Of a DNA stretch of 64,000 bases, positions 1 to 64,000 are shown piece by piece. The stretch lies in the NCBI GenBank assembly GCA_963674595.2, contig CAXXFV010000029.1, positions 96,001 through 160,000 on the forward strand, given 5' to 3'. The notes beneath the pieces are model-generated. The model searched no databases and had not been told where the DNA came from. It was given only the letters and a program-made list of their open reading frames with translations. The translations under genes and the position numbers were made by a program. This DNA is from a bacterium. GTDB taxonomy: Bacteria; Zhuqueibacterota; Zhuqueibacteria; Residuimicrobiales; Krinioviventaceae. How positions within the stretch are numbered: position 1 is the first letter of the stretch; each line of letters opens with the position of its first letter.

Positions 1-406
1 GCGTAATTGCTTTTTTTAATGAATCATTATTTAATATAGTGTTATATTCCGGAAAAAAATCAAGCATACGCTCATTAACCCCTTTTATTTTCCCCTGGTC
101 TATGGCAATTCCAATTAAAGCGGATGTGAATGTTTTTGAAATAGAATAAATGTGATGCTTGCGATTTCTGTCATACTCTTTATAATATTTTTCAAAAACA
201 AGGTGTCCGTTGCGTACAACCAGTACACTGTGAACATCGCCGTAATTATTATCGAGTATTGCCGAGTCCAGTTGTGCAAGTACCCCGGCATTTATATTTT
301 GTTCTTCAGGATTTGAAACAGGAAACGGCATATCACTTTTGGTACTATTATTTTGGCAATGAAGTGATAATGCAATCAAGATCGATAATACATACATAAT
401 TCTCAT
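1..406 (-). CDS. Serine hydrolase / beta-lactamase (class C-like) family lipoprotein, 5' part (runs off window start)
   Basis: Not in the ORF track; translated by hand. ATG at 406 after GGAG gives MRIMYVLSILIALSLHCQ...HSVLVVRNGHLVFEKYY...HHIYSISKTFTSALIGIAIDQGKI, with an SxxK motif and lipobox-like Cys. Confidence 0.85.
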   Translation of the reverse strand, partial: MRIMYVLSILIALSLHCQNNSTKSDMPFPVSNPEEQNINAGVLAQLDSAILDNNYGDVHSVLVVRNGHLVFEKYYKEYDRNRKHHIYSISKTFTSALIGIAIDQGKIKGVNERMLDFFPEYNTILNNDSLKKAIT

Positions 407-488
407 ACAGACTCCTTGTTTTCAGCTAGCATGGTTTTCTTAATTAAAATTTTTGATTGTTCAAGGATTAATACCTTAATGGCGGTAA

Positions 489-585
489 ATCAGCTAAATG
501 ACATCAGGAGTTCCCCTGCTCAACCTGAATAACAATCTTTTGAGGCTGACAGCATAACGATACAGACTTTTCTAAACTAGTGCAA
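489..585 (-). ncRNA. Promoter + hairpin element, copy A (candidate ncRNA/5' leader)
   Basis: -35 TTGCAC (580-585), 17 bp, -10 TATCGT (557-562), then GTCAGC..AAAAGAT..TCAGG-loop-CCTGA.GTCATTT.GCTGAT hairpin (550-489). Homologous to copies at 754 and 9139. Confidence 0.55.
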
Positions 586-642
586 GTATTTTTTGAGAAA
601 TATTCTGGATGTTTTAAGAGGCGTCATCCTGTGCGGCTCCAA

Positions 643-723
643 AGCGGACGCTGAGCGGAGTCGAAGGATTGATCATTCCGGGATTCTACCCCGGTACGGA
701 TTAAAAAGAGGGCTTGGCCCTCC
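643..723 (+). repeat. REP-like modules: AGCGGACGCTGAGCGGAGTCGAAG plus twin-hairpin TGATC..CCGGG..CCCCGG..GAGGGCTTGGCCCTCC
   Basis: First module recurs at ~13314, 15395, 20478, 22589, 25239, 28489. Second recurs at 13111, 14236 and 28103(-). Confidence 0.8.
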
Positions 724-753
724 ATAAAAACCCTCATTTTCCTTATAAAACAC

Positions 754-990
754 TTGCGCCAATTCCATAGAATTTGTATTATTCGTTTATCAGCCATAAA
801 GGACTGTTTTCAGGACAATTGGTCGCGCACGGGAGTTCCTGATGTCCTTTTGCTGATTTACCAGCTTTTTCTTTAATATGGGATTCAAAAGCGCACACGA
901 TAAAGAGATTGCGTCGGTCACAAAATCACGTTCCTGTTATTTCACGGTCGATATTATTGGATGTATGTGGTTTGTCGTTAATAAATTGGA
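754..990 (+). ncRNA. Promoter + hairpin element, copy B, with 3' extension shared with copy C
   Basis: -35 TTGCGC 754-759, 17 bp, TG-TATTAT 777-782. Hairpin 789-857 (ATCAGC/GCTGAT, AAAGGAC/GTCCTTT, TCAGG/CCTGA). 878-964 is ~82% identical to 9251-9337. Confidence 0.55.
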
Positions 991-1163
991 AAATTTATTA
1001 CAGGGAAATCAGCTATCTATTCGTTGTTGTATAACATATATTTGGACAAATTATTTTGAAATCTATCACAAGTTATCAAACTCTTTCAACACTATATTAG
1101 GCATAATAATATTATAATTAATTGTTCCACTCTTTTGAATAGTTTTTTAATATTAAAGGAGGA

Positions 1164-3482
1164 ATGATGAATTTTATAACTTTCTCTAAAACAAATAGGA
1201 TAAAGAAATTTATATTTTGTTTTTCTGCCTACATATTTTTATTTCTCACAAATTCTATAATATCACAAACTATTGAACCAATAAATGAAAGTTTTATGTA
1301 TGGGGAATATGACAATGTTAAAGTAGTAGGAACGAAATTATATTCTACAAATGGTTATGGTTTAAAGATATTTGATATTTCTTCTCCAGATACTCTTATT
1401 CCAATTAGTAATTTTAGAACCGAAGGTATATCTAAAAGACTTTCCAATATAGGGAATAATTATATTGTACTTTCTAATGAAATTGAGGGATCAAAAGGTA
1501 TAGAAATTATTGATGTTCAAAATCCAATAAATCCAAAGGGAGTATGGAGTTATGAGATTCAATGTTATGATCATATTGTAAGAGAAAACAGACTTTATGC
1601 TGCTTGTGAGGGGAGTATAAAAATATTTGATATTAACGATCCAACAAATCCCATATTAATATCAAGCTTTATTCTAAAATCGGCAAGACGCATTTGTTTA
1701 AATGATAATATGTTATACGCTATAATTCCCAATCAGCTATTTGTTATCAATATTAGTGACGAAATTAATCCTGTGACTGTTGGAAGATTGATATTGGATT
1801 ATAATGGTGAAATTAGATATTTAACTTATAATAATTTCCGTCTTTATACTAACAAAAATTATGACATTAGTATAAGTATTAGTGTGTACAATCCATCAAA
1901 TCCTTACATTATAAATGAATTAGATTTGGGTCCTATAGAGATTAGGGACTTTAAATTTTCAAATGATTATTTTTATACGATTGGCAGAATTTCTAATCAA
2001 GTTTATCCTTATCAGGGAATCCTGAAGATTGGTTCAATCAGCAATACAGATCATCCACAAGTTATTGCAGAATATGAATTACCACGTTGGACTGATTTTA
2101 AAGCAATCGATATCAATAATGATTACGCTTACGTTTCTCTTAGTGGTTCAGGTATTCAAGTGATCGACTGTTCGAATCTTGAGCAACCGACTGAAATTTC
2201 ATGGTGGACAGAATCGATTACTCCTGTTATGGATATTTCTTTGGGTGATAATTATGCAATAACAGCTTGTAGTTATGGTATTAAAATTTATGATCTCTCA
2301 ACTCCGCAAAATCCAAGTTTAGTTAGTTCTTTGTACGGTGTGGGATATTATGAATTGTTTTATAGTGAATTAGTAGTTACAAAAATTTTTATAATTAATA
2401 AAAACTCTGCGCTTGCAATTCAACCATATATTGATAATGTGTCACAACTTGTTTTGGATGCTGTTTTAATTGAAACTTCTGACCTTGCTAACCCTGTTGT
2501 TGTTGGCGCACTAGAACACACCGCTGGTTCAAGAGATTTTTTCGTAAATGGAGATTTTTTATATTGTGTCGGTGAGGATTGTGGTTTTACAATCTATAAT
2601 ATTTCTGATCCTTTTTCCCCAAAATTAATTTTGAATACATTTGAAAGTAATTTTCATGGTTGGGGGGTTTCTGTTGTTGGTAAATATGCATACATTACTG
2701 TATCCCATTATATGGGTTATAATAGAGGTCTCTATATTTTTGATATTTCTGACCCAGATAACTTAATAGAAATTGGTCATTGCAAGATGCGGCATGGTGA
2801 CATTGAAATTAAAGAAGATTTTGCTTTTATCGTGACGGATTACTCAGATTTGTACTTTACTAAGTCGGGTGTATTTTTACAAGTTGTTAGTATTACAGAT
2901 CCTTCTAATCCATATCTCATAAAAACAGTTGAAATAGATGATAAATATAAAGAGTATCGTCAATTAAAAATAACAATTAAAGGTAATTATGCATATATCT
3001 CTATGGATGAATTAGGTTTTAAGATAGTTGATATTTCAGACCCACATAATCCGAATATAGTTGCAAAATATGATACCCCTGGATATACTTTAGGGCTTGA
3101 TATTAATAATGATTATATATACACAGCAGATTATTATGATTTAGGAGTATATAAATTTGAACCAGCGGCCGGAGTATCAACTCCTATGAATTCCTTTATT
3201 CCAGATAAATTCTATCTATCTCAAAATTATCCTAATCCTTTTAATCCGACAACTAAAATCCAATATCAATTACCTGAAGCTTGTCATACGAGTGTTAAAA
3301 TCTATAATATTTACGGACAAGAAATAAAAGCTCTTGTTGATCAGAATCAACAATCAGGTATTTATTCTATAGTTTGGGATGGAAAAAATAATGAAGGTAT
3401 GGATGTAAGCTCTGGTTGTTATATTTATACAATACAAGCTGGTGATTTTCGTGCATCGAAAAAAGCTATATTTTTGCATTAA
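1164..3482 (+). CDS. LVIVD-repeat beta-propeller protein with C-terminal FlgD-Ig/T9SS-type sorting domain
   Basis: Many G(L/I)xI(F/Y)DISDPxNP repeats, signal peptide, C-terminal LSQNYPNPFNPTT...WDGKN...SSGCYIY, RBS AAGGAGG. Very AT-rich. Confidence 0.85.
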   Translation: MMNFITFSKTNRIKKFIFCFSAYIFLFLTNSIISQTIEPINESFMYGEYDNVKVVGTKLYSTNGYGLKIFDISSPDTLIPISNFRTEGISKRLSNIGNNYIVLSNEIEGSKGIEIIDVQNPINPKGVWSYEIQCYDHIVRENRLYAACEGSIKIFDINDPTNPILISSFILKSARRICLNDNMLYAIIPNQLFVINISDEINPVTVGRLILDYNGEIRYLTYNNFRLYTNKNYDISISISVYNPSNPYIINELDLGPIEIRDFKFSNDYFYTIGRISNQVYPYQGILKIGSISNTDHPQVIAEYELPRWTDFKAIDINNDYAYVSLSGSGIQVIDCSNLEQPTEISWWTESITPVMDISLGDNYAITACSYGIKIYDLSTPQNPSLVSSLYGVGYYELFYSELVVTKIFIINKNSALAIQPYIDNVSQLVLDAVLIETSDLANPVVVGALEHTAGSRDFFVNGDFLYCVGEDCGFTIYNISDPFSPKLILNTFESNFHGWGVSVVGKYAYITVSHYMGYNRGLYIFDISDPDNLIEIGHCKMRHGDIEIKEDFAFIVTDYSDLYFTKSGVFLQVVSITDPSNPYLIKTVEIDDKYKEYRQLKITIKGNYAYISMDELGFKIVDISDPHNPNIVAKYDTPGYTLGLDINNDYIYTADYYDLGVYKFEPAAGVSTPMNSFIPDKFYLSQNYPNPFNPTTKIQYQLPEACHTSVKIYNIYGQEIKALVDQNQQSGIYSIVWDGKNNEGMDVSSGCYIYTIQAGDFRASKKAIFLH

Positions 3483-3540
3483 TAAAATATAAAATTTAAT
3501 ATCATTAAGTATATGATTCTTTACTAGTCGTTTGCTCCAT

Positions 3541-3669
3541 CGGGAAATCTTCATAGGGGCGGAATTAGGCGGGATAATTACCCAGATAAACGAAAGGTTT
3601 AATGTTGTAAATATTAATATGGGTCCATTATTTAAGAATTGAACAGGGTATATGCCCTGGTTTATTAAA
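3541..3669 (+). repeat. Diverged copy of ~150 bp dispersed element
   Basis: Aligns with 11903-12030 and, on the minus strand, with 20202-20335 and 22308-22445. Confidence 0.7.
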
Positions 3670-3805
3670 TCTCAGAGAATACCCCGGTTCCGCTCGGGAT
3701 GACGTGTAGATGGATTAAAAGCGGTGTTACCCTGAAGCGAAGACAAAGAGTGCCTGGATTCCTGCTTTCCCCCAAATAACAGGCTTCGATCTATATTGAT
3801 ATTAT

Positions 3806-3834
3806 AAAAAAGGCCGGTCAAATAACCGGCCTTT
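3806..3834 (-). terminator. Intrinsic terminator after GH78
   Basis: AAAAAAGGCCGGT-caaata-ACCGGCCTTT hairpin with A/T tails, a few bp past the stop. Confidence 0.75.
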
Positions 3835-3837
3835 GTC

Positions 3838-6800
3838 TTATCTCACACTAAACTCAAAAGTCCCGGATGTCAGCTTCAAATGCGTATACGCCGGGGTTTG
3901 CCCTGCCAGTGTTATTCCTTCCGCAGTGCCCGCCATTTGACCGTTTTCGATGATTTTTTCTCCCGATTCAAATATAACGGGTTTTTCTGTGCCGATATGC
4001 GGCATATAAAAATCCGAGGTGGTGTTGGCCGGAATCACCAGAAAAATCTGAAATCCCTTGTCCTTGTTCTCCCAGGAAATTTTCACATCGCCGTATCCGG
4101 TAGCCAGACTGTAATTGACATAATCCAACCCTTTTACCGGATAGGGCCTGATAATGGAGTTTTTAAATCCCGGTTTATCGGCATCCGGTTTCAGTCCGGC
4201 CAGGTATCCGTAAAACCATTCACCGACAGACCCCAGGGCAAAATGGTTGCGGGAGTTCATACTCGGACCTTCGGTGTCGCTGTTCCACAACTCCCAGATG
4301 GTGGTGGCGCCCTTTTCAACCATATATCCCCAGGAGGGATAGGTGTGCTGGTCGGCAACTTTATAGGCCAGCGCATTGTGACCGTAATCGCTCAGCATGG
4401 GCAGCAAATAGGCGGTCCCTAAAAATCCGGTTGTGAGATGGTTGTCGTGCTTTTTCACGTTATCAACCAGACTGTTAACCACGGCCGCTGTTTCCTGTTC
4501 CGGGGTAATGCCGAATGCCAAAGGCAGCAACTGCGCGGCCTGGGTTTCTCCTTCATAATATCCGGTGGATTTGTTGTAATATTTTTCCTGAAAAGCTTTT
4601 TGGATTTTTTCCGCCAGGGCGTGTAATTCCTGCGCCTCTTGTTTTCTGTCGATAATGTCGGCCATGTGCGCGAGGAGTTTGGTGCTGTAATAAAAATAGG
4701 CCGCGCCGATGGGTTTGGACGGCGATTTTTCAACAGCAATCCAGTCGCCGTAACCCTCCCGGTCATAAATATAATTTTTGCTGTTGTTTTGCATGTATTT
4801 GATCCAGTTATACATGCCGTCAAACTGCTCTTCTATAATACGTTTGTCGCCGTAAAAGCGGTAAATCGTCCAGGGGATGGTGACAACCGCATCACCCCAG
4901 CCCGGTTTGGCCGGTCCTTTAACAGCCAGCGTGGGACTGACATTGTGCACGGCGCCGTCCTCGTCCTGACAATCGGTAATGTCCCGCTGCCATTTTGTAA
5001 AAAAGAGGGCCATGTTGCGGTTATAACAGGCCGTGGGCGCAAATATCTGCGCATCACCCATCCAGCCCAGGCGTTCGTCGCGCTGGGGACAGTCGGTGGG
5101 AACGCTGTGCAGGTTGCCGATCAGGCCCCAGTTGATGTTATGGTGGATGGCATTTATCAGGTCATTGGAACAGGAAAAATCCCCGCTCTGCGGCGCATTG
5201 GAATGCAGCACCATGCCGGTAATCATGTCCTTGTTTGGTTTTTCCGAAATACCGGTCACTTCCACATAACGAAATCCGCGATAGGTAAAATGGGGCATCC
5301 AGGTTTCGGTGCCTGTGCCTTTTAATGTATAAAAATCTGTTGTGCGGGCGTTGCGCAGATTGTCCCGGTACAGTGTACCGTCCGGTTTGAGCAGTTCGGC
5401 AAAACGCAGTTTAACCTGATCACCGGCTTTGCCTTTTACTTTCAGTTCTGCAAATCCCACCATATTTTGACCCATGTCAAATATATAAACACCGGGTTTG
5501 GGTTCGGATATGGAAACCGGCTTGAGCTGATTGGTAATCTGGATGGTCTGCGTCTGTTGACAAACGCGTTTGGCGCCGTTGTCCGGATAAACCGTTGCCG
5601 CTTCCCAGGACGCGTCGTCAAAACCGCCCTTGTCCCAGTCTTTTTGCTCCATACGCGCGTCATATACTTCGCCGTGGTAGACCGTGTTTTCAAGAATGGG
5701 AGAATTTGTAACGCGCCAGGTTTCATCCGTAACAACGGTCTTTTTGGTGCCGTCGGCAAACTCTATTTCAGCCTGCATTAAAAACCGCAGCGGGCCTTCG
5801 CTGTAAATGGCGGCATTGCGTCCGCCCATACCGCTGCTCCACCACATGTTGCCGAGCAGCGCGCCGAATGCGTTTTCGCCTTTTTTGAGAACAGACGTAA
5901 TATCATAGGTCTGGTATTGTATTTTTTGGGGATAATCGGTCCAGCCGGGGGTAAACAGATCGCTGCCGATACGCTGACCGTTTATATAAAGAATATAAGA
6001 ACCGAGTCCGGTCACATAGACACGGGCGCGGGCAATTTTTTTGTCCAGATGTGTTGATTTTCGCACCATGGTTGAACGGGCCGGGGTATGGTGGCCTTCG
6101 AGTACACCCCATTCCGGACCGCCGTAGGGTTCCAGAACTTTAACGGACTGCCAGTTGGTTGTCCGGGTCTGCCAGTCCTGCGATGATGTGGAACATAACC
6201 AGGAACCGTCCGTGTTAACAGCCGATTCTGTGCCGTCGTTATGGGTTATTTTGGCGCTAAAAATCAATCCGCAAATATCACCGGCTGTGTTGGCTGCCTG
6301 AATGGCTATTTTGTTTTCCCCGGATACCAGTTTATCGGTAATATCAAATTCATAAATTTTTGCCCAATGCTTGCCCGAACCGATTTCCCGGCCGTTTATG
6401 TAAAGAGTGAATTTATTGTCCGCTGTTACTTTAACAACAGCCATTTGCACCTGTTTATCCAGGCTAAACGTTTTTTGATAATAAACGGGCGTGTTAATGC
6501 CGATTTCTGTGGGGTGCCAAATCCAGAATCCCCAGGGCCATTTTTTTATTTCCGGTTTGGGCTGCTGTTTTGCACCGACCCACTTTGCCTGCCAGTCATC
6601 AGGGTCCAGCAGACCCGTTTCCCAGCACGCCGGGGCGCTGAATGACAGGGGCTGTCCCTTTTCGTCCCATATTTTTACCTTCCAGAAATATTTTTTCCCG
6701 GAACGCAGTTTTTTGCCTTTACAGGGAACATGCACCGACTGGTCTGATTCGACTTTGCCGCTGTCCCATACATCTCCATCATCGTTTTGCAGTTGCTCCA

Positions 6801-7038
6801 GTGAACCGGCAACGAGAATATGATAAGCGGATTGGCCGCTTCCTCGGTGAACATGAGGCACGTGCCAGGACAGTCTCGGGGAGGGGCTGTCAATTCCCAG
6901 CGGGTCAGTTTGATATTCACATTTCAGTTCATAGGCTTTATCCGGCATTTGTTTTTCCTTTACGCAGCTAGGGTGAAAAAGGCAAAAAATAATTATTAAA
7001 ATACTCGCTGATAAAATTTTGTTGAAAAATCCGGGCAT
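3838..7038 (-). CDS. Alpha-L-rhamnosidase, GH78, probable lipoprotein
   Basis: PTDCPQRDERLGWMGDAQ, GATTIWELW, SRNHFALG and DMGQNMVG motifs. ATG 7038 follows GGAGG. FHPSC lipobox-like. Confidence 0.92.
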   Translation of the reverse strand: MPGFFNKILSASILIIIFCLFHPSCVKEKQMPDKAYELKCEYQTDPLGIDSPSPRLSWHVPHVHRGSGQSAYHILVAGSLEQLQNDDGDVWDSGKVESDQSVHVPCKGKKLRSGKKYFWKVKIWDEKGQPLSFSAPACWETGLLDPDDWQAKWVGAKQQPKPEIKKWPWGFWIWHPTEIGINTPVYYQKTFSLDKQVQMAVVKVTADNKFTLYINGREIGSGKHWAKIYEFDITDKLVSGENKIAIQAANTAGDICGLIFSAKITHNDGTESAVNTDGSWLCSTSSQDWQTRTTNWQSVKVLEPYGGPEWGVLEGHHTPARSTMVRKSTHLDKKIARARVYVTGLGSYILYINGQRIGSDLFTPGWTDYPQKIQYQTYDITSVLKKGENAFGALLGNMWWSSGMGGRNAAIYSEGPLRFLMQAEIEFADGTKKTVVTDETWRVTNSPILENTVYHGEVYDARMEQKDWDKGGFDDASWEAATVYPDNGAKRVCQQTQTIQITNQLKPVSISEPKPGVYIFDMGQNMVGFAELKVKGKAGDQVKLRFAELLKPDGTLYRDNLRNARTTDFYTLKGTGTETWMPHFTYRGFRYVEVTGISEKPNKDMITGMVLHSNAPQSGDFSCSNDLINAIHHNINWGLIGNLHSVPTDCPQRDERLGWMGDAQIFAPTACYNRNMALFFTKWQRDITDCQDEDGAVHNVSPTLAVKGPAKPGWGDAVVTIPWTIYRFYGDKRIIEEQFDGMYNWIKYMQNNSKNYIYDREGYGDWIAVEKSPSKPIGAAYFYYSTKLLAHMADIIDRKQEAQELHALAEKIQKAFQEKYYNKSTGYYEGETQAAQLLPLAFGITPEQETAAVVNSLVDNVKKHDNHLTTGFLGTAYLLPMLSDYGHNALAYKVADQHTYPSWGYMVEKGATTIWELWNSDTEGPSMNSRNHFALGSVGEWFYGYLAGLKPDADKPGFKNSIIRPYPVKGLDYVNYSLATGYGDVKISWENKDKGFQIFLVIPANTTSDFYMPHIGTEKPVIFESGEKIIENGQMAGTAEGITLAGQTPAYTHLKLTSGTFEFSVR

Positions 7039-7228
7039 TTTTTCCTCCTGCACTTTTTTATTAAAAACGAATCCAACAAATTTTCAATGGTATTTAAACA
7101 ATGGTTCAATGTGAAAGGATATTATATTAAAATTTTATGTAATGGAATAAACCTCCATGTTAATTTTTTTCTGCAATTCTTTATGTGAAAAATTTAAGTA
7201 ATCCTGTTTATTATTCCGGTTCTTCTTA

Positions 7229-7378
7229 AACGCAGAGCCGCAAAGGTCGCAGAGGAATAACCAAGTCATCTGGATTCCTGCTTTCGCAGGAATGACGTAT
7301 CACGATTATTTGAACTGAATCAAATGAATGTATCATTATCTATTTTTTCTTTGTGTTCCTTTGTGTGCTTTGTGGTTC
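7229..7378. repeat. REP cluster (AACGCAGAGCCGCAAAGG; CTGGATTCCTGCTTTCGCAGGAATGAC; CTTTGTG iterations)
   Basis: Modules recur at 8717, 8973, 13261, 27594, 27826 / 3754, 17435 / 15527, 17270-17400, 18370, 27883. Confidence 0.75.
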
Positions 7379-7452
7379 AAAATATAAGGGATTCTACTTT
7401 TTATCTAATCTCATTCAACGTAAAGGTCACAATAATTAAAGCACACACTTTT

Positions 7453-8484
7453 TTATAACGGCAAAGAAACCGTTTTACCGGTCTTAATACTGTCCATAAC
7501 CGCCTGGGTAAATTCCATATACTTGCAGGCGTCTTCAAATGTTGTGTGTTTGATCATTTCCATACCGCGAATGGCGTTGATAAACTCTTCCTCAACCCGC
7601 CAGACACCGATCATTTCAGGCGGAATTTTTATTTCTTTAAATTTGGCCGTCTTTTTCTGGGCGCCATAAATTCTGTTGCCTGAAAATTTCAAGGTACCAT
7701 TGTCGCCGTAAATACAAACACCGCTTTCCCCGGCCAAACCCGTTACTTTGGAAATATGAAAATGGGCCTGTGCCCCGCATGCCATGTCGGCAATGACGTT
7801 GAGGTGGTCGGGTATTTGAATGGACTGGAGTTCCTCATTTTCGTTTTGCCGGGTTTTCACAAATATTTTCCCCATGGCCGTCACCCGAACCGCCGGTCCC
7901 AGCCAGCGCATGACGGTTTCATACCAGATCCCCAGGGACATGGTGTTGTACCCGCTTTTATTAATATCTTCGCGCCAGGTTATTTTTTGTTCCCTGTTTA
8001 TAAAATCATTGCCGTCATGGACCGTTACCACCAAAGGCGTACCGATATGCCCCTCGGCGAGAATGCGTTTTATCGCATCATCATGGGAAAGAGAAAAGGG
8101 GGCCGGAACGATCTGTGTAACCAGATGCGGTTTTTGCCGGGCCGTATCCCGCATAATCTGCGCTTCTTTGGCGTTCATGGCCATTCGTGCTTCGCACAGG
8201 ACATGCTTGTCCGCATTCAGGGCCGCCATGGTCGCGGGAAAATGCATGTTCGGCCAGGTGCCGATAACCACTGCCTGAATGTCCGGGGAGGCAACAAGCT
8301 CGGACCAATGGTTGAATGCCAGGGGAATTCTCAATGCTCTGGTGGCTTTTTGTGTGGATTCCGGTGTGCTGTTGCAAATCGCCGCTATTTCAACGTTTTT
8401 TATCTTTTTAAATCCGGGGATATGTCTGCTTTTTGTGTTTTCACCTGCACCGATTATGCCGATACGAATCGGTTTTTCTGTCAT
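7453..8484 (-). CDS. Gfo/Idh/MocA family oxidoreductase
   Basis: IGIIGAG Rossmann start; KHVLCEARM variant of the EKP motif. Confidence 0.9.
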   Translation of the reverse strand: MTEKPIRIGIIGAGENTKSRHIPGFKKIKNVEIAAICNSTPESTQKATRALRIPLAFNHWSELVASPDIQAVVIGTWPNMHFPATMAALNADKHVLCEARMAMNAKEAQIMRDTARQKPHLVTQIVPAPFSLSHDDAIKRILAEGHIGTPLVVTVHDGNDFINREQKITWREDINKSGYNTMSLGIWYETVMRWLGPAVRVTAMGKIFVKTRQNENEELQSIQIPDHLNVIADMACGAQAHFHISKVTGLAGESGVCIYGDNGTLKFSGNRIYGAQKKTAKFKEIKIPPEMIGVWRVEEEFINAIRGMEMIKHTTFEDACKYMEFTQAVMDSIKTGKTVSLPL

Positions 8485-8714
8485 GGTTTCACTCCTGTGA
8501 ATAATATAAAATAATCCTGAATCAATAATATAAAAAAGATAATTTTAAATTACAAATTATCTCAGGGATTTTCAAAACCGGTCCTTGTGTATAATGAACG
8601 CTGTTATGAGTGTTAAAAATATAAAAAATTATACATGTAAATTGTGATCTGATTCAAACAAGACCACAAGTAATAAAAAAAATTTTATATGTTCTTTGTG
8701 TGCACTCAAAGAGA

Positions 8715-8996
8715 TTCAACGCAGAACCGCCGAGTTCGCCAAGGTTCGCAGAGGAATACCTGAAAATATCCCGATTCCTGATTTCTATATATATAACAAA
8801 AATGTCATGCCGGAGGCATCTTTCCTGACGTTGAATCGGGTCTTTATTCCGGCAAGATTCATACAGAATGACATGTTTAGATTTGTGTTGAAATGAAAAG
8901 TATTATTCTTTGTGTCCTTAATCTATGCTCCGTGTCCGTTGTGTTAGAAAAATAATCATCAAAAAATGATTCAACGCAGAGCCGCAATGGTCACAG
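8715..8996 (+). repeat. ~250 bp composite repeat containing a 71 bp MITE-like element (8803-8873)
   Basis: Reverse-complement homologue of the tandem units at 27595-28043. TGTCATGCCGGAGGCATCT...AGATTCxTACAGAATGACA imperfect TIRs. Confidence 0.8.
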
Positions 8997-9138
8997 TGTT
9001 CTTTACAAATCCATATCCCCTCTGCGTTCCTCAGCGAGCTCTGAGCCTTTGCGTTTTAAGCGTTTCTGATACGTCGTAATTTTGAGTAATTACCAATCCT
9101 TATAGTAAAGTACCACTCCCATTTTTCTCAAATATCAC

Positions 9139-9362
9139 TTGCGCTCATTTTATAGAATTTGTAATATTCGTTTACAAGCCATAAAGGACTCTTTTTCAGG
9201 TCGAGTTCGGGCGTACCTGATGTCCTTTAGCCGGTTTTCTTTACATTAAAATGGAATTCAAAAGCACATCCGAGAAAGATATTGCATCGGTCACAGAATT
9301 ATATTGCTGTTATTTCACAGTCAATATTATTGTATATGGTGTGCCCGGCAGTCATAAATTTG
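9139..9362 (+). ncRNA. Promoter + hairpin element, copy C
   Basis: TTGCGC 9139-9144, 17 bp, TG-TAATAT 9162-9167. Hairpin 9174-9235 (AAAGGAC/GTCCTTT, TCAGG/CCTGA). Extension homologous to copy B. Confidence 0.55.
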
Positions 9363-9431
9363 AATCTATGGTTTTACAATCCATAGTTAGTTGGCAGGCT
9401 TGTTCAATACTTGATCATCCGGAGAATATCC

Positions 9432-9800
9432 ATGAACTATCATATCGATATTGATAATAAGAATAAGGTTGTTCTGTGTACCTGCAGCGGAGTGCTTGAT
9501 GTGACATCGACAACATTAATGACCAGAGATGTTCGCAAAAGGGCCTTTGATTTGGGTTATGTCTCGCTTTATGACGTAACGAATGTCTCTCTGGATGTTG
9601 GCATTATAGATGCCTATTCCTTCCCGCGAGATATAAAAAAAATATATGAAAAATCCCAGCACCGTTTTGGTAAAGCAGCAGTTGTTTATAAAAACGATGT
9701 AAATTTCTGGAAATTTTTCGAAAACACATCACGAAATACCGGACTGGATATTATGGTCTTTGATGAGAGAGAACAGGCCTTAAAATGGTTGTCTGAATAG
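9432..9800 (+). CDS. Hypothetical protein, STAS/SEC14 (SpoIIAA-like) fold probable
   Basis: ATG 9432 after GGAG. KAAVVY...FFEN...RNTG..IMVFDEREQALKWL C-terminus is typical of this small family. Confidence 0.65.
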   Translation: MNYHIDIDNKNKVVLCTCSGVLDVTSTTLMTRDVRKRAFDLGYVSLYDVTNVSLDVGIIDAYSFPRDIKKIYEKSQHRFGKAAVVYKNDVNFWKFFENTSRNTGLDIMVFDEREQALKWLSE

Positions 9801-9962
9801 TAAATCATCAACCAATTTAATAAACCGGAATTAAAAAACCATGCAAAATAGCTGGCTGGGTCCCAAAAAATGAAAACAGCCGCCAACTCGTTCGGTTTTG
9901 TTATACATAATTATCAAACTCGATCAATTTCAGGTTATACAAAAATAATTGGATAAACAGAT

Positions 9963-10952
9963 ATGGCAAAAATATCCTGGGGCGTCCTAAGTACGGCGAA
10001 TATTGGAACTGAAAAGGTAATCCCTGCCATGCAAAAGGGGAAATACTCGAAAATTAGTGCCATCGCCTCGCGCCGTCAAGCCAAAGCAGAACAAGCTGCT
10101 CAGGCACTCGGCATTCCAAAAGCCTATGGTTCCTATGAGGCATTGCTGGATGACCCTGAAATTGATGCTGTTTATATACCCCTCCCGAATCATCTGCATG
10201 TTGAATGGGCTGTAAAATCTTTAAAAGCCGGAAAACACGTTTTATGTGAAAAGCCGATCGCCTTAAATTTTGAACAGGCTGAATATTTAAGCAGAAAAAT
10301 TAAGGAATTTCCTGAATTAAAAATAATGGAAGCATTTATGTATCGCTTTCATCCCAGATGGCAGACTGTGAAAAAGTTAATTGCCGATGGAACAATCGGC
10401 ACGGTAAAGCATATTTATTCAATCTTTTCATTTTATGAGGATGATCCGGCCCATATTTGTAATCAGCCTGAACTTGGAGGCGGCGGTTTATTGGACGTCG
10501 GTTGTTATTGTATATCCCTGGCCCGTTTTATATTTAACAAAGAACCTGTTCGTGTTATGGGGGCTATGGAGAACGATCCCAAAATGAAAATAGATCGTCT
10601 TGTATCGGCAATATTGGATTTTGAAGATGGAACCTCCACATTTACCTGTTCAACTCAACTGGCAGATCGTGAATATGCGGACATATTGGGAACTGACGGC
10701 AGAATAGAAATTGAAAATCCGTTTGCGCCTTCACCCGATAGTACAAGCAAAATAATTCATCAGGCAGGACCGGAAACAAGGGAAATAGTTTTTGACGCCT
10801 GTAATCAATATACATTGCAGGGCGATTTGTTTTCTCAGGCAATATTGTCAGATTCAGATGTACCAACTCCTATAGATGATGGCGTTGCAAACATGAAAGT
10901 TTTGGACAACATAAAAAAAAGCTGCCAAAAAGGCAAGTGGATTGAAATGTAA
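9963..10952 (+). CDS. Gfo/Idh/MocA family oxidoreductase
   Basis: WGVLSTANI, YIPLPNHLH, KHVLCEKP, EAFMYRFHP, GGGGLLDVGCY. Confidence 0.92.
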   Translation: MAKISWGVLSTANIGTEKVIPAMQKGKYSKISAIASRRQAKAEQAAQALGIPKAYGSYEALLDDPEIDAVYIPLPNHLHVEWAVKSLKAGKHVLCEKPIALNFEQAEYLSRKIKEFPELKIMEAFMYRFHPRWQTVKKLIADGTIGTVKHIYSIFSFYEDDPAHICNQPELGGGGLLDVGCYCISLARFIFNKEPVRVMGAMENDPKMKIDRLVSAILDFEDGTSTFTCSTQLADREYADILGTDGRIEIENPFAPSPDSTSKIIHQAGPETREIVFDACNQYTLQGDLFSQAILSDSDVPTPIDDGVANMKVLDNIKKSCQKGKWIEM

Positions 10953-11020
10953 AATCGTTAATATATTTTATTTCAAAGATATTTTCAGATTCCTGCTATA
11001 TATATAACAAAAAACAAAAA

Positions 11021-11090
11021 TGTCATGCCGGAGGCATCTTTCTGACGTTGATTAGGATATTTATTCCGGAAAGATTCTTACAGAATGACA
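11021..11090 (+). repeat. 71 bp MITE-like element copy
   Basis: TGTCATGCCGGAGGCATC...AGATTCTTACAGAATGACA. Other copies at 8803, 20110(-), 27702(-), 27955(-). Confidence 0.8.
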
Positions 11091-11145
11091 CTCTAATTTG
11101 CAGTGACCGTTTTCACAGGAATGAGGTGTCTCGAAAAATTAGGGC

Positions 11146-11237
11146 TTGATTTTTTTTAAATTATCCGTTACAATAAAGTATAATTGTTGTTTGGCAACTT
11201 TATGCAGGTCGAAGAGGTCCATAAAGTGGTTTTTTTG
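11146..11237 (+). promoter_or_regulatory. Sigma70-like promoter followed by a hairpin + U-tract
   Basis: TTGATT 11146-11151, 17 bp, TACAAT 11169-11174. ACTTTATG..CATAAAGT hairpin (~11197-11227), then GGTTTTTTTG. Confidence 0.45.
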
Positions 11238-11249
11238 TAGCAAACCAAA

Positions 11250-11437
11250 TGCCGGAAATTTACGGCACTTTTTAACAGGGGTAACGGACTTGTGGCTAAC
11301 TACTTATTTATCAGTAAAATAGTTGTGATAAAAAGGGACTGAAAAGTGAAAAAATCGTCTCTGAAAATTCTTTTTTATGGGGGTAACGGTATTCGCCTTT
11401 GTAACATACTGAATATTCATGGTTTGCAAAGCAGGCA
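11250..11437 (+). promoter_or_regulatory. CRISPR leader
   Basis: AT-rich non-coding DNA directly before the first intact repeat. GGGGTAACGG occurs at 11278 and 11380, each followed by a TAAC...IHF-like tract. Confidence 0.65.
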
Positions 11438-11702
11438 GTAGAAATAGACCTAATCACCACGGAGGGATTGAGACATTTAACCACATTGCCATCATTTTTG
11501 AAAGCAAAAACTTCATGTAGAAATAGACCTAATCACCACGGAGGGATTGAGACAGTATCCACTTTGTTTGTTGTATAAGGACGTGGCACTTGCCGTAGAA
11601 ATAGACCTAATCACCACGGAGGGATTGAGACGTAAATACGAGCATCTGATAACAGATTAAGCCTTAATCTATGTGGAAATAGACCTAATCACCACGGAGG
11701 GG
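11438..11702 (+). CRISPR. Orphan CRISPR array: 3 identical 37 bp repeats + 1 truncated repeat, 3 spacers (42, 41, 41 bp)
   Basis: GTAGAAATAGACCTAATCACCACGGAGGGATTGAGAC at 11438-11474, 11517-11553, 11595-11631; degenerate copy from 11673. ATTGAGAC 3' end, leader on the left and decay on the right give + orientation. No cas gene recognised in the window. Confidence 0.93.
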
Positions 11703-11902
11703 CCGTTTGCGGCAGGTTCGAAAATATTGTTCTTTATAAAGTGTTTTGCAATGTTACAGAAGCCATAACCTATGGTAAGCGTCCTTGCGTCGCTATGCTC
11801 CGCTGAGATTGAGAACTAATAAAAACGAATCAAAGAAAGACCTGATCACCACGGAGGGGCCGTTTGCGGCAGGTTCGGGAGTATTGTTCTTCTGCTCTAC
11901 TT

Positions 11903-12064
11903 GGGAATCTTTCCCAAGGCGCAAATTAACCGGGGTATTTACCCCGATAAACCCAAGGTTTATTGATGTAAATAATAATATGGGCCCGTTATTTGAGAAC
12001 TGATCAGGGCAAAATGCCCTGGTTTATTTAACGCCCCGGAAAAGGAATTCCGGGGCGAGCAAAG
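11903..12064 (+). repeat. ~150-160 bp dispersed element with several short hairpins
   Basis: CGGGGTATTTACCCCG, AGGGCAAAATGCCCT, GCCCCGGAAAAGGAATTCCGGGGC. Inverse homologue of 22276-22445. Confidence 0.8.
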
Positions 12065-12145
12065 AGTTATAAAATATATACTATGTCATCAAACTCGTTT
12101 AATCCTATGTTATACAAGTAATTAATTATAATATCAGGAGTGAGG

Positions 12146-13087
12146 ATGTTAATGATTGATAAGTTGATAGCTGTTGATTTGAGAGAAATTTGGAGGAATG
12201 AAGCTCGAAATTTTACTACTTGGTTATTCAATAATTTAGATATTTTAAATGAGCAGATAGGACTTGATTTGAGTTCTTTGGAAACTGAAAAATCCGCAGG
12301 TGTTTTTTCAGTTGATATATTAGCAGAAGATAGGAGTGGCAGATTAGTAATAATTGAAAATCAGCTTGAAAAAACTGATCATGACCATCTTGGTAAAGTA
12401 TTAACATATTTAGCAAATTTAAGTGCCAAGATTGGGATATGGATTTCTCCTGATCCACGTCCTGAGCACGCGAAGACAATTGATTATTTAAATGAAATCG
12501 CACCTGACGACACTCATTTTTTCTTAATAAAAATACAAGCATTCAAAATAGGGGAATCTAAGCCTGCTCCTTTTTTTTCTATAATTGCAGGACCAAATCC
12601 TGAAGTTACTGCTGGAGGGAAAATAAAAAAAGAATTAGCGGAAAGTGGTCAAAAGAGGTATATGTTTTTTGAACAATTACTGACCTTATCAAATAAAAAA
12701 ACAAATCTATTTAATAATATATCTCCTAATGCATATCAGGGGTGGGTTGGAGCAGGAGCAGGTAAATTTGGCCTTGCGTGGAATTATGTTATCATGTTAT
12801 CAAAAAGTAGGATTGAATTTTTTATTTGTTCTCCAGATGCTGAACTAAACAAAAAAAGGTTTGAATATTTCTTTTCTCATAAAAATGAAATTGAAAATGA
12901 TTTTGGTGGTAAAATAGATTGGGATTTTAAGGAAGGTCGAAAACAACATTACATAAAATCATGGTCAAATACTGGTGGTCTCCAAGATGAAGAAAAATGG
13001 TTAAAAATACAAGAAGATCTTATAGATAAAATGGTTAGACTAGAAAGGGTTTTACATAAATACATATTAAAAATTAATAATATATAA
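12146..13087 (+). CDS. DUF4268-domain protein with N-terminal NucS/EndoMS-like PD-(D/E)XK-type domain
   Basis: LREIWRNEARNFTTWL, SVDILAED...VIIENQLEKTDHDHLGKVLTY, KNEIENDFGGKIDW. AGGAG before ATG 12146. Confidence 0.78.
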   Translation: MLMIDKLIAVDLREIWRNEARNFTTWLFNNLDILNEQIGLDLSSLETEKSAGVFSVDILAEDRSGRLVIIENQLEKTDHDHLGKVLTYLANLSAKIGIWISPDPRPEHAKTIDYLNEIAPDDTHFFLIKIQAFKIGESKPAPFFSIIAGPNPEVTAGGKIKKELAESGQKRYMFFEQLLTLSNKKTNLFNNISPNAYQGWVGAGAGKFGLAWNYVIMLSKSRIEFFICSPDAELNKKRFEYFFSHKNEIENDFGGKIDWDFKEGRKQHYIKSWSNTGGLQDEEKWLKIQEDLIDKMVRLERVLHKYILKINNI

Positions 13088-13110
13088 ATTTTTATATGAT
13101 AATAAAAAAC

Positions 13111-13380
13111 TGATCATCCCGGGGCTTTACCCTGGGACGTAATAAACCGAGGGTTTGGCCCTCCAACTTGGTGAACGATTATAGTCTGTGCCCATTTTCA
13201 GCCTTAAGCTGTTGTTCTACCGCACCATTGTGTGATTAATTCAAAAATCAATTCAGCTTTAACGCAGAGGCCGCAAAGGTGCGCAGAGGAAACCGGGAAC
13301 AAAATAAACTTAAAGCGGACACTGAGCGGAGTAAAAGCGAGGTACTTTTGGGATGGGGGATAAAATCCCGGTTTTATTGA
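13111..13380 (+). repeat. Composite 3'-flanking repeat
   Basis: 13111-13200 matches 14236-14322 and 28055-28154(-). 13186-13380 is collinear with 15317-15450. Confidence 0.8.
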
Positions 13381-13580
13381 GCGGAAAAATATTTTATATG
13401 TAAAGTTAAAAAAATAATGTAAATTCTATATGGATTCCTTATTCGTCAAGTGACAAGGTAAACAGAATTTAATTGTTTATCCAAATTCTCTTACTTTCAT
13501 TGTCGGCCCGGTTAAATGCTAAATGATGCATAAAATAAACCCTAATATTTTTTCACAATTAAAAAGTAGCGAGGTGAAAA

Positions 13581-14174
13581 ATGGCCAATTCTCAACATCC
13601 AAAAACGAGTGCAAAGGTACAACCCCTGCTTACTGAGGAAGAACGAACTGCATGTGAAAACATAAGCTTATCTGAAGACTTTGGAAAACATGCAAAGGCT
13701 TTGCTTGCTTTAGACCAGGGACTTACACAAGCTCAGGCTGCTGAAAAAAGCGGTCTCTCTGCCGGGCAGGTGCGTTACTGGATTGCAAAATTTAAAAAAG
13801 AGAGATTGAATATTTTTCCAGAGCCAACCCTGTCACAACTCTCTGTAAAAAGTGAGCCTCTCGTTCAAGAAAAATCCGAGACGGAAAATAAAACAGATGA
13901 GGCTAAAGAACAAAAAGTCCCTAAAAAAAGTTCAAAGCCGAAAAAGAAAGATTCTAAAAAACAGGAAAAAACAAAGGCAAAATCTCAAAAAGATAAAAAG
14001 AAATCCAAAAAAAATAAAGAAAAGGATTCTCCCAAGAAAAACAAGAAAGATTCTTCTAAAAAAAGTAAAAAAAAGGATTCACCCAAAAAAGAAAAAAAAG
14101 GGGATAAAAAGAATAAATCATCAAAGAAAAAGGACAAAAAAGTAAAAAAGAGCAAAAAGACCAGGAAAAAATAA
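13581..14174 (+). CDS. HTH-domain protein with histone H1-like Lys/Ser-rich tail
   Basis: AKALLALDQGLTQAQAAEKSGLSAGQVRYWIAKF (HTH). ~85-aa tail with repeated KKDSPKK/KKDSSKK. RBS GAGGTG. Confidence 0.75.
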   Translation: MANSQHPKTSAKVQPLLTEEERTACENISLSEDFGKHAKALLALDQGLTQAQAAEKSGLSAGQVRYWIAKFKKERLNIFPEPTLSQLSVKSEPLVQEKSETENKTDEAKEQKVPKKSSKPKKKDSKKQEKTKAKSQKDKKKSKKNKEKDSPKKNKKDSSKKSKKKDSPKKEKKGDKKNKSSKKKDKKVKKSKKTRKK

Positions 14175-14444
14175 GTATGTTTAGTTGGTCACCCTGTCCG
14201 GCAAGCCTGCAGCAAAAGTTGATTCTGGTGGTACTTTCGTCCTTAAGCCCTACACTGTGACGTAATAAACTGAGGGCCAGGCCCTCCAACTTTTTGAATA
14301 ATTGCAGGCTGTGCCCATTTTTAGGTCCCGGCAACAGACTAAAATTTGGTACAGAAAAGTTGGGTTTAATGGAATGAACAACTTACAACTGAATGCAGTC
14401 ACTGTAAATATAACTAAAATAAAACCATGTTAGAGTTTTAGAAT

Positions 14445-15296
14445 ATGAAAAAAAATCAAATATTTTGGATATTAGGAATTGTTATTTTATGCAGTATAAA
14501 ATTATTTTCTCAAGGTAATAATGAAAGAGATATAATTTTATTTGAAAAATCTTTTGAAAACAATGATATTGAAATGTTGGATCATTTTTTTGAAACTTGG
14601 GAAAATCAATCAACCCCAATATCAAAAAATGAACTCTCAAAACTATCTAAAATTAAAAAATATACTTATTCTCTTTTTCAAACATTTTATTATCCTTTCG
14701 GAATTCATGAAAGAGATATTCCAAAAGAATTTCGCAAAAAAAACTCTGATCCTGATTCTTTGGAAAAGTTATTTTTACCATATAAAAAACCAGAGTATAT
14801 TATTTTACAGAATAATATTTATATGGGAATAGTAAATGATTTTAAAAAAATAATAGATACAAATGAGTTTAATGTAGATCAATTTATTGTTTCTAAGGAT
14901 AGCATTTTAAATTTTCGCCCGACTGTTGATGTAAAAAATAAAAAAGGATTATTTATAAAAGAAAAATATTATGATATTTTTTATGATTTTGTGATGGATA
15001 GTTTAGAATATTTGGCTCGCGGAGATGAAAAAGATCATGAAATGTATTTAGATCTATGTAAAGTTGCTGATAGAAAAATGGATTTTTTAAAATCAAAAAT
15101 TGGTATACAATATGGCCATTGGGGAGGAATTCATGTCGAAACATTGCCATTTGTACATCTAATCTTGTTTAATAAAGGAATGTGGTTGGCAAAAGTTTAT
15201 TTTAGAGAAACCTGGTGGACTGGTGGAGAGGCTTATTATATTCGAATAGGAAATATATGGATCAAATTATACAGAGGGCAAACCTGGATTCAATAA
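14445..15296 (+). CDS. Hypothetical secreted protein
   Basis: 283-aa ORF in very AT-rich DNA with a signal-peptide-like N-terminus. Confidence 0.7.
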   Translation: MKKNQIFWILGIVILCSIKLFSQGNNERDIILFEKSFENNDIEMLDHFFETWENQSTPISKNELSKLSKIKKYTYSLFQTFYYPFGIHERDIPKEFRKKNSDPDSLEKLFLPYKKPEYIILQNNIYMGIVNDFKKIIDTNEFNVDQFIVSKDSILNFRPTVDVKNKKGLFIKEKYYDIFYDFVMDSLEYLARGDEKDHEMYLDLCKVADRKMDFLKSKIGIQYGHWGGIHVETLPFVHLILFNKGMWLAKVYFRETWWTGGEAYYIRIGNIWIKLYRGQTWIQ

Positions 15297-15316
15297 ATTA
15301 GACAAAAGTTACTCGC

Positions 15317-15450
15317 AGGCTGCGCCCATTTTCAGCCGCAGGGTTTGGTTCTACTGCACCATTGTGTTAAAATTAAATTCAAAAAAGTGTCACCTTGAGC
15401 GGAGTAGAAGGGTGATACTTTTGGGATGGGGATGAAATTTCGGTTTTATT
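15317..15450 (+). repeat. Composite 3'-flanking repeat copy
   Basis: GCCCATTTTCAGCC..TTCTAC.GCACCATTGTGT..TGAGCGGAGTA..TACTTTTGGGATGGGG..CGGTTTTATTG shared with 13186-13380. Confidence 0.75.
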
Positions 15451-15675
15451 GGTTCTGCGGGCTATGCCTTCCTATATGCACAAAACTGGCATGTCATACA
15501 CTGACATAAAATAGCATTTTTCCCTTCTTTGTGATCTCCGTGCCCTTTGTGAGAAAAAAGTTACACCGTTCCTCAAATTTCACCCCCCCTTTCCCAAAAT
15601 CCAACAATAAATTGGGTTGCATTCCAGCTTAAAATCTTTTATTTTATTTAAATTTTTTAAGAGGAGGATGCAACG

Positions 15676-17253
15676 ATGGAACTGTTCGCCGGAATTGACA
15701 GCTCGACCCAGGGCACAAAACTGATCATACTTGACGTTAAAGAAGAGAAAGTTGTCTATCTGGATGCTGTTAATTACGATAAAGATTTACCCCACTATAA
15801 AACCCGTGACGGTGTTGTCACCGGACTCGAAGAAGGCGTTTCCGAGTCTGACCCCATGATGTGGATCGAGGCCCTTGAGGTTTTGTTCACACGTTTGCAA
15901 AAATCCGATATACCCCGGCAGTACATCAAGGCAATATCTGTTTCCGGGCAGCAGCACGGCCTGGTAACGCTGGATGAAAACGGCGAATTGACCCGCTGCC
16001 GAAGCAAGCTGTGGAACGATTTCAGTACCGGTAAAGAGTGTCAATTAATGACCGACGCCCTCGGCGGTATGAATGAGATGGTCCTGGCTGTGGGCAACAG
16101 TCAGCGCACCGGTTATACGGCCGCCAAAATATATTCCATGGCGCGTAACCAACCGGAGGGTTTTGCCAAAACCACCACCTGTTTTTTGGTGCATAATTTT
16201 ATAAACTGGTATCTCACCGGCGGCAAAAACGGCGGTGTGCGGGTGATGGAACCCGGCGATACCTCGGGCATGGCCCTGTGGAACCCGGAAACCGGCACGT
16301 GGTCTGAAAAGCTGATGGATTTTATTTCACCGGATTTAAAAAACAAAATCCCGCCGTTGAAACCAAGTGACGAAATGATCGGCAAAATCGGTAAAAACCT
16401 CGCGGAGAAATACGGATTTTCCCCGGACTGCTGGATCGATGCGGGCAGCGGCGACAATATGTACGGCGCGGTGGGTACCGGTAACGTGGAGCCGGGCATT
16501 GTTACCATCAGCCTGGGCACCAGCGGAACGGCCTATACGTTTTTAAACGAACCCTATGTTGACCCCAATGGTGAAATTGCCGCTTTTTGTGACAGCACCG
16601 GCCATTATTTGCCGCTGCTGTGTGTGTCCAATCTGGCCAACGGATACAATGCGGTGTTGAATAATTACAACATGTCCCATGAAGAATTTGTGCAGGTGGT
16701 TGACCAGACGCCGGTGGGCAATGAGGGCCGGATGCTGATTCCCTGGTACATGGGCGAACGCACCCCGGACGTCCCCATGGCGAGTCCGGTTTATTTTGGA
16801 TTTGGTCTGGATGATTTTACCAAAGAAAAACTGTGCCGTGCGGTTCTCGAAGGCCATATTTTGAATTTGTACGACGGCTTTCAAAAAATGCCGGTAAAAC
16901 CCAAAGAAATCCGGTTGACCGGCGGACTGGCACAGTCCAATGCATGGCGGCAGACCATTGCCGATGTGTTTAATGCCGAAGCAGTCCCTGTGGAAGGCGA
17001 AGGCGCGGCCCTGGGCGCAGCGCTGCACGCGGCCTGGGTCTATTCCAAACAGATTGGACAGCCAAAGCCGCTGACTGAAATGAGTGCGCCTTTTGTGATT
17101 TTGAACAACAAAAAACGAAACAAACCCGTGCCGGAACATGTAAATATTTATAACAAACAAAAGGACATGTTTCATGCCCTGAGCGCGCGTGTGAGAGGAC
17201 TGCAAACCCATCAGGATCCCTTTGCGGCACGCATGGAGATGCTGGCAGATTAG
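15676..17253 (+). CDS. xylB: Xylulokinase / FGGY carbohydrate kinase
   Basis: GIDSSTQGTK, SGQQHG, KLWND, GSGDNM, SLGTSGT, GERTP, LTGG. RBS GAGGAGG. Confidence 0.8.
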   Translation: MELFAGIDSSTQGTKLIILDVKEEKVVYLDAVNYDKDLPHYKTRDGVVTGLEEGVSESDPMMWIEALEVLFTRLQKSDIPRQYIKAISVSGQQHGLVTLDENGELTRCRSKLWNDFSTGKECQLMTDALGGMNEMVLAVGNSQRTGYTAAKIYSMARNQPEGFAKTTTCFLVHNFINWYLTGGKNGGVRVMEPGDTSGMALWNPETGTWSEKLMDFISPDLKNKIPPLKPSDEMIGKIGKNLAEKYGFSPDCWIDAGSGDNMYGAVGTGNVEPGIVTISLGTSGTAYTFLNEPYVDPNGEIAAFCDSTGHYLPLLCVSNLANGYNAVLNNYNMSHEEFVQVVDQTPVGNEGRMLIPWYMGERTPDVPMASPVYFGFGLDDFTKEKLCRAVLEGHILNLYDGFQKMPVKPKEIRLTGGLAQSNAWRQTIADVFNAEAVPVEGEGAALGAALHAAWVYSKQIGQPKPLTEMSAPFVILNNKKRNKPVPEHVNIYNKQKDMFHALSARVRGLQTHQDPFAARMEMLAD

Positions 17254-17269
17254 CAGGTATTTTATTCTT

Positions 17270-17520
17270 CACACAAAGAACACAAAGTGAAAATGAATAT
17301 TTTCTTCTTTGTGACAATTATGTTAAACGAGATACAGATTAAAAAGTAGACTTTTTTAACCACAAAGGACACAGAGATTACACAAAGAACACAAAGAAGG
17401 AACAATATCTATTTAATTTCAAAGACCGAGTCCTGCCATTGCTGTGAATGCAGGAATCCGGATATTTTTTCAGTTTTCTTTGTGAACCTTGTGTTAAACG
17501 AGATACAGATTAAAAAGTAA
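17270..17520. repeat. CACAAAG-type REP iterations and a 28 bp direct repeat
   Basis: ACACAAAGAACACAAAG repeated; TGTTAAACGAGATACAGATTAAAAAGTA at ~17321 and ~17492. Confidence 0.7.
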
Positions 17521-17549
17521 GATTATTTTATTTAAGAGGAGATATTATT

Positions 17550-18320
17550 ATGGCTGATGTCATTGATTACAAAATAATCGGCGACGATATGCAGTTGGTG
17601 GAAATTGAACTGGACCCCGGTGAAGGCGTTCGCGCAGAAGCCGGCGCCATGACATATATGGAGCAGGGTATTGAAATGCAAACCGGTGCAGACGGCGGCC
17701 TTTTTAAAGGATTCAAACGTATGCTGACCGGTGAGAGTTTTTTCATCACCACGTTTATGTATAACGGACGCGGTAAGGGTCATGTTGCATTTGGCGCACC
17801 CTATCCCGGAAAAATCATTCCCCTGGAAATAGGCCAACTCGGCGGACAGTTTTTGTGTCAAAAAGACGCGTTCCTGTGCGCTGCCAAAGGTGTGGACATA
17901 GAAATTGCGTTTACCAAACGCATCGGCGCAGGTTTGTTCGGCGGTGAAGGTTTTATCTTACAGCGTTTGGAAGGCGACGGCCTGGCCTTTGTTCATGCCG
18001 GCGGTACTATTGTAAAAAAAGAGCTGGCTTCCGGCGAACGTTTACGTGTGGATACCGGCTGTTTGGTGGCGTTTTCACCCACAGTCGATTATGACATTCA
18101 ATTCATCGGCGGATTTAAAAACGCCCTGTTTGGCGGTGAAGGTGTTTTTCTCGCCAATTTGACCGGCCCCGGAACGGTTTATCTGCAAAGTCTGCCGTTC
18201 TCCAGACTCGCGGACCGCATTTTTGCCGCATCAAGATCCAATCGCGGTGAAAGCAAAGGTGTTGCCGGTATTGGCGGTGATCTGCTGGGCGGATTACTCG
18301 GCGGTGACAAAAATTTTTAG
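17550..18320 (+). CDS. TIGR00266 / AIM24 family protein
   Basis: [47 protein letters not shown]. Confidence 0.92.
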
Positions 18321-18329
18321 TATATGCAC

Positions 18330-18361
18330 AGCCCCTGTTTTTAACAGGGGTTTTGTTTTTT
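18330..18361 (+). terminator. Intrinsic terminator
   Basis: AGCCCCTGTT-tt-TAACAGGGGTT hairpin followed by T-tract. Confidence 0.75.
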
Positions 18362-18525
18362 GTATTTTTAACCACAAAGGTCAGAGCATACACTATGGAC
18401 ACAAAGAAGAAATAAAAGGGCACAGCCCTTGAATTAATTCGTCCACCAGTAGGATCCCATAGACGATCGATTTATTTCGGAAGGCACTAACTTACATTTG
18501 TCCTTTCTTAAGGAGGTTATTTATC

Positions 18526-19923
18526 ATGAACAGAAGGACCTTTCACAAAAGTTTACTTTCCCTGGTCGGCACGACCCTGTTTTGCGGGACAGGCGCTGAA
18601 AAGAAACCCAATATTTTGTTTCTGTTGTCCGATGACCATCGCTGGAACGCCATGGGCTGTATGGGAAATTCCATTGTAAAAACGCCCAATCTGGATAGGC
18701 TCGCGTCCCAGGGTTTTACCTTTACCAACCATTTTTGTACAACATCTATATGTATGACAAGCCGGGCCGGCATATTCAGCGGACTTTATGCACGCGCGCA
18801 TACCATCAACCGTTTTGATGTGCCTTTTACCCCGGAACAGTTTTCCAAAACCTATCCTGCTTTGTTGAAAAAAGCCGGATACCGTACCGGGTTTGTGGGC
18901 AAATGGGGCCTGGGCGGTGACCGGCCGGAAAGCGAATTTGATTATTTTAACGGGTTCTCGGGACAGGGGCATTATTTCCCGGAAGGCGAAGGCACGGGAA
19001 AACATTTGACAACCGTTATTTCCGATAATGCCGTCGAGTTTATGGAATCCTGCACCGGCGATCAGCCCTTTTGTTTATCTGTCAGCTTTAAATCACCGCA
19101 CGTACAGGACGAAGACCCGCGCCAGTTTTTATATGACCCCCAATATGAGGATTTGTATAAAACAGACGAAATACCGGTCCCGGAAACAGGTACGGAGGAA
19201 GCATTTGCCAATCTGCCGAAAAAGCTGCAAACATCCGAAGCCAGACGACGCTGGAAAATGCGTTTTTCCACACCGGAAAAATATCAGGAATCCGTTAAAA
19301 GCTATTACCGGCTCATCACCGGCATGGACCGGCAGGTCGGCCGTATGCGGGATGTTTTGAAAAAACTCGGACTCGATAAAAATACCGTCATAATTTATAC
19401 ATCTGATAACGGCTTTTACCTGGGTGAACACGGACTGGCCGGCAAATGGTTTATGCACGAAGAATCGGTGCGGCTGCCGCTTATCATTTATGATCCCAGA
19501 CGCTCCGACGGCGGCAAACAAATTGATAAAATGACCCTGAATATCGACATGGCCCCGACCATGCTCGACATCGCCGGTGTGCCCATACCGGTTGACAGAC
19601 AGGGTAAAAGCGCCATGCCCCTTATTAAGGACCCCGATACTAAAGGGCGCAGCGAATGGTTTTATGAACACACTTTTGATCATGGACGGATTCCCAAAAG
19701 CGAAGGCGTTTATACTAAAGAGTGGAAATATATTCGTTATATTGACGAGGACCCTGTTGTTGAGGAGCTTTACAACCTGGCCAAAGATCCCCATGAGAAG
19801 CGCAACCTGGCGAACGAACATTATTATGAGCCGGTGTTGATTGAAATGCGCGGGAAATGGCGGGCCTGGCGGGATGGTCTTGAAGACTGGCGTCCGAATG
19901 TGAAATGGCAGAATCCGGCCTAG
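18526..19923 (+). CDS. Sulfatase (formylglycine-dependent S1 family), Tat-exported
   Basis: RRTF Tat-like signal, PNILFLLSDDH, CMTSR, GYRTGFVGKW, YTSDNG, GEHGLAGKW. Confidence 0.9.
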   Translation: MNRRTFHKSLLSLVGTTLFCGTGAEKKPNILFLLSDDHRWNAMGCMGNSIVKTPNLDRLASQGFTFTNHFCTTSICMTSRAGIFSGLYARAHTINRFDVPFTPEQFSKTYPALLKKAGYRTGFVGKWGLGGDRPESEFDYFNGFSGQGHYFPEGEGTGKHLTTVISDNAVEFMESCTGDQPFCLSVSFKSPHVQDEDPRQFLYDPQYEDLYKTDEIPVPETGTEEAFANLPKKLQTSEARRRWKMRFSTPEKYQESVKSYYRLITGMDRQVGRMRDVLKKLGLDKNTVIIYTSDNGFYLGEHGLAGKWFMHEESVRLPLIIYDPRRSDGGKQIDKMTLNIDMAPTMLDIAGVPIPVDRQGKSAMPLIKDPDTKGRSEWFYEHTFDHGRIPKSEGVYTKEWKYIRYIDEDPVVEELYNLAKDPHEKRNLANEHYYEPVLIEMRGKWRAWRDGLEDWRPNVKWQNPA

Positions 19924-19927
19924 TGTG

Positions 19928-19960
19928 AGGGGTCCATATTTTGGACCCTTTTGTTTTTTC
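19928..19960 (+). terminator. Intrinsic terminator
   Basis: AGGGGTCCA-tattt-TGGACCCTT followed by T-tract, just after the stop. Confidence 0.75.
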
Positions 19961-20109
19961 TCGTCCTTCGGGATTTGATACGGCTGATATTTCAGTTATA
20001 GCTTGTCTCAATCTCAACAAAACACATCGATTTTAAAAAAGAGCATAATGTCATCTCATCAAAGATCGAGACATATTATTCCTGCTAAAACGATGGATAT
20101 AAAATAGAG

Positions 20110-20180
20110 TGTCATTCTGTAAGAATCTTTCCTGGATATAGAGCAGATTATAAGTCAGGGAAGATGCCTCCGGCATGACA
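20110..20180 (-). repeat. 71 bp MITE-like element copy
   Basis: TGTCATTCTGTAAGAATCT...AGATGCCTCCGGCATGACA. Confidence 0.8.
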
Positions 20181-20201
20181 TTTTTGTTATATCTAGAAAA
20201 A

Positions 20202-20630
20202 GTTAAATAAACCGGGACATTTTGGCCCGATCAGTTCTTAAATAACGGGCCTATATTAATATTGACATTATAAAACCTTAAATTTATCGGGGTAAATACC
20301 CTGCCTGATTTGCGCCCTGAAAAAATTTTAGGGTCAGTAAAATCTTTGGGCGATTAATTGATATGTGTAGGGATTAAAAATTTTTAACCCCTACATGGGT
20401 TGATCGTCTTGTAAATTTCATCCAGGATACTAGATAAAAATGGGCTTTACCCTGCTCCCGCTTCGGCTTCGCTCCCGCTTCGACTCCGCTCAGCGTCCGC
20501 TTCAAGTATGGGCCTTGAGCAGAGCCGAAAGAGGTCCTTGAGCGGAGCCGAAAGGCAGATCAGGGTGACACCGGTCTGACTTTTTTTAGATTAATCTCAA
20601 TATGGTATGGTAGAACAGCCCCCTTACGGC
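20202..20630 (+). repeat. ~430 bp direct repeat, left copy (contains GTAG-type REP at 20367-20394)
   Basis: Near-identical to 22308-22741 (a few substitutions and one small indel). Confidence 0.92.
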
Positions 20631-20638
20631 ATTAATAC

Positions 20639-20667
20639 TTGACACGTATTGCGATTATCTTTACATT
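20639..20667 (+). promoter_or_regulatory. Sigma70-like promoter
   Basis: TTGACA, 17 bp, TACATT, upstream of 20887. Confidence 0.5.
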
Positions 20668-20886
20668 AAATCATAATATTAGAGATACATGGGATTTTAA
20701 ACATGGGAACTCGGTTAAGGATATAAGGAGCCAAAATTTTACAAGCTCCATCCCCATGTAAACGTATTCTATCTGTTCTTTTAAACAAACATTTCGGGCC
20801 ATTAGAAGTAAAGTCTGTAAAAGCAGTCACTATATATAAAAGTTATTTTAACAGCTTGGTTTATATCATTTTTAGAGGGAAAAATA

Positions 20887-22191
20887 ATGATAAAACGAAA
20901 AATCTTTATTATCCTTTTAATAATATGGTGTTCTGCTCTCAGGGCAGATGAAATAGATTGGACGGTTTATACCGAAGAAAACAGCGGTTTGGGATGTAAT
21001 TATGTTTTTGTTATTGCCCACGATAAACTGCAAAATGTGTGGTTTGCAACATACGATGGTCTCTATCTCTTTGACGGTCAACACTGGACAACCTATGATA
21101 CCACAAATTGCGACATAATTTCAAACAGAGTCAATGCAATGGCAATCGATTCCAACGATGTCAAATGGCTTGGATTTACGGCTAACATTAAATGTGGTAT
21201 TTCAAGTTTTGACGACCAGAATTGGAAAAATTACTATAAAGCTGAAAATCAGCTATATCCAACAACGGTTATGACGATTGCCGTAGACAGGGAAAATAAA
21301 AAATGGTTTGGTCAGTATGGTGCCGGCCTTACATCATTTGATGAAAACTCGTGGCATTTCTATCATCCCTTCACTTCTGAAATTGGATGGGGAACTATTT
21401 TATGTATGGTTCCGGATTCAAAAAATAAACTGTGGGTTTGTACATCAGACGTTGGAGATGCTGTTTGTGCCGGTGTAAATATTTTGGATGGCGAAAACTG
21501 GTCACAGATTGATAAATCCAACAGTGATCTTGTTTCAAACAGTGTATATGCCATGGCCATTGACAAGAATGGGGTAAAATGGTTTGGTACAAACAAAGGT
21601 GTCTGCTCATTTGACGGTGAACACTGGCAAACATTCGATAGCGGAAACAGTGATTTAATTTCTAACAATGTTGTTACGATAGCTGTTGACAGTGCTAATA
21701 GAAAATGGTTTGGCACATATAATCATGGATTAATGCAATTTAACGAGAACAACTGGACGCTTTACAACACGGCTAACAGTCCCCTGCCCGGTAATGAAAT
21801 TCAACATATTTCTGCTGACAAAAAGGGAAATATTTGGGTGGCAACGGATAAAGGTGTTGCAACCACCGCAACAAGTGTATCGGTAAAAAATAAAATCCCT
21901 GATTCCAGTGTATTTTTCAAATTATTCCCCAATTATCCTAATCCATTTAATAACCAAACCTGTATTACATATAATTTACAAACCAGGTCGATTATAAAAA
22001 TTCAGATTTTTGATATTTTAGGCAAAAATATTATGACGTTAATTGATAATATGCAATCACCCGGATCACATAAAATATATTGGAACGGTAAGGACTCATC
22101 AAGAAATAGTGTTCCAAGCGGTCTTTATTTTGTTAAATTTTACATAAACAATACGGAGCAGCAAATCCAAAAAATAATGCTGATAAAATAA
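20887..22191 (+). CDS. Two-component-regulator-type beta-propeller protein with FlgD-Ig/T9SS-type C-terminus
   Basis: Repeats NSxLxSNxVxxIAxDxxxxKWFGT; LFPNYPNPFNNQT...PSGLYF; signal peptide. Confidence 0.85.
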   Translation: MIKRKIFIILLIIWCSALRADEIDWTVYTEENSGLGCNYVFVIAHDKLQNVWFATYDGLYLFDGQHWTTYDTTNCDIISNRVNAMAIDSNDVKWLGFTANIKCGISSFDDQNWKNYYKAENQLYPTTVMTIAVDRENKKWFGQYGAGLTSFDENSWHFYHPFTSEIGWGTILCMVPDSKNKLWVCTSDVGDAVCAGVNILDGENWSQIDKSNSDLVSNSVYAMAIDKNGVKWFGTNKGVCSFDGEHWQTFDSGNSDLISNNVVTIAVDSANRKWFGTYNHGLMQFNENNWTLYNTANSPLPGNEIQHISADKKGNIWVATDKGVATTATSVSVKNKIPDSSVFFKLFPNYPNPFNNQTCITYNLQTRSIIKIQIFDILGKNIMTLIDNMQSPGSHKIYWNGKDSSRNSVPSGLYFVKFYINNTEQQIQKIMLIK

Positions 22192-22307
22192 TATTACAAA
22201 TTCTAAAAAATTAGCGCAGGTGGTTTATCAGAAAATGGGCAGGTGTTTATTGGGGGTAAAAGCCCTGACTATTTGGCTTTGCTCGCACTGGAAATATTTT
22301 CCAGTGC

Positions 22308-22741
22308 GTTAAATAAACCGGGACATTTTGGCCCGATCAGTTCTTAAATAACGGGCCTATATTAATATTGACATTATAAAACCTTAAATTTATCGGGGTA
22401 AATACCCTGCCTGATTTGCGCCCTGAAAAAATTTCAGGGTCAGTAAAATCTTTGGGCGATTAATTGACATGTGTAGGGATTAAAAATTTTTAACCCCTAC
22501 ATGGGTTGATCGTCTTGTAAATTTCATCCAGGATACTAGATAAAAATGGGCTTTACCCTGCTCTGCTCACCCTTCGGCTTCGCTCCCGCTTCGACTCCGC
22601 TCAGCGTCCGCTTCAAGTATGGGCCTTGAGCAGAGCCGAAAGAGGTCCTTGAGCGGAGCCGAAAGGCAGATCAGGGTGACACCGGTCTGCTTTTTTTTAG
22701 ATTAATCTCAGAATGGTATGGTAGAACAGCCCACTTACGGC
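22308..22741 (+). repeat. ~430 bp direct repeat, right copy (GTAG-type REP at 22473-22500)
   Basis: See 20202-20630. Preceded by hairpin GCACTGGAAATATTTTCCAGTGC. Confidence 0.92.
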
Positions 22742-22755
22742 TGTATCCTGTTTTT

Positions 22756-23796
22756 TTAATAACTGCTTTGGGTCAAATTAATTTTGTTACTGCCGTCCGG
22801 ATTCATAACAATAATATCCCAATTCCCGTTATTCTCGCAGTGGTACGCTATTTTTGTCCCGTCAGGAGAAAATACTGGAAACAGATCGGAACCCGGATTA
22901 TGAGTCAATCGTTTTTGATCACTGCCGTCCGATTTCATAATATACAATTCCGAATTGCCGTCTCTTTCCGAATAAAAGAGGATTTTTTTGCCATCCGGGG
23001 AAAATAATGGTGAAAAATTAGTACCAGCGTTATCAGTCAGTTTGGCTTTATTTTTTCCATTACTATCCATTGTATAAATATTCCAGTTTTGATTAAAATC
23101 CACATAAACAATTTTTGAACCATCCGGTGAAAATGATGCATAGTAACCGCGTTCGTTTTCCTGCATCAGGTTTACAATATCATTGTTATATAAATCCAGT
23201 ATAAAAATTTTTGTTTCACAGGATAAAACCACTTTGGAACCGTCAGGAGAGAATTTTGCCGTTTCTTCAAAATCTGCATTATTTGTCAGACGTTTTAAAT
23301 TATTTCCGTCATAATCCATTATAAAAATGTCGCCATTGCCGTCTCTTTCAGAATGGAACAAAACTTTTGAACCATCTTTGGAAACATCATATATAATATC
23401 TGATGAATTATGGTTTGTTAACCGTTTATTTTGACTTCCGTCGATATTTATTCTATAAATTTCAATGTTATCATCTCTCTTTAAATGATAAAAAATAAAA
23501 GAACCATTTGATGAACAAACAGGCTTGTAGCAATTTGCCTCGGTAAAAGTTATCCTTTTCGTGTTGTTCCCAAAAACATCGACCAGAAATATTGCAGAAA
23601 GACTTGTTATTTTTCCCCTACCCGGTATTTCTTTCAATGTGCGCGAATAAGCTATTTGGGAACCGCTAATAGTAAAGGATGCTCCGGAACATTTCCTTGA
23701 ATGACCTGTATATACGCTGCTCATTGTGTTGTCTCTTTTACAGCCAATGCCTGAGAGAAATGTAAAGAGAACAAGGTAATACATGATTTTTTTCAT
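22756..23796 (-). CDS. TolB-like (PD40 repeat) lipoprotein
   Basis: Repeated FSPDGSKI..SERDGNxDIYIMxxDGS..RLT; LSGIGC lipobox. Confidence 0.85.
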   Translation of the reverse strand: MKKIMYYLVLFTFLSGIGCKRDNTMSSVYTGHSRKCSGASFTISGSQIAYSRTLKEIPGRGKITSLSAIFLVDVFGNNTKRITFTEANCYKPVCSSNGSFIFYHLKRDDNIEIYRINIDGSQNKRLTNHNSSDIIYDVSKDGSKVLFHSERDGNGDIFIMDYDGNNLKRLTNNADFEETAKFSPDGSKVVLSCETKIFILDLYNNDIVNLMQENERGYYASFSPDGSKIVYVDFNQNWNIYTMDSNGKNKAKLTDNAGTNFSPLFSPDGKKILFYSERDGNSELYIMKSDGSDQKRLTHNPGSDLFPVFSPDGTKIAYHCENNGNWDIIVMNPDGSNKINLTQSSY

Positions 23797-23866
23797 AATA
23801 AATCCCCTATTTTTTTAAAACGGGCCAATGATAAATTAACAATAAAACATAATTGTTTAATATAGA

Positions 23867-24880
23867 TTAATGGTATTTATTAACATACTCTATTATTTTG
23901 TTTAATTCTTCTTCAGGCAAGAGTAAAAGAGCAGCCGCATTTTGGGGGGCCGCAATTTCATAATAAAAAAATGGTTCAAAATAACCCTCTTTAACTATTT
24001 TTTTAAGGCGCTCATGTCCATGTTTTTGTGAAACAAGTGATAAAACAGCTTCTGATTCCTCCAATAAATTAATAGAATTTTCATCTGGTTTATAGCCAAG
24101 CATTTGTTCCGCATAGCCGGGTTCATATTTCCAAAGTGCCTTGACAAACACATAACCCATCCATTCTTTTTTCATTTTAATTGTTACCTTGTTTCCTTCT
24201 TTGCTGAGGGTATATTGCGGATCAAATGACCACTCTTGCCAGTCTCTGCCGTTTTCATCCCGATGAAATTCCAGTCTTTCCAAAAGTCTTGGATTATATT
24301 TATTTAAAACATGGGCCCTGGTAACATGATCCAGCGCTAATTTTAATTGACCCTTTTTCCAAAAAGTATCGCCCAAAAACCAGTATGCCGTATAATCAAT
24401 AGGATTTTTTGCGATAGCTTGTTTAAAATAATAGACAGCACTGTCTAGTTGATTTGTCATAAAATGGACGTCTCCGCACATTGTTAACGCGTAATAAAAA
24501 TCCGGCTGATCATGATATACTTTACGATAAAGTTCCAGTGCTTTATTATATTCTTCGTTGTGAAAGTGTTCCTCTGCCTGATCAAACATTTTTTGTACAG
24601 AATCTTTTAATTCATACTCCTTGAGCACAATTTTATCGTCTTGTTTGGCAAGATAGAATTGATTGTGTAAAACCTGTGGTGACTCTACCGGCACAGTTTC
24701 GTTAGAATCCAAAAGATTTAAACTATAAGTTAATTTAGACTGTTCCATAATTTTAAAAATTTCTGCAGGTGAATGAAGTGTTTTTTTGGTATTTTTTTGC
24801 GTTAAACCCTGATTACTGCTGCATAAGATTAACAAACCAATTGACAATACAAATGTTGAAAATCTAGTTAAAAAAGTCAT
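23867..24880 (-). CDS. Secreted tetratricopeptide repeat protein
   Basis: Signal peptide; TPR-like helices AVYYFKQAIAKNPIDYTAYWFLGD. Confidence 0.75.
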   Translation of the reverse strand: MTFLTRFSTFVLSIGLLILCSSNQGLTQKNTKKTLHSPAEIFKIMEQSKLTYSLNLLDSNETVPVESPQVLHNQFYLAKQDDKIVLKEYELKDSVQKMFDQAEEHFHNEEYNKALELYRKVYHDQPDFYYALTMCGDVHFMTNQLDSAVYYFKQAIAKNPIDYTAYWFLGDTFWKKGQLKLALDHVTRAHVLNKYNPRLLERLEFHRDENGRDWQEWSFDPQYTLSKEGNKVTIKMKKEWMGYVFVKALWKYEPGYAEQMLGYKPDENSINLLEESEAVLSLVSQKHGHERLKKIVKEGYFEPFFYYEIAAPQNAAALLLLPEEELNKIIEYVNKYH

Positions 24881-24945
24881 AACCTATCCTTTTTTGTCTG
24901 AATTTTGATGAATGAATTGTTTGTATCATGTTCCGGTTGAAAATA

Positions 24946-25113
24946 TTTGCTCGCCCTGGAAAAGTTCCAGGTTCAGCAAAATCTTTGGGCGATTAATTAA
25001 CATGTGTAGGGGTTAAAAATTTTTAACCCCTACATGGTTTGATCGTCTTGTAAATTTCATCCGGAATACTAGATAAAAATGGACTTTACCCTGCTCACCC
25101 TTCGGCTTCGCTC
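24946..25113 (+). repeat. Third, internally deleted copy of the 430 bp repeat, with a perfect GTAG REP palindrome (25006-25033)
   Basis: GTAGGGGTTAAAAATTTTTAACCCCTAC; flanks match ~22418-22585. Confidence 0.85.
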
Positions 25114-25235
25114 AGGATGAGGACACCCTTCGGCTTCGCTCAGGATGAGGACACCCTTCGGCTTCGCTCAGGATGAGGACACCCTTCGGCTTCGCTCAGG
25201 ATGAGGACACCCTTCGGCTTCGCTCAGGATGAGGG
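25096..25235 (+). repeat. Tandem repeat, 5 x 28 bp CACCCTTCGGCTTCGCTCAGGATGAGGA
   Basis: Units start at 25096, 25124, 25152, 25180, 25208, with no spacers. Confidence 0.95.
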
Positions 25236-25353
25236 CACCCTTCGACTCGGTCCTTGAGCGGAGTCGAAAGGCCGCTCAGCGTCCGCCTGTAATCCGATCA
25301 TATAAATGAATCTATCACAGGTCAGAACCCGGGACGATCAGCTTTTCTTTTAA

Positions 25354-26454
25354 TCACTCATAGGCGCCAAATTGATCAACCAATTCTCTGACTCTTTTAA
25401 CGCGATATTCCAGAGCATCCGGCGGTACCTGATCGGCAACACCCAATACATAGCGCGGATTTTTGCGCATAACCGCCAAAACCGCCCTCACATGTCGATC
25501 AAATTCATGGTCCGTAACATTGGCGGTAAAATAACTGCCGGGCATTCCGCCCCAAAAAATAGTTTTAGGATTATTTGCCACGCTCTCCCACTCTTCTATA
25601 GCAAGGTCTCCCACGGGAAAAGGTGTCATCGCTTCTATGACAGTAAAACCTGTTGATGCCTCCCGCGCCAGCAATCCTTTTAAGGTGCCGTCCATGTGAA
25701 GAAAAGAAAATTTGCCGGCCTTTTTCATTTTCTCAACCCATTCTGTTTGGGTGTTTCTCATATATTTTTCAAAATTATCCGGCCCAACCATTTCCGAAGA
25801 CAAATTTTCCGGAATCATTAATGTCTCGGTGGGTCCGTCTATAGCAATTTGGGCAGCATGATCAAAAGACTTTTTCATGGATTGCAGGGTTTCCGCCAGC
25901 TCGTCCGGTTCGTCCATGGCACAATATGTAACGGCTTCAACACCTGCTTCTATTACCAATAGCTGCATATATGGGGTGTGCGGCAGGTAAAGAAGAGAAA
26001 TTCCCATATCACCAATTTGGTCGATGCGTTCTAAAGCAAAATCATAATCCGGTTCCCACTCTATGTTTTCATAAAAGTATCGAAGGGCAGCCAAATCTTT
26101 AACCGATTTGACCAAATGCTCTCTCGGGGCTTCAGAACAGGTATCCGGCACATATTCCCAGCATTCTTTTAAATTTCCTTTTGGAGTAATAATCTCTCTG
26201 AATTTCAGGTTGCCATTATACCAGGTATTTTCCTGAAAATGATTTTTTGCTTTATAGGGGAAATATCCCTGAAGATAGTATCCCACTCCCAAATCACGAT
26301 GCCAATCTATATATTCGGGACTTTTTTGAAAATTTTTCGGTTTTTTCCCATTTGCTACGAGTGCGGTTGCCCAATAATCCAAATCACCAAACCAGGGTAC
26401 TTTGTCCGGTTTTTCACCGTTTAAAATCTTGAGGATTTGTTCTCTGTTTGTCAT
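25354..26454 (-). CDS. Uroporphyrinogen decarboxylase-like (URO-D/MtaA superfamily) protein
   Basis: MTNREQI..GEKPDKVPW, TPKGNL, HMDG, WGG, GVADQVPP. Confidence 0.8.
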   Translation of the reverse strand: MTNREQILKILNGEKPDKVPWFGDLDYWATALVANGKKPKNFQKSPEYIDWHRDLGVGYYLQGYFPYKAKNHFQENTWYNGNLKFREIITPKGNLKECWEYVPDTCSEAPREHLVKSVKDLAALRYFYENIEWEPDYDFALERIDQIGDMGISLLYLPHTPYMQLLVIEAGVEAVTYCAMDEPDELAETLQSMKKSFDHAAQIAIDGPTETLMIPENLSSEMVGPDNFEKYMRNTQTEWVEKMKKAGKFSFLHMDGTLKGLLAREASTGFTVIEAMTPFPVGDLAIEEWESVANNPKTIFWGGMPGSYFTANVTDHEFDRHVRAVLAVMRKNPRYVLGVADQVPPDALEYRVKRVRELVDQFGAYE

Positions 26455-26791
26455 AATTTCCTTTTCCGTATTTTTAAAAATCTCCAGCTTAACATTTACA
26501 GGTTTGAAAAGACAAATTTTCAGAGGGATTTAATTCCATCAACCTCCTTATTTTTTTAAGCATCGGTGAAATAAAATTTTTCGGTTTTATTACAAGGAAA
26601 TATGGCGGAATATAATAAAATCAAAAATAAAACAAAACGGAATATTATACTTGTTTTCAAAATAGATTGAACTATTGATATTATAACTTTGGTATATTTT
26701 CGATGAGTTGGTTTCGTTCGAGGTGTACACCCCCCTTTCACCGGCAGCCAGGGCCAAGTTTACAAAGATATGCAGCCGATAGTTTGCACCA

Positions 26792-27400
26792 TCATTGCAT
26801 TGGCTGACGAAGGACGGTTTTCCAGTTTTTGGGATCCGCCTTTCTGATGTCGCTCAAATAAATTTCGTGATGTTTACCAATCAGCCTACTTTTGGTATTT
26901 ATGAATTCATGTATTTTCTCAATGTTGGGTCTTTCTTCTGAAAACGGTCCGATATGAAGTATCTGAGCGCACTTTCCCTCTGAAAATGATTCGAAACGAA
27001 TTTTCGAAATGGCAGCCGGGTTTTTCTTTTTTGTCACTTCTGAAACAGAGGTATCAATCATTTCACGGGTAACAAAATCAGGCTGCATTATCATGAGTGT
27101 CCATTTCCAATTGGATTTATCATGTATCGAAAATTTGGACATGTCGTCTGCCCACCATAGTCCTTCAAGGGGCATCACTCCGTAATCCAAAGCCATCTCC
27201 CCTTTTTTTATTTTAAATTTGACTGTGTAGGAAACGGCAAACAATGCCGCAACAGCATCGGAAAATTCTTTGGAATTGTTTGGATCGCCTTTGCCGTCCA
27301 CCATTAAATAATTCATCGTCGGAACATCGACCTGACTGACCTTTTTTGCTGATGGCTTGTATAAATGTTTCAACTCTTTTTTAAAATCGATTTTATTCAT
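26792..27400 (-). CDS. GyrI-like small-molecule-binding domain protein
   Basis: KIDFKKELKHLYKP, DYGVMPLEGLWW, HIGPFSEE, HHEIYLSD. ATG 27400 follows AGGAG. Confidence 0.88.
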   Translation of the reverse strand: MNKIDFKKELKHLYKPSAKKVSQVDVPTMNYLMVDGKGDPNNSKEFSDAVAALFAVSYTVKFKIKKGEMALDYGVMPLEGLWWADDMSKFSIHDKSNWKWTLMIMQPDFVTREMIDTSVSEVTKKKNPAAISKIRFESFSEGKCAQILHIGPFSEERPNIEKIHEFINTKSRLIGKHHEIYLSDIRKADPKNWKTVLRQPMQ

Positions 27401-27594
27401 ATCTTCTCTCCTTTTTAAGGCCGCCGACATGGTTTTAATATATTCATAGGGTAATAATTTCAACGACCAAATTTAGTTACTTGTTCCTGAATTTAGTCAC
27501 TATTCGCCCCGGACGGGTAATTCTTCGGCTTTGCTTTGCTCAGGATGACACAGATCGACTTAACACAGGAACCCAGATGACCAAGGCATATCAC

Positions 27595-28043
27595 TGCGGC
27601 TCTGCGTTGAATAAGAAAATTATAAACGAAAATTATCTTATAATTTTTAACCACAAAGGTCACAAAGAATAATAATTTACATATCAACACAAATTTAAAC
27701 GTGTCATTCTTTAAGAATCCTGCCGGGATAAAGACCCGATTCAACGTCAGGAAAGATGCCTCCAGCATGACATGTTGGTTTTTTTGTTGTAAAAAAGTCA
27801 GAAATTAGATTATTTTCAGAAATTCCTTTGCGGCTCTGCGTTAAATAAGAAAATTATAAATGAGAATTATCTTATATTTTTAACCACAAAGGTCACAAAG
27901 AATACACAAAGGACACAAAGAATAATACTTTTTATTTCAACACAAATTTAAACGTGTCATTCTGTAAGAACCTTGCCGGGATAAAGACCCGATTCAACGT
28001 CAGGAAAGATGCCTCCGGCATGACATGTTGGTTTTTTTGTTTA
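27595..28043 (-). repeat. Two tandem ~235-250 bp composite units, each with the 71 bp MITE-like element (27702-27772, 27955-28025)
   Basis: 27595-27790 aligns with 27829-28043; homologous to 8715-8996. Confidence 0.88.
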
Positions 28044-28054
28044 AATACATAACA

Positions 28055-28154
28055 GTCTGAAAAACCGGAATCCAGCTTACAATTATTTAAAGGAAAAGTC
28101 GAAGGGCCAAGCCCTCCTGTTAATCCGTTCCGGGGTAGAATCCCGGAACGATCA
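28055..28154 (-). repeat. Twin-hairpin 3'-flanking element
   Basis: TGATCGTTCCGGGATTCTACCCCGGAACGG..GAGGGCTTGGCCCT starts ~5 bp after the GIY-YIG stop; matches 670-723 and 13111-13200. Confidence 0.8.
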
Positions 28155-28159
28155 AACAA

Positions 28160-28450
<291 letters not shown>

Positions 28451-28591
28451 TTAATTGTAAAAATTTCTCATGGCTGTCTATGCTCCCGCTTCGACTCCGC
28501 TCAGCGTCCGCTCAACTTACGGGCTTTGAGCAGAGCCAGGTTGAATCCATATATCATCCCTTCGGGATTTGTTTCGGCTGATATTTGAATC

Positions 28592-29827
28592 TCAACAAAA
28601 AGACAATATAAACGTCCCGAGGAAAAACACCAAAATAAAAATCAGTACCAAATTGGTAAGGGGTTTGTTTTTAAATTCTTGTCCGATGAATTTTTCCCGG
28701 CCCAGCACAAGCAGGACAATGGTGAGCAATGGAATAAACAGCGCGCCGACAAAGGCATACACCTTTTGCATGGACGCAAATCCCACGTACAATCCGGTCA
28801 TGGGGACAAGGCTCAATCCGATTAAAAAATATCGGTACAGTTTTGTGCGGCTCAGGTCCTCACTGTCCCGAACATCGGATTTTTGCATAATGGTTACCGC
28901 ATCGGCGAAAATATAAGGCACGCTCTGCCACACGCCCAGCAGACTGCTGAAAATGGCGCTCCACCCTCCTGCCAAAAAAATCCATTTACCCAGCGCGCCG
29001 GTTTCCAAAACCAGTCGCTCGCCGAGTTTTATAATCAGCGTGGTGCCTTTGCCTTCAGGGTGAACATGGCTGCCGATGATCACCATACCCAGACCAAACA
29101 GGGCCGTCATAATATAACCGATGCCGAGATCAACCCGGCAGGCAAACAGGTCGCTTTTGGACACCAGTCCTTTTTCCCTAATCCAGTAGCCGTAACATAA
29201 AATCGTAACTGTCCCGCCGACGCCGCCGATAAGGGCAACCACCCACATCAGTTCCGCCGCAGACAAATGCCAGATATTCGGCCACACCAGGCTTTTTATG
29301 ATAACCAGCCAGTCCGAAGAAAGGCGCCAGGCCGTATACACCACCGCAAAAAACATGACGACAATGCAAACCTTCATGATCTTTTCAAACAGTTGGAAGC
29401 CGCCGAAATAGACAATAACAAATCCGAGAATACTTTGCAGCACGCCGTAAATTATTTTGCCGTAATAGGGGTCCTGACAAACCGGCAAGATCGCATACAG
29501 GGCCGCACCGGCCGCGCTCATCAGGGCGGCAGCCACCAGATAGCTCCACAGAAAAAAATAGGCCAGAAAAATCCATTGGGAAAAAAGGCCGCCGTGGGTC
29601 AGGGCGCCCTTTAAAATCGTGGTGCCGGTTGACAACTGCCAGCGTGTGAGTCCCTCATTTAAAACAAATTTGAAAAAAGCGCCCAGCAGCACTGCCCATA
29701 AAACCGCCACGCCCAGTTTAGAACCGGCAAAGGCCGCTGTTGCCAGGTCCCCGGCGCCCACACCGGTGGCCGCTACCAGCAATCCGGGACCGGCAATTTG
29801 AAAAAACCGTTTAAACCGCATCATCAC
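28592..29827 (-). CDS. Nramp/MntH-related divalent cation transporter family protein
   Basis: GPGLLVAATGVGAGDL, KFVLNEGLTRWQL, multiple TM segments. Start may be ATG 29824/29821. Confidence 0.8.
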   Translation of the reverse strand: MMMRFKRFFQIAGPGLLVAATGVGAGDLATAAFAGSKLGVAVLWAVLLGAFFKFVLNEGLTRWQLSTGTTILKGALTHGGLFSQWIFLAYFFLWSYLVAAALMSAAGAALYAILPVCQDPYYGKIIYGVLQSILGFVIVYFGGFQLFEKIMKVCIVVMFFAVVYTAWRLSSDWLVIIKSLVWPNIWHLSAAELMWVVALIGGVGGTVTILCYGYWIREKGLVSKSDLFACRVDLGIGYIMTALFGLGMVIIGSHVHPEGKGTTLIIKLGERLVLETGALGKWIFLAGGWSAIFSSLLGVWQSVPYIFADAVTIMQKSDVRDSEDLSRTKLYRYFLIGLSLVPMTGLYVGFASMQKVYAFVGALFIPLLTIVLLVLGREKFIGQEFKNKPLTNLVLIFILVFFLGTFILSFC

Positions 29828-29972
29828 ATCCGTTTTTGTATTTTTTAATTGACCGCTTTAATAAAGAATTGTATTTTAAATAAAAATCAGCATATATTCA
29901 AATAAAATTAAAAATATTTATGTTTAAAAAGAACAATCGTAACAGACCCTGTATCATAATCGGGAGCAGATT

Positions 29973-31034
29973 ATGCTAAAAAGATTGAAAAAGAAAGCCA
30001 AAAAGCCGGGACTCGCCCCGGGCGTTATTGTTCATATCGGTGAAAAAAAAATTGAAACAGCCCAACTGTCCCTTATATCATATAATGAGGGCAACTATAC
30101 GCGAAATCAAATCGATTCTGTCGGCGACCTTGCTGACCTGGACCCCAACAGCATACACTGGATTAATCTGTACGGCCTGCATGACACCAAAAAACTGACT
30201 GATCTGGGAGACATGTTTAATCTTCACCCCCTGGTGCTTGAAGACATTTGCAACACAGACCATCAGCCAAAACATGAAACTTTTGATGATTATCTCTTTG
30301 TCATTATGAAAATGATTTCCTATGACAAACAAGCAGGCGCCATAAATGTGGAACAGATGAGTTTTATATTAAAGAACAATTACATTATCTCTTTTCAGGA
30401 ACGCGTGGGTGATGTTTTTGAACCGGTGCGCGACCGTATCAAAGCCGGCAAGGGACGGCTGCGAAAAAGAAACGCTGATTATCTTTTATATGCCCTGATT
30501 GATATTCTGGTGGACCACTATTTTGTGGTGCTTGAAAAAGCGGGTGATCAACTGGAAATGTTGGAAGATAAAGTCATTGATTCGCCGGAACAATCCATTA
30601 TTTCGGAAATCCATCGACTTAAAAACGAGCTGTTGTTTATGCGAAAATCGGTATGGCCGGTCAGGGAACTTGTGTCCGCTTTAACGCGTGAAGAAAATCC
30701 GCTTATCGAAGAAAAAACAATCCCCTTTTTGCGGGATATATATGATCATGTCATTCAGGTCATTGATACCATCGAAACCTACCGCGACATGGTGGCGGGT
30801 TTGCTGGACGTTTATCTGTCGAGCATCAGCAATAAAATGAACGAGGTCATGAAAGTGCTGACCATCATCGCAACAATCTTTATTCCGCTGACATTTATTG
30901 CCGGAGTTTACGGGATGAATTTTGAAAACATGCCGGAACTAAAATGGCCATGGGGATACCCGGTGGTCTGGATTATCATGCTGGTGTTGGGTATCATCAT
31001 GGTCATTTACTTTAAAAGAAAAAAGTGGTTATAA
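29973..31034 (+). CDS. corA: Magnesium/cobalt transporter CorA
   Basis: HPLVLEDI, NKMNEVMKVLT, YGMNFENMPEL. Confidence 0.96.
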   Translation: MLKRLKKKAKKPGLAPGVIVHIGEKKIETAQLSLISYNEGNYTRNQIDSVGDLADLDPNSIHWINLYGLHDTKKLTDLGDMFNLHPLVLEDICNTDHQPKHETFDDYLFVIMKMISYDKQAGAINVEQMSFILKNNYIISFQERVGDVFEPVRDRIKAGKGRLRKRNADYLLYALIDILVDHYFVVLEKAGDQLEMLEDKVIDSPEQSIISEIHRLKNELLFMRKSVWPVRELVSALTREENPLIEEKTIPFLRDIYDHVIQVIDTIETYRDMVAGLLDVYLSSISNKMNEVMKVLTIIATIFIPLTFIAGVYGMNFENMPELKWPWGYPVVWIIMLVLGIIMVIYFKRKKWL

Positions 31035-31037
31035 AAT

Positions 31038-32078
31038 TTACTTTTTAATCTTGATAATATTTTGCGTAAAGGGCGCTTTGATTACACCTTTTTCCGTAAT
31101 AATGGCTGTTACCAGTTCATTGGGTGTAACATCAAAAGCGGGATTATAAACGGGAATTTCCTCAAGCGCAACAGAGCATTCGCCAAACTTGCGCACCTCG
31201 TCTGCTTCCCGCTCCTCTATGGGAATGTCGGCCCCGGTTTTTATATTAAAATCAAACGTGGATAACGGCGCTGCAACATAAAACGGAATGTTATGGTGTT
31301 TGGCCAGCACAGCCAGTCCATAGGTACCGATTTTGTTGGCCACATCACCATTGGCGGCAATACGGTCCGCACCGACAATAACCGTGTTGACAAGGCCCTG
31401 TTTCATAACATAGGCGGCCATGTTATCGCAAATCAGCGTTACATCAATATCGTCTTCATACAGTTCAAAGGTCGTTAGTCTGGCGCCCTGTAACAGGGGC
31501 CGGGTTTCATCGGCAAAAACCTTGACCTTTTTACCGGCTTCTTTGGCCGCGCGAATAACGCCCAAAGCCGTTCCGTAACCGCCGGTTGCCAGAGCCCCGG
31601 CATTACAATGGGTCAAAATATTGGCACGATTGGGCAGCAGTTCCGCACCGAACCGGCCCATGGTTTTACAACGTTTAATATCATCTTCAAGTATATAATT
31701 AGCTTCTCTTAACAGGGCCAGTTTAATTTCTTTTAAAGGCCTGCTCAAATTTTTTGACAACGCGCCTCTCATACGGTCGAGTGCCCAGAACAAATTCACA
31801 GCCGTGGGACGGGTTACTTTTAATGCTTCAATGGCCTCATTGGCCTTTTCCAGAAACTTCGTTCGGTCCGAACTATCTTCATACCACACACCCAGCACAA
31901 CGCCATAGGCCGCTGCAACGCCGATAGCCGGCGCACCCCTTACAGCCAGTCTTTTAATGGCATTGGCAACGCCGTGATAGTCTGATATTTCCAAAAGAAC
32001 GAGCTCATGCGGCAAGAGCGTCTGGTCTAATATTCGAACTTTGCCATCGGCCCATTGTACTGCCATGATCTCATCCAT
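31038..32078 (-). CDS. mtnA: S-methyl-5-thioribose-1-phosphate isomerase
   Basis: VRGAPAIG, RPTAVNL, THCNAGALAT, ETRPLLQGARLT, NKIGTY, NPAFDVTP. Confidence 0.96.
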   Translation of the reverse strand: MDEIMAVQWADGKVRILDQTLLPHELVLLEISDYHGVANAIKRLAVRGAPAIGVAAAYGVVLGVWYEDSSDRTKFLEKANEAIEALKVTRPTAVNLFWALDRMRGALSKNLSRPLKEIKLALLREANYILEDDIKRCKTMGRFGAELLPNRANILTHCNAGALATGGYGTALGVIRAAKEAGKKVKVFADETRPLLQGARLTTFELYEDDIDVTLICDNMAAYVMKQGLVNTVIVGADRIAANGDVANKIGTYGLAVLAKHHNIPFYVAAPLSTFDFNIKTGADIPIEEREADEVRKFGECSVALEEIPVYNPAFDVTPNELVTAIITEKGVIKAPFTQNIIKIKK

Positions 32079-32107
32079 ATATAGATTCTCCTTTTATTCA
32101 GATAATT

Positions 32108-33415
32108 TTATAAATATTTTTGCATCAAATTTAAAACTTTTTCACTGGACCCGACGTTTTGCATAACAAAATTTTTGGCCTTGTTTCCCTGTTCGCTGAC
32201 ATATTCCGGATTCTTTTTCATTTGCTTCATAAACTGTTCCACAGAACGTTGGTCTTTAATAACAAGGGCAATGTCCTGTTTAACCATTTCATCGGCTTCA
32301 GTCTGGTTGGTAAAATTGGGTCCGTAAAGCACACAAGCGCCGTGAGCGGCCGGTTCCAGCACATTGTGAACTCCGACGCCAAAGCCGCCGCCGACATAGG
32401 CGATATGCCCAAGGGCGTATAAATTAGCCAGAATGCCGAACGTATCAATAATCAAAACTTTAAACTTCCAGGTATCCGGGGCTCCAAGCTGTGTGTAGCG
32501 GGCCGTGGCCATGTTTTTTCCGGCGAAAAAATCCTCAGCCTCTTTGAGGTGATTTTCAGACAGTTCGTGGTGGGCAATGACAACCTTGTATTGGTCGTCG
32601 TCCCGTAACAGCTCATAAAGAGGTTCGTAAAACCAGCACAGGTCGGCCGGCCATACATTGCCCAAAACAATTGTTTTATGGCGCGGAAAAAATCCCGGGG
32701 TTATCAGGGTATCAATCTTACCCTTTTCCATGGTGCGGTTATAGACCTGGTCGTATTTGGTGTCGCCGGTAACAAGAATATTATCCGGCTCGGGGAAAGC
32801 CAGTTTTAACAGGCTTTTATTTTCCGGAGAAACCGTCAGCAGATAATCAAAGGTCGAATATACCATTTTATAAACTTTTTGCAAATATATAAAAGAGCTT
32901 TTATGGTTGCCGGAAACACTGGCATTTATCAGAAAAGACGGAATCCCCTGTTTCACCAACCGCCACTGATGATTGGGCCACACATCGTGACGGACCACCA
33001 TGGCAAGGTCGGGTTTAATCAGTGAAATAAACTTTTTTGCCTGAAACCAGGAATCAAAAGGGATATAGGCTTTAAGCATATTCTCGCCTTCGATTTTCGC
33101 ATAATCATACCCGGACGGTGAAAAAAATGTAATAATGATTTGAACATCGGAACGGGACGTTTTTAAAAGCGCCAGCAACGCCCGGATCTGTTCAAACTCT
33201 CCCATGGAAGATACATGGATCCATACCCGTTTCGAATTCGGGTCCCATTTATTTATTCGGAGTTCTAGATTTTTTAAATTGTTTTTGCGACCTTTAATAC
33301 CTTTACGGATTTTTTTATTAAAAAGTCCGGCACAATGGGCGAGTAAGAAAAAGGGCGGAATGATAAAAACATTATACAGGAAAAGAAATAATTTGGACAT
33401 ACTCATCACACACAA
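32108..33415 (-). CDS. waaA: 3-deoxy-D-manno-octulosonic acid (Kdo) transferase
   Basis: WIHVSSMGEFEQ, TFFSPSGY, GDTKYD, AYVGGGF..HNVLEPA. Confidence 0.9.
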   Translation of the reverse strand: MCVMSMSKLFLFLYNVFIIPPFFLLAHCAGLFNKKIRKGIKGRKNNLKNLELRINKWDPNSKRVWIHVSSMGEFEQIRALLALLKTSRSDVQIIITFFSPSGYDYAKIEGENMLKAYIPFDSWFQAKKFISLIKPDLAMVVRHDVWPNHQWRLVKQGIPSFLINASVSGNHKSSFIYLQKVYKMVYSTFDYLLTVSPENKSLLKLAFPEPDNILVTGDTKYDQVYNRTMEKGKIDTLITPGFFPRHKTIVLGNVWPADLCWFYEPLYELLRDDDQYKVVIAHHELSENHLKEAEDFFAGKNMATARYTQLGAPDTWKFKVLIIDTFGILANLYALGHIAYVGGGFGVGVHNVLEPAAHGACVLYGPNFTNQTEADEMVKQDIALVIKDQRSVEQFMKQMKKNPEYVSEQGNKAKNFVMQNVGSSEKVLNLMQKYL

Positions 33416-33438
33416 GATTACCCCTTAAAAATGATAAT

Positions 33439-33951
33439 TTACATGGAATCTCGATAACCCTTTAGGCTAGGGTAATCAGCGCCGATGATTAAAGTAACAT
33501 CAGATGCCGCCTGATCACTACGGATTAATAACACTTTATCGCGCTCAAGACCGACAAAGTCGACAAATTTGTCTATGACTTTTTTATCCTGAATACCGCG
33601 ATCTATAATAACGGTATTTTTATATTTAAAATCAGGTGCGTTTCCCGTGGAAACGACTTTGTAATTTTGTCTTTCGAGAATGGTTTGAAACTCGGAAGCC
33701 AGGTTGCGGATACCGCATCCGTTCAACACTTCAACGGTAATGACCGGTGTTCGCGCTGCGGGCGTATCGGTCCCCTTTATCAGGATTTTTTGCACAAGAG
33801 AAAATATTAAAACAGCATTAATAACAACCAGAAACCAGATAACAACAGACGTTACCTGACTTTTGACAGATTGAAAAGTATTTGTTTTTTTTCGAGCGGG
33901 TTTTCTCGTCGAAACATTTCTTTTGGTTGTTTTAACGGATCGTTTATTCAC
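33439..33951 (-). CDS. LytR C-terminal domain membrane protein
   Basis: One TM segment, VEVLNGCGI, GNA, DVTLIIGADY. Confidence 0.85.
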   Translation of the reverse strand: MNKRSVKTTKRNVSTRKPARKKTNTFQSVKSQVTSVVIWFLVVINAVLIFSLVQKILIKGTDTPAARTPVITVEVLNGCGIRNLASEFQTILERQNYKVVSTGNAPDFKYKNTVIIDRGIQDKKVIDKFVDFVGLERDKVLLIRSDQAASDVTLIIGADYPSLKGYRDSM

Positions 33952-34006
33952 TGTTGCAAATTTCTCCTTGGTTTACGCTAAACTAGAACTGGATGCTTTT
34001 TTTCGA

Positions 34007-34480
34007 CTACCAAAATCTGTTACGATTGCTGTAATAATAAGGGTTATATCCGTAGGGATAACGTTTATAACTTATTTCCAGGACCGTGTTTTTTAAAGGT
34101 TCGTACCGTAAACTTGCCCCGGAAACAAACGGACCGTTGTTAAATACGGGTGATTGTTCGTTTTCCGCAAAAGGCTGATGCATCATTCCCCATTGAAAAG
34201 TCAGTGTCAGCGGTGCAGAAAAATCATAAGTCATGGTATTCAAATAAAGTCCCTGTGTTGTGCCCTCTCCGCCGCCGCCGGAAAGATAACTCATGGTATA
34301 ACTTTGAGAAATAGACAAACGGTTCGGATCCAAACCCAATATTCCCATAGTTCTTTTACCAACGCTCATGGGGTATTTGAGGGTTTTGGCTATATCAACA
34401 GGACCTGATTCACTTTTATATTGACCGTATGAGACAAGCGGTATCGTTATAATAAACAGGACCAGAAAAAATCGTCTCAT
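34007..34480 (-). CDS. Hypothetical secreted/outer-membrane protein
   Basis: Signal peptide, beta-strand-rich (SYTMSY..GLYLNTM), RBS AGGAG. Confidence 0.7.
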   Translation of the reverse strand: MRRFFLVLFIITIPLVSYGQYKSESGPVDIAKTLKYPMSVGKRTMGILGLDPNRLSISQSYTMSYLSGGGGEGTTQGLYLNTMTYDFSAPLTLTFQWGMMHQPFAENEQSPVFNNGPFVSGASLRYEPLKNTVLEISYKRYPYGYNPYYYSNRNRFW

Positions 34481-34584
34481 ATTACTGCTCCTTTTTTACA
34501 AGTAACGTGACATATAAAAATAATAAAAATTGCTTTAATGTCAACATTATTTTTTTAATAAAATCCGGTTTAATGATTTATTTT

Positions 34585-35442
34585 TTAAATACTATCATTA
34601 ATCTCAATTATAACATTATCCAGCAAACGGGTATTTCCGATAAAAACGGCCAGGGCAATAAGCACCTGTCCCTGAATAACCGGAACTCTTTGCAGTTTAT
34701 GGGTATCAACAATCTCCACATAATCAATTTTACTCAGGGCCGTGCTGTCGATCATTTCCCGCATTTTATCGATAATAACGGAACTGTTTCTTTCTCCGGC
34801 ATCCACCAGGTCTTTGGCCATTTGCAGCGAATGGTGCAGAATTGTCGCTTCGATACGTTCCTGGGGATTGAGATATTTATTACGGGAACTCGTTGCCAGT
34901 CCGTCTTCTTCACGAATGATCGGCGCGATAACAATTTCAATATCAAAATTAAGGTCTTTTGTCATACGCTGAATAACAAAGGCCTGCTGTGCATCTTTTT
35001 GTCCGAATACGGCATAGTGCGGTTTGGTTATGTTGAACAGTTTGCTGACAATGGTTGTTACGCCCTTGAAATGCCAGGGACGCGATTTTCCGCACAGGTC
35101 CAGGGTCAGCTTTTCAACATTTACGAATGATTGATAACCTTCCGGGTACATGTCGTCATCTGTTGGAACAAAAAGAAAATCTGTTCCCGCCTCTTCGGCC
35201 AGTCCCTTGTCGCGTTCCAGGTCTCTGGGGTATTTGTCCAGATCTTCTTTGGGACCGAACTGGGTCGGGTTGACGAATATGGTTGTTATCACAACATCGG
35301 CAAGGTCAGCCGCTTTATAAATCAAACTGAGATGACCGTTATGCAAATAACCCATTGTGGGCACAACAGCAATTTTTTTGCCTTGCAGCCGCAGCGCTTC
35401 GACGGTTTGCTGCATCTCTTTTACGGATTGAATAACTTTCAC
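34585..35442 (-). CDS. panC: Pantoate--beta-alanine ligase
   Basis: VPTMGYLHNGH, FVNPTQFG, RPWHFKGV, FGQKDAQQ, SSRN, RLLDN. Confidence 0.97.
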   Translation of the reverse strand: MKVIQSVKEMQQTVEALRLQGKKIAVVPTMGYLHNGHLSLIYKAADLADVVITTIFVNPTQFGPKEDLDKYPRDLERDKGLAEEAGTDFLFVPTDDDMYPEGYQSFVNVEKLTLDLCGKSRPWHFKGVTTIVSKLFNITKPHYAVFGQKDAQQAFVIQRMTKDLNFDIEIVIAPIIREEDGLATSSRNKYLNPQERIEATILHHSLQMAKDLVDAGERNSSVIIDKMREMIDSTALSKIDYVEIVDTHKLQRVPVIQGQVLIALAVFIGNTRLLDNVIIEINDSI

Positions 35443-35450
35443 AGGGCTAC

Positions 35451-36248
35451 CTAATAACTTTCATCCGCGTTTGGAAACGAGCCGTCTTTAACATCCTGAG
35501 AATATTGCTGCAGGGCTTTTTTAACATCAACGGCCAGGTCCATATACTGACGGACGAACTTTGGTTTAAACTCTTCAAACAATCCCAGCATGTCCTGGGT
35601 AACCAGGATTTGTCCGTCACAACCTGCTCCGGCGCCGATACCAATGGTGGGGATGGTCAGTTTCTCTGAAACCTCTTTAGCCAAAGCAGCCGGAATTTTT
35701 TCCAGTACCATGGCAAAGGCCCCGGCTTGCTCAAGACCGATGGCGTCTTTAATGAGCTGTTCGGCAGCATCTGCATTTTTAGCCCGCACACCATAGCCGC
35801 CGAACTGGCGGATAGACTGCGGTGTCAGTCCCAAATGGCCCATAACCGGCATGCCGGCCTGCACTATTTTATGCACGGTTTCCAGTACCGGTTCGCCGCC
35901 TTCCAGTTTTACGGCATCGACCTGCACCTCTTTAAAAAACCGCCCGGCATTGAGCATGGCCTGGTCGGTATTCACCTGGTAGGACAAAAACGGCATGTCC
36001 GCTACAAACAAAGCGTGCGAAACACCTCTGCGCACCGCTTTACAATGGTAAATCGCTTCATCCATTGTCAGGGGCAGGGTGGTTTCGTTACCGTTAAAAA
36101 CCATCGAGCCGGAATCACCAACAAGGATGATATCAAGTCCGGCCTGGTCAAGAAGGGTGGCAAAAAGGAATTCATAGGCCGTAAGGGCGCTGATTTTTTC
36201 ACCATTGTCCTTCATGGTTTGTATATAGGGAACGGTTATTTTTTTCAT
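35451..36248 (-). CDS. panB: 3-methyl-2-oxobutanoate hydroxymethyltransferase
   Basis: LVGDS, DMPFLSY, VKLEGG, HLGLTPQS, IGIGAG..CDGQILV. Confidence 0.97.
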   Translation of the reverse strand: MKKITVPYIQTMKDNGEKISALTAYEFLFATLLDQAGLDIILVGDSGSMVFNGNETTLPLTMDEAIYHCKAVRRGVSHALFVADMPFLSYQVNTDQAMLNAGRFFKEVQVDAVKLEGGEPVLETVHKIVQAGMPVMGHLGLTPQSIRQFGGYGVRAKNADAAEQLIKDAIGLEQAGAFAMVLEKIPAALAKEVSEKLTIPTIGIGAGAGCDGQILVTQDMLGLFEEFKPKFVRQYMDLAVDVKKALQQYSQDVKDGSFPNADESY

Positions 36249-36277
36249 ATTTTGCTTGATTTTTTTATGTAAACGGC

Positions 36278-36310
36278 AAAAAAAATCCGCTTTCGTACAG
36301 AGCGGATTTT
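36278..36310 (-). terminator. Intrinsic terminator
   Basis: AAAATCCGCT..AGCGGATTTT inverted repeat with T-tract on the minus strand. Confidence 0.7.
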
Positions 36311-36322
36311 AAATATTTTAAA

Positions 36323-37258
36323 TTAAAAGCTGCTGTATATTGAGAAACGGTTTAAAGAACCAATTTCTCCGAGTGATGAAAATGAATAGTCGATAAAGAA
36401 CTGTTTCCAGATCAATCCAAATCCGATGGACCCGCCGGCAAACTTGTCCTTGGAGGTGCCAAAGTCCATATTCTGACCAAAGGTATCATAACCGAGTCTT
36501 AAAAAGAAAGATTCCGTCAGTGTAAATTCTCCGCCCACAGCGCCGTTAATATCTTCGCTGTTATACTTGTAAACGTTCACATTCACCATAAGCGGTAAAT
36601 GCGCCAGTTTTTTGGTGGCGCCAAAGCGCATGCCGAAGGGCAAATCATCTTTATCGGTAACAAAGGCCGACGTGACCTGTCCTACATTATAAACGGCAAA
36701 GCCAAAGTTTAAACTTTGAGACGGAATGGTGTATAAAACACCGGCATCCAGGGCGACTGCGTTGGAAGTATAGTTTTCAACGGAATAGTGTATAAATTTA
36801 CCACTTGCACCGACAAACAGATTTTGTTTCAACTCTAACGCATAACTCGCTGCCATTGATACGGCATTGGCGCCGAATTCCGATGTTTCTTCGCCTGTTA
36901 TATCACGTCCGTCAAAGGTGCCATAATCCTTGTACAAAATACCAATTCCGACATTTCCCGGTCCGACATTGGGATTCACAAAGCCGATATAACCGGTGTT
37001 AAAATCCAGCAAATCATTCAAGTAGGTAAAGCTGCCGCTTTTTTTCCGGACCGTGCCAATACCCGCCGGATTATAGTGCAGACTGTTGATGTCGTTATCA
37101 ATAGCAACAAATGCTCCGGCTAATGCGGAAGCACGTGCGCCTACGTGGGTCCGTAAAAACTGAAACCCGACTGTTCCGGCCGGTTCGGCAAAAGCCGACG
37201 TTGCTGTAAGCGAAAAAATTAAAGTGAGAAACGTTGTTTTTAATAAAGATTTTCTCAT
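36323..37258 (-). CDS. PorV/PorQ-family outer-membrane beta-barrel protein
   Basis: FQFL..GARASALAGAFVA..SLHYNPAG; terminal F. Confidence 0.85.
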   Translation of the reverse strand: MRKSLLKTTFLTLIFSLTATSAFAEPAGTVGFQFLRTHVGARASALAGAFVAIDNDINSLHYNPAGIGTVRKKSGSFTYLNDLLDFNTGYIGFVNPNVGPGNVGIGILYKDYGTFDGRDITGEETSEFGANAVSMAASYALELKQNLFVGASGKFIHYSVENYTSNAVALDAGVLYTIPSQSLNFGFAVYNVGQVTSAFVTDKDDLPFGMRFGATKKLAHLPLMVNVNVYKYNSEDINGAVGGEFTLTESFFLRLGYDTFGQNMDFGTSKDKFAGGSIGFGLIWKQFFIDYSFSSLGEIGSLNRFSIYSSF

Positions 37259-37283
37259 AAGAGTACCCGTTTAAATAGAAAAG

Positions 37284-37356
37284 AGCCACCTGTCGGAATT
37301 GAACCGACGACCTGCTCATTACGAGTGAGCCGCTCTACCAACTGAGCTAAGGTGGC
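37284..37356 (-). tRNA. tRNA-Thr(CGT)
   Basis: GCCACCTTAGCTCAGTTGGTAGAGCGGCTCACTCGTAATGAGCAGGTCGTCGGTTCAATTCCGACAGGTGGCT; cloverleaf with anticodon CGT; CCA not encoded. Confidence 0.96.
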
Positions 37357-37440
37357 TTTTAAGACGAATAATGTATAAAAATTTCCCTTTAGAATCAAGA
37401 AAAAAAGTATTCTGCCACCTTGCAATTAACTAACAAAAAA

Positions 37441-37776
37441 CTAATCCGTAATATTCAACTCATTCATTTTAGAGAACACAAATACTCCAAAAAATACCAA
37501 AATCGCTCCGATTAACAAGGCCACAAAGGAAACCATGGCAACCAACGCCAAAACAGCGCTGAGATTGCTTTTTTCCGAATGGTCTATATAATCTTTCAGG
37601 ACGATGTCGTAAAACATTTTTCCTGCAAAAATGACAAACAAAAGGACCCCGAAAACAATCCGGGAAAAATCCATTCGTTTTATCATACTGTTTTTAATGG
37701 GCCAAATAAGCCACAATACAATTCCCCATTTACCGATTTCCCACAATACCGGTTTAATTTTTTTTAATTTTTCCAT
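37441..37776 (-). CDS. Hypothetical membrane protein (3 TM)
   Basis: ATG overlaps the yraN stop; three hydrophobic segments. Confidence 0.7.
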   Translation of the reverse strand: MEKLKKIKPVLWEIGKWGIVLWLIWPIKNSMIKRMDFSRIVFGVLLFVIFAGKMFYDIVLKDYIDHSEKSNLSAVLALVAMVSFVALLIGAILVFFGVFVFSKMNELNITD

Positions 37777-38162
37777 CAACCCTCGTCTTCCAGCCAAAAG
37801 GCATTTTGAATATGTTTAGCCGACGTATTATTATTCTTATCCAGTTTGACCGCAACAACATCAAAACGGCAGTCAATGTTTTCCAGATCTTTTTCCTGTA
37901 AATAGCAGGAAGCAACAAGGCCGATCCTATACTGTTTTTTATGATCAACCCAGGTCTCAGGTTCCCCAAAATTTACACTTTTTCCGGTTTTTACTTCAAC
38001 AAAAACCAGCGTATTGCCGTCACGGGCAATGATGTCTATTTCATAACGCTGAGCGCGATAGTTTCGTTCCAGAATTTCATACCCGGAATCGCGCAACAGT
38101 TTCGCTGCCAGGTCTTCGCCAAACCGGCCTGTTTCCGTAGTTTTAGATATTGTCGTTTTCAT
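37776..38162 (-). CDS. yraN: YraN family (UPF0102) protein
   Basis: GRFGEDLA..GYEILERNYR..EIDIIA..LVFVEVK..RFDVVAV; adjacent to rnhB. Confidence 0.92.
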   Translation of the reverse strand: MKTTISKTTETGRFGEDLAAKLLRDSGYEILERNYRAQRYEIDIIARDGNTLVFVEVKTGKSVNFGEPETWVDHKKQYRIGLVASCYLQEKDLENIDCRFDVVAVKLDKNNNTSAKHIQNAFWLEDEG

Positions 38163-38766
38163 CAGTCAATGTCATTAAACTTTTGGGATGAAAAGAGCGT
38201 CTGTGAAACGGGCAAAGGCCGTGCTGCCGGATTGCTTCGATATGCTGCTTTGTCGGATAACCTTTGTGTTGGGCAAAATTATACTGGGGAAACTCTTTGT
38301 GATAGTCCAGCATTATATTATCCCGCGTTACTTTGGCTATGATCGATGCAGCGGCCACAGACATACTTTTGGCATCGCCCTTGACAATACACATTTTTGA
38401 TATTTCATTTTGCGGGGAACCGCGTCCGTCTATTAACAGATAATCCGGTTTAATTGCCAGATTTTCAATTGCGCTGTTCATGGCCATATAGGTGGCCTGT
38501 AATATATTATAACGATCGATATCCGGATGGTGTATGATACCAACACCCACGGCCATCGCGCTTTGTTGGATGATATCAAAAGCGGTTTGCCGTTTTTTCC
38601 CGGACAATTTTTTGGAATCGTTTATTTCCGGTAAAAGCACACAATCAACCGGAAAAACAACAGCCGCCGCAACAACAGGTCCGGCCAGCGGACCCCTGCC
38701 GGCTTCATCTACACCGGCCACAACACGACAGCCTTTTTCCCATAACTCTTTTTCAAATTTAAGCAT
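38143..38766 (-). CDS. rnhB: Ribonuclease HII
   Basis: GVDEAGRGPLAGPV, DSKKL, KGD..AAASIIAKVTRD, HKGYPT, HRRSF. Confidence 0.97.
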   Translation of the reverse strand: MLKFEKELWEKGCRVVAGVDEAGRGPLAGPVVAAAVVFPVDCVLLPEINDSKKLSGKKRQTAFDIIQQSAMAVGVGIIHHPDIDRYNILQATYMAMNSAIENLAIKPDYLLIDGRGSPQNEISKMCIVKGDAKSMSVAAASIIAKVTRDNIMLDYHKEFPQYNFAQHKGYPTKQHIEAIRQHGLCPFHRRSFHPKSLMTLTDENDNI

Positions 38767-38780
38767 AGTATTGTTTTTTT

Positions 38781-39539
38781 CTAGTCCGGCCGACCCGGAG
38801 GAGACGGAAGCGGAGTAGCAGCCGGTGTTTCGCTCGCTTCATCACCGCTTACGGCCTTGTAAATAACAAAAGCGGTTGTCAGCGCCAAACCACTGCCCCA
38901 TGTCCACCATTTTTTTAATAGCTGGTTTTGGCGTTCTTTTAAATGAACAACCAATGTATCGGTCATACCGGGCCTTACTTCCATAAGACCGGTTTGTGAG
39001 AGATAGCCGTCTTTGGTGATGACCACCTCATAGGGACCCTGAAATAAATTGGAAAAGGTTGCCGGCGAATATTTATTTTTAATTTTACTCTTTTTAGGTT
39101 CTATTAATATAACAGCCGATTGCAGGGGTTCGGTTATAACAACCAGGTTACCCAAAAGTTGTTCCCGCGCATTTATAAATATATCATACAGGTCAGGCGG
39201 AAACTTGTTGGGGTCCAGGGTGTTATCGGGTTTTGCTTTAATGGCATTTTTTAAATGCAACTTGATAAGCTCCTGGTCGGCATTTTGACGTTTCAGAGAA
39301 AAAGCCAGATAAAGATGGGCGGCAAATAAATTTTCATCATTCAGGGTATTGGCTATTATTTTTTCCCGGAAAATTTGTATAGCTTGTTCAAAACGGGCCG
39401 AATAAAACAGATTAATGCCGTCCAGTAAGGAAGCGTCTGTTACGTTTTGCGCCCCAATTGGAACATGATTTAACAAAACAAAGGCAAAAAGAACATATAC
39501 AATTGTTTTTATATATTTTGAGGTTTTAAATTTTATCAT
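38781..39539 (-). CDS. Secreted TPR-like + PEGA domain protein with C-terminal hydrophobic segment
   Basis: Signal peptide, helical N-domain, GNLVVITEP..GPYEVVITKDGY (PEGA), WWTWG-hydrophobic-Pro-rich tail. Start overlaps the giant gene's stop. Confidence 0.75.
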   Translation of the reverse strand: MIKFKTSKYIKTIVYVLFAFVLLNHVPIGAQNVTDASLLDGINLFYSARFEQAIQIFREKIIANTLNDENLFAAHLYLAFSLKRQNADQELIKLHLKNAIKAKPDNTLDPNKFPPDLYDIFINAREQLLGNLVVITEPLQSAVILIEPKKSKIKNKYSPATFSNLFQGPYEVVITKDGYLSQTGLMEVRPGMTDTLVVHLKERQNQLLKKWWTWGSGLALTTAFVIYKAVSGDEASETPAATPLPSPPGRPD

Positions 39540-42500
39540 CGCATATAAACCATTTTTCGTGTACAGGTAAACTGGGGCGTTTCAAGTCTTAATATATAAA
39601 TGCCGGTTCCCATTTGCACGCCATAATCGTCTTTGGCGTCCCAGGTGTACTGGTAAAAACCACGGTCCTGGAACCCGGACACCAGCAAACGGACCTGCTG
39701 TGCCAACAGGTTATAAACAGCAACTTTAACATCCGTGTTTTCTTTTAAACGATAACTGATGATGGTGGAACCGTTAAACGGATTCGGATAATTTTGCACA
39801 AGCTCAAATTCATCAACCGTTTGCGGCAGGTCATCCTGCTGTTCCTGGAAAAACTGTTCCGTACCGGCATATATTTTAAAACGCCTCGGCTTGTCATTAT
39901 CAAACAGATTAAAGGAATAGACGGAATCCTGTTTTAAATTGACGGTTAAATTGGCGGCCAAATCATACAAACGAACGTCAAAAGAAGGCGGCAGGGTTTT
40001 CAGAAAATTACTGTACAAATGGGCCTTTTTATTGGTAATGTTGCTGATGACTTCAACGTCCCATACATAACCGTCCTGCACCGGCCTGAAATCGGTGGTA
40101 TAATTCTGTGCATCGGTCTGCCAATCCGAATGCGGGAAATAAAGCGATGCATAATCACCGATAACCGGCGGTTCTATAAAATCATAGGGTGCATCAAAAT
40201 CTTTTGTGGCGGTTTCCGCACAGCCGAAATAGTTGGACGGGTCATCGGCATCACCGATTTTCAGTTCCAGGTTACAATACCAGTCTGCCAGCGGCCAATA
40301 GTCCGGACTTTTTTTCATCAAAGATTGATTTGCTTCAACCGGCGGAATAACCAGGGAAATGTCCTCTTCTTCGGTGTAAAAACTGTAGCCGTTCCAGGGC
40401 TGCATCAAATCCACTTCAACCGGTATCAGCCAGCGTCCTTCATAGGTATAGGGACCGGAAATTTTCTGGGTATCGGCGGAACTGGCCTTGAAAATATCTT
40501 TCCAGGATACGTCAAAATTAAAAGGATTGGCAATATCGTTCCAGCCTTTTTTCAGCAATATAACAAAAGGTTCGGCCGGGTCCATAGATATACCGGGACC
40601 GGTATCCAGGAACCGGTTTTCCAGAGAGGTGATAAACCAATAGGCCTGACCGGGTGTTACCGGATCAATGTCCGGGTATTCGTTGTATACAGCATCTTTA
40701 GTGTTCCACTGGAAAAAACGCCATTTGAGCGGATCATAGGCGCCCATGTCGTCTTCGAGTATGTTTTCCACGGAATTGTTAATAATTTCTATTGGAAAAG
40801 AGATCATGCGAAAGGCGTTTTCAGCCTTGCCGTAAACAAGGCCCTCGGTCCGTTTCAGTCCTTCGGAATTGGCGCCGTCGATTTTAACTGTTGCACTGTA
40901 ATTATCAGGATTGACCGGTTTGCGGCTGTTGTTCAGTCCGTCGGAACAGACAAAGTAATATTCTATACCACGTGAAGTGAGAGAATCCGCAGGGATAAAA
41001 GCGCTAAACACAGCCGGTGCAATGGAATCCATGACAGCAGATGTAAAGGCTGCAGCCCCTCCTTTTTTGAAATAAACTTTGGACGAGACGACCCGGTTTT
41101 GTTCCTGGACCTGTATTTGAACATTAAGGTCCGCATCTTCGGCAACAGCCGCTGTAAATGCGGTGTGCGAAACCTGCGGCGCTGTTGCGTCGAGATGAAT
41201 GGTGACAGAGTCCTGCAAACTGTTGTTACCGGCGCTGTCGGAAATTGTTATGAAAAATTTATAAACACCGTCAGACAGTGAGGCAACCGGAATACGCACG
41301 TCTACGGAATCCATGTCCGAGTCGGTAAGGACCGGCTCTTTATGAATTTCCGGCAGGCTGGCGCTTTCCACAAGAATATCAGCCGGATGTTTGTCATGAT
41401 AAAAGATACGTAAATAAACCTGTTCCATGTTACTTTGGTTATACCAGTCGGTCAGGTAACCGGGGTCCACGGGCCGAATTTCGGAAATAACCGGTTGTGT
41501 GGCATCATATCTCAAGAGTATGCTTGAATAATTTCGATAATCCAGATTACCGCGTCCGTCCTGCAGCCAGATATAAACAGGCTGTCCGTTTTCTTTATCA
41601 GCGGCCAGGGTCATGGTGTTGTAGCCGGTTTCTTCTGTAAACAAAACAGAACCGGTCGTATCGATATTGCTTTCCGGCGGGGTATCATATTTATAAAAGG
41701 CGCGTTTAATGCCGCTTGGGTCGGCCGGTGACTGCCATTCTACAACAAACTGATTATGCGTTTGCCACAGGGTCGGATTTTCACCGTCAACCTGTATGTT
41801 TTCCGGAGAACCGGGCGCCGAGTCATCGACAAACAGGGTGTCCACCCGGGTGGTGGATTCGGCAATGCCTGTAAAAGCTTCCCTATTGCCCACATTGTCC
41901 CAGGCGACGGCTTCAAAATAATAGCTGTGTCCGTGTGCACCGACATAGTTTATGGATGTGCGTGCTTCACGCGGCCCGACCAGCAGGTACCAGGGGCCGT
42001 CATCGATTTTAATGCGCACATCAAACTTGCCGGATAATCCCGAACCGTTTCCGTCAGTCGATTGGCCGCCCCAGGAAATGGCAAACTCTTCAGTGAGCGA
42101 TTTTTCCGGTGAAGAGGCAAAGGTGCTGTCCGGCGGCTGACTGTCGATACACAACTGGGCCGGTTTTACAGCCGAACGTCCGGCGCTGTCGGCCAGGGTG
42201 ATGTTAACCGGGTAACAGGCGTCGGCCAGACCGGTAATGGGCAGATTGACCGAAACCGGACTGCCGGATGAAAAATCCGTGATGGTAATTTTATCGTCCA
42301 AAATTTCAGAACGAATTGTCAATGTATCCGGAAACGCTTCCGAGTATTGCAACAACAACACGGCCTGTGCTACGGAATCCGGGTGTATCCATTTATGATC
42401 AAATTGAGCATTGTTGATAAAAGCCTGTGAAACCACCGGGTCGACGGCATCATAACGCAGGGTCAGTTTTACGGCTGTTTCATGGTCCACATTGCCGTTG

Positions 42501-45500
42501 CCGTCCTTTAGCCAAAAATACACGTCATTATAACCTTCGGTCTGCAGTTTGACGGTCGCAGGCGGCGTGGCCGGGGCCGTTGCCGTGGTGTCAAATGCGT
42601 TTACCGGCGCTGAACCGATTTTATAAAAACATCTGTCAATACCACTGGGATCAGACGGGTTGGTCCAGTTGATTTCAACGTTTGCAGAAGCGCTCCACAA
42701 CCGGTTTGCGGGCAGGGCCGCAAAAATTTCTTCGGGACTGTCAGGTGCAGTAGTATCATAAAAATCCGGGTCTACAAAAGTTTCTGTTTCGGCTGTTCCG
42801 GTAAAAGCTTCCACATGCCCAACATTATCATAGGCAGCCGCCTGAAAAGCGTAACGGTGGTTAAACTCGCCTTCATATTGGGCCTGGGTACCGCGAAAAC
42901 GTGTCTGCCAAAATTCCCATGTTCCGTCATCAATTTTAACCTTAACATCATACACACCGCTTAATCCGGAGCCGTCTCCGTCATCCCCGGAACCGGCCCA
43001 GGAAACCGTAAAAGTCGTGGTGCCGGATGTATCCGGCGACAGGGCCAGTGTTCCAACAGGCGGTGTTGCATCCAGGGCCACGATAGTGGAATCTGTTGTC
43101 GTGTTTAAGGCGCTGTCCGTCACGGTTATATACAAGGTCATGATCGAATCGGCATTGGCCGGCAGATTAAGCGCAAACGAGCGTTTTTCAGAGGCTTCGG
43201 TTTTATTAACCGGCTGCTCTTTAACGGCCAGTAATGATGCCGGAGACAACTCTATGGAAACCGTATTGGTTTCATCAAAATAAACATCCAAACCCGGAGT
43301 TTTTTGAACAGACGGATTTGAATTAAACCACATGCCGTTATAATCCGTGTCCGTTAGTCTGAGACTGTCTATCTTTGGCGAGGTTGAATCCCATTTTACG
43401 TAAATACGGGCATTGTTTGCAAAACCGCTGTTCTGGTTGCCGTCCTCCAGCCAAAAATAAACAGACTGTCCGTTTTCCTTGTTCACTTGAATGGTGGCCG
43501 GCGGGACAGGCGCCAGTGAACCGGTGGTGTCCTGGGCGCTTTGCGGCGCTTCATCCAATTTGTACCAACTTTTTAAAATACCGCTCGGGTCATCCGGATT
43601 TTCCCAATTCAACTCAACCAGGGGACTGTTGAACCAGGCATTCTGTGAACCGCCATTGGTTGTTATATTAAAAGGCGCGTCCGGCGGCGTGAGGTCATCG
43701 CCCATTAATGTATCCACAACCGTGGTCGTTTCGGCTGTGCCGGTTAAGGCTTCAGCGTTTCCGAGAAAATCAAAGGCAACCGCTTCAAAGGCATAGGTTT
43801 TGCCGTGCTCGCCGTTATATGCCGCAAAATTTTCTGTTGTAGAATCCTGCCAAACCTGCCAGCCGGCGTGATCTATATTGACATAAACGCTGAACCGTCC
43901 CGATAATCCAACGCCATTATCCTGGCTGCCGCTCCAGCTTACCTGAAAAGTCGTGGTGGCTGAAGAATCCTGTGACCGGGCCGTTGTTCCAAAAGGCGGT
44001 GTTTGATCTATTTTTAAAGTATCGATTGTTTCATTTCTGTTTCCGGCGCTGTCGGTCAGGGTGATATAAAACGGATAGGAACCGTCCGGTTTGTCTTTAA
44101 AACCAAGCTGAACAGATTTTTGCTGTTCCAGTCCCACAGGTAAATCGGGACCCGTGTAAACAGATGTCTTTCCGTTCCAGTTTAAAATCAAACTGTCGGC
44201 AAAAGCCTCGCTGTACTGCAATTGATATTCCGCCGAGGTATCCCTGCTGGTGCTGAACCAGTCGGCGGCATAATGGGGATTTGTAAACTGTGCAGCCAGA
44301 AAATCCGGCAGGGTTGAGTCCACTTTTAACAGCACTTTGCTGTTTTTTTGATAATCAACATTGCCCTTGGCATCTATAAACCAGACATAAACGTATTGCC
44401 CGCCCTGCTGGGTGGCGCTGATGTCAACCGGTCCGTTGGCCGGGGCCGTTGCCGTGGTGTCAAAATTGGAAGCCGGGGCCGAACCGATTTTATACAGCGC
44501 TTTGGCCACACCGCTCACGTCTACCGGTTCGTTCCAGGTTAGATGAAACGCATTTGTTTTTTTCCAGACAGAAGGACTGGAACCGTCGGCTGCCAGGTTA
44601 ACAGGCGCAGCCGGGGCGTCCACATCACCGGCGGAAATATCAACGCTAACCGTTGTTTCAGCGGCATTATTGCGCACTTCCTGATTATCGAGATTGTCCC
44701 AGGAAATCGCTTCAAAAGCATAGGTATGCCCATCCTGTCCTGCATAAACCGACGAACGCGCGGTTACATTATCAAGCCACACCTGCCAGGCAGCGCCGTT
44801 GTCCTGAACGTAAACACGATACTTGCCGGACATCCCGGAACCCGCATCGGTTCCCGCAGACCAGCTAACGGTAAAATTGGTATTGGCGCTTATGGCCGGA
44901 CCCGAAGCCACAATTCCGCTGGGCGGGGTATGGTCCAATCCGAATGTAATATTTGATGTTGTTTTTTGAGAGGCGACATCTTTCAAGGACACAGCCACAT
45001 TATACAATCCGTCGGGTTTATCGTCTAATGCAAAAACATATTGTTTTTGAACGTCCGTACCCGGTGTGGGTGATGCATCCACAAACAACATGTCAGCATT
45101 GTTATAAACAGCATAAAGACTTTCCGGCTGGGTTTCCGTATATTTCACGTCAACAGACCATTCGGTCAACAGGTCCTGGTTTGCCCAGGCCCGGCCGGTA
45201 CTGTCTGTAAAAAATGGTGTGGGATTAACAAAAGCAAGACTTGCAATAACAGGCGGTACATTATCCCGTCTTAACAGCACACTGTCGGCGGTTTGAAAAT
45301 CAACATTACCGTTATTATCAACCAGCCATAAAAACAACCAAAACTGTCCTTCATTGGCAGCCTGCACCGGAAACGGTCCGACTGCCGGTCCTGTGCCGGT
45401 GGTATCGTAATTGGCCGCAGGACGGGAACCCAGTTTCCACAAAGATTTGTTTATACCGCTTTCATCAACCGGATTTTGCCACTGAATTTGAAAGGTCTGT

Positions 45501-48500
45501 GCACTATTCCAGGGACTGGGACTGCTTCCATTGGCTGTTAACGATTGCGGACCGGTCGGCGGGGTAACATCATCCGCTGTGGTATCCACCCATACCGAGG
45601 TTTCCGGTACCAGATCAAAAACCTCCTCATTTCCGACCCTGTCTCTGGCAATGGCGGCAAACTCGTAAAGATGCCGCTGTTCACCCTGAAAATCGGCCTG
45701 CAATGCAGCGGTTTCCGTCAACCACGGCTGCCAGTTACCGGCATCCTGACGGACATAAACATCATAATTATTTACACCGCTTCCGGACGCATCATCACCG
45801 GCAGACCATTGCACAGGAACAAGGGTGGTTTCGCTGGTGTCTTTGGTTGAAGCGGTACACCCGGTCGGCGCTTTACTGTCCAGACCCAGTTGAAAGTCAT
45901 TCTGGCTTTTATTTTGGGCGCTGTCATAGACGGCAATGTTTACATCATAAACACCGTCCGCATATTTAAATGTCGATGTTTTATAAACCTCGATACCGCA
46001 GATTTTGGGATTTTCAGTAACAGGCTCAAAACCAATATCAAGAATTTTATCGGTAACGGATACATAAAAGGTATCGGTCAGGGCCGTATCATGACCGACC
46101 AGAGAATAAATATCAAAGTTTTGTAAAACCGTTTGGCCTTCAATGCTGACGTTAAAAACACGTGCATTCGGATTTTCCAGGTAGGTTTCGGCAAAATGTA
46201 AAATCACCTGATAACGACCGTTTTCCTCAACGGTAAACTTGTATCCGCCCATGGAATAACGTTCGGTTTTATAAGGCGTTTGATCAAAGGCGTCCGCTAT
46301 CGGGTCATGGGTCCCGGAGGTCCGTCCGTTGATATATCCCCATCCGCCGGCATGATAGACCTGGTCCGCATTCCAGAACCGGTGCCAAACATCGGTAAAA
46401 GCAGAGCCGCCGCAATTGACCCGTTTTTCATAGGTATCACCATCACTGCAAGCATCCAGATTAAAAATCGTTTCCTTGTCGTTTCCGGCTGCAATATTAT
46501 TTTGAAGGTTCACACCCAGATTTTCAGAAACAAAGGTGGCATATTGTGCATTGACATCCGAATATTGAACATAGGTATTTAACAAACACCCGTCAAGCGG
46601 ACTGAACCATATCTGGCGCACACCGTCGTCCACAATATAGGGGGACTGGGGCGTTATATAGTAACCTGTAATTTGCGGGGCTGTAAAATCATTTCTTAAT
46701 AAAACACTGGCTCTTTTATTAAAATCGATATTTTCCTTATCATCTTTTAACCACACATACAGCCAGGTTAAACCGTCCTGGCTTATGGTTGTGGATAACG
46801 GTCCGGCCGCCGGTCCACTGCCGCCGATTCCGGTCGTATCATAATTTGAAGTCGGGGCGTCCCCGGCTTTCCAGAAATACTGCGTGATGGTATTGCCGTG
46901 CTGGGGCAGGTCCCATTCGATTAAAAACTGTCCGTCATTGCTCCAGGGACTGGGGTTCGAACCATTGGCGGTCAGGTTTTTCGGTGCCGGTGGTGCGGTA
47001 AATTCATAGGGGTCCAATACAACATTTACGGAATCCTGCGCTTTACCGTTAAAATCTTGCAGCAACCCCACATTGTCCCAGGCAGCCGCAGCAAAAGAGT
47101 ATTTGTGGTTTTCAGATACATCATAAACAGTATCAGACACGGCCTGTCTTACCAGCCATAAATTCCAGGCGCCGTCATCAACCCGCACCCAGACATTGTA
47201 ATTGCCGGACACACCGCTTCCGGCACCGTCCGTGCCGCCGGAAACTCTCAGGGGGATGCTGCGCGTGTTTATAACATCGTTGTCGATGGTTACGGTCGCA
47301 CCGGTCGGCGGTGTAAAATCCAGACCGATTCGCACGGAATCTCTGGACTGATTTTGCGCCGAATCTGTTACGACTGTTTTTAACCAATACTCTCCATCCG
47401 AAACCGACGACAAATCAGAACTAAAATTTGCGGACTGGTTAAATCCGCTTTCAATATTTGTATCAACAATCGGGGTTAATCCCATATTTACCAGATCAAG
47501 TTCAGCCTGTTTGGCATAAAGTTCGGTATACTGGACCAACAGTGAAAAAGTGGCTGCCTGAATTTGCGAAGACCAAAAATTATCATACAAACCACCGGGA
47601 AGCTGCAAAGATAAAATTTCCGGTGCAGATACGTCAATGGTAAACATTTGGCTGACCGATAAGGGACTAAAGCGGTAGCCGTCCCAGGCCCTTACCTGCC
47701 AGGCGTATTTTCCCTCACCCAAAGAGGGCAAAGTAAATATGACCGTTTCCGAACCCAGCGCCGGTGTAATGGTAAACAGTTCCGGCTGCAACCGGGTGTC
47801 ATAGACCAGGTCCGGCTGAGTCGGGTCAGCTATATTTGTCAGTTGCACCTGGTAATCCAGAGAAACATTGGTCTGCTCGGTCCATTGCAGGACCGGTTCG
47901 GTCGTGTTTAAAAAGCTGTTATCGGCCGGTGAAACAGCAACGGGTTGTGCCGGTGCCGCATTTTGATTAACCTGATTGAGAAACAGGGTCGCCTGACCGG
48001 AAGAATCGACAATACAAAAATCCAGCGCCTGATCATTATTCAAATCCGCACTGGTAAACGCTACAGGATGGTCCGGTATGTTTAGATGTAATGTATCGGC
48101 AAACGTGCCGGCGCCGTTATTTTTGTGCAGCAAAAGTATACCTTGTCGAAAACCCAGTGCCGCCACATCCAAATCATTGTCAGCGTCAAAATCGCCGTAC
48201 TGCATCCAGATAGGTGAGGTATTGGACAAAAAAGAAGAGGAATTATATTCGGGCTTGTCGTCTTTAAGATCGGAAAAAGTGTATACGAAAATTTTACTGG
48301 AAGTCCGGTCAGAGGCAAGCAAATCCGTCCTGTTATCACCGGAAACATCCGCATGAATCAGGTGTTCCAAATCCACCAGCGGTTCTTTCAGGGAAACGTC
48401 CGGCTGTTTATCGCTGAATGTACTGTCCTGATTTAAATAAAGCGACAGACCGCTTCCCGCTTTGGAAAAGGATATGCCGCAGTCCATACGAAAATCATTA

Positions 48501-49468
48501 TTAAAATCACCGCTAAAACCGTATTCCGGATGTAAATAATCGGAAAAATCTTCAGCTACAGTAAATGTGCCGTCGCCGTTATTGTAATAGAGAAAAGCGG
48601 TTTGACCCAGTTGAGAGCGTTTAACAACAACAATATCCAGAAAACCATCAGCATTATAATCCGAAACAGCGGCGCCTCGGGAATCCCCCGCATCGGTAAC
48701 CGGGTTACCGACATCATAGGTTTCGCCCAAAACCAGTTGTTCGCCGGGTTTGACAAAACAGATCCGAAACCTGGCAGGAATTTCGTTTATCACCTTGCTG
48801 CGGTCCAGCAGCAGCAGGTCCGGAGTGCCGTCGTTATCAAAATCTCCGGTATACAGCGGTTTTACCGGTGACGGGATCTGGATACCGGCCCCGGCCTGAG
48901 CAATGCCGTTATTGTAAAAATAGAGCTGTAAAAAATATCTTTTATCATTTTCATAAACAACGGCCCAGTCTGTCTGATCATCGCCGTTAAAATCTGCGGA
49001 ACAGATGGAATAGGGCAGGCCGTCTATATTGAAGGAAATTTTGGTATAGTCAGACAAACCGAATTCCGCTTTTGTATCGAATTCCCACACATGCCCATGA
49101 TCAAGCGGAAGGTCATGAACGGATTTGACGGCCGTGGTAACAATAACGGTTATCCGGTCACCGGCAAGCAGGGAAACATTCGGCTGAAAAGTAACGGTCA
49201 TGGAATCAGCAGAAAGACCCAACTGTCCGGCGATTTTACCTTTTTTCGCGCCGAATACAAGGAAAGAAGCATCCGTAACAGTGGCCGGTAACAAGGCCTG
49301 GTTGAAGTGAACGGACATGGTCCCGTTGACATCAAAAAAGGGTGCGTTCGCTTCCGGAACAGTTTGAAGGATCTGCAGGTTTTGGGCACCAGCCAAAGAC
49401 ACCATGCAGATGGACAGTAATACGGAACAGATCGTTTTTTTTAAATGAGCAAGACCCACGTTGTACAC
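39536..49468 (-). CDS. 3310-aa surface protein: Ig-like, FG-GAP repeats, 6 tri-domain Ig/Fn3-like repeats, malectin-like domain, FlgD-Ig/T9SS-type C-terminus
   Basis: DFNGDDQTD/DFDNDGTPD FG-GAP motifs; six DTT(G/A) modules; RVNCGG..LHFAE..RVFNVSIEG..PKICGIEV (malectin); QNYPNPFN. Confidence 0.88.
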   Translation of the reverse strand: MYNVGLAHLKKTICSVLLSICMVSLAGAQNLQILQTVPEANAPFFDVNGTMSVHFNQALLPATVTDASFLVFGAKKGKIAGQLGLSADSMTVTFQPNVSLLAGDRITVIVTTAVKSVHDLPLDHGHVWEFDTKAEFGLSDYTKISFNIDGLPYSICSADFNGDDQTDWAVVYENDKRYFLQLYFYNNGIAQAGAGIQIPSPVKPLYTGDFDNDGTPDLLLLDRSKVINEIPARFRICFVKPGEQLVLGETYDVGNPVTDAGDSRGAAVSDYNADGFLDIVVVKRSQLGQTAFLYYNNGDGTFTVAEDFSDYLHPEYGFSGDFNNDFRMDCGISFSKAGSGLSLYLNQDSTFSDKQPDVSLKEPLVDLEHLIHADVSGDNRTDLLASDRTSSKIFVYTFSDLKDDKPEYNSSSFLSNTSPIWMQYGDFDADNDLDVAALGFRQGILLLHKNNGAGTFADTLHLNIPDHPVAFTSADLNNDQALDFCIVDSSGQATLFLNQVNQNAAPAQPVAVSPADNSFLNTTEPVLQWTEQTNVSLDYQVQLTNIADPTQPDLVYDTRLQPELFTITPALGSETVIFTLPSLGEGKYAWQVRAWDGYRFSPLSVSQMFTIDVSAPEILSLQLPGGLYDNFWSSQIQAATFSLLVQYTELYAKQAELDLVNMGLTPIVDTNIESGFNQSANFSSDLSSVSDGEYWLKTVVTDSAQNQSRDSVRIGLDFTPPTGATVTIDNDVINTRSIPLRVSGGTDGAGSGVSGNYNVWVRVDDGAWNLWLVRQAVSDTVYDVSENHKYSFAAAAWDNVGLLQDFNGKAQDSVNVVLDPYEFTAPPAPKNLTANGSNPSPWSNDGQFLIEWDLPQHGNTITQYFWKAGDAPTSNYDTTGIGGSGPAAGPLSTTISQDGLTWLYVWLKDDKENIDFNKRASVLLRNDFTAPQITGYYITPQSPYIVDDGVRQIWFSPLDGCLLNTYVQYSDVNAQYATFVSENLGVNLQNNIAAGNDKETIFNLDACSDGDTYEKRVNCGGSAFTDVWHRFWNADQVYHAGGWGYINGRTSGTHDPIADAFDQTPYKTERYSMGGYKFTVEENGRYQVILHFAETYLENPNARVFNVSIEGQTVLQNFDIYSLVGHDTALTDTFYVSVTDKILDIGFEPVTENPKICGIEVYKTSTFKYADGVYDVNIAVYDSAQNKSQNDFQLGLDSKAPTGCTASTKDTSETTLVPVQWSAGDDASGSGVNNYDVYVRQDAGNWQPWLTETAALQADFQGEQRHLYEFAAIARDRVGNEEVFDLVPETSVWVDTTADDVTPPTGPQSLTANGSSPSPWNSAQTFQIQWQNPVDESGINKSLWKLGSRPAANYDTTGTGPAVGPFPVQAANEGQFWLFLWLVDNNGNVDFQTADSVLLRRDNVPPVIASLAFVNPTPFFTDSTGRAWANQDLLTEWSVDVKYTETQPESLYAVYNNADMLFVDASPTPGTDVQKQYVFALDDKPDGLYNVAVSLKDVASQKTTSNITFGLDHTPPSGIVASGPAISANTNFTVSWSAGTDAGSGMSGKYRVYVQDNGAAWQVWLDNVTARSSVYAGQDGHTYAFEAISWDNLDNQEVRNNAAETTVSVDISAGDVDAPAAPVNLAADGSSPSVWKKTNAFHLTWNEPVDVSGVAKALYKIGSAPASNFDTTATAPANGPVDISATQQGGQYVYVWFIDAKGNVDYQKNSKVLLKVDSTLPDFLAAQFTNPHYAADWFSTSRDTSAEYQLQYSEAFADSLILNWNGKTSVYTGPDLPVGLEQQKSVQLGFKDKPDGSYPFYITLTDSAGNRNETIDTLKIDQTPPFGTTARSQDSSATTTFQVSWSGSQDNGVGLSGRFSVYVNIDHAGWQVWQDSTTENFAAYNGEHGKTYAFEAVAFDFLGNAEALTGTAETTTVVDTLMGDDLTPPDAPFNITTNGGSQNAWFNSPLVELNWENPDDPSGILKSWYKLDEAPQSAQDTTGSLAPVPPATIQVNKENGQSVYFWLEDGNQNSGFANNARIYVKWDSTSPKIDSLRLTDTDYNGMWFNSNPSVQKTPGLDVYFDETNTVSIELSPASLLAVKEQPVNKTEASEKRSFALNLPANADSIMTLYITVTDSALNTTTDSTIVALDATPPVGTLALSPDTSGTTTFTVSWAGSGDDGDGSGLSGVYDVKVKIDDGTWEFWQTRFRGTQAQYEGEFNHRYAFQAAAYDNVGHVEAFTGTAETETFVDPDFYDTTAPDSPEEIFAALPANRLWSASANVEINWTNPSDPSGIDRCFYKIGSAPVNAFDTTATAPATPPATVKLQTEGYNDVYFWLKDGNGNVDHETAVKLTLRYDAVDPVVSQAFINNAQFDHKWIHPDSVAQAVLLLQYSEAFPDTLTIRSEILDDKITITDFSSGSPVSVNLPITGLADACYPVNITLADSAGRSAVKPAQLCIDSQPPDSTFASSPEKSLTEEFAISWGGQSTDGNGSGLSGKFDVRIKIDDGPWYLLVGPREARTSINYVGAHGHSYYFEAVAWDNVGNREAFTGIAESTTRVDTLFVDDSAPGSPENIQVDGENPTLWQTHNQFVVEWQSPADPSGIKRAFYKYDTPPESNIDTTGSVLFTEETGYNTMTLAADKENGQPVYIWLQDGRGNLDYRNYSSILLRYDATQPVISEIRPVDPGYLTDWYNQSNMEQVYLRIFYHDKHPADILVESASLPEIHKEPVLTDSDMDSVDVRIPVASLSDGVYKFFITISDSAGNNSLQDSVTIHLDATAPQVSHTAFTAAVAEDADLNVQIQVQEQNRVVSSKVYFKKGGAAAFTSAVMDSIAPAVFSAFIPADSLTSRGIEYYFVCSDGLNNSRKPVNPDNYSATVKIDGANSEGLKRTEGLVYGKAENAFRMISFPIEIINNSVENILEDDMGAYDPLKWRFFQWNTKDAVYNEYPDIDPVTPGQAYWFITSLENRFLDTGPGISMDPAEPFVILLKKGWNDIANPFNFDVSWKDIFKASSADTQKISGPYTYEGRWLIPVEVDLMQPWNGYSFYTEEEDISLVIPPVEANQSLMKKSPDYWPLADWYCNLELKIGDADDPSNYFGCAETATKDFDAPYDFIEPPVIGDYASLYFPHSDWQTDAQNYTTDFRPVQDGYVWDVEVISNITNKKAHLYSNFLKTLPPSFDVRLYDLAANLTVNLKQDSVYSFNLFDNDKPRRFKIYAGTEQFFQEQQDDLPQTVDEFELVQNYPNPFNGSTIISYRLKENTDVKVAVYNLLAQQVRLLVSGFQDRGFYQYTWDAKDDYGVQMGTGIYILRLETPQFTCTRKMVYMR

Positions 49469-49510
49469 CTGTTAGCTATAATAAAATATTTTCTTAAACA
49501 TCATACTAAT

Positions 49511-51487
49511 TTAATTTTTCAGCAAACGACAAACAAGCTGTTTATCGGAATCCGGTGGAATATGAATGACCGTATCCGACGGCACGGCCCTAAAGCCGTC
49601 TCTGAAAATTTTAATCCGATGGGTGCCAACCGGCAGCTTGATGCGCATGGGCGTTGTCCGCTTGGTTGACTTGCCGTCAATGGTTACATAGGCATAGCCG
49701 TACATGACGGCGTTATCCAAAACAACGGACAATTCTCCGTAACCAATGTCTTCCGCCTGGTATGAAATAACACTGCTCGACTCCATATCCAGAACGATGG
49801 ATGTTTCCCATGTAAATAAATTCTGGGCGTCGATATATTTCAGAGTGTGGCGGCCTACTGCCAGATCAACTTCACAGGGGAGCGGATAGGACGGCAGACG
49901 ATCATCAATGATCAGACGACCGGCAAAGTCGACTTTGGCAAAAGTGTATCGCCGTAAAGCATCGGACTTGGGTTGTAAATGAGCAGCTATTTTCAACGTA
50001 TCACCGGATACGTTTATGGATTTTGACCAGTTTTTAAAACCTTTTTTGCTCACCGATATAGTATGCCTTGAACCGGATGCCAGCGGTCCCACCAAAAAGG
50101 GACTCCCGGAACTTGTTCCGACATTGGAACCATCCAAAAATACATTCGCAGCAATAGCGACCGAATCGGAAAAAACCTGCACTAAAACAGCCGAATTTTT
50201 CACCTCACTTTTAACAACAGCTTGCTGTGCTGGTTTTATTTCTTCCTGCGTCGTTTGCACCGGCGGATTTTTAACCGGCTCCTGACGAATTACCGGAGGT
50301 CTTTCATTTTTCGGTTTTTCAATAACCGGCTCGGGCTCCTGTTTTACAATTACACTTGTATCAATCTGGTCATTTTGTTTCAAATTTGTAAATGCTTCGT
50401 CGTCGTCAATTTTCTCTTCGGTTATAAAGTCCTGATACAACATATCAATTCTATTAGACTTGCGGCTGCTCATTTCCGTAAAGACGGTAACCGCTAACCC
50501 AATAATAATTATAAGAGAAACTATAAGCAAAGCATAGGCCACTCTTCGCCGGCTGCCCACAAGTGTGGGAGAAAAAACCTGAAAAACAGGCGGCAGCCGT
50601 TCTAAAAGGTCCTGAATTTTACTTTGCAAAAATGACTCGGAAAAGGGTTCGTCTTCGTCCTTGTCCAAAGTTTCGAGAGCAGATTGCGGGTCCAGCTCGC
50701 GGATAACTGTGGACAGATTTTTTATATTGTTATTCACATCGGACGACAGTATGCCCAATGTCACTCTTTCAATGTTGGTGGATATATTCGGGTTCACTAT
50801 TCTGGGCGAGGGCAGCAATTTATTTTGATCATACTGAATGGCCTGAACAGTGTTGCCTTTAAAAGGCGCTTTTCCGGCCAGCATGTGATACAGGATGACG
50901 CCCGCCCCATATAAATCCGTATTTGAATTGACAAAAGAGGCTTCCTGCAAACGTTCCGGGGAGAAAAACGGCGCAAAGGGTATAACGGCCTTGTCCTGTA
51001 CCTCAAACAAAAGATGATCAAGCAATGCCCCGGAACCGAAATTGATGATGGATATATTATCCTCATTGTCCAGGTAAATGCTGTCAAGGTTCAGGGCGCC
51101 GTGAACAATGCCGCCGAGATAAGAATATTGCAGCGCCCGGCAAATTTGCAGTGTAATTTTCCTGGCACGTTCTTCATTAAAGAGCTTACCCGTCTTGAGG
51201 ATATCTGCCAGAGATGTTCCGTCAAATGCCTTTAACAGAATAAAGTGGGTATGGTCCTCTGTGCCGAAATTAATCGTCTTTAAAATGTTTTTGTGGTCCA
51301 ACCCCATGGCAATTTCAGCGGACTGGTGAAACAGTTTGACAACCTTTTCCTGGTCGGAAAACCGCTGGGCCAATATTTTAAACCAGACCTGTTCGCCGGA
51401 AGCAACAGATTCAGCCTTGACTATCTGCCAAACAGGCCCCTCATAAATATTGGTTACAACTCTGTTATCTCCAATAAGAACAGGCAT
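49511..51487 (-). CDS. Membrane Ser/Thr kinase-like protein (probable pseudokinase) with extracytoplasmic PEGA domains
   Basis: Hanks-fold landmarks (FKIL, LDHKNIL, SPE, DLYGAGVILYHMLAG..PF) but HRD is HGA and DFG is NFG; one TM; PEGA-like repeats. Confidence 0.82.
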   Translation of the reverse strand: MPVLIGDNRVVTNIYEGPVWQIVKAESVASGEQVWFKILAQRFSDQEKVVKLFHQSAEIAMGLDHKNILKTINFGTEDHTHFILLKAFDGTSLADILKTGKLFNEERARKITLQICRALQYSYLGGIVHGALNLDSIYLDNEDNISIINFGSGALLDHLLFEVQDKAVIPFAPFFSPERLQEASFVNSNTDLYGAGVILYHMLAGKAPFKGNTVQAIQYDQNKLLPSPRIVNPNISTNIERVTLGILSSDVNNNIKNLSTVIRELDPQSALETLDKDEDEPFSESFLQSKIQDLLERLPPVFQVFSPTLVGSRRRVAYALLIVSLIIIIGLAVTVFTEMSSRKSNRIDMLYQDFITEEKIDDDEAFTNLKQNDQIDTSVIVKQEPEPVIEKPKNERPPVIRQEPVKNPPVQTTQEEIKPAQQAVVKSEVKNSAVLVQVFSDSVAIAANVFLDGSNVGTSSGSPFLVGPLASGSRHTISVSKKGFKNWSKSINVSGDTLKIAAHLQPKSDALRRYTFAKVDFAGRLIIDDRLPSYPLPCEVDLAVGRHTLKYIDAQNLFTWETSIVLDMESSSVISYQAEDIGYGELSVVLDNAVMYGYAYVTIDGKSTKRTTPMRIKLPVGTHRIKIFRDGFRAVPSDTVIHIPPDSDKQLVCRLLKN

Positions 51488-51591
51488 ATACCATCACTCT
51501 CGTTAATAAGTTTATATTTCAGTTTTAATATAGTAAAAATGAGTTTGAATTGCAATAAAGGTTAAGCTTCAAATAAAATTTTCTTTTAATT

Positions 51592-53982
51592 TCAATATGA
51601 AACCAACCGTAATGTAGTTCCGTCACTTTCAAACTGCACAGCGCCGTGCAGATCGGTGCGCAGCACCCGGCCGCCGCTATTATTCAAACGGTCCATGACG
51701 GATTTGGACGGCAAACCGGAGCGATTAAACCGGCCGACAGAAACAATAAAATAGTCCGGGGCCACTTTATCAACAAAACCCGGCCCGGATGAAGAAGCAC
51801 TGCCGTGATGGGCGACTTTGAGCAGGTCTGATTTTAAAAAGGACCCAAAACGTTGCATTTCAAACTCGGATTCCGCTTCCGCATCGCCGGTCATTAAAAA
51901 TGATACCCGGCCGTAAACAATTTTACAGACAACGGAACTGTTGTTTATGTCTGTTTGTCCGGCATTGACCTGTTCAAGCATATGTTGAGACGGCTGTAAA
52001 ATAAAAAACGCGGTATTGACGAATCCGGACAGGGTATCGCCGGATGTCACGGTTTTGACAGGAATATTGTAAACAAGGGCAAGAGAATCCAGTCTTTTCT
52101 GTAACGGCACGTCAAGGCCAACATCCGGTTTGATAATACGTCCGATCTTGAAACTGCTCATCAAAAATTCAGTACCGCCGATATGGTCATCATGCGGATG
52201 GGTGAGCAACAGAACGTCGATTTTTTTTATCCCGTTTTGTATGAGATATGGGGCAATGACATTCTGCCCGTAATCAAAGCGGCCGTTATTATCACCGCTG
52301 TCCACCAACAGTGTTTTGCCGTCCGGAAACCGGAACAGGGCGGCGTCACCCTGACCGACGTCGAAAAAGATACAGCGCAGATGACTGCCGCCAAAAACAC
52401 CGGGCCAGATGATGATGTTTAATAAAACAATAATAATGATTAAAAATACTTTTGAATTTTTTCTGTTTACAAAAACAATAAATCCGAACAGCAGATAATA
52501 TAAAAGAAACATCAAAAAGGACGGACGCATAACAGGGATCCTCACCAGGGGCAAAGACCCGATGAGCGACAAACCTGAGGTGAGCAGGGACAATAAAAAA
52601 TCGATGGCATTAAAAAACACGGCGGCCGGACCGGTCGATAACAGCGATAACAGGACGGAAAAAAATCCGGCTGCCACAACAACGCTGACCAGCGGCACCA
52701 CCAGCAGGTTGGCAAACAAAGCAAAGGGAGTGATTTGACCAAAATACCAGGCCGTAAGCGGAGCCGTCGCTAAAATAGCGCCCAGGGAAACAACAGACAA
52801 CTGGAATATCAGTATCGAAATTCCTTTTTCCTGTTCCTGCCACCGTAACAGCTTCAAACGAAACACGGACTTTATTCTCCGGTAAAACAGCACAATACCG
52901 CAAACAGCGGTAAAAGAGAGCTGGAACCCGGTATCAAACAGTTGCAGCGGATTGATAACCAGAATAACAAAAGCGGCGGCAGACAGGGTGTTGATGACGT
53001 CATGTTTGCGTCCCAATAAATGCGCGATAATAACCAGAGACGCCATGATAAAAGCACGCACAACGGGGGTGTGACAGCCGGTGAGAAAAACATAATACAA
53101 AAGACCGGCAATGGTCAGCAAACCGGACCAGGGCTGGGGAACACGTAAAAGTTTGAACAGTCCCAATAAAAGGCCCAGAATAAAACCCACATGAAGCCCG
53201 GATACGGCCAGAACATGAATGACACCGGTTGCGGAAAAGGTTTCCAGCAGGTCCCGGTCAATGCCCTCCCTTGCCCCCACAAGCAGTCCTTTTAAAAGGG
53301 CGGCATTTTGACCGGGGAGAAACCGGTCCACAGTCGTTAAAATATAATTACGGACCGGCAAAACTCCTTGCCGGTATAAAAAATTTCCCTGGTGCTCCTC
53401 CATCACAACGCTATGAAAATCGGTCAAAACAGTCAAAATACTGAAAACGCCGCGAATCGCCAGGTATTGTTGATAATCAAAAGCACCGGGGTTCCCGGCG
53501 CCGGAGGGCTGTCGTAAACCGCCTTTTAATACAACACGGTCGCCGTATTTTAATTTTTTATGAGGATTGTACAGATTAACAAGGATTTTTCCGGATACGG
53601 GAGCAACGCCCTGAAAGGTCCACAGGGAATCCACAGACAGGTAAAAATAGTGTTTCTGCTCTTTTTCATAAACAGGACTTTTAATAACGCCCTCGACTGT
53701 TACCGGGTCCGGACCGTCATTAAACCGGCGGACGTCATTATAGCGTATAAATGACAGTTGATAAGAATAAAAAAACGCGCCCAGCAGCGCAAAAACCGTC
53801 AAGGTGAAAATGGTAAAAAGAGATGATTTTTTCAGATGATAAAAAACCAGGCAGGCAATGCTCGCCCCCACTGCCGGCAGGATAAACCATGCCCAGTGAA
53901 TTTGAAATGATTTGGCAAAGACAATTCCAAAGACAAAGGGTAAAAGAATTTTTAATACCGGTTTTGTGTCAAAACGGAACAT
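51592..53982 (-). CDS. comEC: DNA internalization competence protein ComEC/Rec2
   Basis: NPGAFDY, HVLAVSGLHVG, GFQLSF, DVGQGDA, THPHDDHIGG, KVAHHGS, RTDLHG. Confidence 0.95.
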   Translation of the reverse strand: MFRFDTKPVLKILLPFVFGIVFAKSFQIHWAWFILPAVGASIACLVFYHLKKSSLFTIFTLTVFALLGAFFYSYQLSFIRYNDVRRFNDGPDPVTVEGVIKSPVYEKEQKHYFYLSVDSLWTFQGVAPVSGKILVNLYNPHKKLKYGDRVVLKGGLRQPSGAGNPGAFDYQQYLAIRGVFSILTVLTDFHSVVMEEHQGNFLYRQGVLPVRNYILTTVDRFLPGQNAALLKGLLVGAREGIDRDLLETFSATGVIHVLAVSGLHVGFILGLLLGLFKLLRVPQPWSGLLTIAGLLYYVFLTGCHTPVVRAFIMASLVIIAHLLGRKHDVINTLSAAAFVILVINPLQLFDTGFQLSFTAVCGIVLFYRRIKSVFRLKLLRWQEQEKGISILIFQLSVVSLGAILATAPLTAWYFGQITPFALFANLLVVPLVSVVVAAGFFSVLLSLLSTGPAAVFFNAIDFLLSLLTSGLSLIGSLPLVRIPVMRPSFLMFLLYYLLFGFIVFVNRKNSKVFLIIIIVLLNIIIWPGVFGGSHLRCIFFDVGQGDAALFRFPDGKTLLVDSGDNNGRFDYGQNVIAPYLIQNGIKKIDVLLLTHPHDDHIGGTEFLMSSFKIGRIIKPDVGLDVPLQKRLDSLALVYNIPVKTVTSGDTLSGFVNTAFFILQPSQHMLEQVNAGQTDINNSSVVCKIVYGRVSFLMTGDAEAESEFEMQRFGSFLKSDLLKVAHHGSASSSGPGFVDKVAPDYFIVSVGRFNRSGLPSKSVMDRLNNSGGRVLRTDLHGAVQFESDGTTLRLVSY

Positions 53983-54587
53983 TAATCCACAGTCGTTTGC
54001 AGAATCCTGTTGTGCAGTGTTTTTACCTGTTGTTCAAGTGAATTTAAATCCTGGTCGTTGGTGATGACAAAATCAGACCGGGCAATTTTTTCTTCCTGAG
54101 AAAGCTGGGCAGCCATACGTTTTAATATCTGTTCGCGGGGCAGGCCGTCACGGGCCTGGGTGCGCTGAATGCAGGCCTCGACCGACGCTGAAACAGTGAT
54201 GTTATAATCCATTTGTTTATCAACGCCCAGTTCAAATATCAGCGCCGCATTGATGATCAGGTATTTACTGGTTCCCTCCCCCTCAATCTCGTTGACAAGC
54301 TGATCCACTCTCTCCAGCATAAGCGGATGGACAATATCGTTCAATCTTTTCAAATGCGCCTCATTGGCAAAAACGATCTTTCCGACCCGTTTGCGGTTTA
54401 TTTGACCGTTTTCCAGAATATCTTTTCCAAAGGCTTCAACCAGTTTTTGTTTGGCGGTTTCACTGTGCTGTAATACCCAATGCCCGGCAAGATCAACATC
54501 AATGACCGGTACGTTCAGCGATTCAAAAATAGCGGCCACGGTTGATTTACCGCTTCCCAAAATACCTGTCAGTCCGATTTTTAACAT
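53982..54587 (-). CDS. coaE: Dephospho-CoA kinase
   Basis: IGLTGILGSGKSTV, LNDIVHP, RMAAQ. Confidence 0.93.
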   Translation of the reverse strand: MLKIGLTGILGSGKSTVAAIFESLNVPVIDVDLAGHWVLQHSETAKQKLVEAFGKDILENGQINRKRVGKIVFANEAHLKRLNDIVHPLMLERVDQLVNEIEGEGTSKYLIINAALIFELGVDKQMDYNITVSASVEACIQRTQARDGLPREQILKRMAAQLSQEEKIARSDFVITNDQDLNSLEQQVKTLHNRILQTTVD

Positions 54588-54595
54588 GCATGCGC

Positions 54596-57500
54596 CTATT
54601 TTATAATTGCCAGTTTTCCCAGAAAATCCTGGTCTTTATAGGTAATTCGATAAATATAAATCCCGGAAGCGACCCGTTCACCGGCGTCATTACACAGGTC
54701 CCATTGCACACCGCCGTCGCCGTTGGTTTCCCGGATCGTGCGCACCGGCCGGCCCTGCGAGGTCAAAATGCGAATTTCAGCCTGGGGCGTTAAATTGGCA
54801 AAGGTGATCACCCCGGTGCCGTATTCGGGCTTGTAGGGATTGGGAAAGGTGAAAACATGGTCCAGGGAGGTTTGTGAAAAAATCAGTTTTAAATAATCGC
54901 CCCGGCCTGCAACCATGGCGACATTCTGCGCGCTTTTTAAATTTTTCACTTTTAGGGTAAAAGTTTTGCCGAACGCGCCGAAATTCTGTCCGGAGGCCAG
55001 TTTCAGTTCCACTTTATCGTCCGCCGTAAGCTGGACGGAAACAATCTCTATGTCCTCAAAATCATAATTGCCGATATGTTCCACACTCTGCTGGTCCATG
55101 GTTTCGCTAAAGGTCAGTTCAACCGTGGTATTGTCTAACAAATTTCCGGCTTTTAAATAGGGCACAGACAACGGCACCGTATATTGAAAATCAGCCGTAC
55201 TACGGATTTCATCCAGGGGCGTTCGGTCGCGGTCCTGCACATTAAAACAGGAAACAGTATAGGATACGCCGGCCTTGAAACTGTTTGCAAAACTGAGCAC
55301 AATTTCCTGACCGTATTTATCGGGAATTGCGGATGAGGGACGCCCGATGGTGTTGTTCACGATATACTTTGTCGGATCTTTGGCTGAAGCGCCGAGCGGT
55401 TCGCTGAAAACCAGTCTCAGGTTATTGGTGGTTTCCGTATAGGCTTGTGCCAGCCAGGGCCGGTATCCGGGGCGCGCCGACACAATAACCGAAGGCAGAC
55501 TGGTTTTCCCGCCCGCAGTCTGAGAGGCAATAATTTGATAATAGTATGTTTTATTTTTAAGGACCAGCGAATCCAGGCAACTGTTTTCCGATACGGTTAA
55601 TAAAGGCAGCAGCGTGTCCGCATGGGTCCCTTTAAAAACGGTATAGGCATCGGCGCCGCTCACCTCGCGCCAGGATATTTTTACACGCCCTTCATCAAGG
55701 GGCTGGGCCGTAACGCCCACCGGGGCCGAAAGACCGGTCTCTCCCCCGCTCTGTTCAAAAACAATCGTGTTTGTGCCGTCGCCGCTTAAAATTTCGTTTT
55801 GGCCGTCCACATCAACGTCCTGCACCAGCACACCGCTCGATTGTACGGTTGAATGATGGTAGATGACCTTGTATTGATCGTCAACATAATTTATGATATA
55901 AAAATCCGGAAAAGCGCAGATAAAAATTTCATCGTCGCCGTCCTGATCAATGTCGCCGCTGGACACACCGGACTCGAAATCCTTGACCGACTCGAACCCG
56001 AAAATACGCCAGTCCGCAACAATTTCATAGGTATTGTCACCGGTCCGGTCAAAAACAGCATAATACCAGTGCCGGGCGTCGTAATAGTGTTCGGTGTTCA
56101 GGTTCGGGTCCGAATGGCACCCGGCAATAAATTCGGTCTGGCCGTCGCCGTCATAATCACCCACGGACAAAAAGTCAATGGCGTCCTGCAGCGGCAAGGA
56201 TGTCTGCCAGGTTATTTGATAAGCATTGTCGCCCGTGTTTTCATAAATATAAAGATCGCCGTCGCTGTCACCGGCGAGAAATTCCAAATAACCGTCATTG
56301 TCAAAATCGCCATATTCACAAAACGGAACACCGTTCTGGTTTTCGCCGCTGGTCGGATTGGGCAATTCCGCAGCCATTTGAAACTGTGAATTTGCGTTCA
56401 GTTCCCATATTTCAAACTGGTCCACGCTTGAATTATTTTCACTTTTAACAATCCGAAAAATAATTTCGCCTTTGTCATCCTTGTCCAAATCGGCAATGCG
56501 GCCGGCCCAATATTGTGTCGAGCCTTCGCCGGACCAGGTTTTCCATTCAACAGACGGGAACCCGTCTGTTTCATCACATTTGAACAGGTAACTGGAAAAT
56601 CCCAGTCCGCACAGCATTTCCGGTTTGCCGTCATTGTCAATGTCACCAAAATCACGCGGGATCAGCGATGAAGCCGAGGCATAAAGTTCATCAAAACCGG
56701 CACCGTTGTGTTCAAATATTTTTACCGGACCGATTCCGTTTTCTCCCTCAATGCCGATGACAATATCCGGTATGCCGTTTTGGTTAAAATCAAAATGTTG
56801 GTTGACAAGGGTGCCGAAGGGCAGGCCGCTTGCAAAGGGCGAAAATCCCACCACATCAATGGGCGGCGCACTGAGATCAACCGTATAAAAAACGCTGCTG
56901 TTATCGTCTGTGGTTTCCAGTCCGGCCCCGTTTCCGGCCCGTACTTTAATTTCAGCCATGCCGGTGATTTCATCCTGGGTGAGATTATATCGAAGTTCAT
57001 TACTGCGATAGGCCATGGCCGCTTCCTGAAAGTCCTCTGTGGAATTTTGCGGCCGGAAAAAGACCGATCCTTCACAAAGGTCATCCGTCACAAAAGAGAC
57101 AAGATTGGACGTGCGGTCACCGTCCAGCATGGGCGCTATGGTGACATCACTGATGACCGGCCCGGAATGATCGATAAAAACCCGGGTCAAATCTTCCACA
57201 ACAGAGCCGTCCCTGTTTTCCACTTTTAAACGGACCGTATATTCACCCTCTTCCTGGGGCAGGTCCGTCCATGTGCCCAGTTCACCGTCAATAACCGGTT
57301 CCGTGTATGGTCCGGTTATCTTGTCCCAGTTTAACGGGTTCTCTCCCTCGCCGTAATAAAGGGTATAATTATCCAGAAACGGACTCCAGGCAGAGCCCTG
57401 AATAACCACCGGACCGCTGCTGAATCCCTGATCGAGGACCGGTTTTACGATTTTGACAATCGAATAATCCGTGGATTTTAACAAAAGCTCAAGGTCCAGG

Positions 57501-58828
57501 CGTCCGGCGCCGTAATAAAAGTCCCACATGTTATCGTCAATTTTATAGGCCGATTGCACCAGCCGGCCGCGAATTTGTTCGGCCGTATAATCCTTGTTCT
57601 GCGACCGGAGCAGGGCCGCTGCCGCCGATACAAATGGTGCGGAAAAGGACGTGCCGTTCATGGTTGTGTATTCGTCATTGAGTGTAGTGGTCAAAATATC
57701 CACCCCCGGCGCAACCAAATCGATGGTGGTGCCGTAATTGGAAAAACCTGCCAGATCGTCATCCTCATCGGTCGCACCGACGGAAATCACGCCGTTGAAT
57801 CCCGACGGATAATGGATCTGTTCTGTGGAGGAATTACCGGCCGAAGCCACCAGAACGACATTTTTCGTTGCCGCATAATGGATGACGTCGTCAACAATCC
57901 GGGATACAAACACATCGCCCCAGCTCATATTAATAACATCAGCCCCGTTTTGTATGGCGTATAAAATCGCCATGGCAACATCGTCTTCTTCGCCGTTGCC
58001 GCCGGCCGTAAAAGCGCGCAAATTCATCACCCGGCAGCCGTGGGCAACACCGGCAATACCGGCATTGTTGCCGGTCATGGCCGCTATAATACCGGCAACG
58101 CCTGTGCCGTGACCGTATTCGTCCATGGGGTCGTTGTCCGGTTCAAGATAATCACCGCCGTCCGCGTAATTGGGCGCATCGGTAAAGTCCCAGCCCTGAA
58201 CATCGTCAACAAAACCGTTAGCGTCATCATCGATACCGTTCAGGTCCGATTCATCAACAACACCGTTTCCGTTAATATCTTCACCGGGATTAATCCAGAT
58301 GTTTTCAAACAAATCAACATGATTATAATCGATACCCGTATCAATCACGCTGACAATGACATTTTCACTACCGCGTTCAATGTCCCAGGCAGCCTCGGCA
58401 TGAATTTTTGTTAACGCCCACTGTTCTGAATAACGGGTGTCGTTCGGGGTAAAATGCAGTTGAAAGGCCCGGTTTTCACCGATATATTGAATATTTTCAT
58501 TATCTTTTAAGGACTGTATAATTTCATCGGAATCGGTCTGTTCAGACAAAGAACAGATCAGCCATTTATGCAAATCTTGAAAAGACGAGCTAGATTCCAG
58601 ATCATTCGTTACAAAAGGGATCATTCTGACATTTTTATCGGCCAGGACCTTGTCAATGGAAGCAATGCCGGTTGTTTTTACGGATCGACCATCGGTTTTA
58701 TTTAACTGTACCGGACGGTCTTTTAGTTTGATCAGTAAGGTATTGCTTTTAGCAAAGGACAGGCCGGTTACCAGGAACAAAAAGATGGCTGCCACAAAAA
58801 ATATTTTAAAAAACTTTTTCACATTCAA
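54596..58828 (-). CDS. S8 (subtilisin-like) serine peptidase with FG-GAP, Fn3/Ig domains and a C-terminal sorting-like domain
   Basis: Triad VIDTG / HGTGVAG / GTSFSAP, SAGN; FPNPY..WDL..VASGIYIY. Confidence 0.92.
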   Translation of the reverse strand: MNVKKFFKIFFVAAIFLFLVTGLSFAKSNTLLIKLKDRPVQLNKTDGRSVKTTGIASIDKVLADKNVRMIPFVTNDLESSSSFQDLHKWLICSLSEQTDSDEIIQSLKDNENIQYIGENRAFQLHFTPNDTRYSEQWALTKIHAEAAWDIERGSENVIVSVIDTGIDYNHVDLFENIWINPGEDINGNGVVDESDLNGIDDDANGFVDDVQGWDFTDAPNYADGGDYLEPDNDPMDEYGHGTGVAGIIAAMTGNNAGIAGVAHGCRVMNLRAFTAGGNGEEDDVAMAILYAIQNGADVINMSWGDVFVSRIVDDVIHYAATKNVVLVASAGNSSTEQIHYPSGFNGVISVGATDEDDDLAGFSNYGTTIDLVAPGVDILTTTLNDEYTTMNGTSFSAPFVSAAAALLRSQNKDYTAEQIRGRLVQSAYKIDDNMWDFYYGAGRLDLELLLKSTDYSIVKIVKPVLDQGFSSGPVVIQGSAWSPFLDNYTLYYGEGENPLNWDKITGPYTEPVIDGELGTWTDLPQEEGEYTVRLKVENRDGSVVEDLTRVFIDHSGPVISDVTIAPMLDGDRTSNLVSFVTDDLCEGSVFFRPQNSTEDFQEAAMAYRSNELRYNLTQDEITGMAEIKVRAGNGAGLETTDDNSSVFYTVDLSAPPIDVVGFSPFASGLPFGTLVNQHFDFNQNGIPDIVIGIEGENGIGPVKIFEHNGAGFDELYASASSLIPRDFGDIDNDGKPEMLCGLGFSSYLFKCDETDGFPSVEWKTWSGEGSTQYWAGRIADLDKDDKGEIIFRIVKSENNSSVDQFEIWELNANSQFQMAAELPNPTSGENQNGVPFCEYGDFDNDGYLEFLAGDSDGDLYIYENTGDNAYQITWQTSLPLQDAIDFLSVGDYDGDGQTEFIAGCHSDPNLNTEHYYDARHWYYAVFDRTGDNTYEIVADWRIFGFESVKDFESGVSSGDIDQDGDDEIFICAFPDFYIINYVDDQYKVIYHHSTVQSSGVLVQDVDVDGQNEILSGDGTNTIVFEQSGGETGLSAPVGVTAQPLDEGRVKISWREVSGADAYTVFKGTHADTLLPLLTVSENSCLDSLVLKNKTYYYQIIASQTAGGKTSLPSVIVSARPGYRPWLAQAYTETTNNLRLVFSEPLGASAKDPTKYIVNNTIGRPSSAIPDKYGQEIVLSFANSFKAGVSYTVSCFNVQDRDRTPLDEIRSTADFQYTVPLSVPYLKAGNLLDNTTVELTFSETMDQQSVEHIGNYDFEDIEIVSVQLTADDKVELKLASGQNFGAFGKTFTLKVKNLKSAQNVAMVAGRGDYLKLIFSQTSLDHVFTFPNPYKPEYGTGVITFANLTPQAEIRILTSQGRPVRTIRETNGDGGVQWDLCNDAGERVASGIYIYRITYKDQDFLGKLAIIK

Positions 58829-59724
58829 TCCTTAAAACATAATTCAATTAAAATTCGCGGGAGTAAAATTATCAAAAGTAAAAATCCGATAAAACAGGAT
58901 GCTGTTTTTTGAAACAGGTGTTTGTCATATTTAAAAAAATAATCAACAAAAGAACGATGAGACGACACGATCATGGGCAGACGTTTTTTATTAACGCTGG
59001 CGCCTTTAAAATGTATGGCTTTTGCCCCGGAACAATAAAAAATCTCATAACCGCTTTTTTTAACCCGGTAACACCAGTCCACGTCGCTGAAAAACATGAA
59101 AAAACGTTCATCCCACAGACCGACTTTATTCAGCAGGTCCTGCGAAAAAACCAGGAACGCGCCCTGGGGCTGGTCCACATATCTTGAATGGGAATGATCA
59201 AAATCCGGCATTTTCCAGCGTTTAAACTTTTTAGAGAACAATCCCAGTCCCAAAATCTCAAACAGCACATCGCTCTTTTTAGGAAAGTAACGACAGGAAG
59301 CCTGAATAGTTCCGTCTGTATTTAACAACTGCGGCGCTGTAACGCCGGTTTTATCATCCTGTTCCAGTTTATCAATCAATATTGAAAGAGTATGTTCCTG
59401 CAAAATAACATCCGGGTTAAGCACCACGATATAACGGCCGGTACATTTTTTAAGGGCCTGATTTAAAGCGGCGGTAAAACCCCGGTTTTGTTGATTGTTT
59501 ATTACCTGGTAATCACAAAAATGCGCACCTGTCCCCTGTTGTTTCAGCAGCGAGGCGGTATCGTCCGGACTGTTATTATCGACAAGGATAATTTGTATTT
59601 TAAAATTCACTGTAGCAGATATAATACTGTTCAGGCAGGCGTGTATACTGTCTTTATTGTTATAGGTAACAATTGCAATGGAAATATCCGGAGACCCTGA
59701 ACGATTCAATTCCACGGGAAACAA
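58825..59724 (-). CDS. Glycosyltransferase family 2
   Basis: IVTYN, VDNNSPD, NRGF..LNPD, WDERFFMFFSDVDWC. Confidence 0.9.
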   Translation of the reverse strand: MFPVELNRSGSPDISIAIVTYNNKDSIHACLNSIISATVNFKIQIILVDNNSPDDTASLLKQQGTGAHFCDYQVINNQQNRGFTAALNQALKKCTGRYIVVLNPDVILQEHTLSILIDKLEQDDKTGVTAPQLLNTDGTIQASCRYFPKKSDVLFEILGLGLFSKKFKRWKMPDFDHSHSRYVDQPQGAFLVFSQDLLNKVGLWDERFFMFFSDVDWCYRVKKSGYEIFYCSGAKAIHFKGASVNKKRLPMIVSSHRSFVDYFFKYDKHLFQKTASCFIGFLLLIILLPRILIELCFKD

Positions 59725-59799
59725 CTTTCGGTTTTATGTTAAAAGAAAAAGCATGACCAAAAAATCAGCCATGCTTATTTTCAAATATTGAAAAGCAGG

Positions 59800-62010
59800 T
59801 TATTCAGACTCTTCCTGCGCTCTTTTTCGTAGATATTCGAGTTTTGATTTGTACCATTCGTTTTCGGGATGTTTTTTCAACAACAACTCAAAAACATTGA
59901 TGGCTTTTTCATATTGCCCCTGAGCAGCATATATTTCTCCCAATGTGGGCGTAACAAACTTTTCCTTTGGGCGTTCGGCTGACAATTCATCGTCGTCAAG
60001 ACCTTCGTCAAAAACAAGGTTCTCATCGTCGTCGGAATCAACCATATCATCAACGACCAGCCGGGAAGTATCCTCTTCCGTTTCCTCAAAATCTTCCATG
60101 GTTGCCTGAACTTCATCCTCGCCATCAACACTTCCCTGGATAAAATCATCAGTAAACGACGTCAGGTTGTTTTCTTGTTCCTGGTCCGGCTCATCCGAAA
60201 CAACATTCGGCTTTTTTTCCGTAATACGTTCGGGTTTGGGGCCTGCTGCGGGTTTCGATTGTGATCCGCCGATCAGTTGTCCCTGGTCTGCATCGGATTC
60301 GGGTTCCGGTTCTTCTTCATCAGTAACCGTTTCAGGTCCCGGGCCTTGTTCATCAACAGCCGGCTCATCGTCCTCATCGCCGTACATTTTGCTCAAAAAG
60401 TCGCTAAATTCTTCTTCTTCCATCTCTTCCGTATCAACAATATCCTCATCACTGCCGGCATTGGAAAGAGCGGCATCAATTTGCTGTTGTTCCATATCTT
60501 CAAGATCGCTTGTAAGCTTTTCAACATCTTCTTCATAGGTCACAAGCTCATCCGGCAGTTCAGCATCATCGTCATCTGCTGTTTCTTCATCCTGAAACTG
60601 GGGTAACGATTCCGCCATACCGCCTTTTGTAATAATTTCCTGTTCCGGCACCGACGAATCTTTTTCTTCAGCATCAACCTCATCCGGGCTCATAAACGCC
60701 TCGGAATCGTCATCCATATCCATATCTTCATCAATTTCCGTTTCAACTTCTTCCTCGTCTGTCGAAGCATCCTGTTTGCTGACAACACGTTCAATTGTGT
60801 CCAGCGTTTGTTTTTCACGTTCCTCTTCTTCCACTAATTTTGGACTGAATATCTCGTCCAGAATTTGTGAAAAACGGGCTTCTTCTTTTTCAAATTCTTG
60901 CGGGGCAAAATCGGCCGGTTGTTCTTCGCTTTCCTCTTCCGCCAATAGCTCCTCGTCATCAACATCGGTCATGCTAAAGGAAGTCTCTTCTGTTTCGTCC
61001 AACTCTGGTTCCTCATGAGTATCAAAGCTGGTTTCCAGTTCCGTATCCGCCGTTTCATCTTCGGTTTCGTCTTCAAAAAAGAAACTTTCAGGATCAACAG
61101 CCATGTCATCACTTTCTTCATCCTCATGAATCATCTCAGAGGGTTCAAAACTCGTACTTTCGTCTTCCTGTTCGTCTTCTTTTGTATCGTGACGGAAAAA
61201 GGGAGAAGTTTCCTCTTCCGTGCTGGCTACTTCTAAATCACTGTCCTCATCTTCCGACCCTTCGAACAGGGTTTCCGCAGCAGGTTCTTCATCTGTTGTC
61301 GGCTCTTCATCAAATCCTGTAAACGCCGTAAGTCCATCGTCGTCGTCAGCAGTTGCAGGTTCGGTTTCAGTTTCAGTGTCAGTGTCGGCAAAAAGATCAC
61401 TTGTTTCGTCACCAAAAGGTTCGGTTTTTACGTCATCAGGCTGATCCATATCGCCAAAAATATCAGAATAATCATCGTCTTCTGATGTATTATCGAGAAA
61501 CGAATCTGTATCGGTATCGTCTTCAAACAAACCGTCGGCGACAGGTTCTTTTGTTTCCGGTTGTTCTTTTTGAATATCTTTGGCAACAATACTGGGTTCT
61601 TCTTCATTGCCAAATGAATCCAGTAACGTGCGTGTTGTATTGTCTAACGGGTCTATTTCCAATATTTTTTTGTAACTCAACTCAACGGAACGGGTCCACC
61701 CGATTTCCTTCATTAATTCGCTGTATAATTTATGTGCCCTTAAAAATTTCGGATCATAATAAAACACTTTTTTCAACTGTTTTTCTGCTTCATCAAACTC
61801 TTTTTTGCCAAAAAGGCTTTTGGCTAATATGAAATAACCGGTTGCATAATCAGGGTGATTTTCCAAACCTTGTTGACAAATTTCAATGGCTTTGTCATAA
61901 TCATTTGATATTAGAAATTGTTCAGCAAGTCTGGCAAAAACGATGGATTTGGGATTATTATCAATTTGTTTTTGCAGCCAGTTCATTTCTTTATTTAAAG
62001 AATTTTCCAT
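59800..62010 (-). CDS. TPR protein with very long acidic low-complexity linker
   Basis: N-terminal TPRs, ~550 aa rich in D/E, C-terminal TPTLGEIYAAQGQYEKAI TPR. Confidence 0.85.
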   Translation of the reverse strand: MENSLNKEMNWLQKQIDNNPKSIVFARLAEQFLISNDYDKAIEICQQGLENHPDYATGYFILAKSLFGKKEFDEAEKQLKKVFYYDPKFLRAHKLYSELMKEIGWTRSVELSYKKILEIDPLDNTTRTLLDSFGNEEEPSIVAKDIQKEQPETKEPVADGLFEDDTDTDSFLDNTSEDDDYSDIFGDMDQPDDVKTEPFGDETSDLFADTDTETETEPATADDDDGLTAFTGFDEEPTTDEEPAAETLFEGSEDEDSDLEVASTEEETSPFFRHDTKEDEQEDESTSFEPSEMIHEDEESDDMAVDPESFFFEDETEDETADTELETSFDTHEEPELDETEETSFSMTDVDDEELLAEEESEEQPADFAPQEFEKEEARFSQILDEIFSPKLVEEEEREKQTLDTIERVVSKQDASTDEEEVETEIDEDMDMDDDSEAFMSPDEVDAEEKDSSVPEQEIITKGGMAESLPQFQDEETADDDDAELPDELVTYEEDVEKLTSDLEDMEQQQIDAALSNAGSDEDIVDTEEMEEEEFSDFLSKMYGDEDDEPAVDEQGPGPETVTDEEEPEPESDADQGQLIGGSQSKPAAGPKPERITEKKPNVVSDEPDQEQENNLTSFTDDFIQGSVDGEDEVQATMEDFEETEEDTSRLVVDDMVDSDDDENLVFDEGLDDDELSAERPKEKFVTPTLGEIYAAQGQYEKAINVFELLLKKHPENEWYKSKLEYLRKRAQEESE

Positions 62011-62194
62011 TTGGCCCTCATAATTATGGAAAAGTACGGATTTATCAATTTAACTTTTATATTTTTTATACTTTACGTAAATTATATATAGATGCAATTT
62101 AAAAGTTCTGCAGATACTAATATATTAATATACAAAAAAAAAACCTTGAATTCCAACCAATTATAGCTAAAATTCAAAAATAACAAAACGTTAT

Positions 62195-62695
62195 CTACCA
62201 ACCGGATACGGTTTTGTTTAAAACGTCCTGACTTAATTTTTCTATGGCTTCCGCCAGTGCATCCTCACGTGCAGACGGACCACCCGAAGGATCATAAGCG
62301 CCCCATTGGGTCAGCCGCTCTTCCCACATCACCTGGTGCTTTACCTGGTCCATACATTTAATGCTGACTGTGATGTATATTTTAATATCCTGGACCGTTT
62401 CGCTGGAGGTCACGGCCCCGCTTCTGTCATCAATGCGGGTTATGGCGCCGTTAATAAGAACATTTGCACTGCCTATATCAGCAATTTTCAAAGAGTTGTC
62501 TTTGGTAAATTCGTCTATAAAAGCATCGGTCATTTGTTCGGCAACGCCAAATTCTGCGGTGCGGTTATCAATTAAAGGAATGGCAACCGTTTTCAGGTGC
62601 GGGTCCAGTGAACCTTTAAAAGAATAAAATCCACAGGACAGTTGCAGTAATAAAGCAGTTAAAAGTGTAATTTTTAAAATTAATTTATTCATCAT
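62195..62695 (-). CDS. lptE: LptE-family lipoprotein
   Basis: LSCGFYSF lipobox, KTVAIP, terminal W; sits after the sigma54 activator as in FCB genomes. Confidence 0.8.
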
Positions 62696-63866
62696 CGTTT
62701 AATCCAAATCGGTTTATTTTACGATACAGGGTCCGTTCGCTCATGCCCAAAAGACCGGCGGCTTTTCTTTTGTTTCCACCGGTTTTGCTTAACGCATTCA
62801 AAATCATTTCTTTTTCCATATCGGAAACCGACATATCAGACTTTTTATTGTTTACGTTCTCACCAGATTGATCAACATATTCATAGGCAAGATCTTCACG
62901 CCAGGGCCCCAAATGCAGTTTGGGCTGCATGCCGCAGGACAACATCAGCTCCCGCAACTGGGCGATTTCGCTTTTAATCTCCAGCAAGGCCCTTAGCAAA
63001 AATTCACGCTCCAGTTCATCTTTGGGCTTGTTGAGATGGACAGGCAAACTTTTGTCAAAACGATCAAAAGGTTTGATATATTTATCCAAAACAAATTCAT
63101 CAATTTTCCGGCCACGTTCTAAAACAATTACTTTTTCTACTAAATTTCTTAATTCCCGAATATTGCCGGGCCAGGAATATTCCTGCATTTTATGCAAACC
63201 CGATTCAGTAAATCCTTCAAATTCGATCAGGTTGTTACGAACAAAATCGTTTGAAAATTTGTTCACAAGAATGGGAATATCAGCTATCCGCTCTCTCAAG
63301 GGCGGCACGGTTATGTTCATCACATTTAACCGATAAAACAAATCCTGGCGAAAATTGCCTTTTTCAACCTCTTGTTCCAGGTTTTTATTTGTTGCGGCAA
63401 TCAGGCGAATGTTAACCTGGTGAACGGTCGTTCCCCCGACACGTATAAATTCCCGTTCTTCCAGCACACGCAGCAGTTTAACCTGTATGGAAAGAGGCAG
63501 TTCACCGATTTCATCCAGAAAAATGCTGCCGTTGTTGGCGAGTTCAAAATATCCTTTTCTCGCCCCAACAGCGCCGGTAAAGGACCCTTTTTCATGTCCA
63601 AACAGTTCCGATTCCAAAATACCTTCCGGAATGGCCCCGCAGTTAACGGTAATAATCGGTTCATTGCTGCGGCGGCTAAGCTGATGGATCGCTTTTCCAA
63701 CCAGTTCTTTACCGGTTCCGCTTTCTCCGGTTACCAGTACGGAAATATCCGTAGAGGCAACCTGATCAATTGTTTCAATAAGCTGACGTACTTTGTCAGA
63801 CTCACCTAAAATGCCTGTTTCCTGTTGAATTTGACGAAATTGAGATTCTCGTTCAAAATCATCCAT
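62685..63866 (-). CDS. Sigma54-dependent Fis-family activator lacking an N-terminal sensor domain
   Basis: [48 protein letters not shown]-terminal HTH. Confidence 0.93.
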
Positions 63867-63908
63867 AGCAGTACCTCAAATAGAAAAATATATTTTCATT
63901 TGCCGATA

Positions 63909-64000
63909 TCATTCACTCGTTCTAAAATAGTCAACTGTTTCTTTTAAACCGGTTTCAAGGTCGTATTCGGGTTCCCAGCCGATTATTTTTTTGGCTTTGG
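63909..64000 (-). CDS. NAD-dependent epimerase/dehydratase, 3' end only
   Basis: Hand translation KAKKIIGWEPEYDLETGLKETVDYFRTSE*, typical of extended-SDR C-termini. Confidence 0.7.
   Translation of the reverse strand, partial: KAKKIIGWEPEYDLETGLKETVDYFRTSE

Follow-up and report, generated by a model that had tools for sequence, protein, structure and literature searches.

The window (the whole stretch of 64,000 nucleotides analysed here) contains three copies of an intergenic unit that is repeated many times in the same genome. This unit is probably a lineage-specific, multi-copy promoter of the sigma-70 type with a co-transcribed 5′ leader, which would have been copied ahead of unrelated, mostly accessory genes. 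Iterated nhmmer searches gave 80, 120 and finally 124 matches in successive rounds, distributed over 20 of the 37 contigs of the genome, which goes far beyond chance recurrence of the three-copy repeat from which the preliminary description started; a genome search with a covariance model of the unit, which had been suggested there, recovered 90 copies. The unit is about 240 nt long (at least 190 nt in 63 copies) and is composed of an A-tract, −35-like and −10-like hexamers 17 bp apart, a leader of about 190 nt with two hairpins and a G/T-rich end. The copies share 72–86% identity across 100–210 nt, with a median of 78% for aligned pairs and values above 80% for some pairs.

In the window, the three copies (A, B and C; Table 1) were found by nhmmer at the sites where they had been noticed, namely 479–594 on the reverse strand and 747–962 and 9130–9333 on the forward strand, the similarity of the middle one extending to about 985. 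Direct reading shows the 17-bp hexamer spacing in all three. Copies A and B are indeed back to back and face divergent genes, and the downstream genes are those that had been named: a Beta-lactamase-family serine hydrolase, an LVIVD protein and a protein with a weak SpoIIAA/STAS-like match, for which NCBIfam gave no match. The covariance-model score of copy C is 108 bits (9172–9320). The relic fourth copy extends into the terminal (3′) part of a convergent ORF.

Table 1. Positions in the window of the repeated unit, its parts and the neighbouring genes.
Feature	Position	Strand	Remarks
Copy B, full-length unit	747–985	+	Best nhmmer match, 198 bits; best covariance-model match, 156 bits at 787–947
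Copy B, promoter-like core	754–782	+	−35-like hexamer 754–759, 17-bp spacer, −10-like hexamer 777–782; A-tract 747–750
Copy B, hairpin 1	789–857	+	Helices: outer 789–794/852–857, middle 798–804/844–850, inner 810–815/837–842; conserved apical region 816–836
Copy B, hairpin 2	900–935	+	900–904/931–935 and 907–910/924–927; from mean pair probabilities over 50 copies
Copy B, 3′ end, G/T-rich	958–985	+	Conservation ends there (anchored flank profile, 55 copies)
Copy A, truncated: promoter-like part and hairpin 1 only	479–594	−	nhmmer 68 bits, model positions 1–123; covariance model 38 bits
Copy A, hexamers	585–580 / 562–557	−	Direct reading
Copy C, full length, short deletion in apical region of hairpin 1	9130–9345	+	nhmmer 139 bits, model positions 1–215
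Copy C, hexamers	9139–9144 / 9162–9167	+	Direct reading
Relic fourth copy: promoter-like part and first bases of hairpin 1	22175–22226	−	nhmmer 28.7 bits, model positions 3–54
Gene downstream of copy B: LVIVD-repeat protein, FlgD-Ig-like C-terminal domain	1164–3482	+	Pfam
Gene downstream of copy A, 5′ part (remainder before the window): Beta-lactamase-family serine hydrolase, 343 aa	2–406	−	PF00144, E = 2.9e-28 for the full ORF
Gene downstream of copy C: 129-aa protein, weak SpoIIAA/STAS-like match	9411–9800	+	Pfam 23.6 bits, under the cut-off of 25
GFO/IDH/MocA oxidoreductase, after the 129-aa gene of copy C	9963–10952

The promoter-like hexamers are the best-conserved columns of the whole family. 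A weight matrix of the 40 columns of the promoter part found 42 further sites that lack the leader; 39 of them are intergenic, and all but one of these (38) point toward the following gene. The first hexamer matches the Escherichia coli consensus at three of six positions and therefore fails the four-of-six rule of our sigma-70 scan, which does not call the promoter of the unit. From this layout we infer promoter activity, a start site shortly after the −10-like hexamer and co-transcription with the gene that follows. The placement of the unit is consistent with such a role and is non-random relative to genes, as had been anticipated: according to crude ORF calls (at least 90 aa), on which all orientation and distance counts are based, 117 of the 122 intergenic copies (96%) face the next gene, and this holds for 88 of the 92 copies scoring at least 50 bits. 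The upstream gene is co-oriented in just 92 of the 122. The distance from the end of the unit to the ORF has a median of 149 nt and ranges from below zero to more than 900 nt. Within 150 nt upstream of the unit, 20 of 91 copies have a terminator-like site; in control stretches of 150 nt, such a site follows 84 of 599 gene ends and precedes 40 of 598 gene starts.

The same counts bear on whether the copies could instead be some 90 free-standing, trans-acting small RNA genes that lie upstream of genes by coincidence. The conserved, structured RNA-like sequence, its own putative promoter and the lack of an Rfam match would all suit small RNA genes. Yet the proportion of copies with a terminator-like site between unit and gene, 6 of 83, matches the background given by the gene-start control, the placement ahead of ORFs is tight and oriented, and complements of the unit outside its copies do not go beyond imperfect matches of 16–21 nt, the chance level for an antisense partner or target in this genome. 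We therefore regard free-standing small RNAs, one of the options in the preliminary description, as highly improbable. A guide-like scaffold with a variable loop, proposed there as a speculation, is not supported either: the loop is conserved (see below) and a search of the genome found no complementary partner.

The genes downstream of the unit are unrelated to each other and mostly accessory. When the first genes after 91 copies were compared by blastp they fell into 83 clusters, 79 of them singletons, in line with what the three genes of the window had suggested. Pfam assigns a family, of many kinds, to 46 of 77 first genes and none to the other 31. The cargo includes defence and toxin–antitoxin genes, type IX secretion cargo, an integron integrase, sensor kinases and a REP-type transposase, among others. 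A cis-regulator of the riboswitch type does not fit this unrelated cargo, nor an ORF distance that varies from below zero to above 900 nt.

We then consider the leader, which in the transcript would begin with hairpin 1. The nested three-helix hairpin first drawn from the three copies is recovered in copies B (−22.9 kcal/mol, z = −2.8) and C (−19.4 kcal/mol, z = −1.9); it is not found in copy A, whose minimum-energy fold differs from the family hairpin (z = +0.33). Single-copy folds are in general modest, with z-scores from +0.3 to −3.2 over 12 copies, five of which are weaker than −1. RNAalifold on 50 and on 64 copies gave no consensus structure, and a mutual-information scan and a simple covariation ranking did not single out the helices. 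The family as a whole nevertheless bears out the compensatory changes claimed for this hairpin. In hairpin 1, 84.6% of the cells are paired, compared with 33–50% when the partners are slid. Across 78 distinct model-aligned copies, 22 of its 28 pairs have changed on both sides. The cells changed on both sides number 123 against 52 in shuffles, none of 500 shuffles being as high, a control that overstates significance because these copies, all paralogues from a single genome, were aligned with the structure as a guide. In an alignment-free test, the arms of a copy pair better with each other than with arms swapped between copies, and the three helices of hairpin 1 are the top three of about 700 segment pairs (z = −3.2, −2.7 and −2.5). 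The excess of G–U pairs (178) over A–C mismatches (83) also speaks for an RNA that is read from the strand of the promoter. The apical loop had been described as variable, an artefact of having only three copies in view: when 40–84 copies are compared, few stretches are conserved as well as the apical region, and copies A and C prove to be variants with deletions.

For the 3′ half, a compensatory fold of the additional ~110 nt common to B and C had been proposed. The family supports a different hairpin (hairpin 2), whose cells are paired in 86–90% of cases over the 78 distinct copies with little covariation, the sequence itself being conserved. Copy B itself has mismatches at two of its five outer pairs. 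A purine-rich, Shine–Dalgarno-like run forms the 5′ arm of hairpin 2, and a conserved alternative start codon (909–911 in copy B) comes next. This codon might open a short upstream ORF whose translation or sequestration controls the downstream gene: it is present in 58 of the 78 distinct copies, its frame stays open for a median of 31 codons, compared with 14 and 21 in the other frames, and in the copy ahead of the integron integrase no other table-11 start precedes the conserved domain (the model match begins at residue 16), so that in this copy it probably starts a real protein. On the other hand, codon positions 1, 2 and 3 of the upstream ORF vary alike (0.32, 0.28 and 0.30 differ from the consensus), a stop falls within five codons in 7 of 57 copies, the ends of the peptides differ widely among copies, and the stems of hairpin 2 account for the same bases as the purine-rich run and the start codon. 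Control through an upstream ORF thus appears quite improbable. A coding reading was also rejected for the ORFs at 878–1117 and 9251–9454, since their ATG is not conserved in the family.

The picture that we favour for the unit is thus that of a portable promoter-leader expressing acquired genes, an option already raised in the preliminary description, which fits the co-orientation of 96% of the copies, the unrelated accessory cargo, the lack of an Rfam family and the compensatory changes. A sigma-70-type promoter (A-tract and hexamers 17 bp apart) would be joined to the first ~190 nt of its own mRNA. The leader would open within a few bases of the predicted start with a three-helix hairpin of about 70 nt bearing a conserved apical sequence, and would continue via hairpin 2 and the G/T-rich stretch into the downstream gene, a median of about 150 nt further. 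If a single discrete module of ~240 nt has been copied in this way before about 100 unrelated, mostly accessory transcription units, they would all share one start signal and one 5′ RNA end. The unit may thereby exert a cis-regulatory role, which could take the form of stabilization or of the binding of a regulator. As a guess, the 5′-terminal hairpin may shield the mRNAs from decay that depends on the 5′ end; as another, the conserved loop and hairpin 2 may form a shared docking site through which one trans-acting protein tunes the whole set. Stabilizing 5′-terminal stem-loops, such as that of the ompA 5′ UTR, are located at or near the 5′ end of the mRNA and are single-gene features, whereas the hairpin of the unit, from its predicted position at the 5′ end, would head about 100 mRNAs. 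A stronger form, in which the leader is the RNA-level receiver of about 100 accessory operons, installed by a dedicated copy mechanism and read by a single trans-acting factor acting as a master switch, seems to us distinctly unlikely. No candidate binding partner of the leader emerged; a specialized NusG paralogue acting as leader antiterminator was considered and rejected, as neither of the two NusG-domain genes of the genome is linked to the unit, one being the housekeeping gene beside ribosomal protein genes and the other lying inside a polysaccharide-export locus.

If the promoter-leader is active, it would exemplify promoter reuse on an unusually large scale and in an unusually clean form, with one piece of ~240 nt driving and tagging about 5% of the transcription units of the genome, mostly accessory genes. 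It would open the questions of how newly acquired genes come to be expressed and of whether a shared 5′ RNA structure co-ordinates them, and a lineage that has been little studied would gain a compact natural part combining promoter and leader. The weight of these points is limited by a family known from one uncultured genome and by sequence alone.

How the unit spreads is relevant to another reading, namely that it is a mobile or recombination element at the DNA level (a non-autonomous transposable repeat or a recombinase target), with a hairpin that acts in single-stranded DNA and with the promoter-like appearance and orientation bias as by-products of where insertions survive. Eleven of the 12 most similar copy pairs (at least 88% identity) lie within a few kilobases on one contig, and the similarity of the most alike pairs is mostly limited to about −35 to +208 of the unit; the copied piece is thus discrete, and near-identical copies a few kilobases apart have unrelated flanks. 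Also present in the genome are genes for a REP-associated tyrosine transposase (NCBIfam, 85.5 bits, cut-off 80) and for an integron integrase (TIGR02249, 454 bits, cut-off 265), each with a copy of the unit directly upstream, and other palindromic repeats are abundant in it and adjoin the copies. Several features argue the other way. In copies B and C, the two that the test covered, there are no terminal inverted repeats in common: the inverted pairs differ between them and none joins the ends of the unit, so that an identity as a MITE or Correia-like element is not supported. At its 5′ side the unit has no sharp limit, and its subfamilies extend upstream each in their own way; the hairpin is internal rather than terminal, 96% of the copies are oriented one way toward the downstream gene, back-to-back divergent pairs occur, G–U pairs exceed A–C mismatches by about two to one and the strongest conservation is in the promoter-like hexamers. 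A DNA-level element is thus unlikely in our view.

Among known systems, the closest to a promoter-leader of this kind are the putative mobile promoters (PMPs) of Matus-Garcia, Nijveen and van Passel, which are thought to rewire transcription, mostly have no Rfam match and move by an unknown mechanism (PMC3575422). The unit may likewise rewire transcription and has no Rfam match, and like PMPs it consists of highly similar noncoding sequences upstream of non-paralogous genes within one genome, the property by which PMPs are recognized. PMP families are mostly pairs, with at least 80% identity over 50–100 nt within −150 to −50 of the start codon (PMC3575422). The family described here differs from them in having about 90–124 members, a unit of ~240 nt, a 5′ hairpin supported by covariation and a lower identity (median 78%), and a search within −150 to −50 would mostly miss it, given that a median of 149 nt separates its end from the ORF. 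Correia repeat-enclosed elements of Neisseria, as outlined in one account, are enclosed by inverted repeats and can create a promoter at either or both ends (PMC2649163). They resemble the unit as intergenic repeats that are dispersed in about 100 copies or more and serve, in the unit putatively, as a source of promoters. Correia elements are co-transcribed with their neighbours as a hairpin that meets RNA-processing enzymes, and the unit may be so as well; the unit differs in having no terminal inverted repeats, one promoter and one orientation. Correia elements, ERIC and REPIN/REP repeats are named beside PMPs (PMC3575422). Like REPs, the unit is a palindromic intergenic repeat in a genome with a RAYT-type transposase; unlike them, it is long, directional and promoter-led. 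REPs are short palindromes in both orientations that are tied to the RAYT transposase, and ERIC and REPIN/REP repeats in general are palindromic, intergenic and often transcribed.

The integron integrase calls for a comparison with attC sites, which are imperfect hairpins located after their gene, in one-way arrays beside the integrase, and whose stem has complementary core sites at its base. The unit is attC-like in that imperfect hairpin repeats, alike throughout one genome, lie between unrelated accessory genes, including toxin–antitoxin genes, in a genome with an integron integrase. Unlike attC sites, the units precede genes, form divergent pairs and are scattered over 20 contigs. An attC identity is not supported: the units share the orientation of the downstream gene more often than that of the upstream gene, and this single orientation, together with the divergent pairs, misfits sites that follow genes; there is no array of units beside intI, and attC core sites were not seen in the family consensus when read by eye. 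The repeats that do lie beside the integrase are not an integron array; they have a 74-nt period, are CRISPR-like and adjoin Cas1.

The Rfam 15 search gave no family for the unit, in agreement with the earlier failure to match it to SRP, 6S, hammerhead or common riboswitches. With the whole window searched at gathering thresholds, a single tRNA is all that reaches threshold, and in E-value mode the best matches in the region 400–1150 score 18.8 bits (228.9 needed; E = 2.2) and 16.2 bits (55 needed; E = 9.4). The unit was found in 0 of 40 relatives by BLAST, in 0 of 18 genomes of the same family by the covariance model (150 candidates scored per genome) and in 0 of 124 genomes of the same class by the covariance model under stricter filters (23 candidates scored per genome). 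Phage and plasmid sequence collections gave no match to it, nor did the upstream regions of Lnt homologues (10 loci searched, 68 fetched). As the family is found in one uncultured genome only, cross-species conservation cannot be drawn on. For a radical-SAM protein associated with one copy, a metagenome scan found one relative, with 29% identity. The closest protein relatives of the lineage bear Ignavibacteria or Bacteroidota labels, and contigs of four runs, compared with positions 1–20000 of the window, show that near-identical strains are present in other studies.

The three look-alike copies of the preliminary description (copies A, B and C) were borne out, with a mean column identity of 68% in a three-way alignment, and the spacing of 17 bp between the two promoter-like hexamers is exact in all three (754-759 and 777-782 in copy B). 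An imperfect hairpin begins 6-7 bases past the second hexamer in the window copies. The claim of a common hairpin fold held in part: the same nested three-helix shape is predicted for copy B (-22.9 kcal/mol, z -2.8) and copy C (-19.4 kcal/mol, z -1.9), whereas copy A alone is without it (z +0.33). The genes downstream are indeed unrelated (a Beta-lactamase-family serine hydrolase, an LVIVD-repeat protein and a small protein with a sub-threshold SpoIIAA/STAS-like match). In an Rfam scan of the unit no family reached threshold, and a relaxed scan gave only chance-level matches (E 2.2 and 9.4).

Copies of the unit in the window
Copy	Window position	Strand	Extent
A	479-594	-	First half of the unit only
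B	747-985	+	Full length
C	9130-9345	+	Full length
Fourth, relic copy	22175-22226	-	Promoter-like part only; extends into the end of a convergent ORF

The unit is highly repeated in the source assembly (6.6 Mb in 37 contigs, the window being part of contig C29). BLAST with copy B gave 40 scored matches, nhmmer matches rose from 80 to 120 and then 124 over two profile iterations (20 of the 37 contigs; 63 matches of at least 190 nt), and a covariance model of the leader only gave 90. The copies are spread unevenly: 26 lie on C29 (249 kb), 12 on C26 and ten on C13 (85 kb), with only ten on C16 (850 kb) and none on C4 (421 kb). Conservation starts at an A-tract directly upstream of the -35-like hexamer, preceded by a weaker, subfamily-specific similarity over another 30-80 nt. 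The most conserved columns are both hexamers and the bases directly before the second; then follow hairpin 1 (outer, middle and inner helices), a conserved linker, hairpin 2 and a G/T-rich stretch, past which the similarity ends.

The unit was not found in 40 relatives (BLAST), in 18 genomes of the same family or 124 of the same class (covariance model, with only 23 candidates scored per genome in the class), in the phage and plasmid collections searched, or upstream of homologues of Lnt, the product of one of its downstream genes (ten loci searched of 68 fetched). The closest Lnt relatives come from MAGs labelled Ignavibacteria or Bacteroidota and are only 43-46% identical, so the lineage is poorly sampled; a single metagenome scan, made with the radical SAM protein behind one copy, yielded only a relative with 29% identity. 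Runs from three further studies contain near-identical strains. The unit is thus known from one uncultured genome and was not found elsewhere in the collections searched. A contig from another study's run links window position 8697 straight to 8932, so that a related strain is without the 234 nt (8698-8931) just upstream of copy C.

RNAalifold gave no consensus structure for the family copies and a mutual-information scan found no helices; both methods are hampered by indels within the middle helix of hairpin 1. With the structure given in advance on a MAFFT alignment (40 copies), the paired fraction of cells was 84.6%, compared with 33-50% with partners slid by 1-3 columns; it was 85.3% in 84 model-aligned matches (78 distinct). 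Among the 78 distinct copies both sides change in 22 of 28 pairs (123 cells versus 52 in shuffles, a count reached by none of 500 shuffles) and all seven pairs of the middle helix covary in the model-aligned copies, numbers that are generous, as the copies are paralogues and the model alignment is biased toward the structure. Independently of any alignment, the 5' and 3' segments of a copy pair better with each other than with segments swapped between copies, and the top three of roughly 700 segment pairs are the three helices of hairpin 1 (z -3.2, -2.7 and -2.5). G-U pairs outnumber A-C mismatches (178 versus 83), an excess that would be expected of an RNA read from the strand of the promoter but of neither a DNA cruciform nor the opposite strand.

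The apical loop, previously described as variable, is among the best-conserved parts of the family alignment, copies A and C merely having deletions there; this removes the basis for the guide-like reading. Copy B alone has a possible alternative pairing, in which the 3' arm of hairpin 1 together with the linker (852-862) shows 91% complementarity to 11 nt located past the unit's downstream end (1003-1013); copy C has no equivalent.

In hairpin 2, 86-90% of cells are paired but the sequence is nearly invariant, so the support for it comes mostly from conservation and pair probabilities. The 5' arm of this hairpin consists of a purine-rich run resembling a Shine-Dalgarno sequence. Four bases beyond the run stands a conserved alternative start codon (909-911 in copy B), and a short upstream ORF starting there is kept as a minor rival to the main reading. 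The codon is kept in 58 of 78 distinct copies, opens a frame with a median of 31 codons (14 and 21 in the other two frames) and, in the copy ahead of an integron integrase gene, is the only table-11 start before the conserved domain. Against such an ORF, variability shows no dependence on codon position (0.32, 0.28 and 0.30), and the frame stops within five codons in seven of 57 copies.

The placement of the copies was examined with crude gene calls (non-overlapping ORFs of at least 90 aa, covering 89% of the genome). Only two of 124 copies lie within ORFs; for the other 122, the next gene is co-directional with the unit in 117 cases and the upstream gene in only 92. For copies scoring at least 50 bits the downstream gene is co-directional in 88 of 92. 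A median of 149 nt separates the end of the unit from the start of the ORF. A weight matrix built from the first 40 columns (cut-off 14 bits) found 164 sites, 42 of them absent from the nhmmer list and representing the promoter part with no recognizable leader; three of these lie within ORFs, and the remaining 39 include 38 that face the next gene. Terminator-like sites show some enrichment directly upstream of the unit (20/91) and are at background level between unit and ORF (6/83), the controls being 84/599 after gene ends and 40/598 before gene starts. Taken together, orientation, leaderless sites and terminator counts agree with a unit at which a transcription unit begins, with readthrough into the gene behind it. 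Against this reading, a sigma-70 scan made no call at the promoter-like site because the first hexamer matches the Escherichia coli consensus at only three of six positions; we infer the transcription start site from the sequence.

A first ORF was present behind 77 of the 80 best copies, and 46 of the 77 have a Pfam family at E 1e-5 or better (31 have none). They encode seven proteins with a type IX secretion sorting domain, surface proteins (LVIVD, PA14, BNR and RHS-repeat), defence-type proteins (GmrSD, type I restriction R subunit, TIR, caspase, Schlafen/AlbA_2, KAP NTPase and SNF2 helicase), Gp49-type toxins, sensor kinases and ordinary enzymes (Lnt, AhpC-like, radical SAM and methyltransferase). 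By NCBIfam, one first ORF is a REP-associated tyrosine transposase (85.5 bits, cut-off 80) and one an integron integrase (TIGR02249, 454 bits, cut-off 265). As blastp grouped 91 first genes into 83 clusters, 79 of them singletons, the unit has spread independently of its cargo.

Aligned copy pairs have a median identity of 78%. Twelve pairs reach at least 88%, 11 of them on one contig within a few kilobases, and in most of the twelve the similarity spans only about -35 to +208 of the unit, between unrelated flanks. The pattern suggests that a discrete piece of about 240 nt has been copied locally, or has undergone gene conversion, over a long period. Other short palindromic repeat families lie between genes and unit (621-700 and 8975-9060 in the window, and the upstream flanks of many copies). 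The REP-associated transposase gene (2618-3163, minus strand, in locus L050) is located between two direct copies of the unit. On C29, 48755-49781 and 50087-51115 form a tandem duplication of about 1 kb (96% identity) that includes a Gp49-type toxin gene with its partner ORF (97 aa) and the beginning of the following copy of the unit.

The best-supported reading is the portable promoter-leader already proposed as an alternative: a promoter with a co-transcribed structured leader, apparently installed in front of many unrelated genes, as argued by the orientation of the copies and the cluster count. Decay of mRNA that depends on the 5' end is known to be slowed by a hairpin at that very end, as for ompA, and hairpin 1 may act likewise. 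The conserved loop and hairpin 2 have the look of a protein-binding surface; a search of the genome for a complementary RNA partner found none.

In kind, the unit is closest to the 'putative mobile promoters' (PMPs) of Nijveen, Matus-Garcia and van Passel (PMC3575422), although PMP families are mostly pairs and the unit is very numerous. It is also near promoter-bearing dispersed repeats such as Correia elements (PMC2649163). It differs from both in being strictly one-directional, in having no terminal inverted repeats (none common to copies B and C, the two compared) and in having a long leader whose 5' hairpin covaries. The unit is a real family that would represent a new form of dispersed promoter repeat, a known type of element. 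The size of the family, its strict orientation and the structured leader that its copies share recommend it as a test case of how accessory genes come by expression signals and use them in common.

A NusG paralogue was considered as a partner of the leader and rejected, the one paralogue belonging to a polysaccharide locus. This second NusG-domain gene (6342-6866, plus strand, in L201, G000:C7:119000-127279) follows SLBB and Wzz/GNVR tyrosine-kinase-type genes in a polysaccharide-export locus and resembles a locus-specific NusG paralogue.

The integron integrase ORF lies at 15821-16813 (minus strand) in L131 (G000:C3:100000-119999), with a unit copy just upstream whose second hairpin contains the only table-11 start codon ahead of the conserved domain. 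The neighbourhood of the integrase has no attC-like array and comprises genes for a type IX secretion cargo protein, a DUF5677 protein and a phage terminase-like protein. The same locus carries two CRISPR-like repeat arrays with a period of about 74 nt (1-2350 and 8300-11850), between which lie a Card1-type CARF nuclease, Cas1 and a 990-aa fusion of reverse transcriptase, AEP primase (TOTE) and Mu Gam-like domains.
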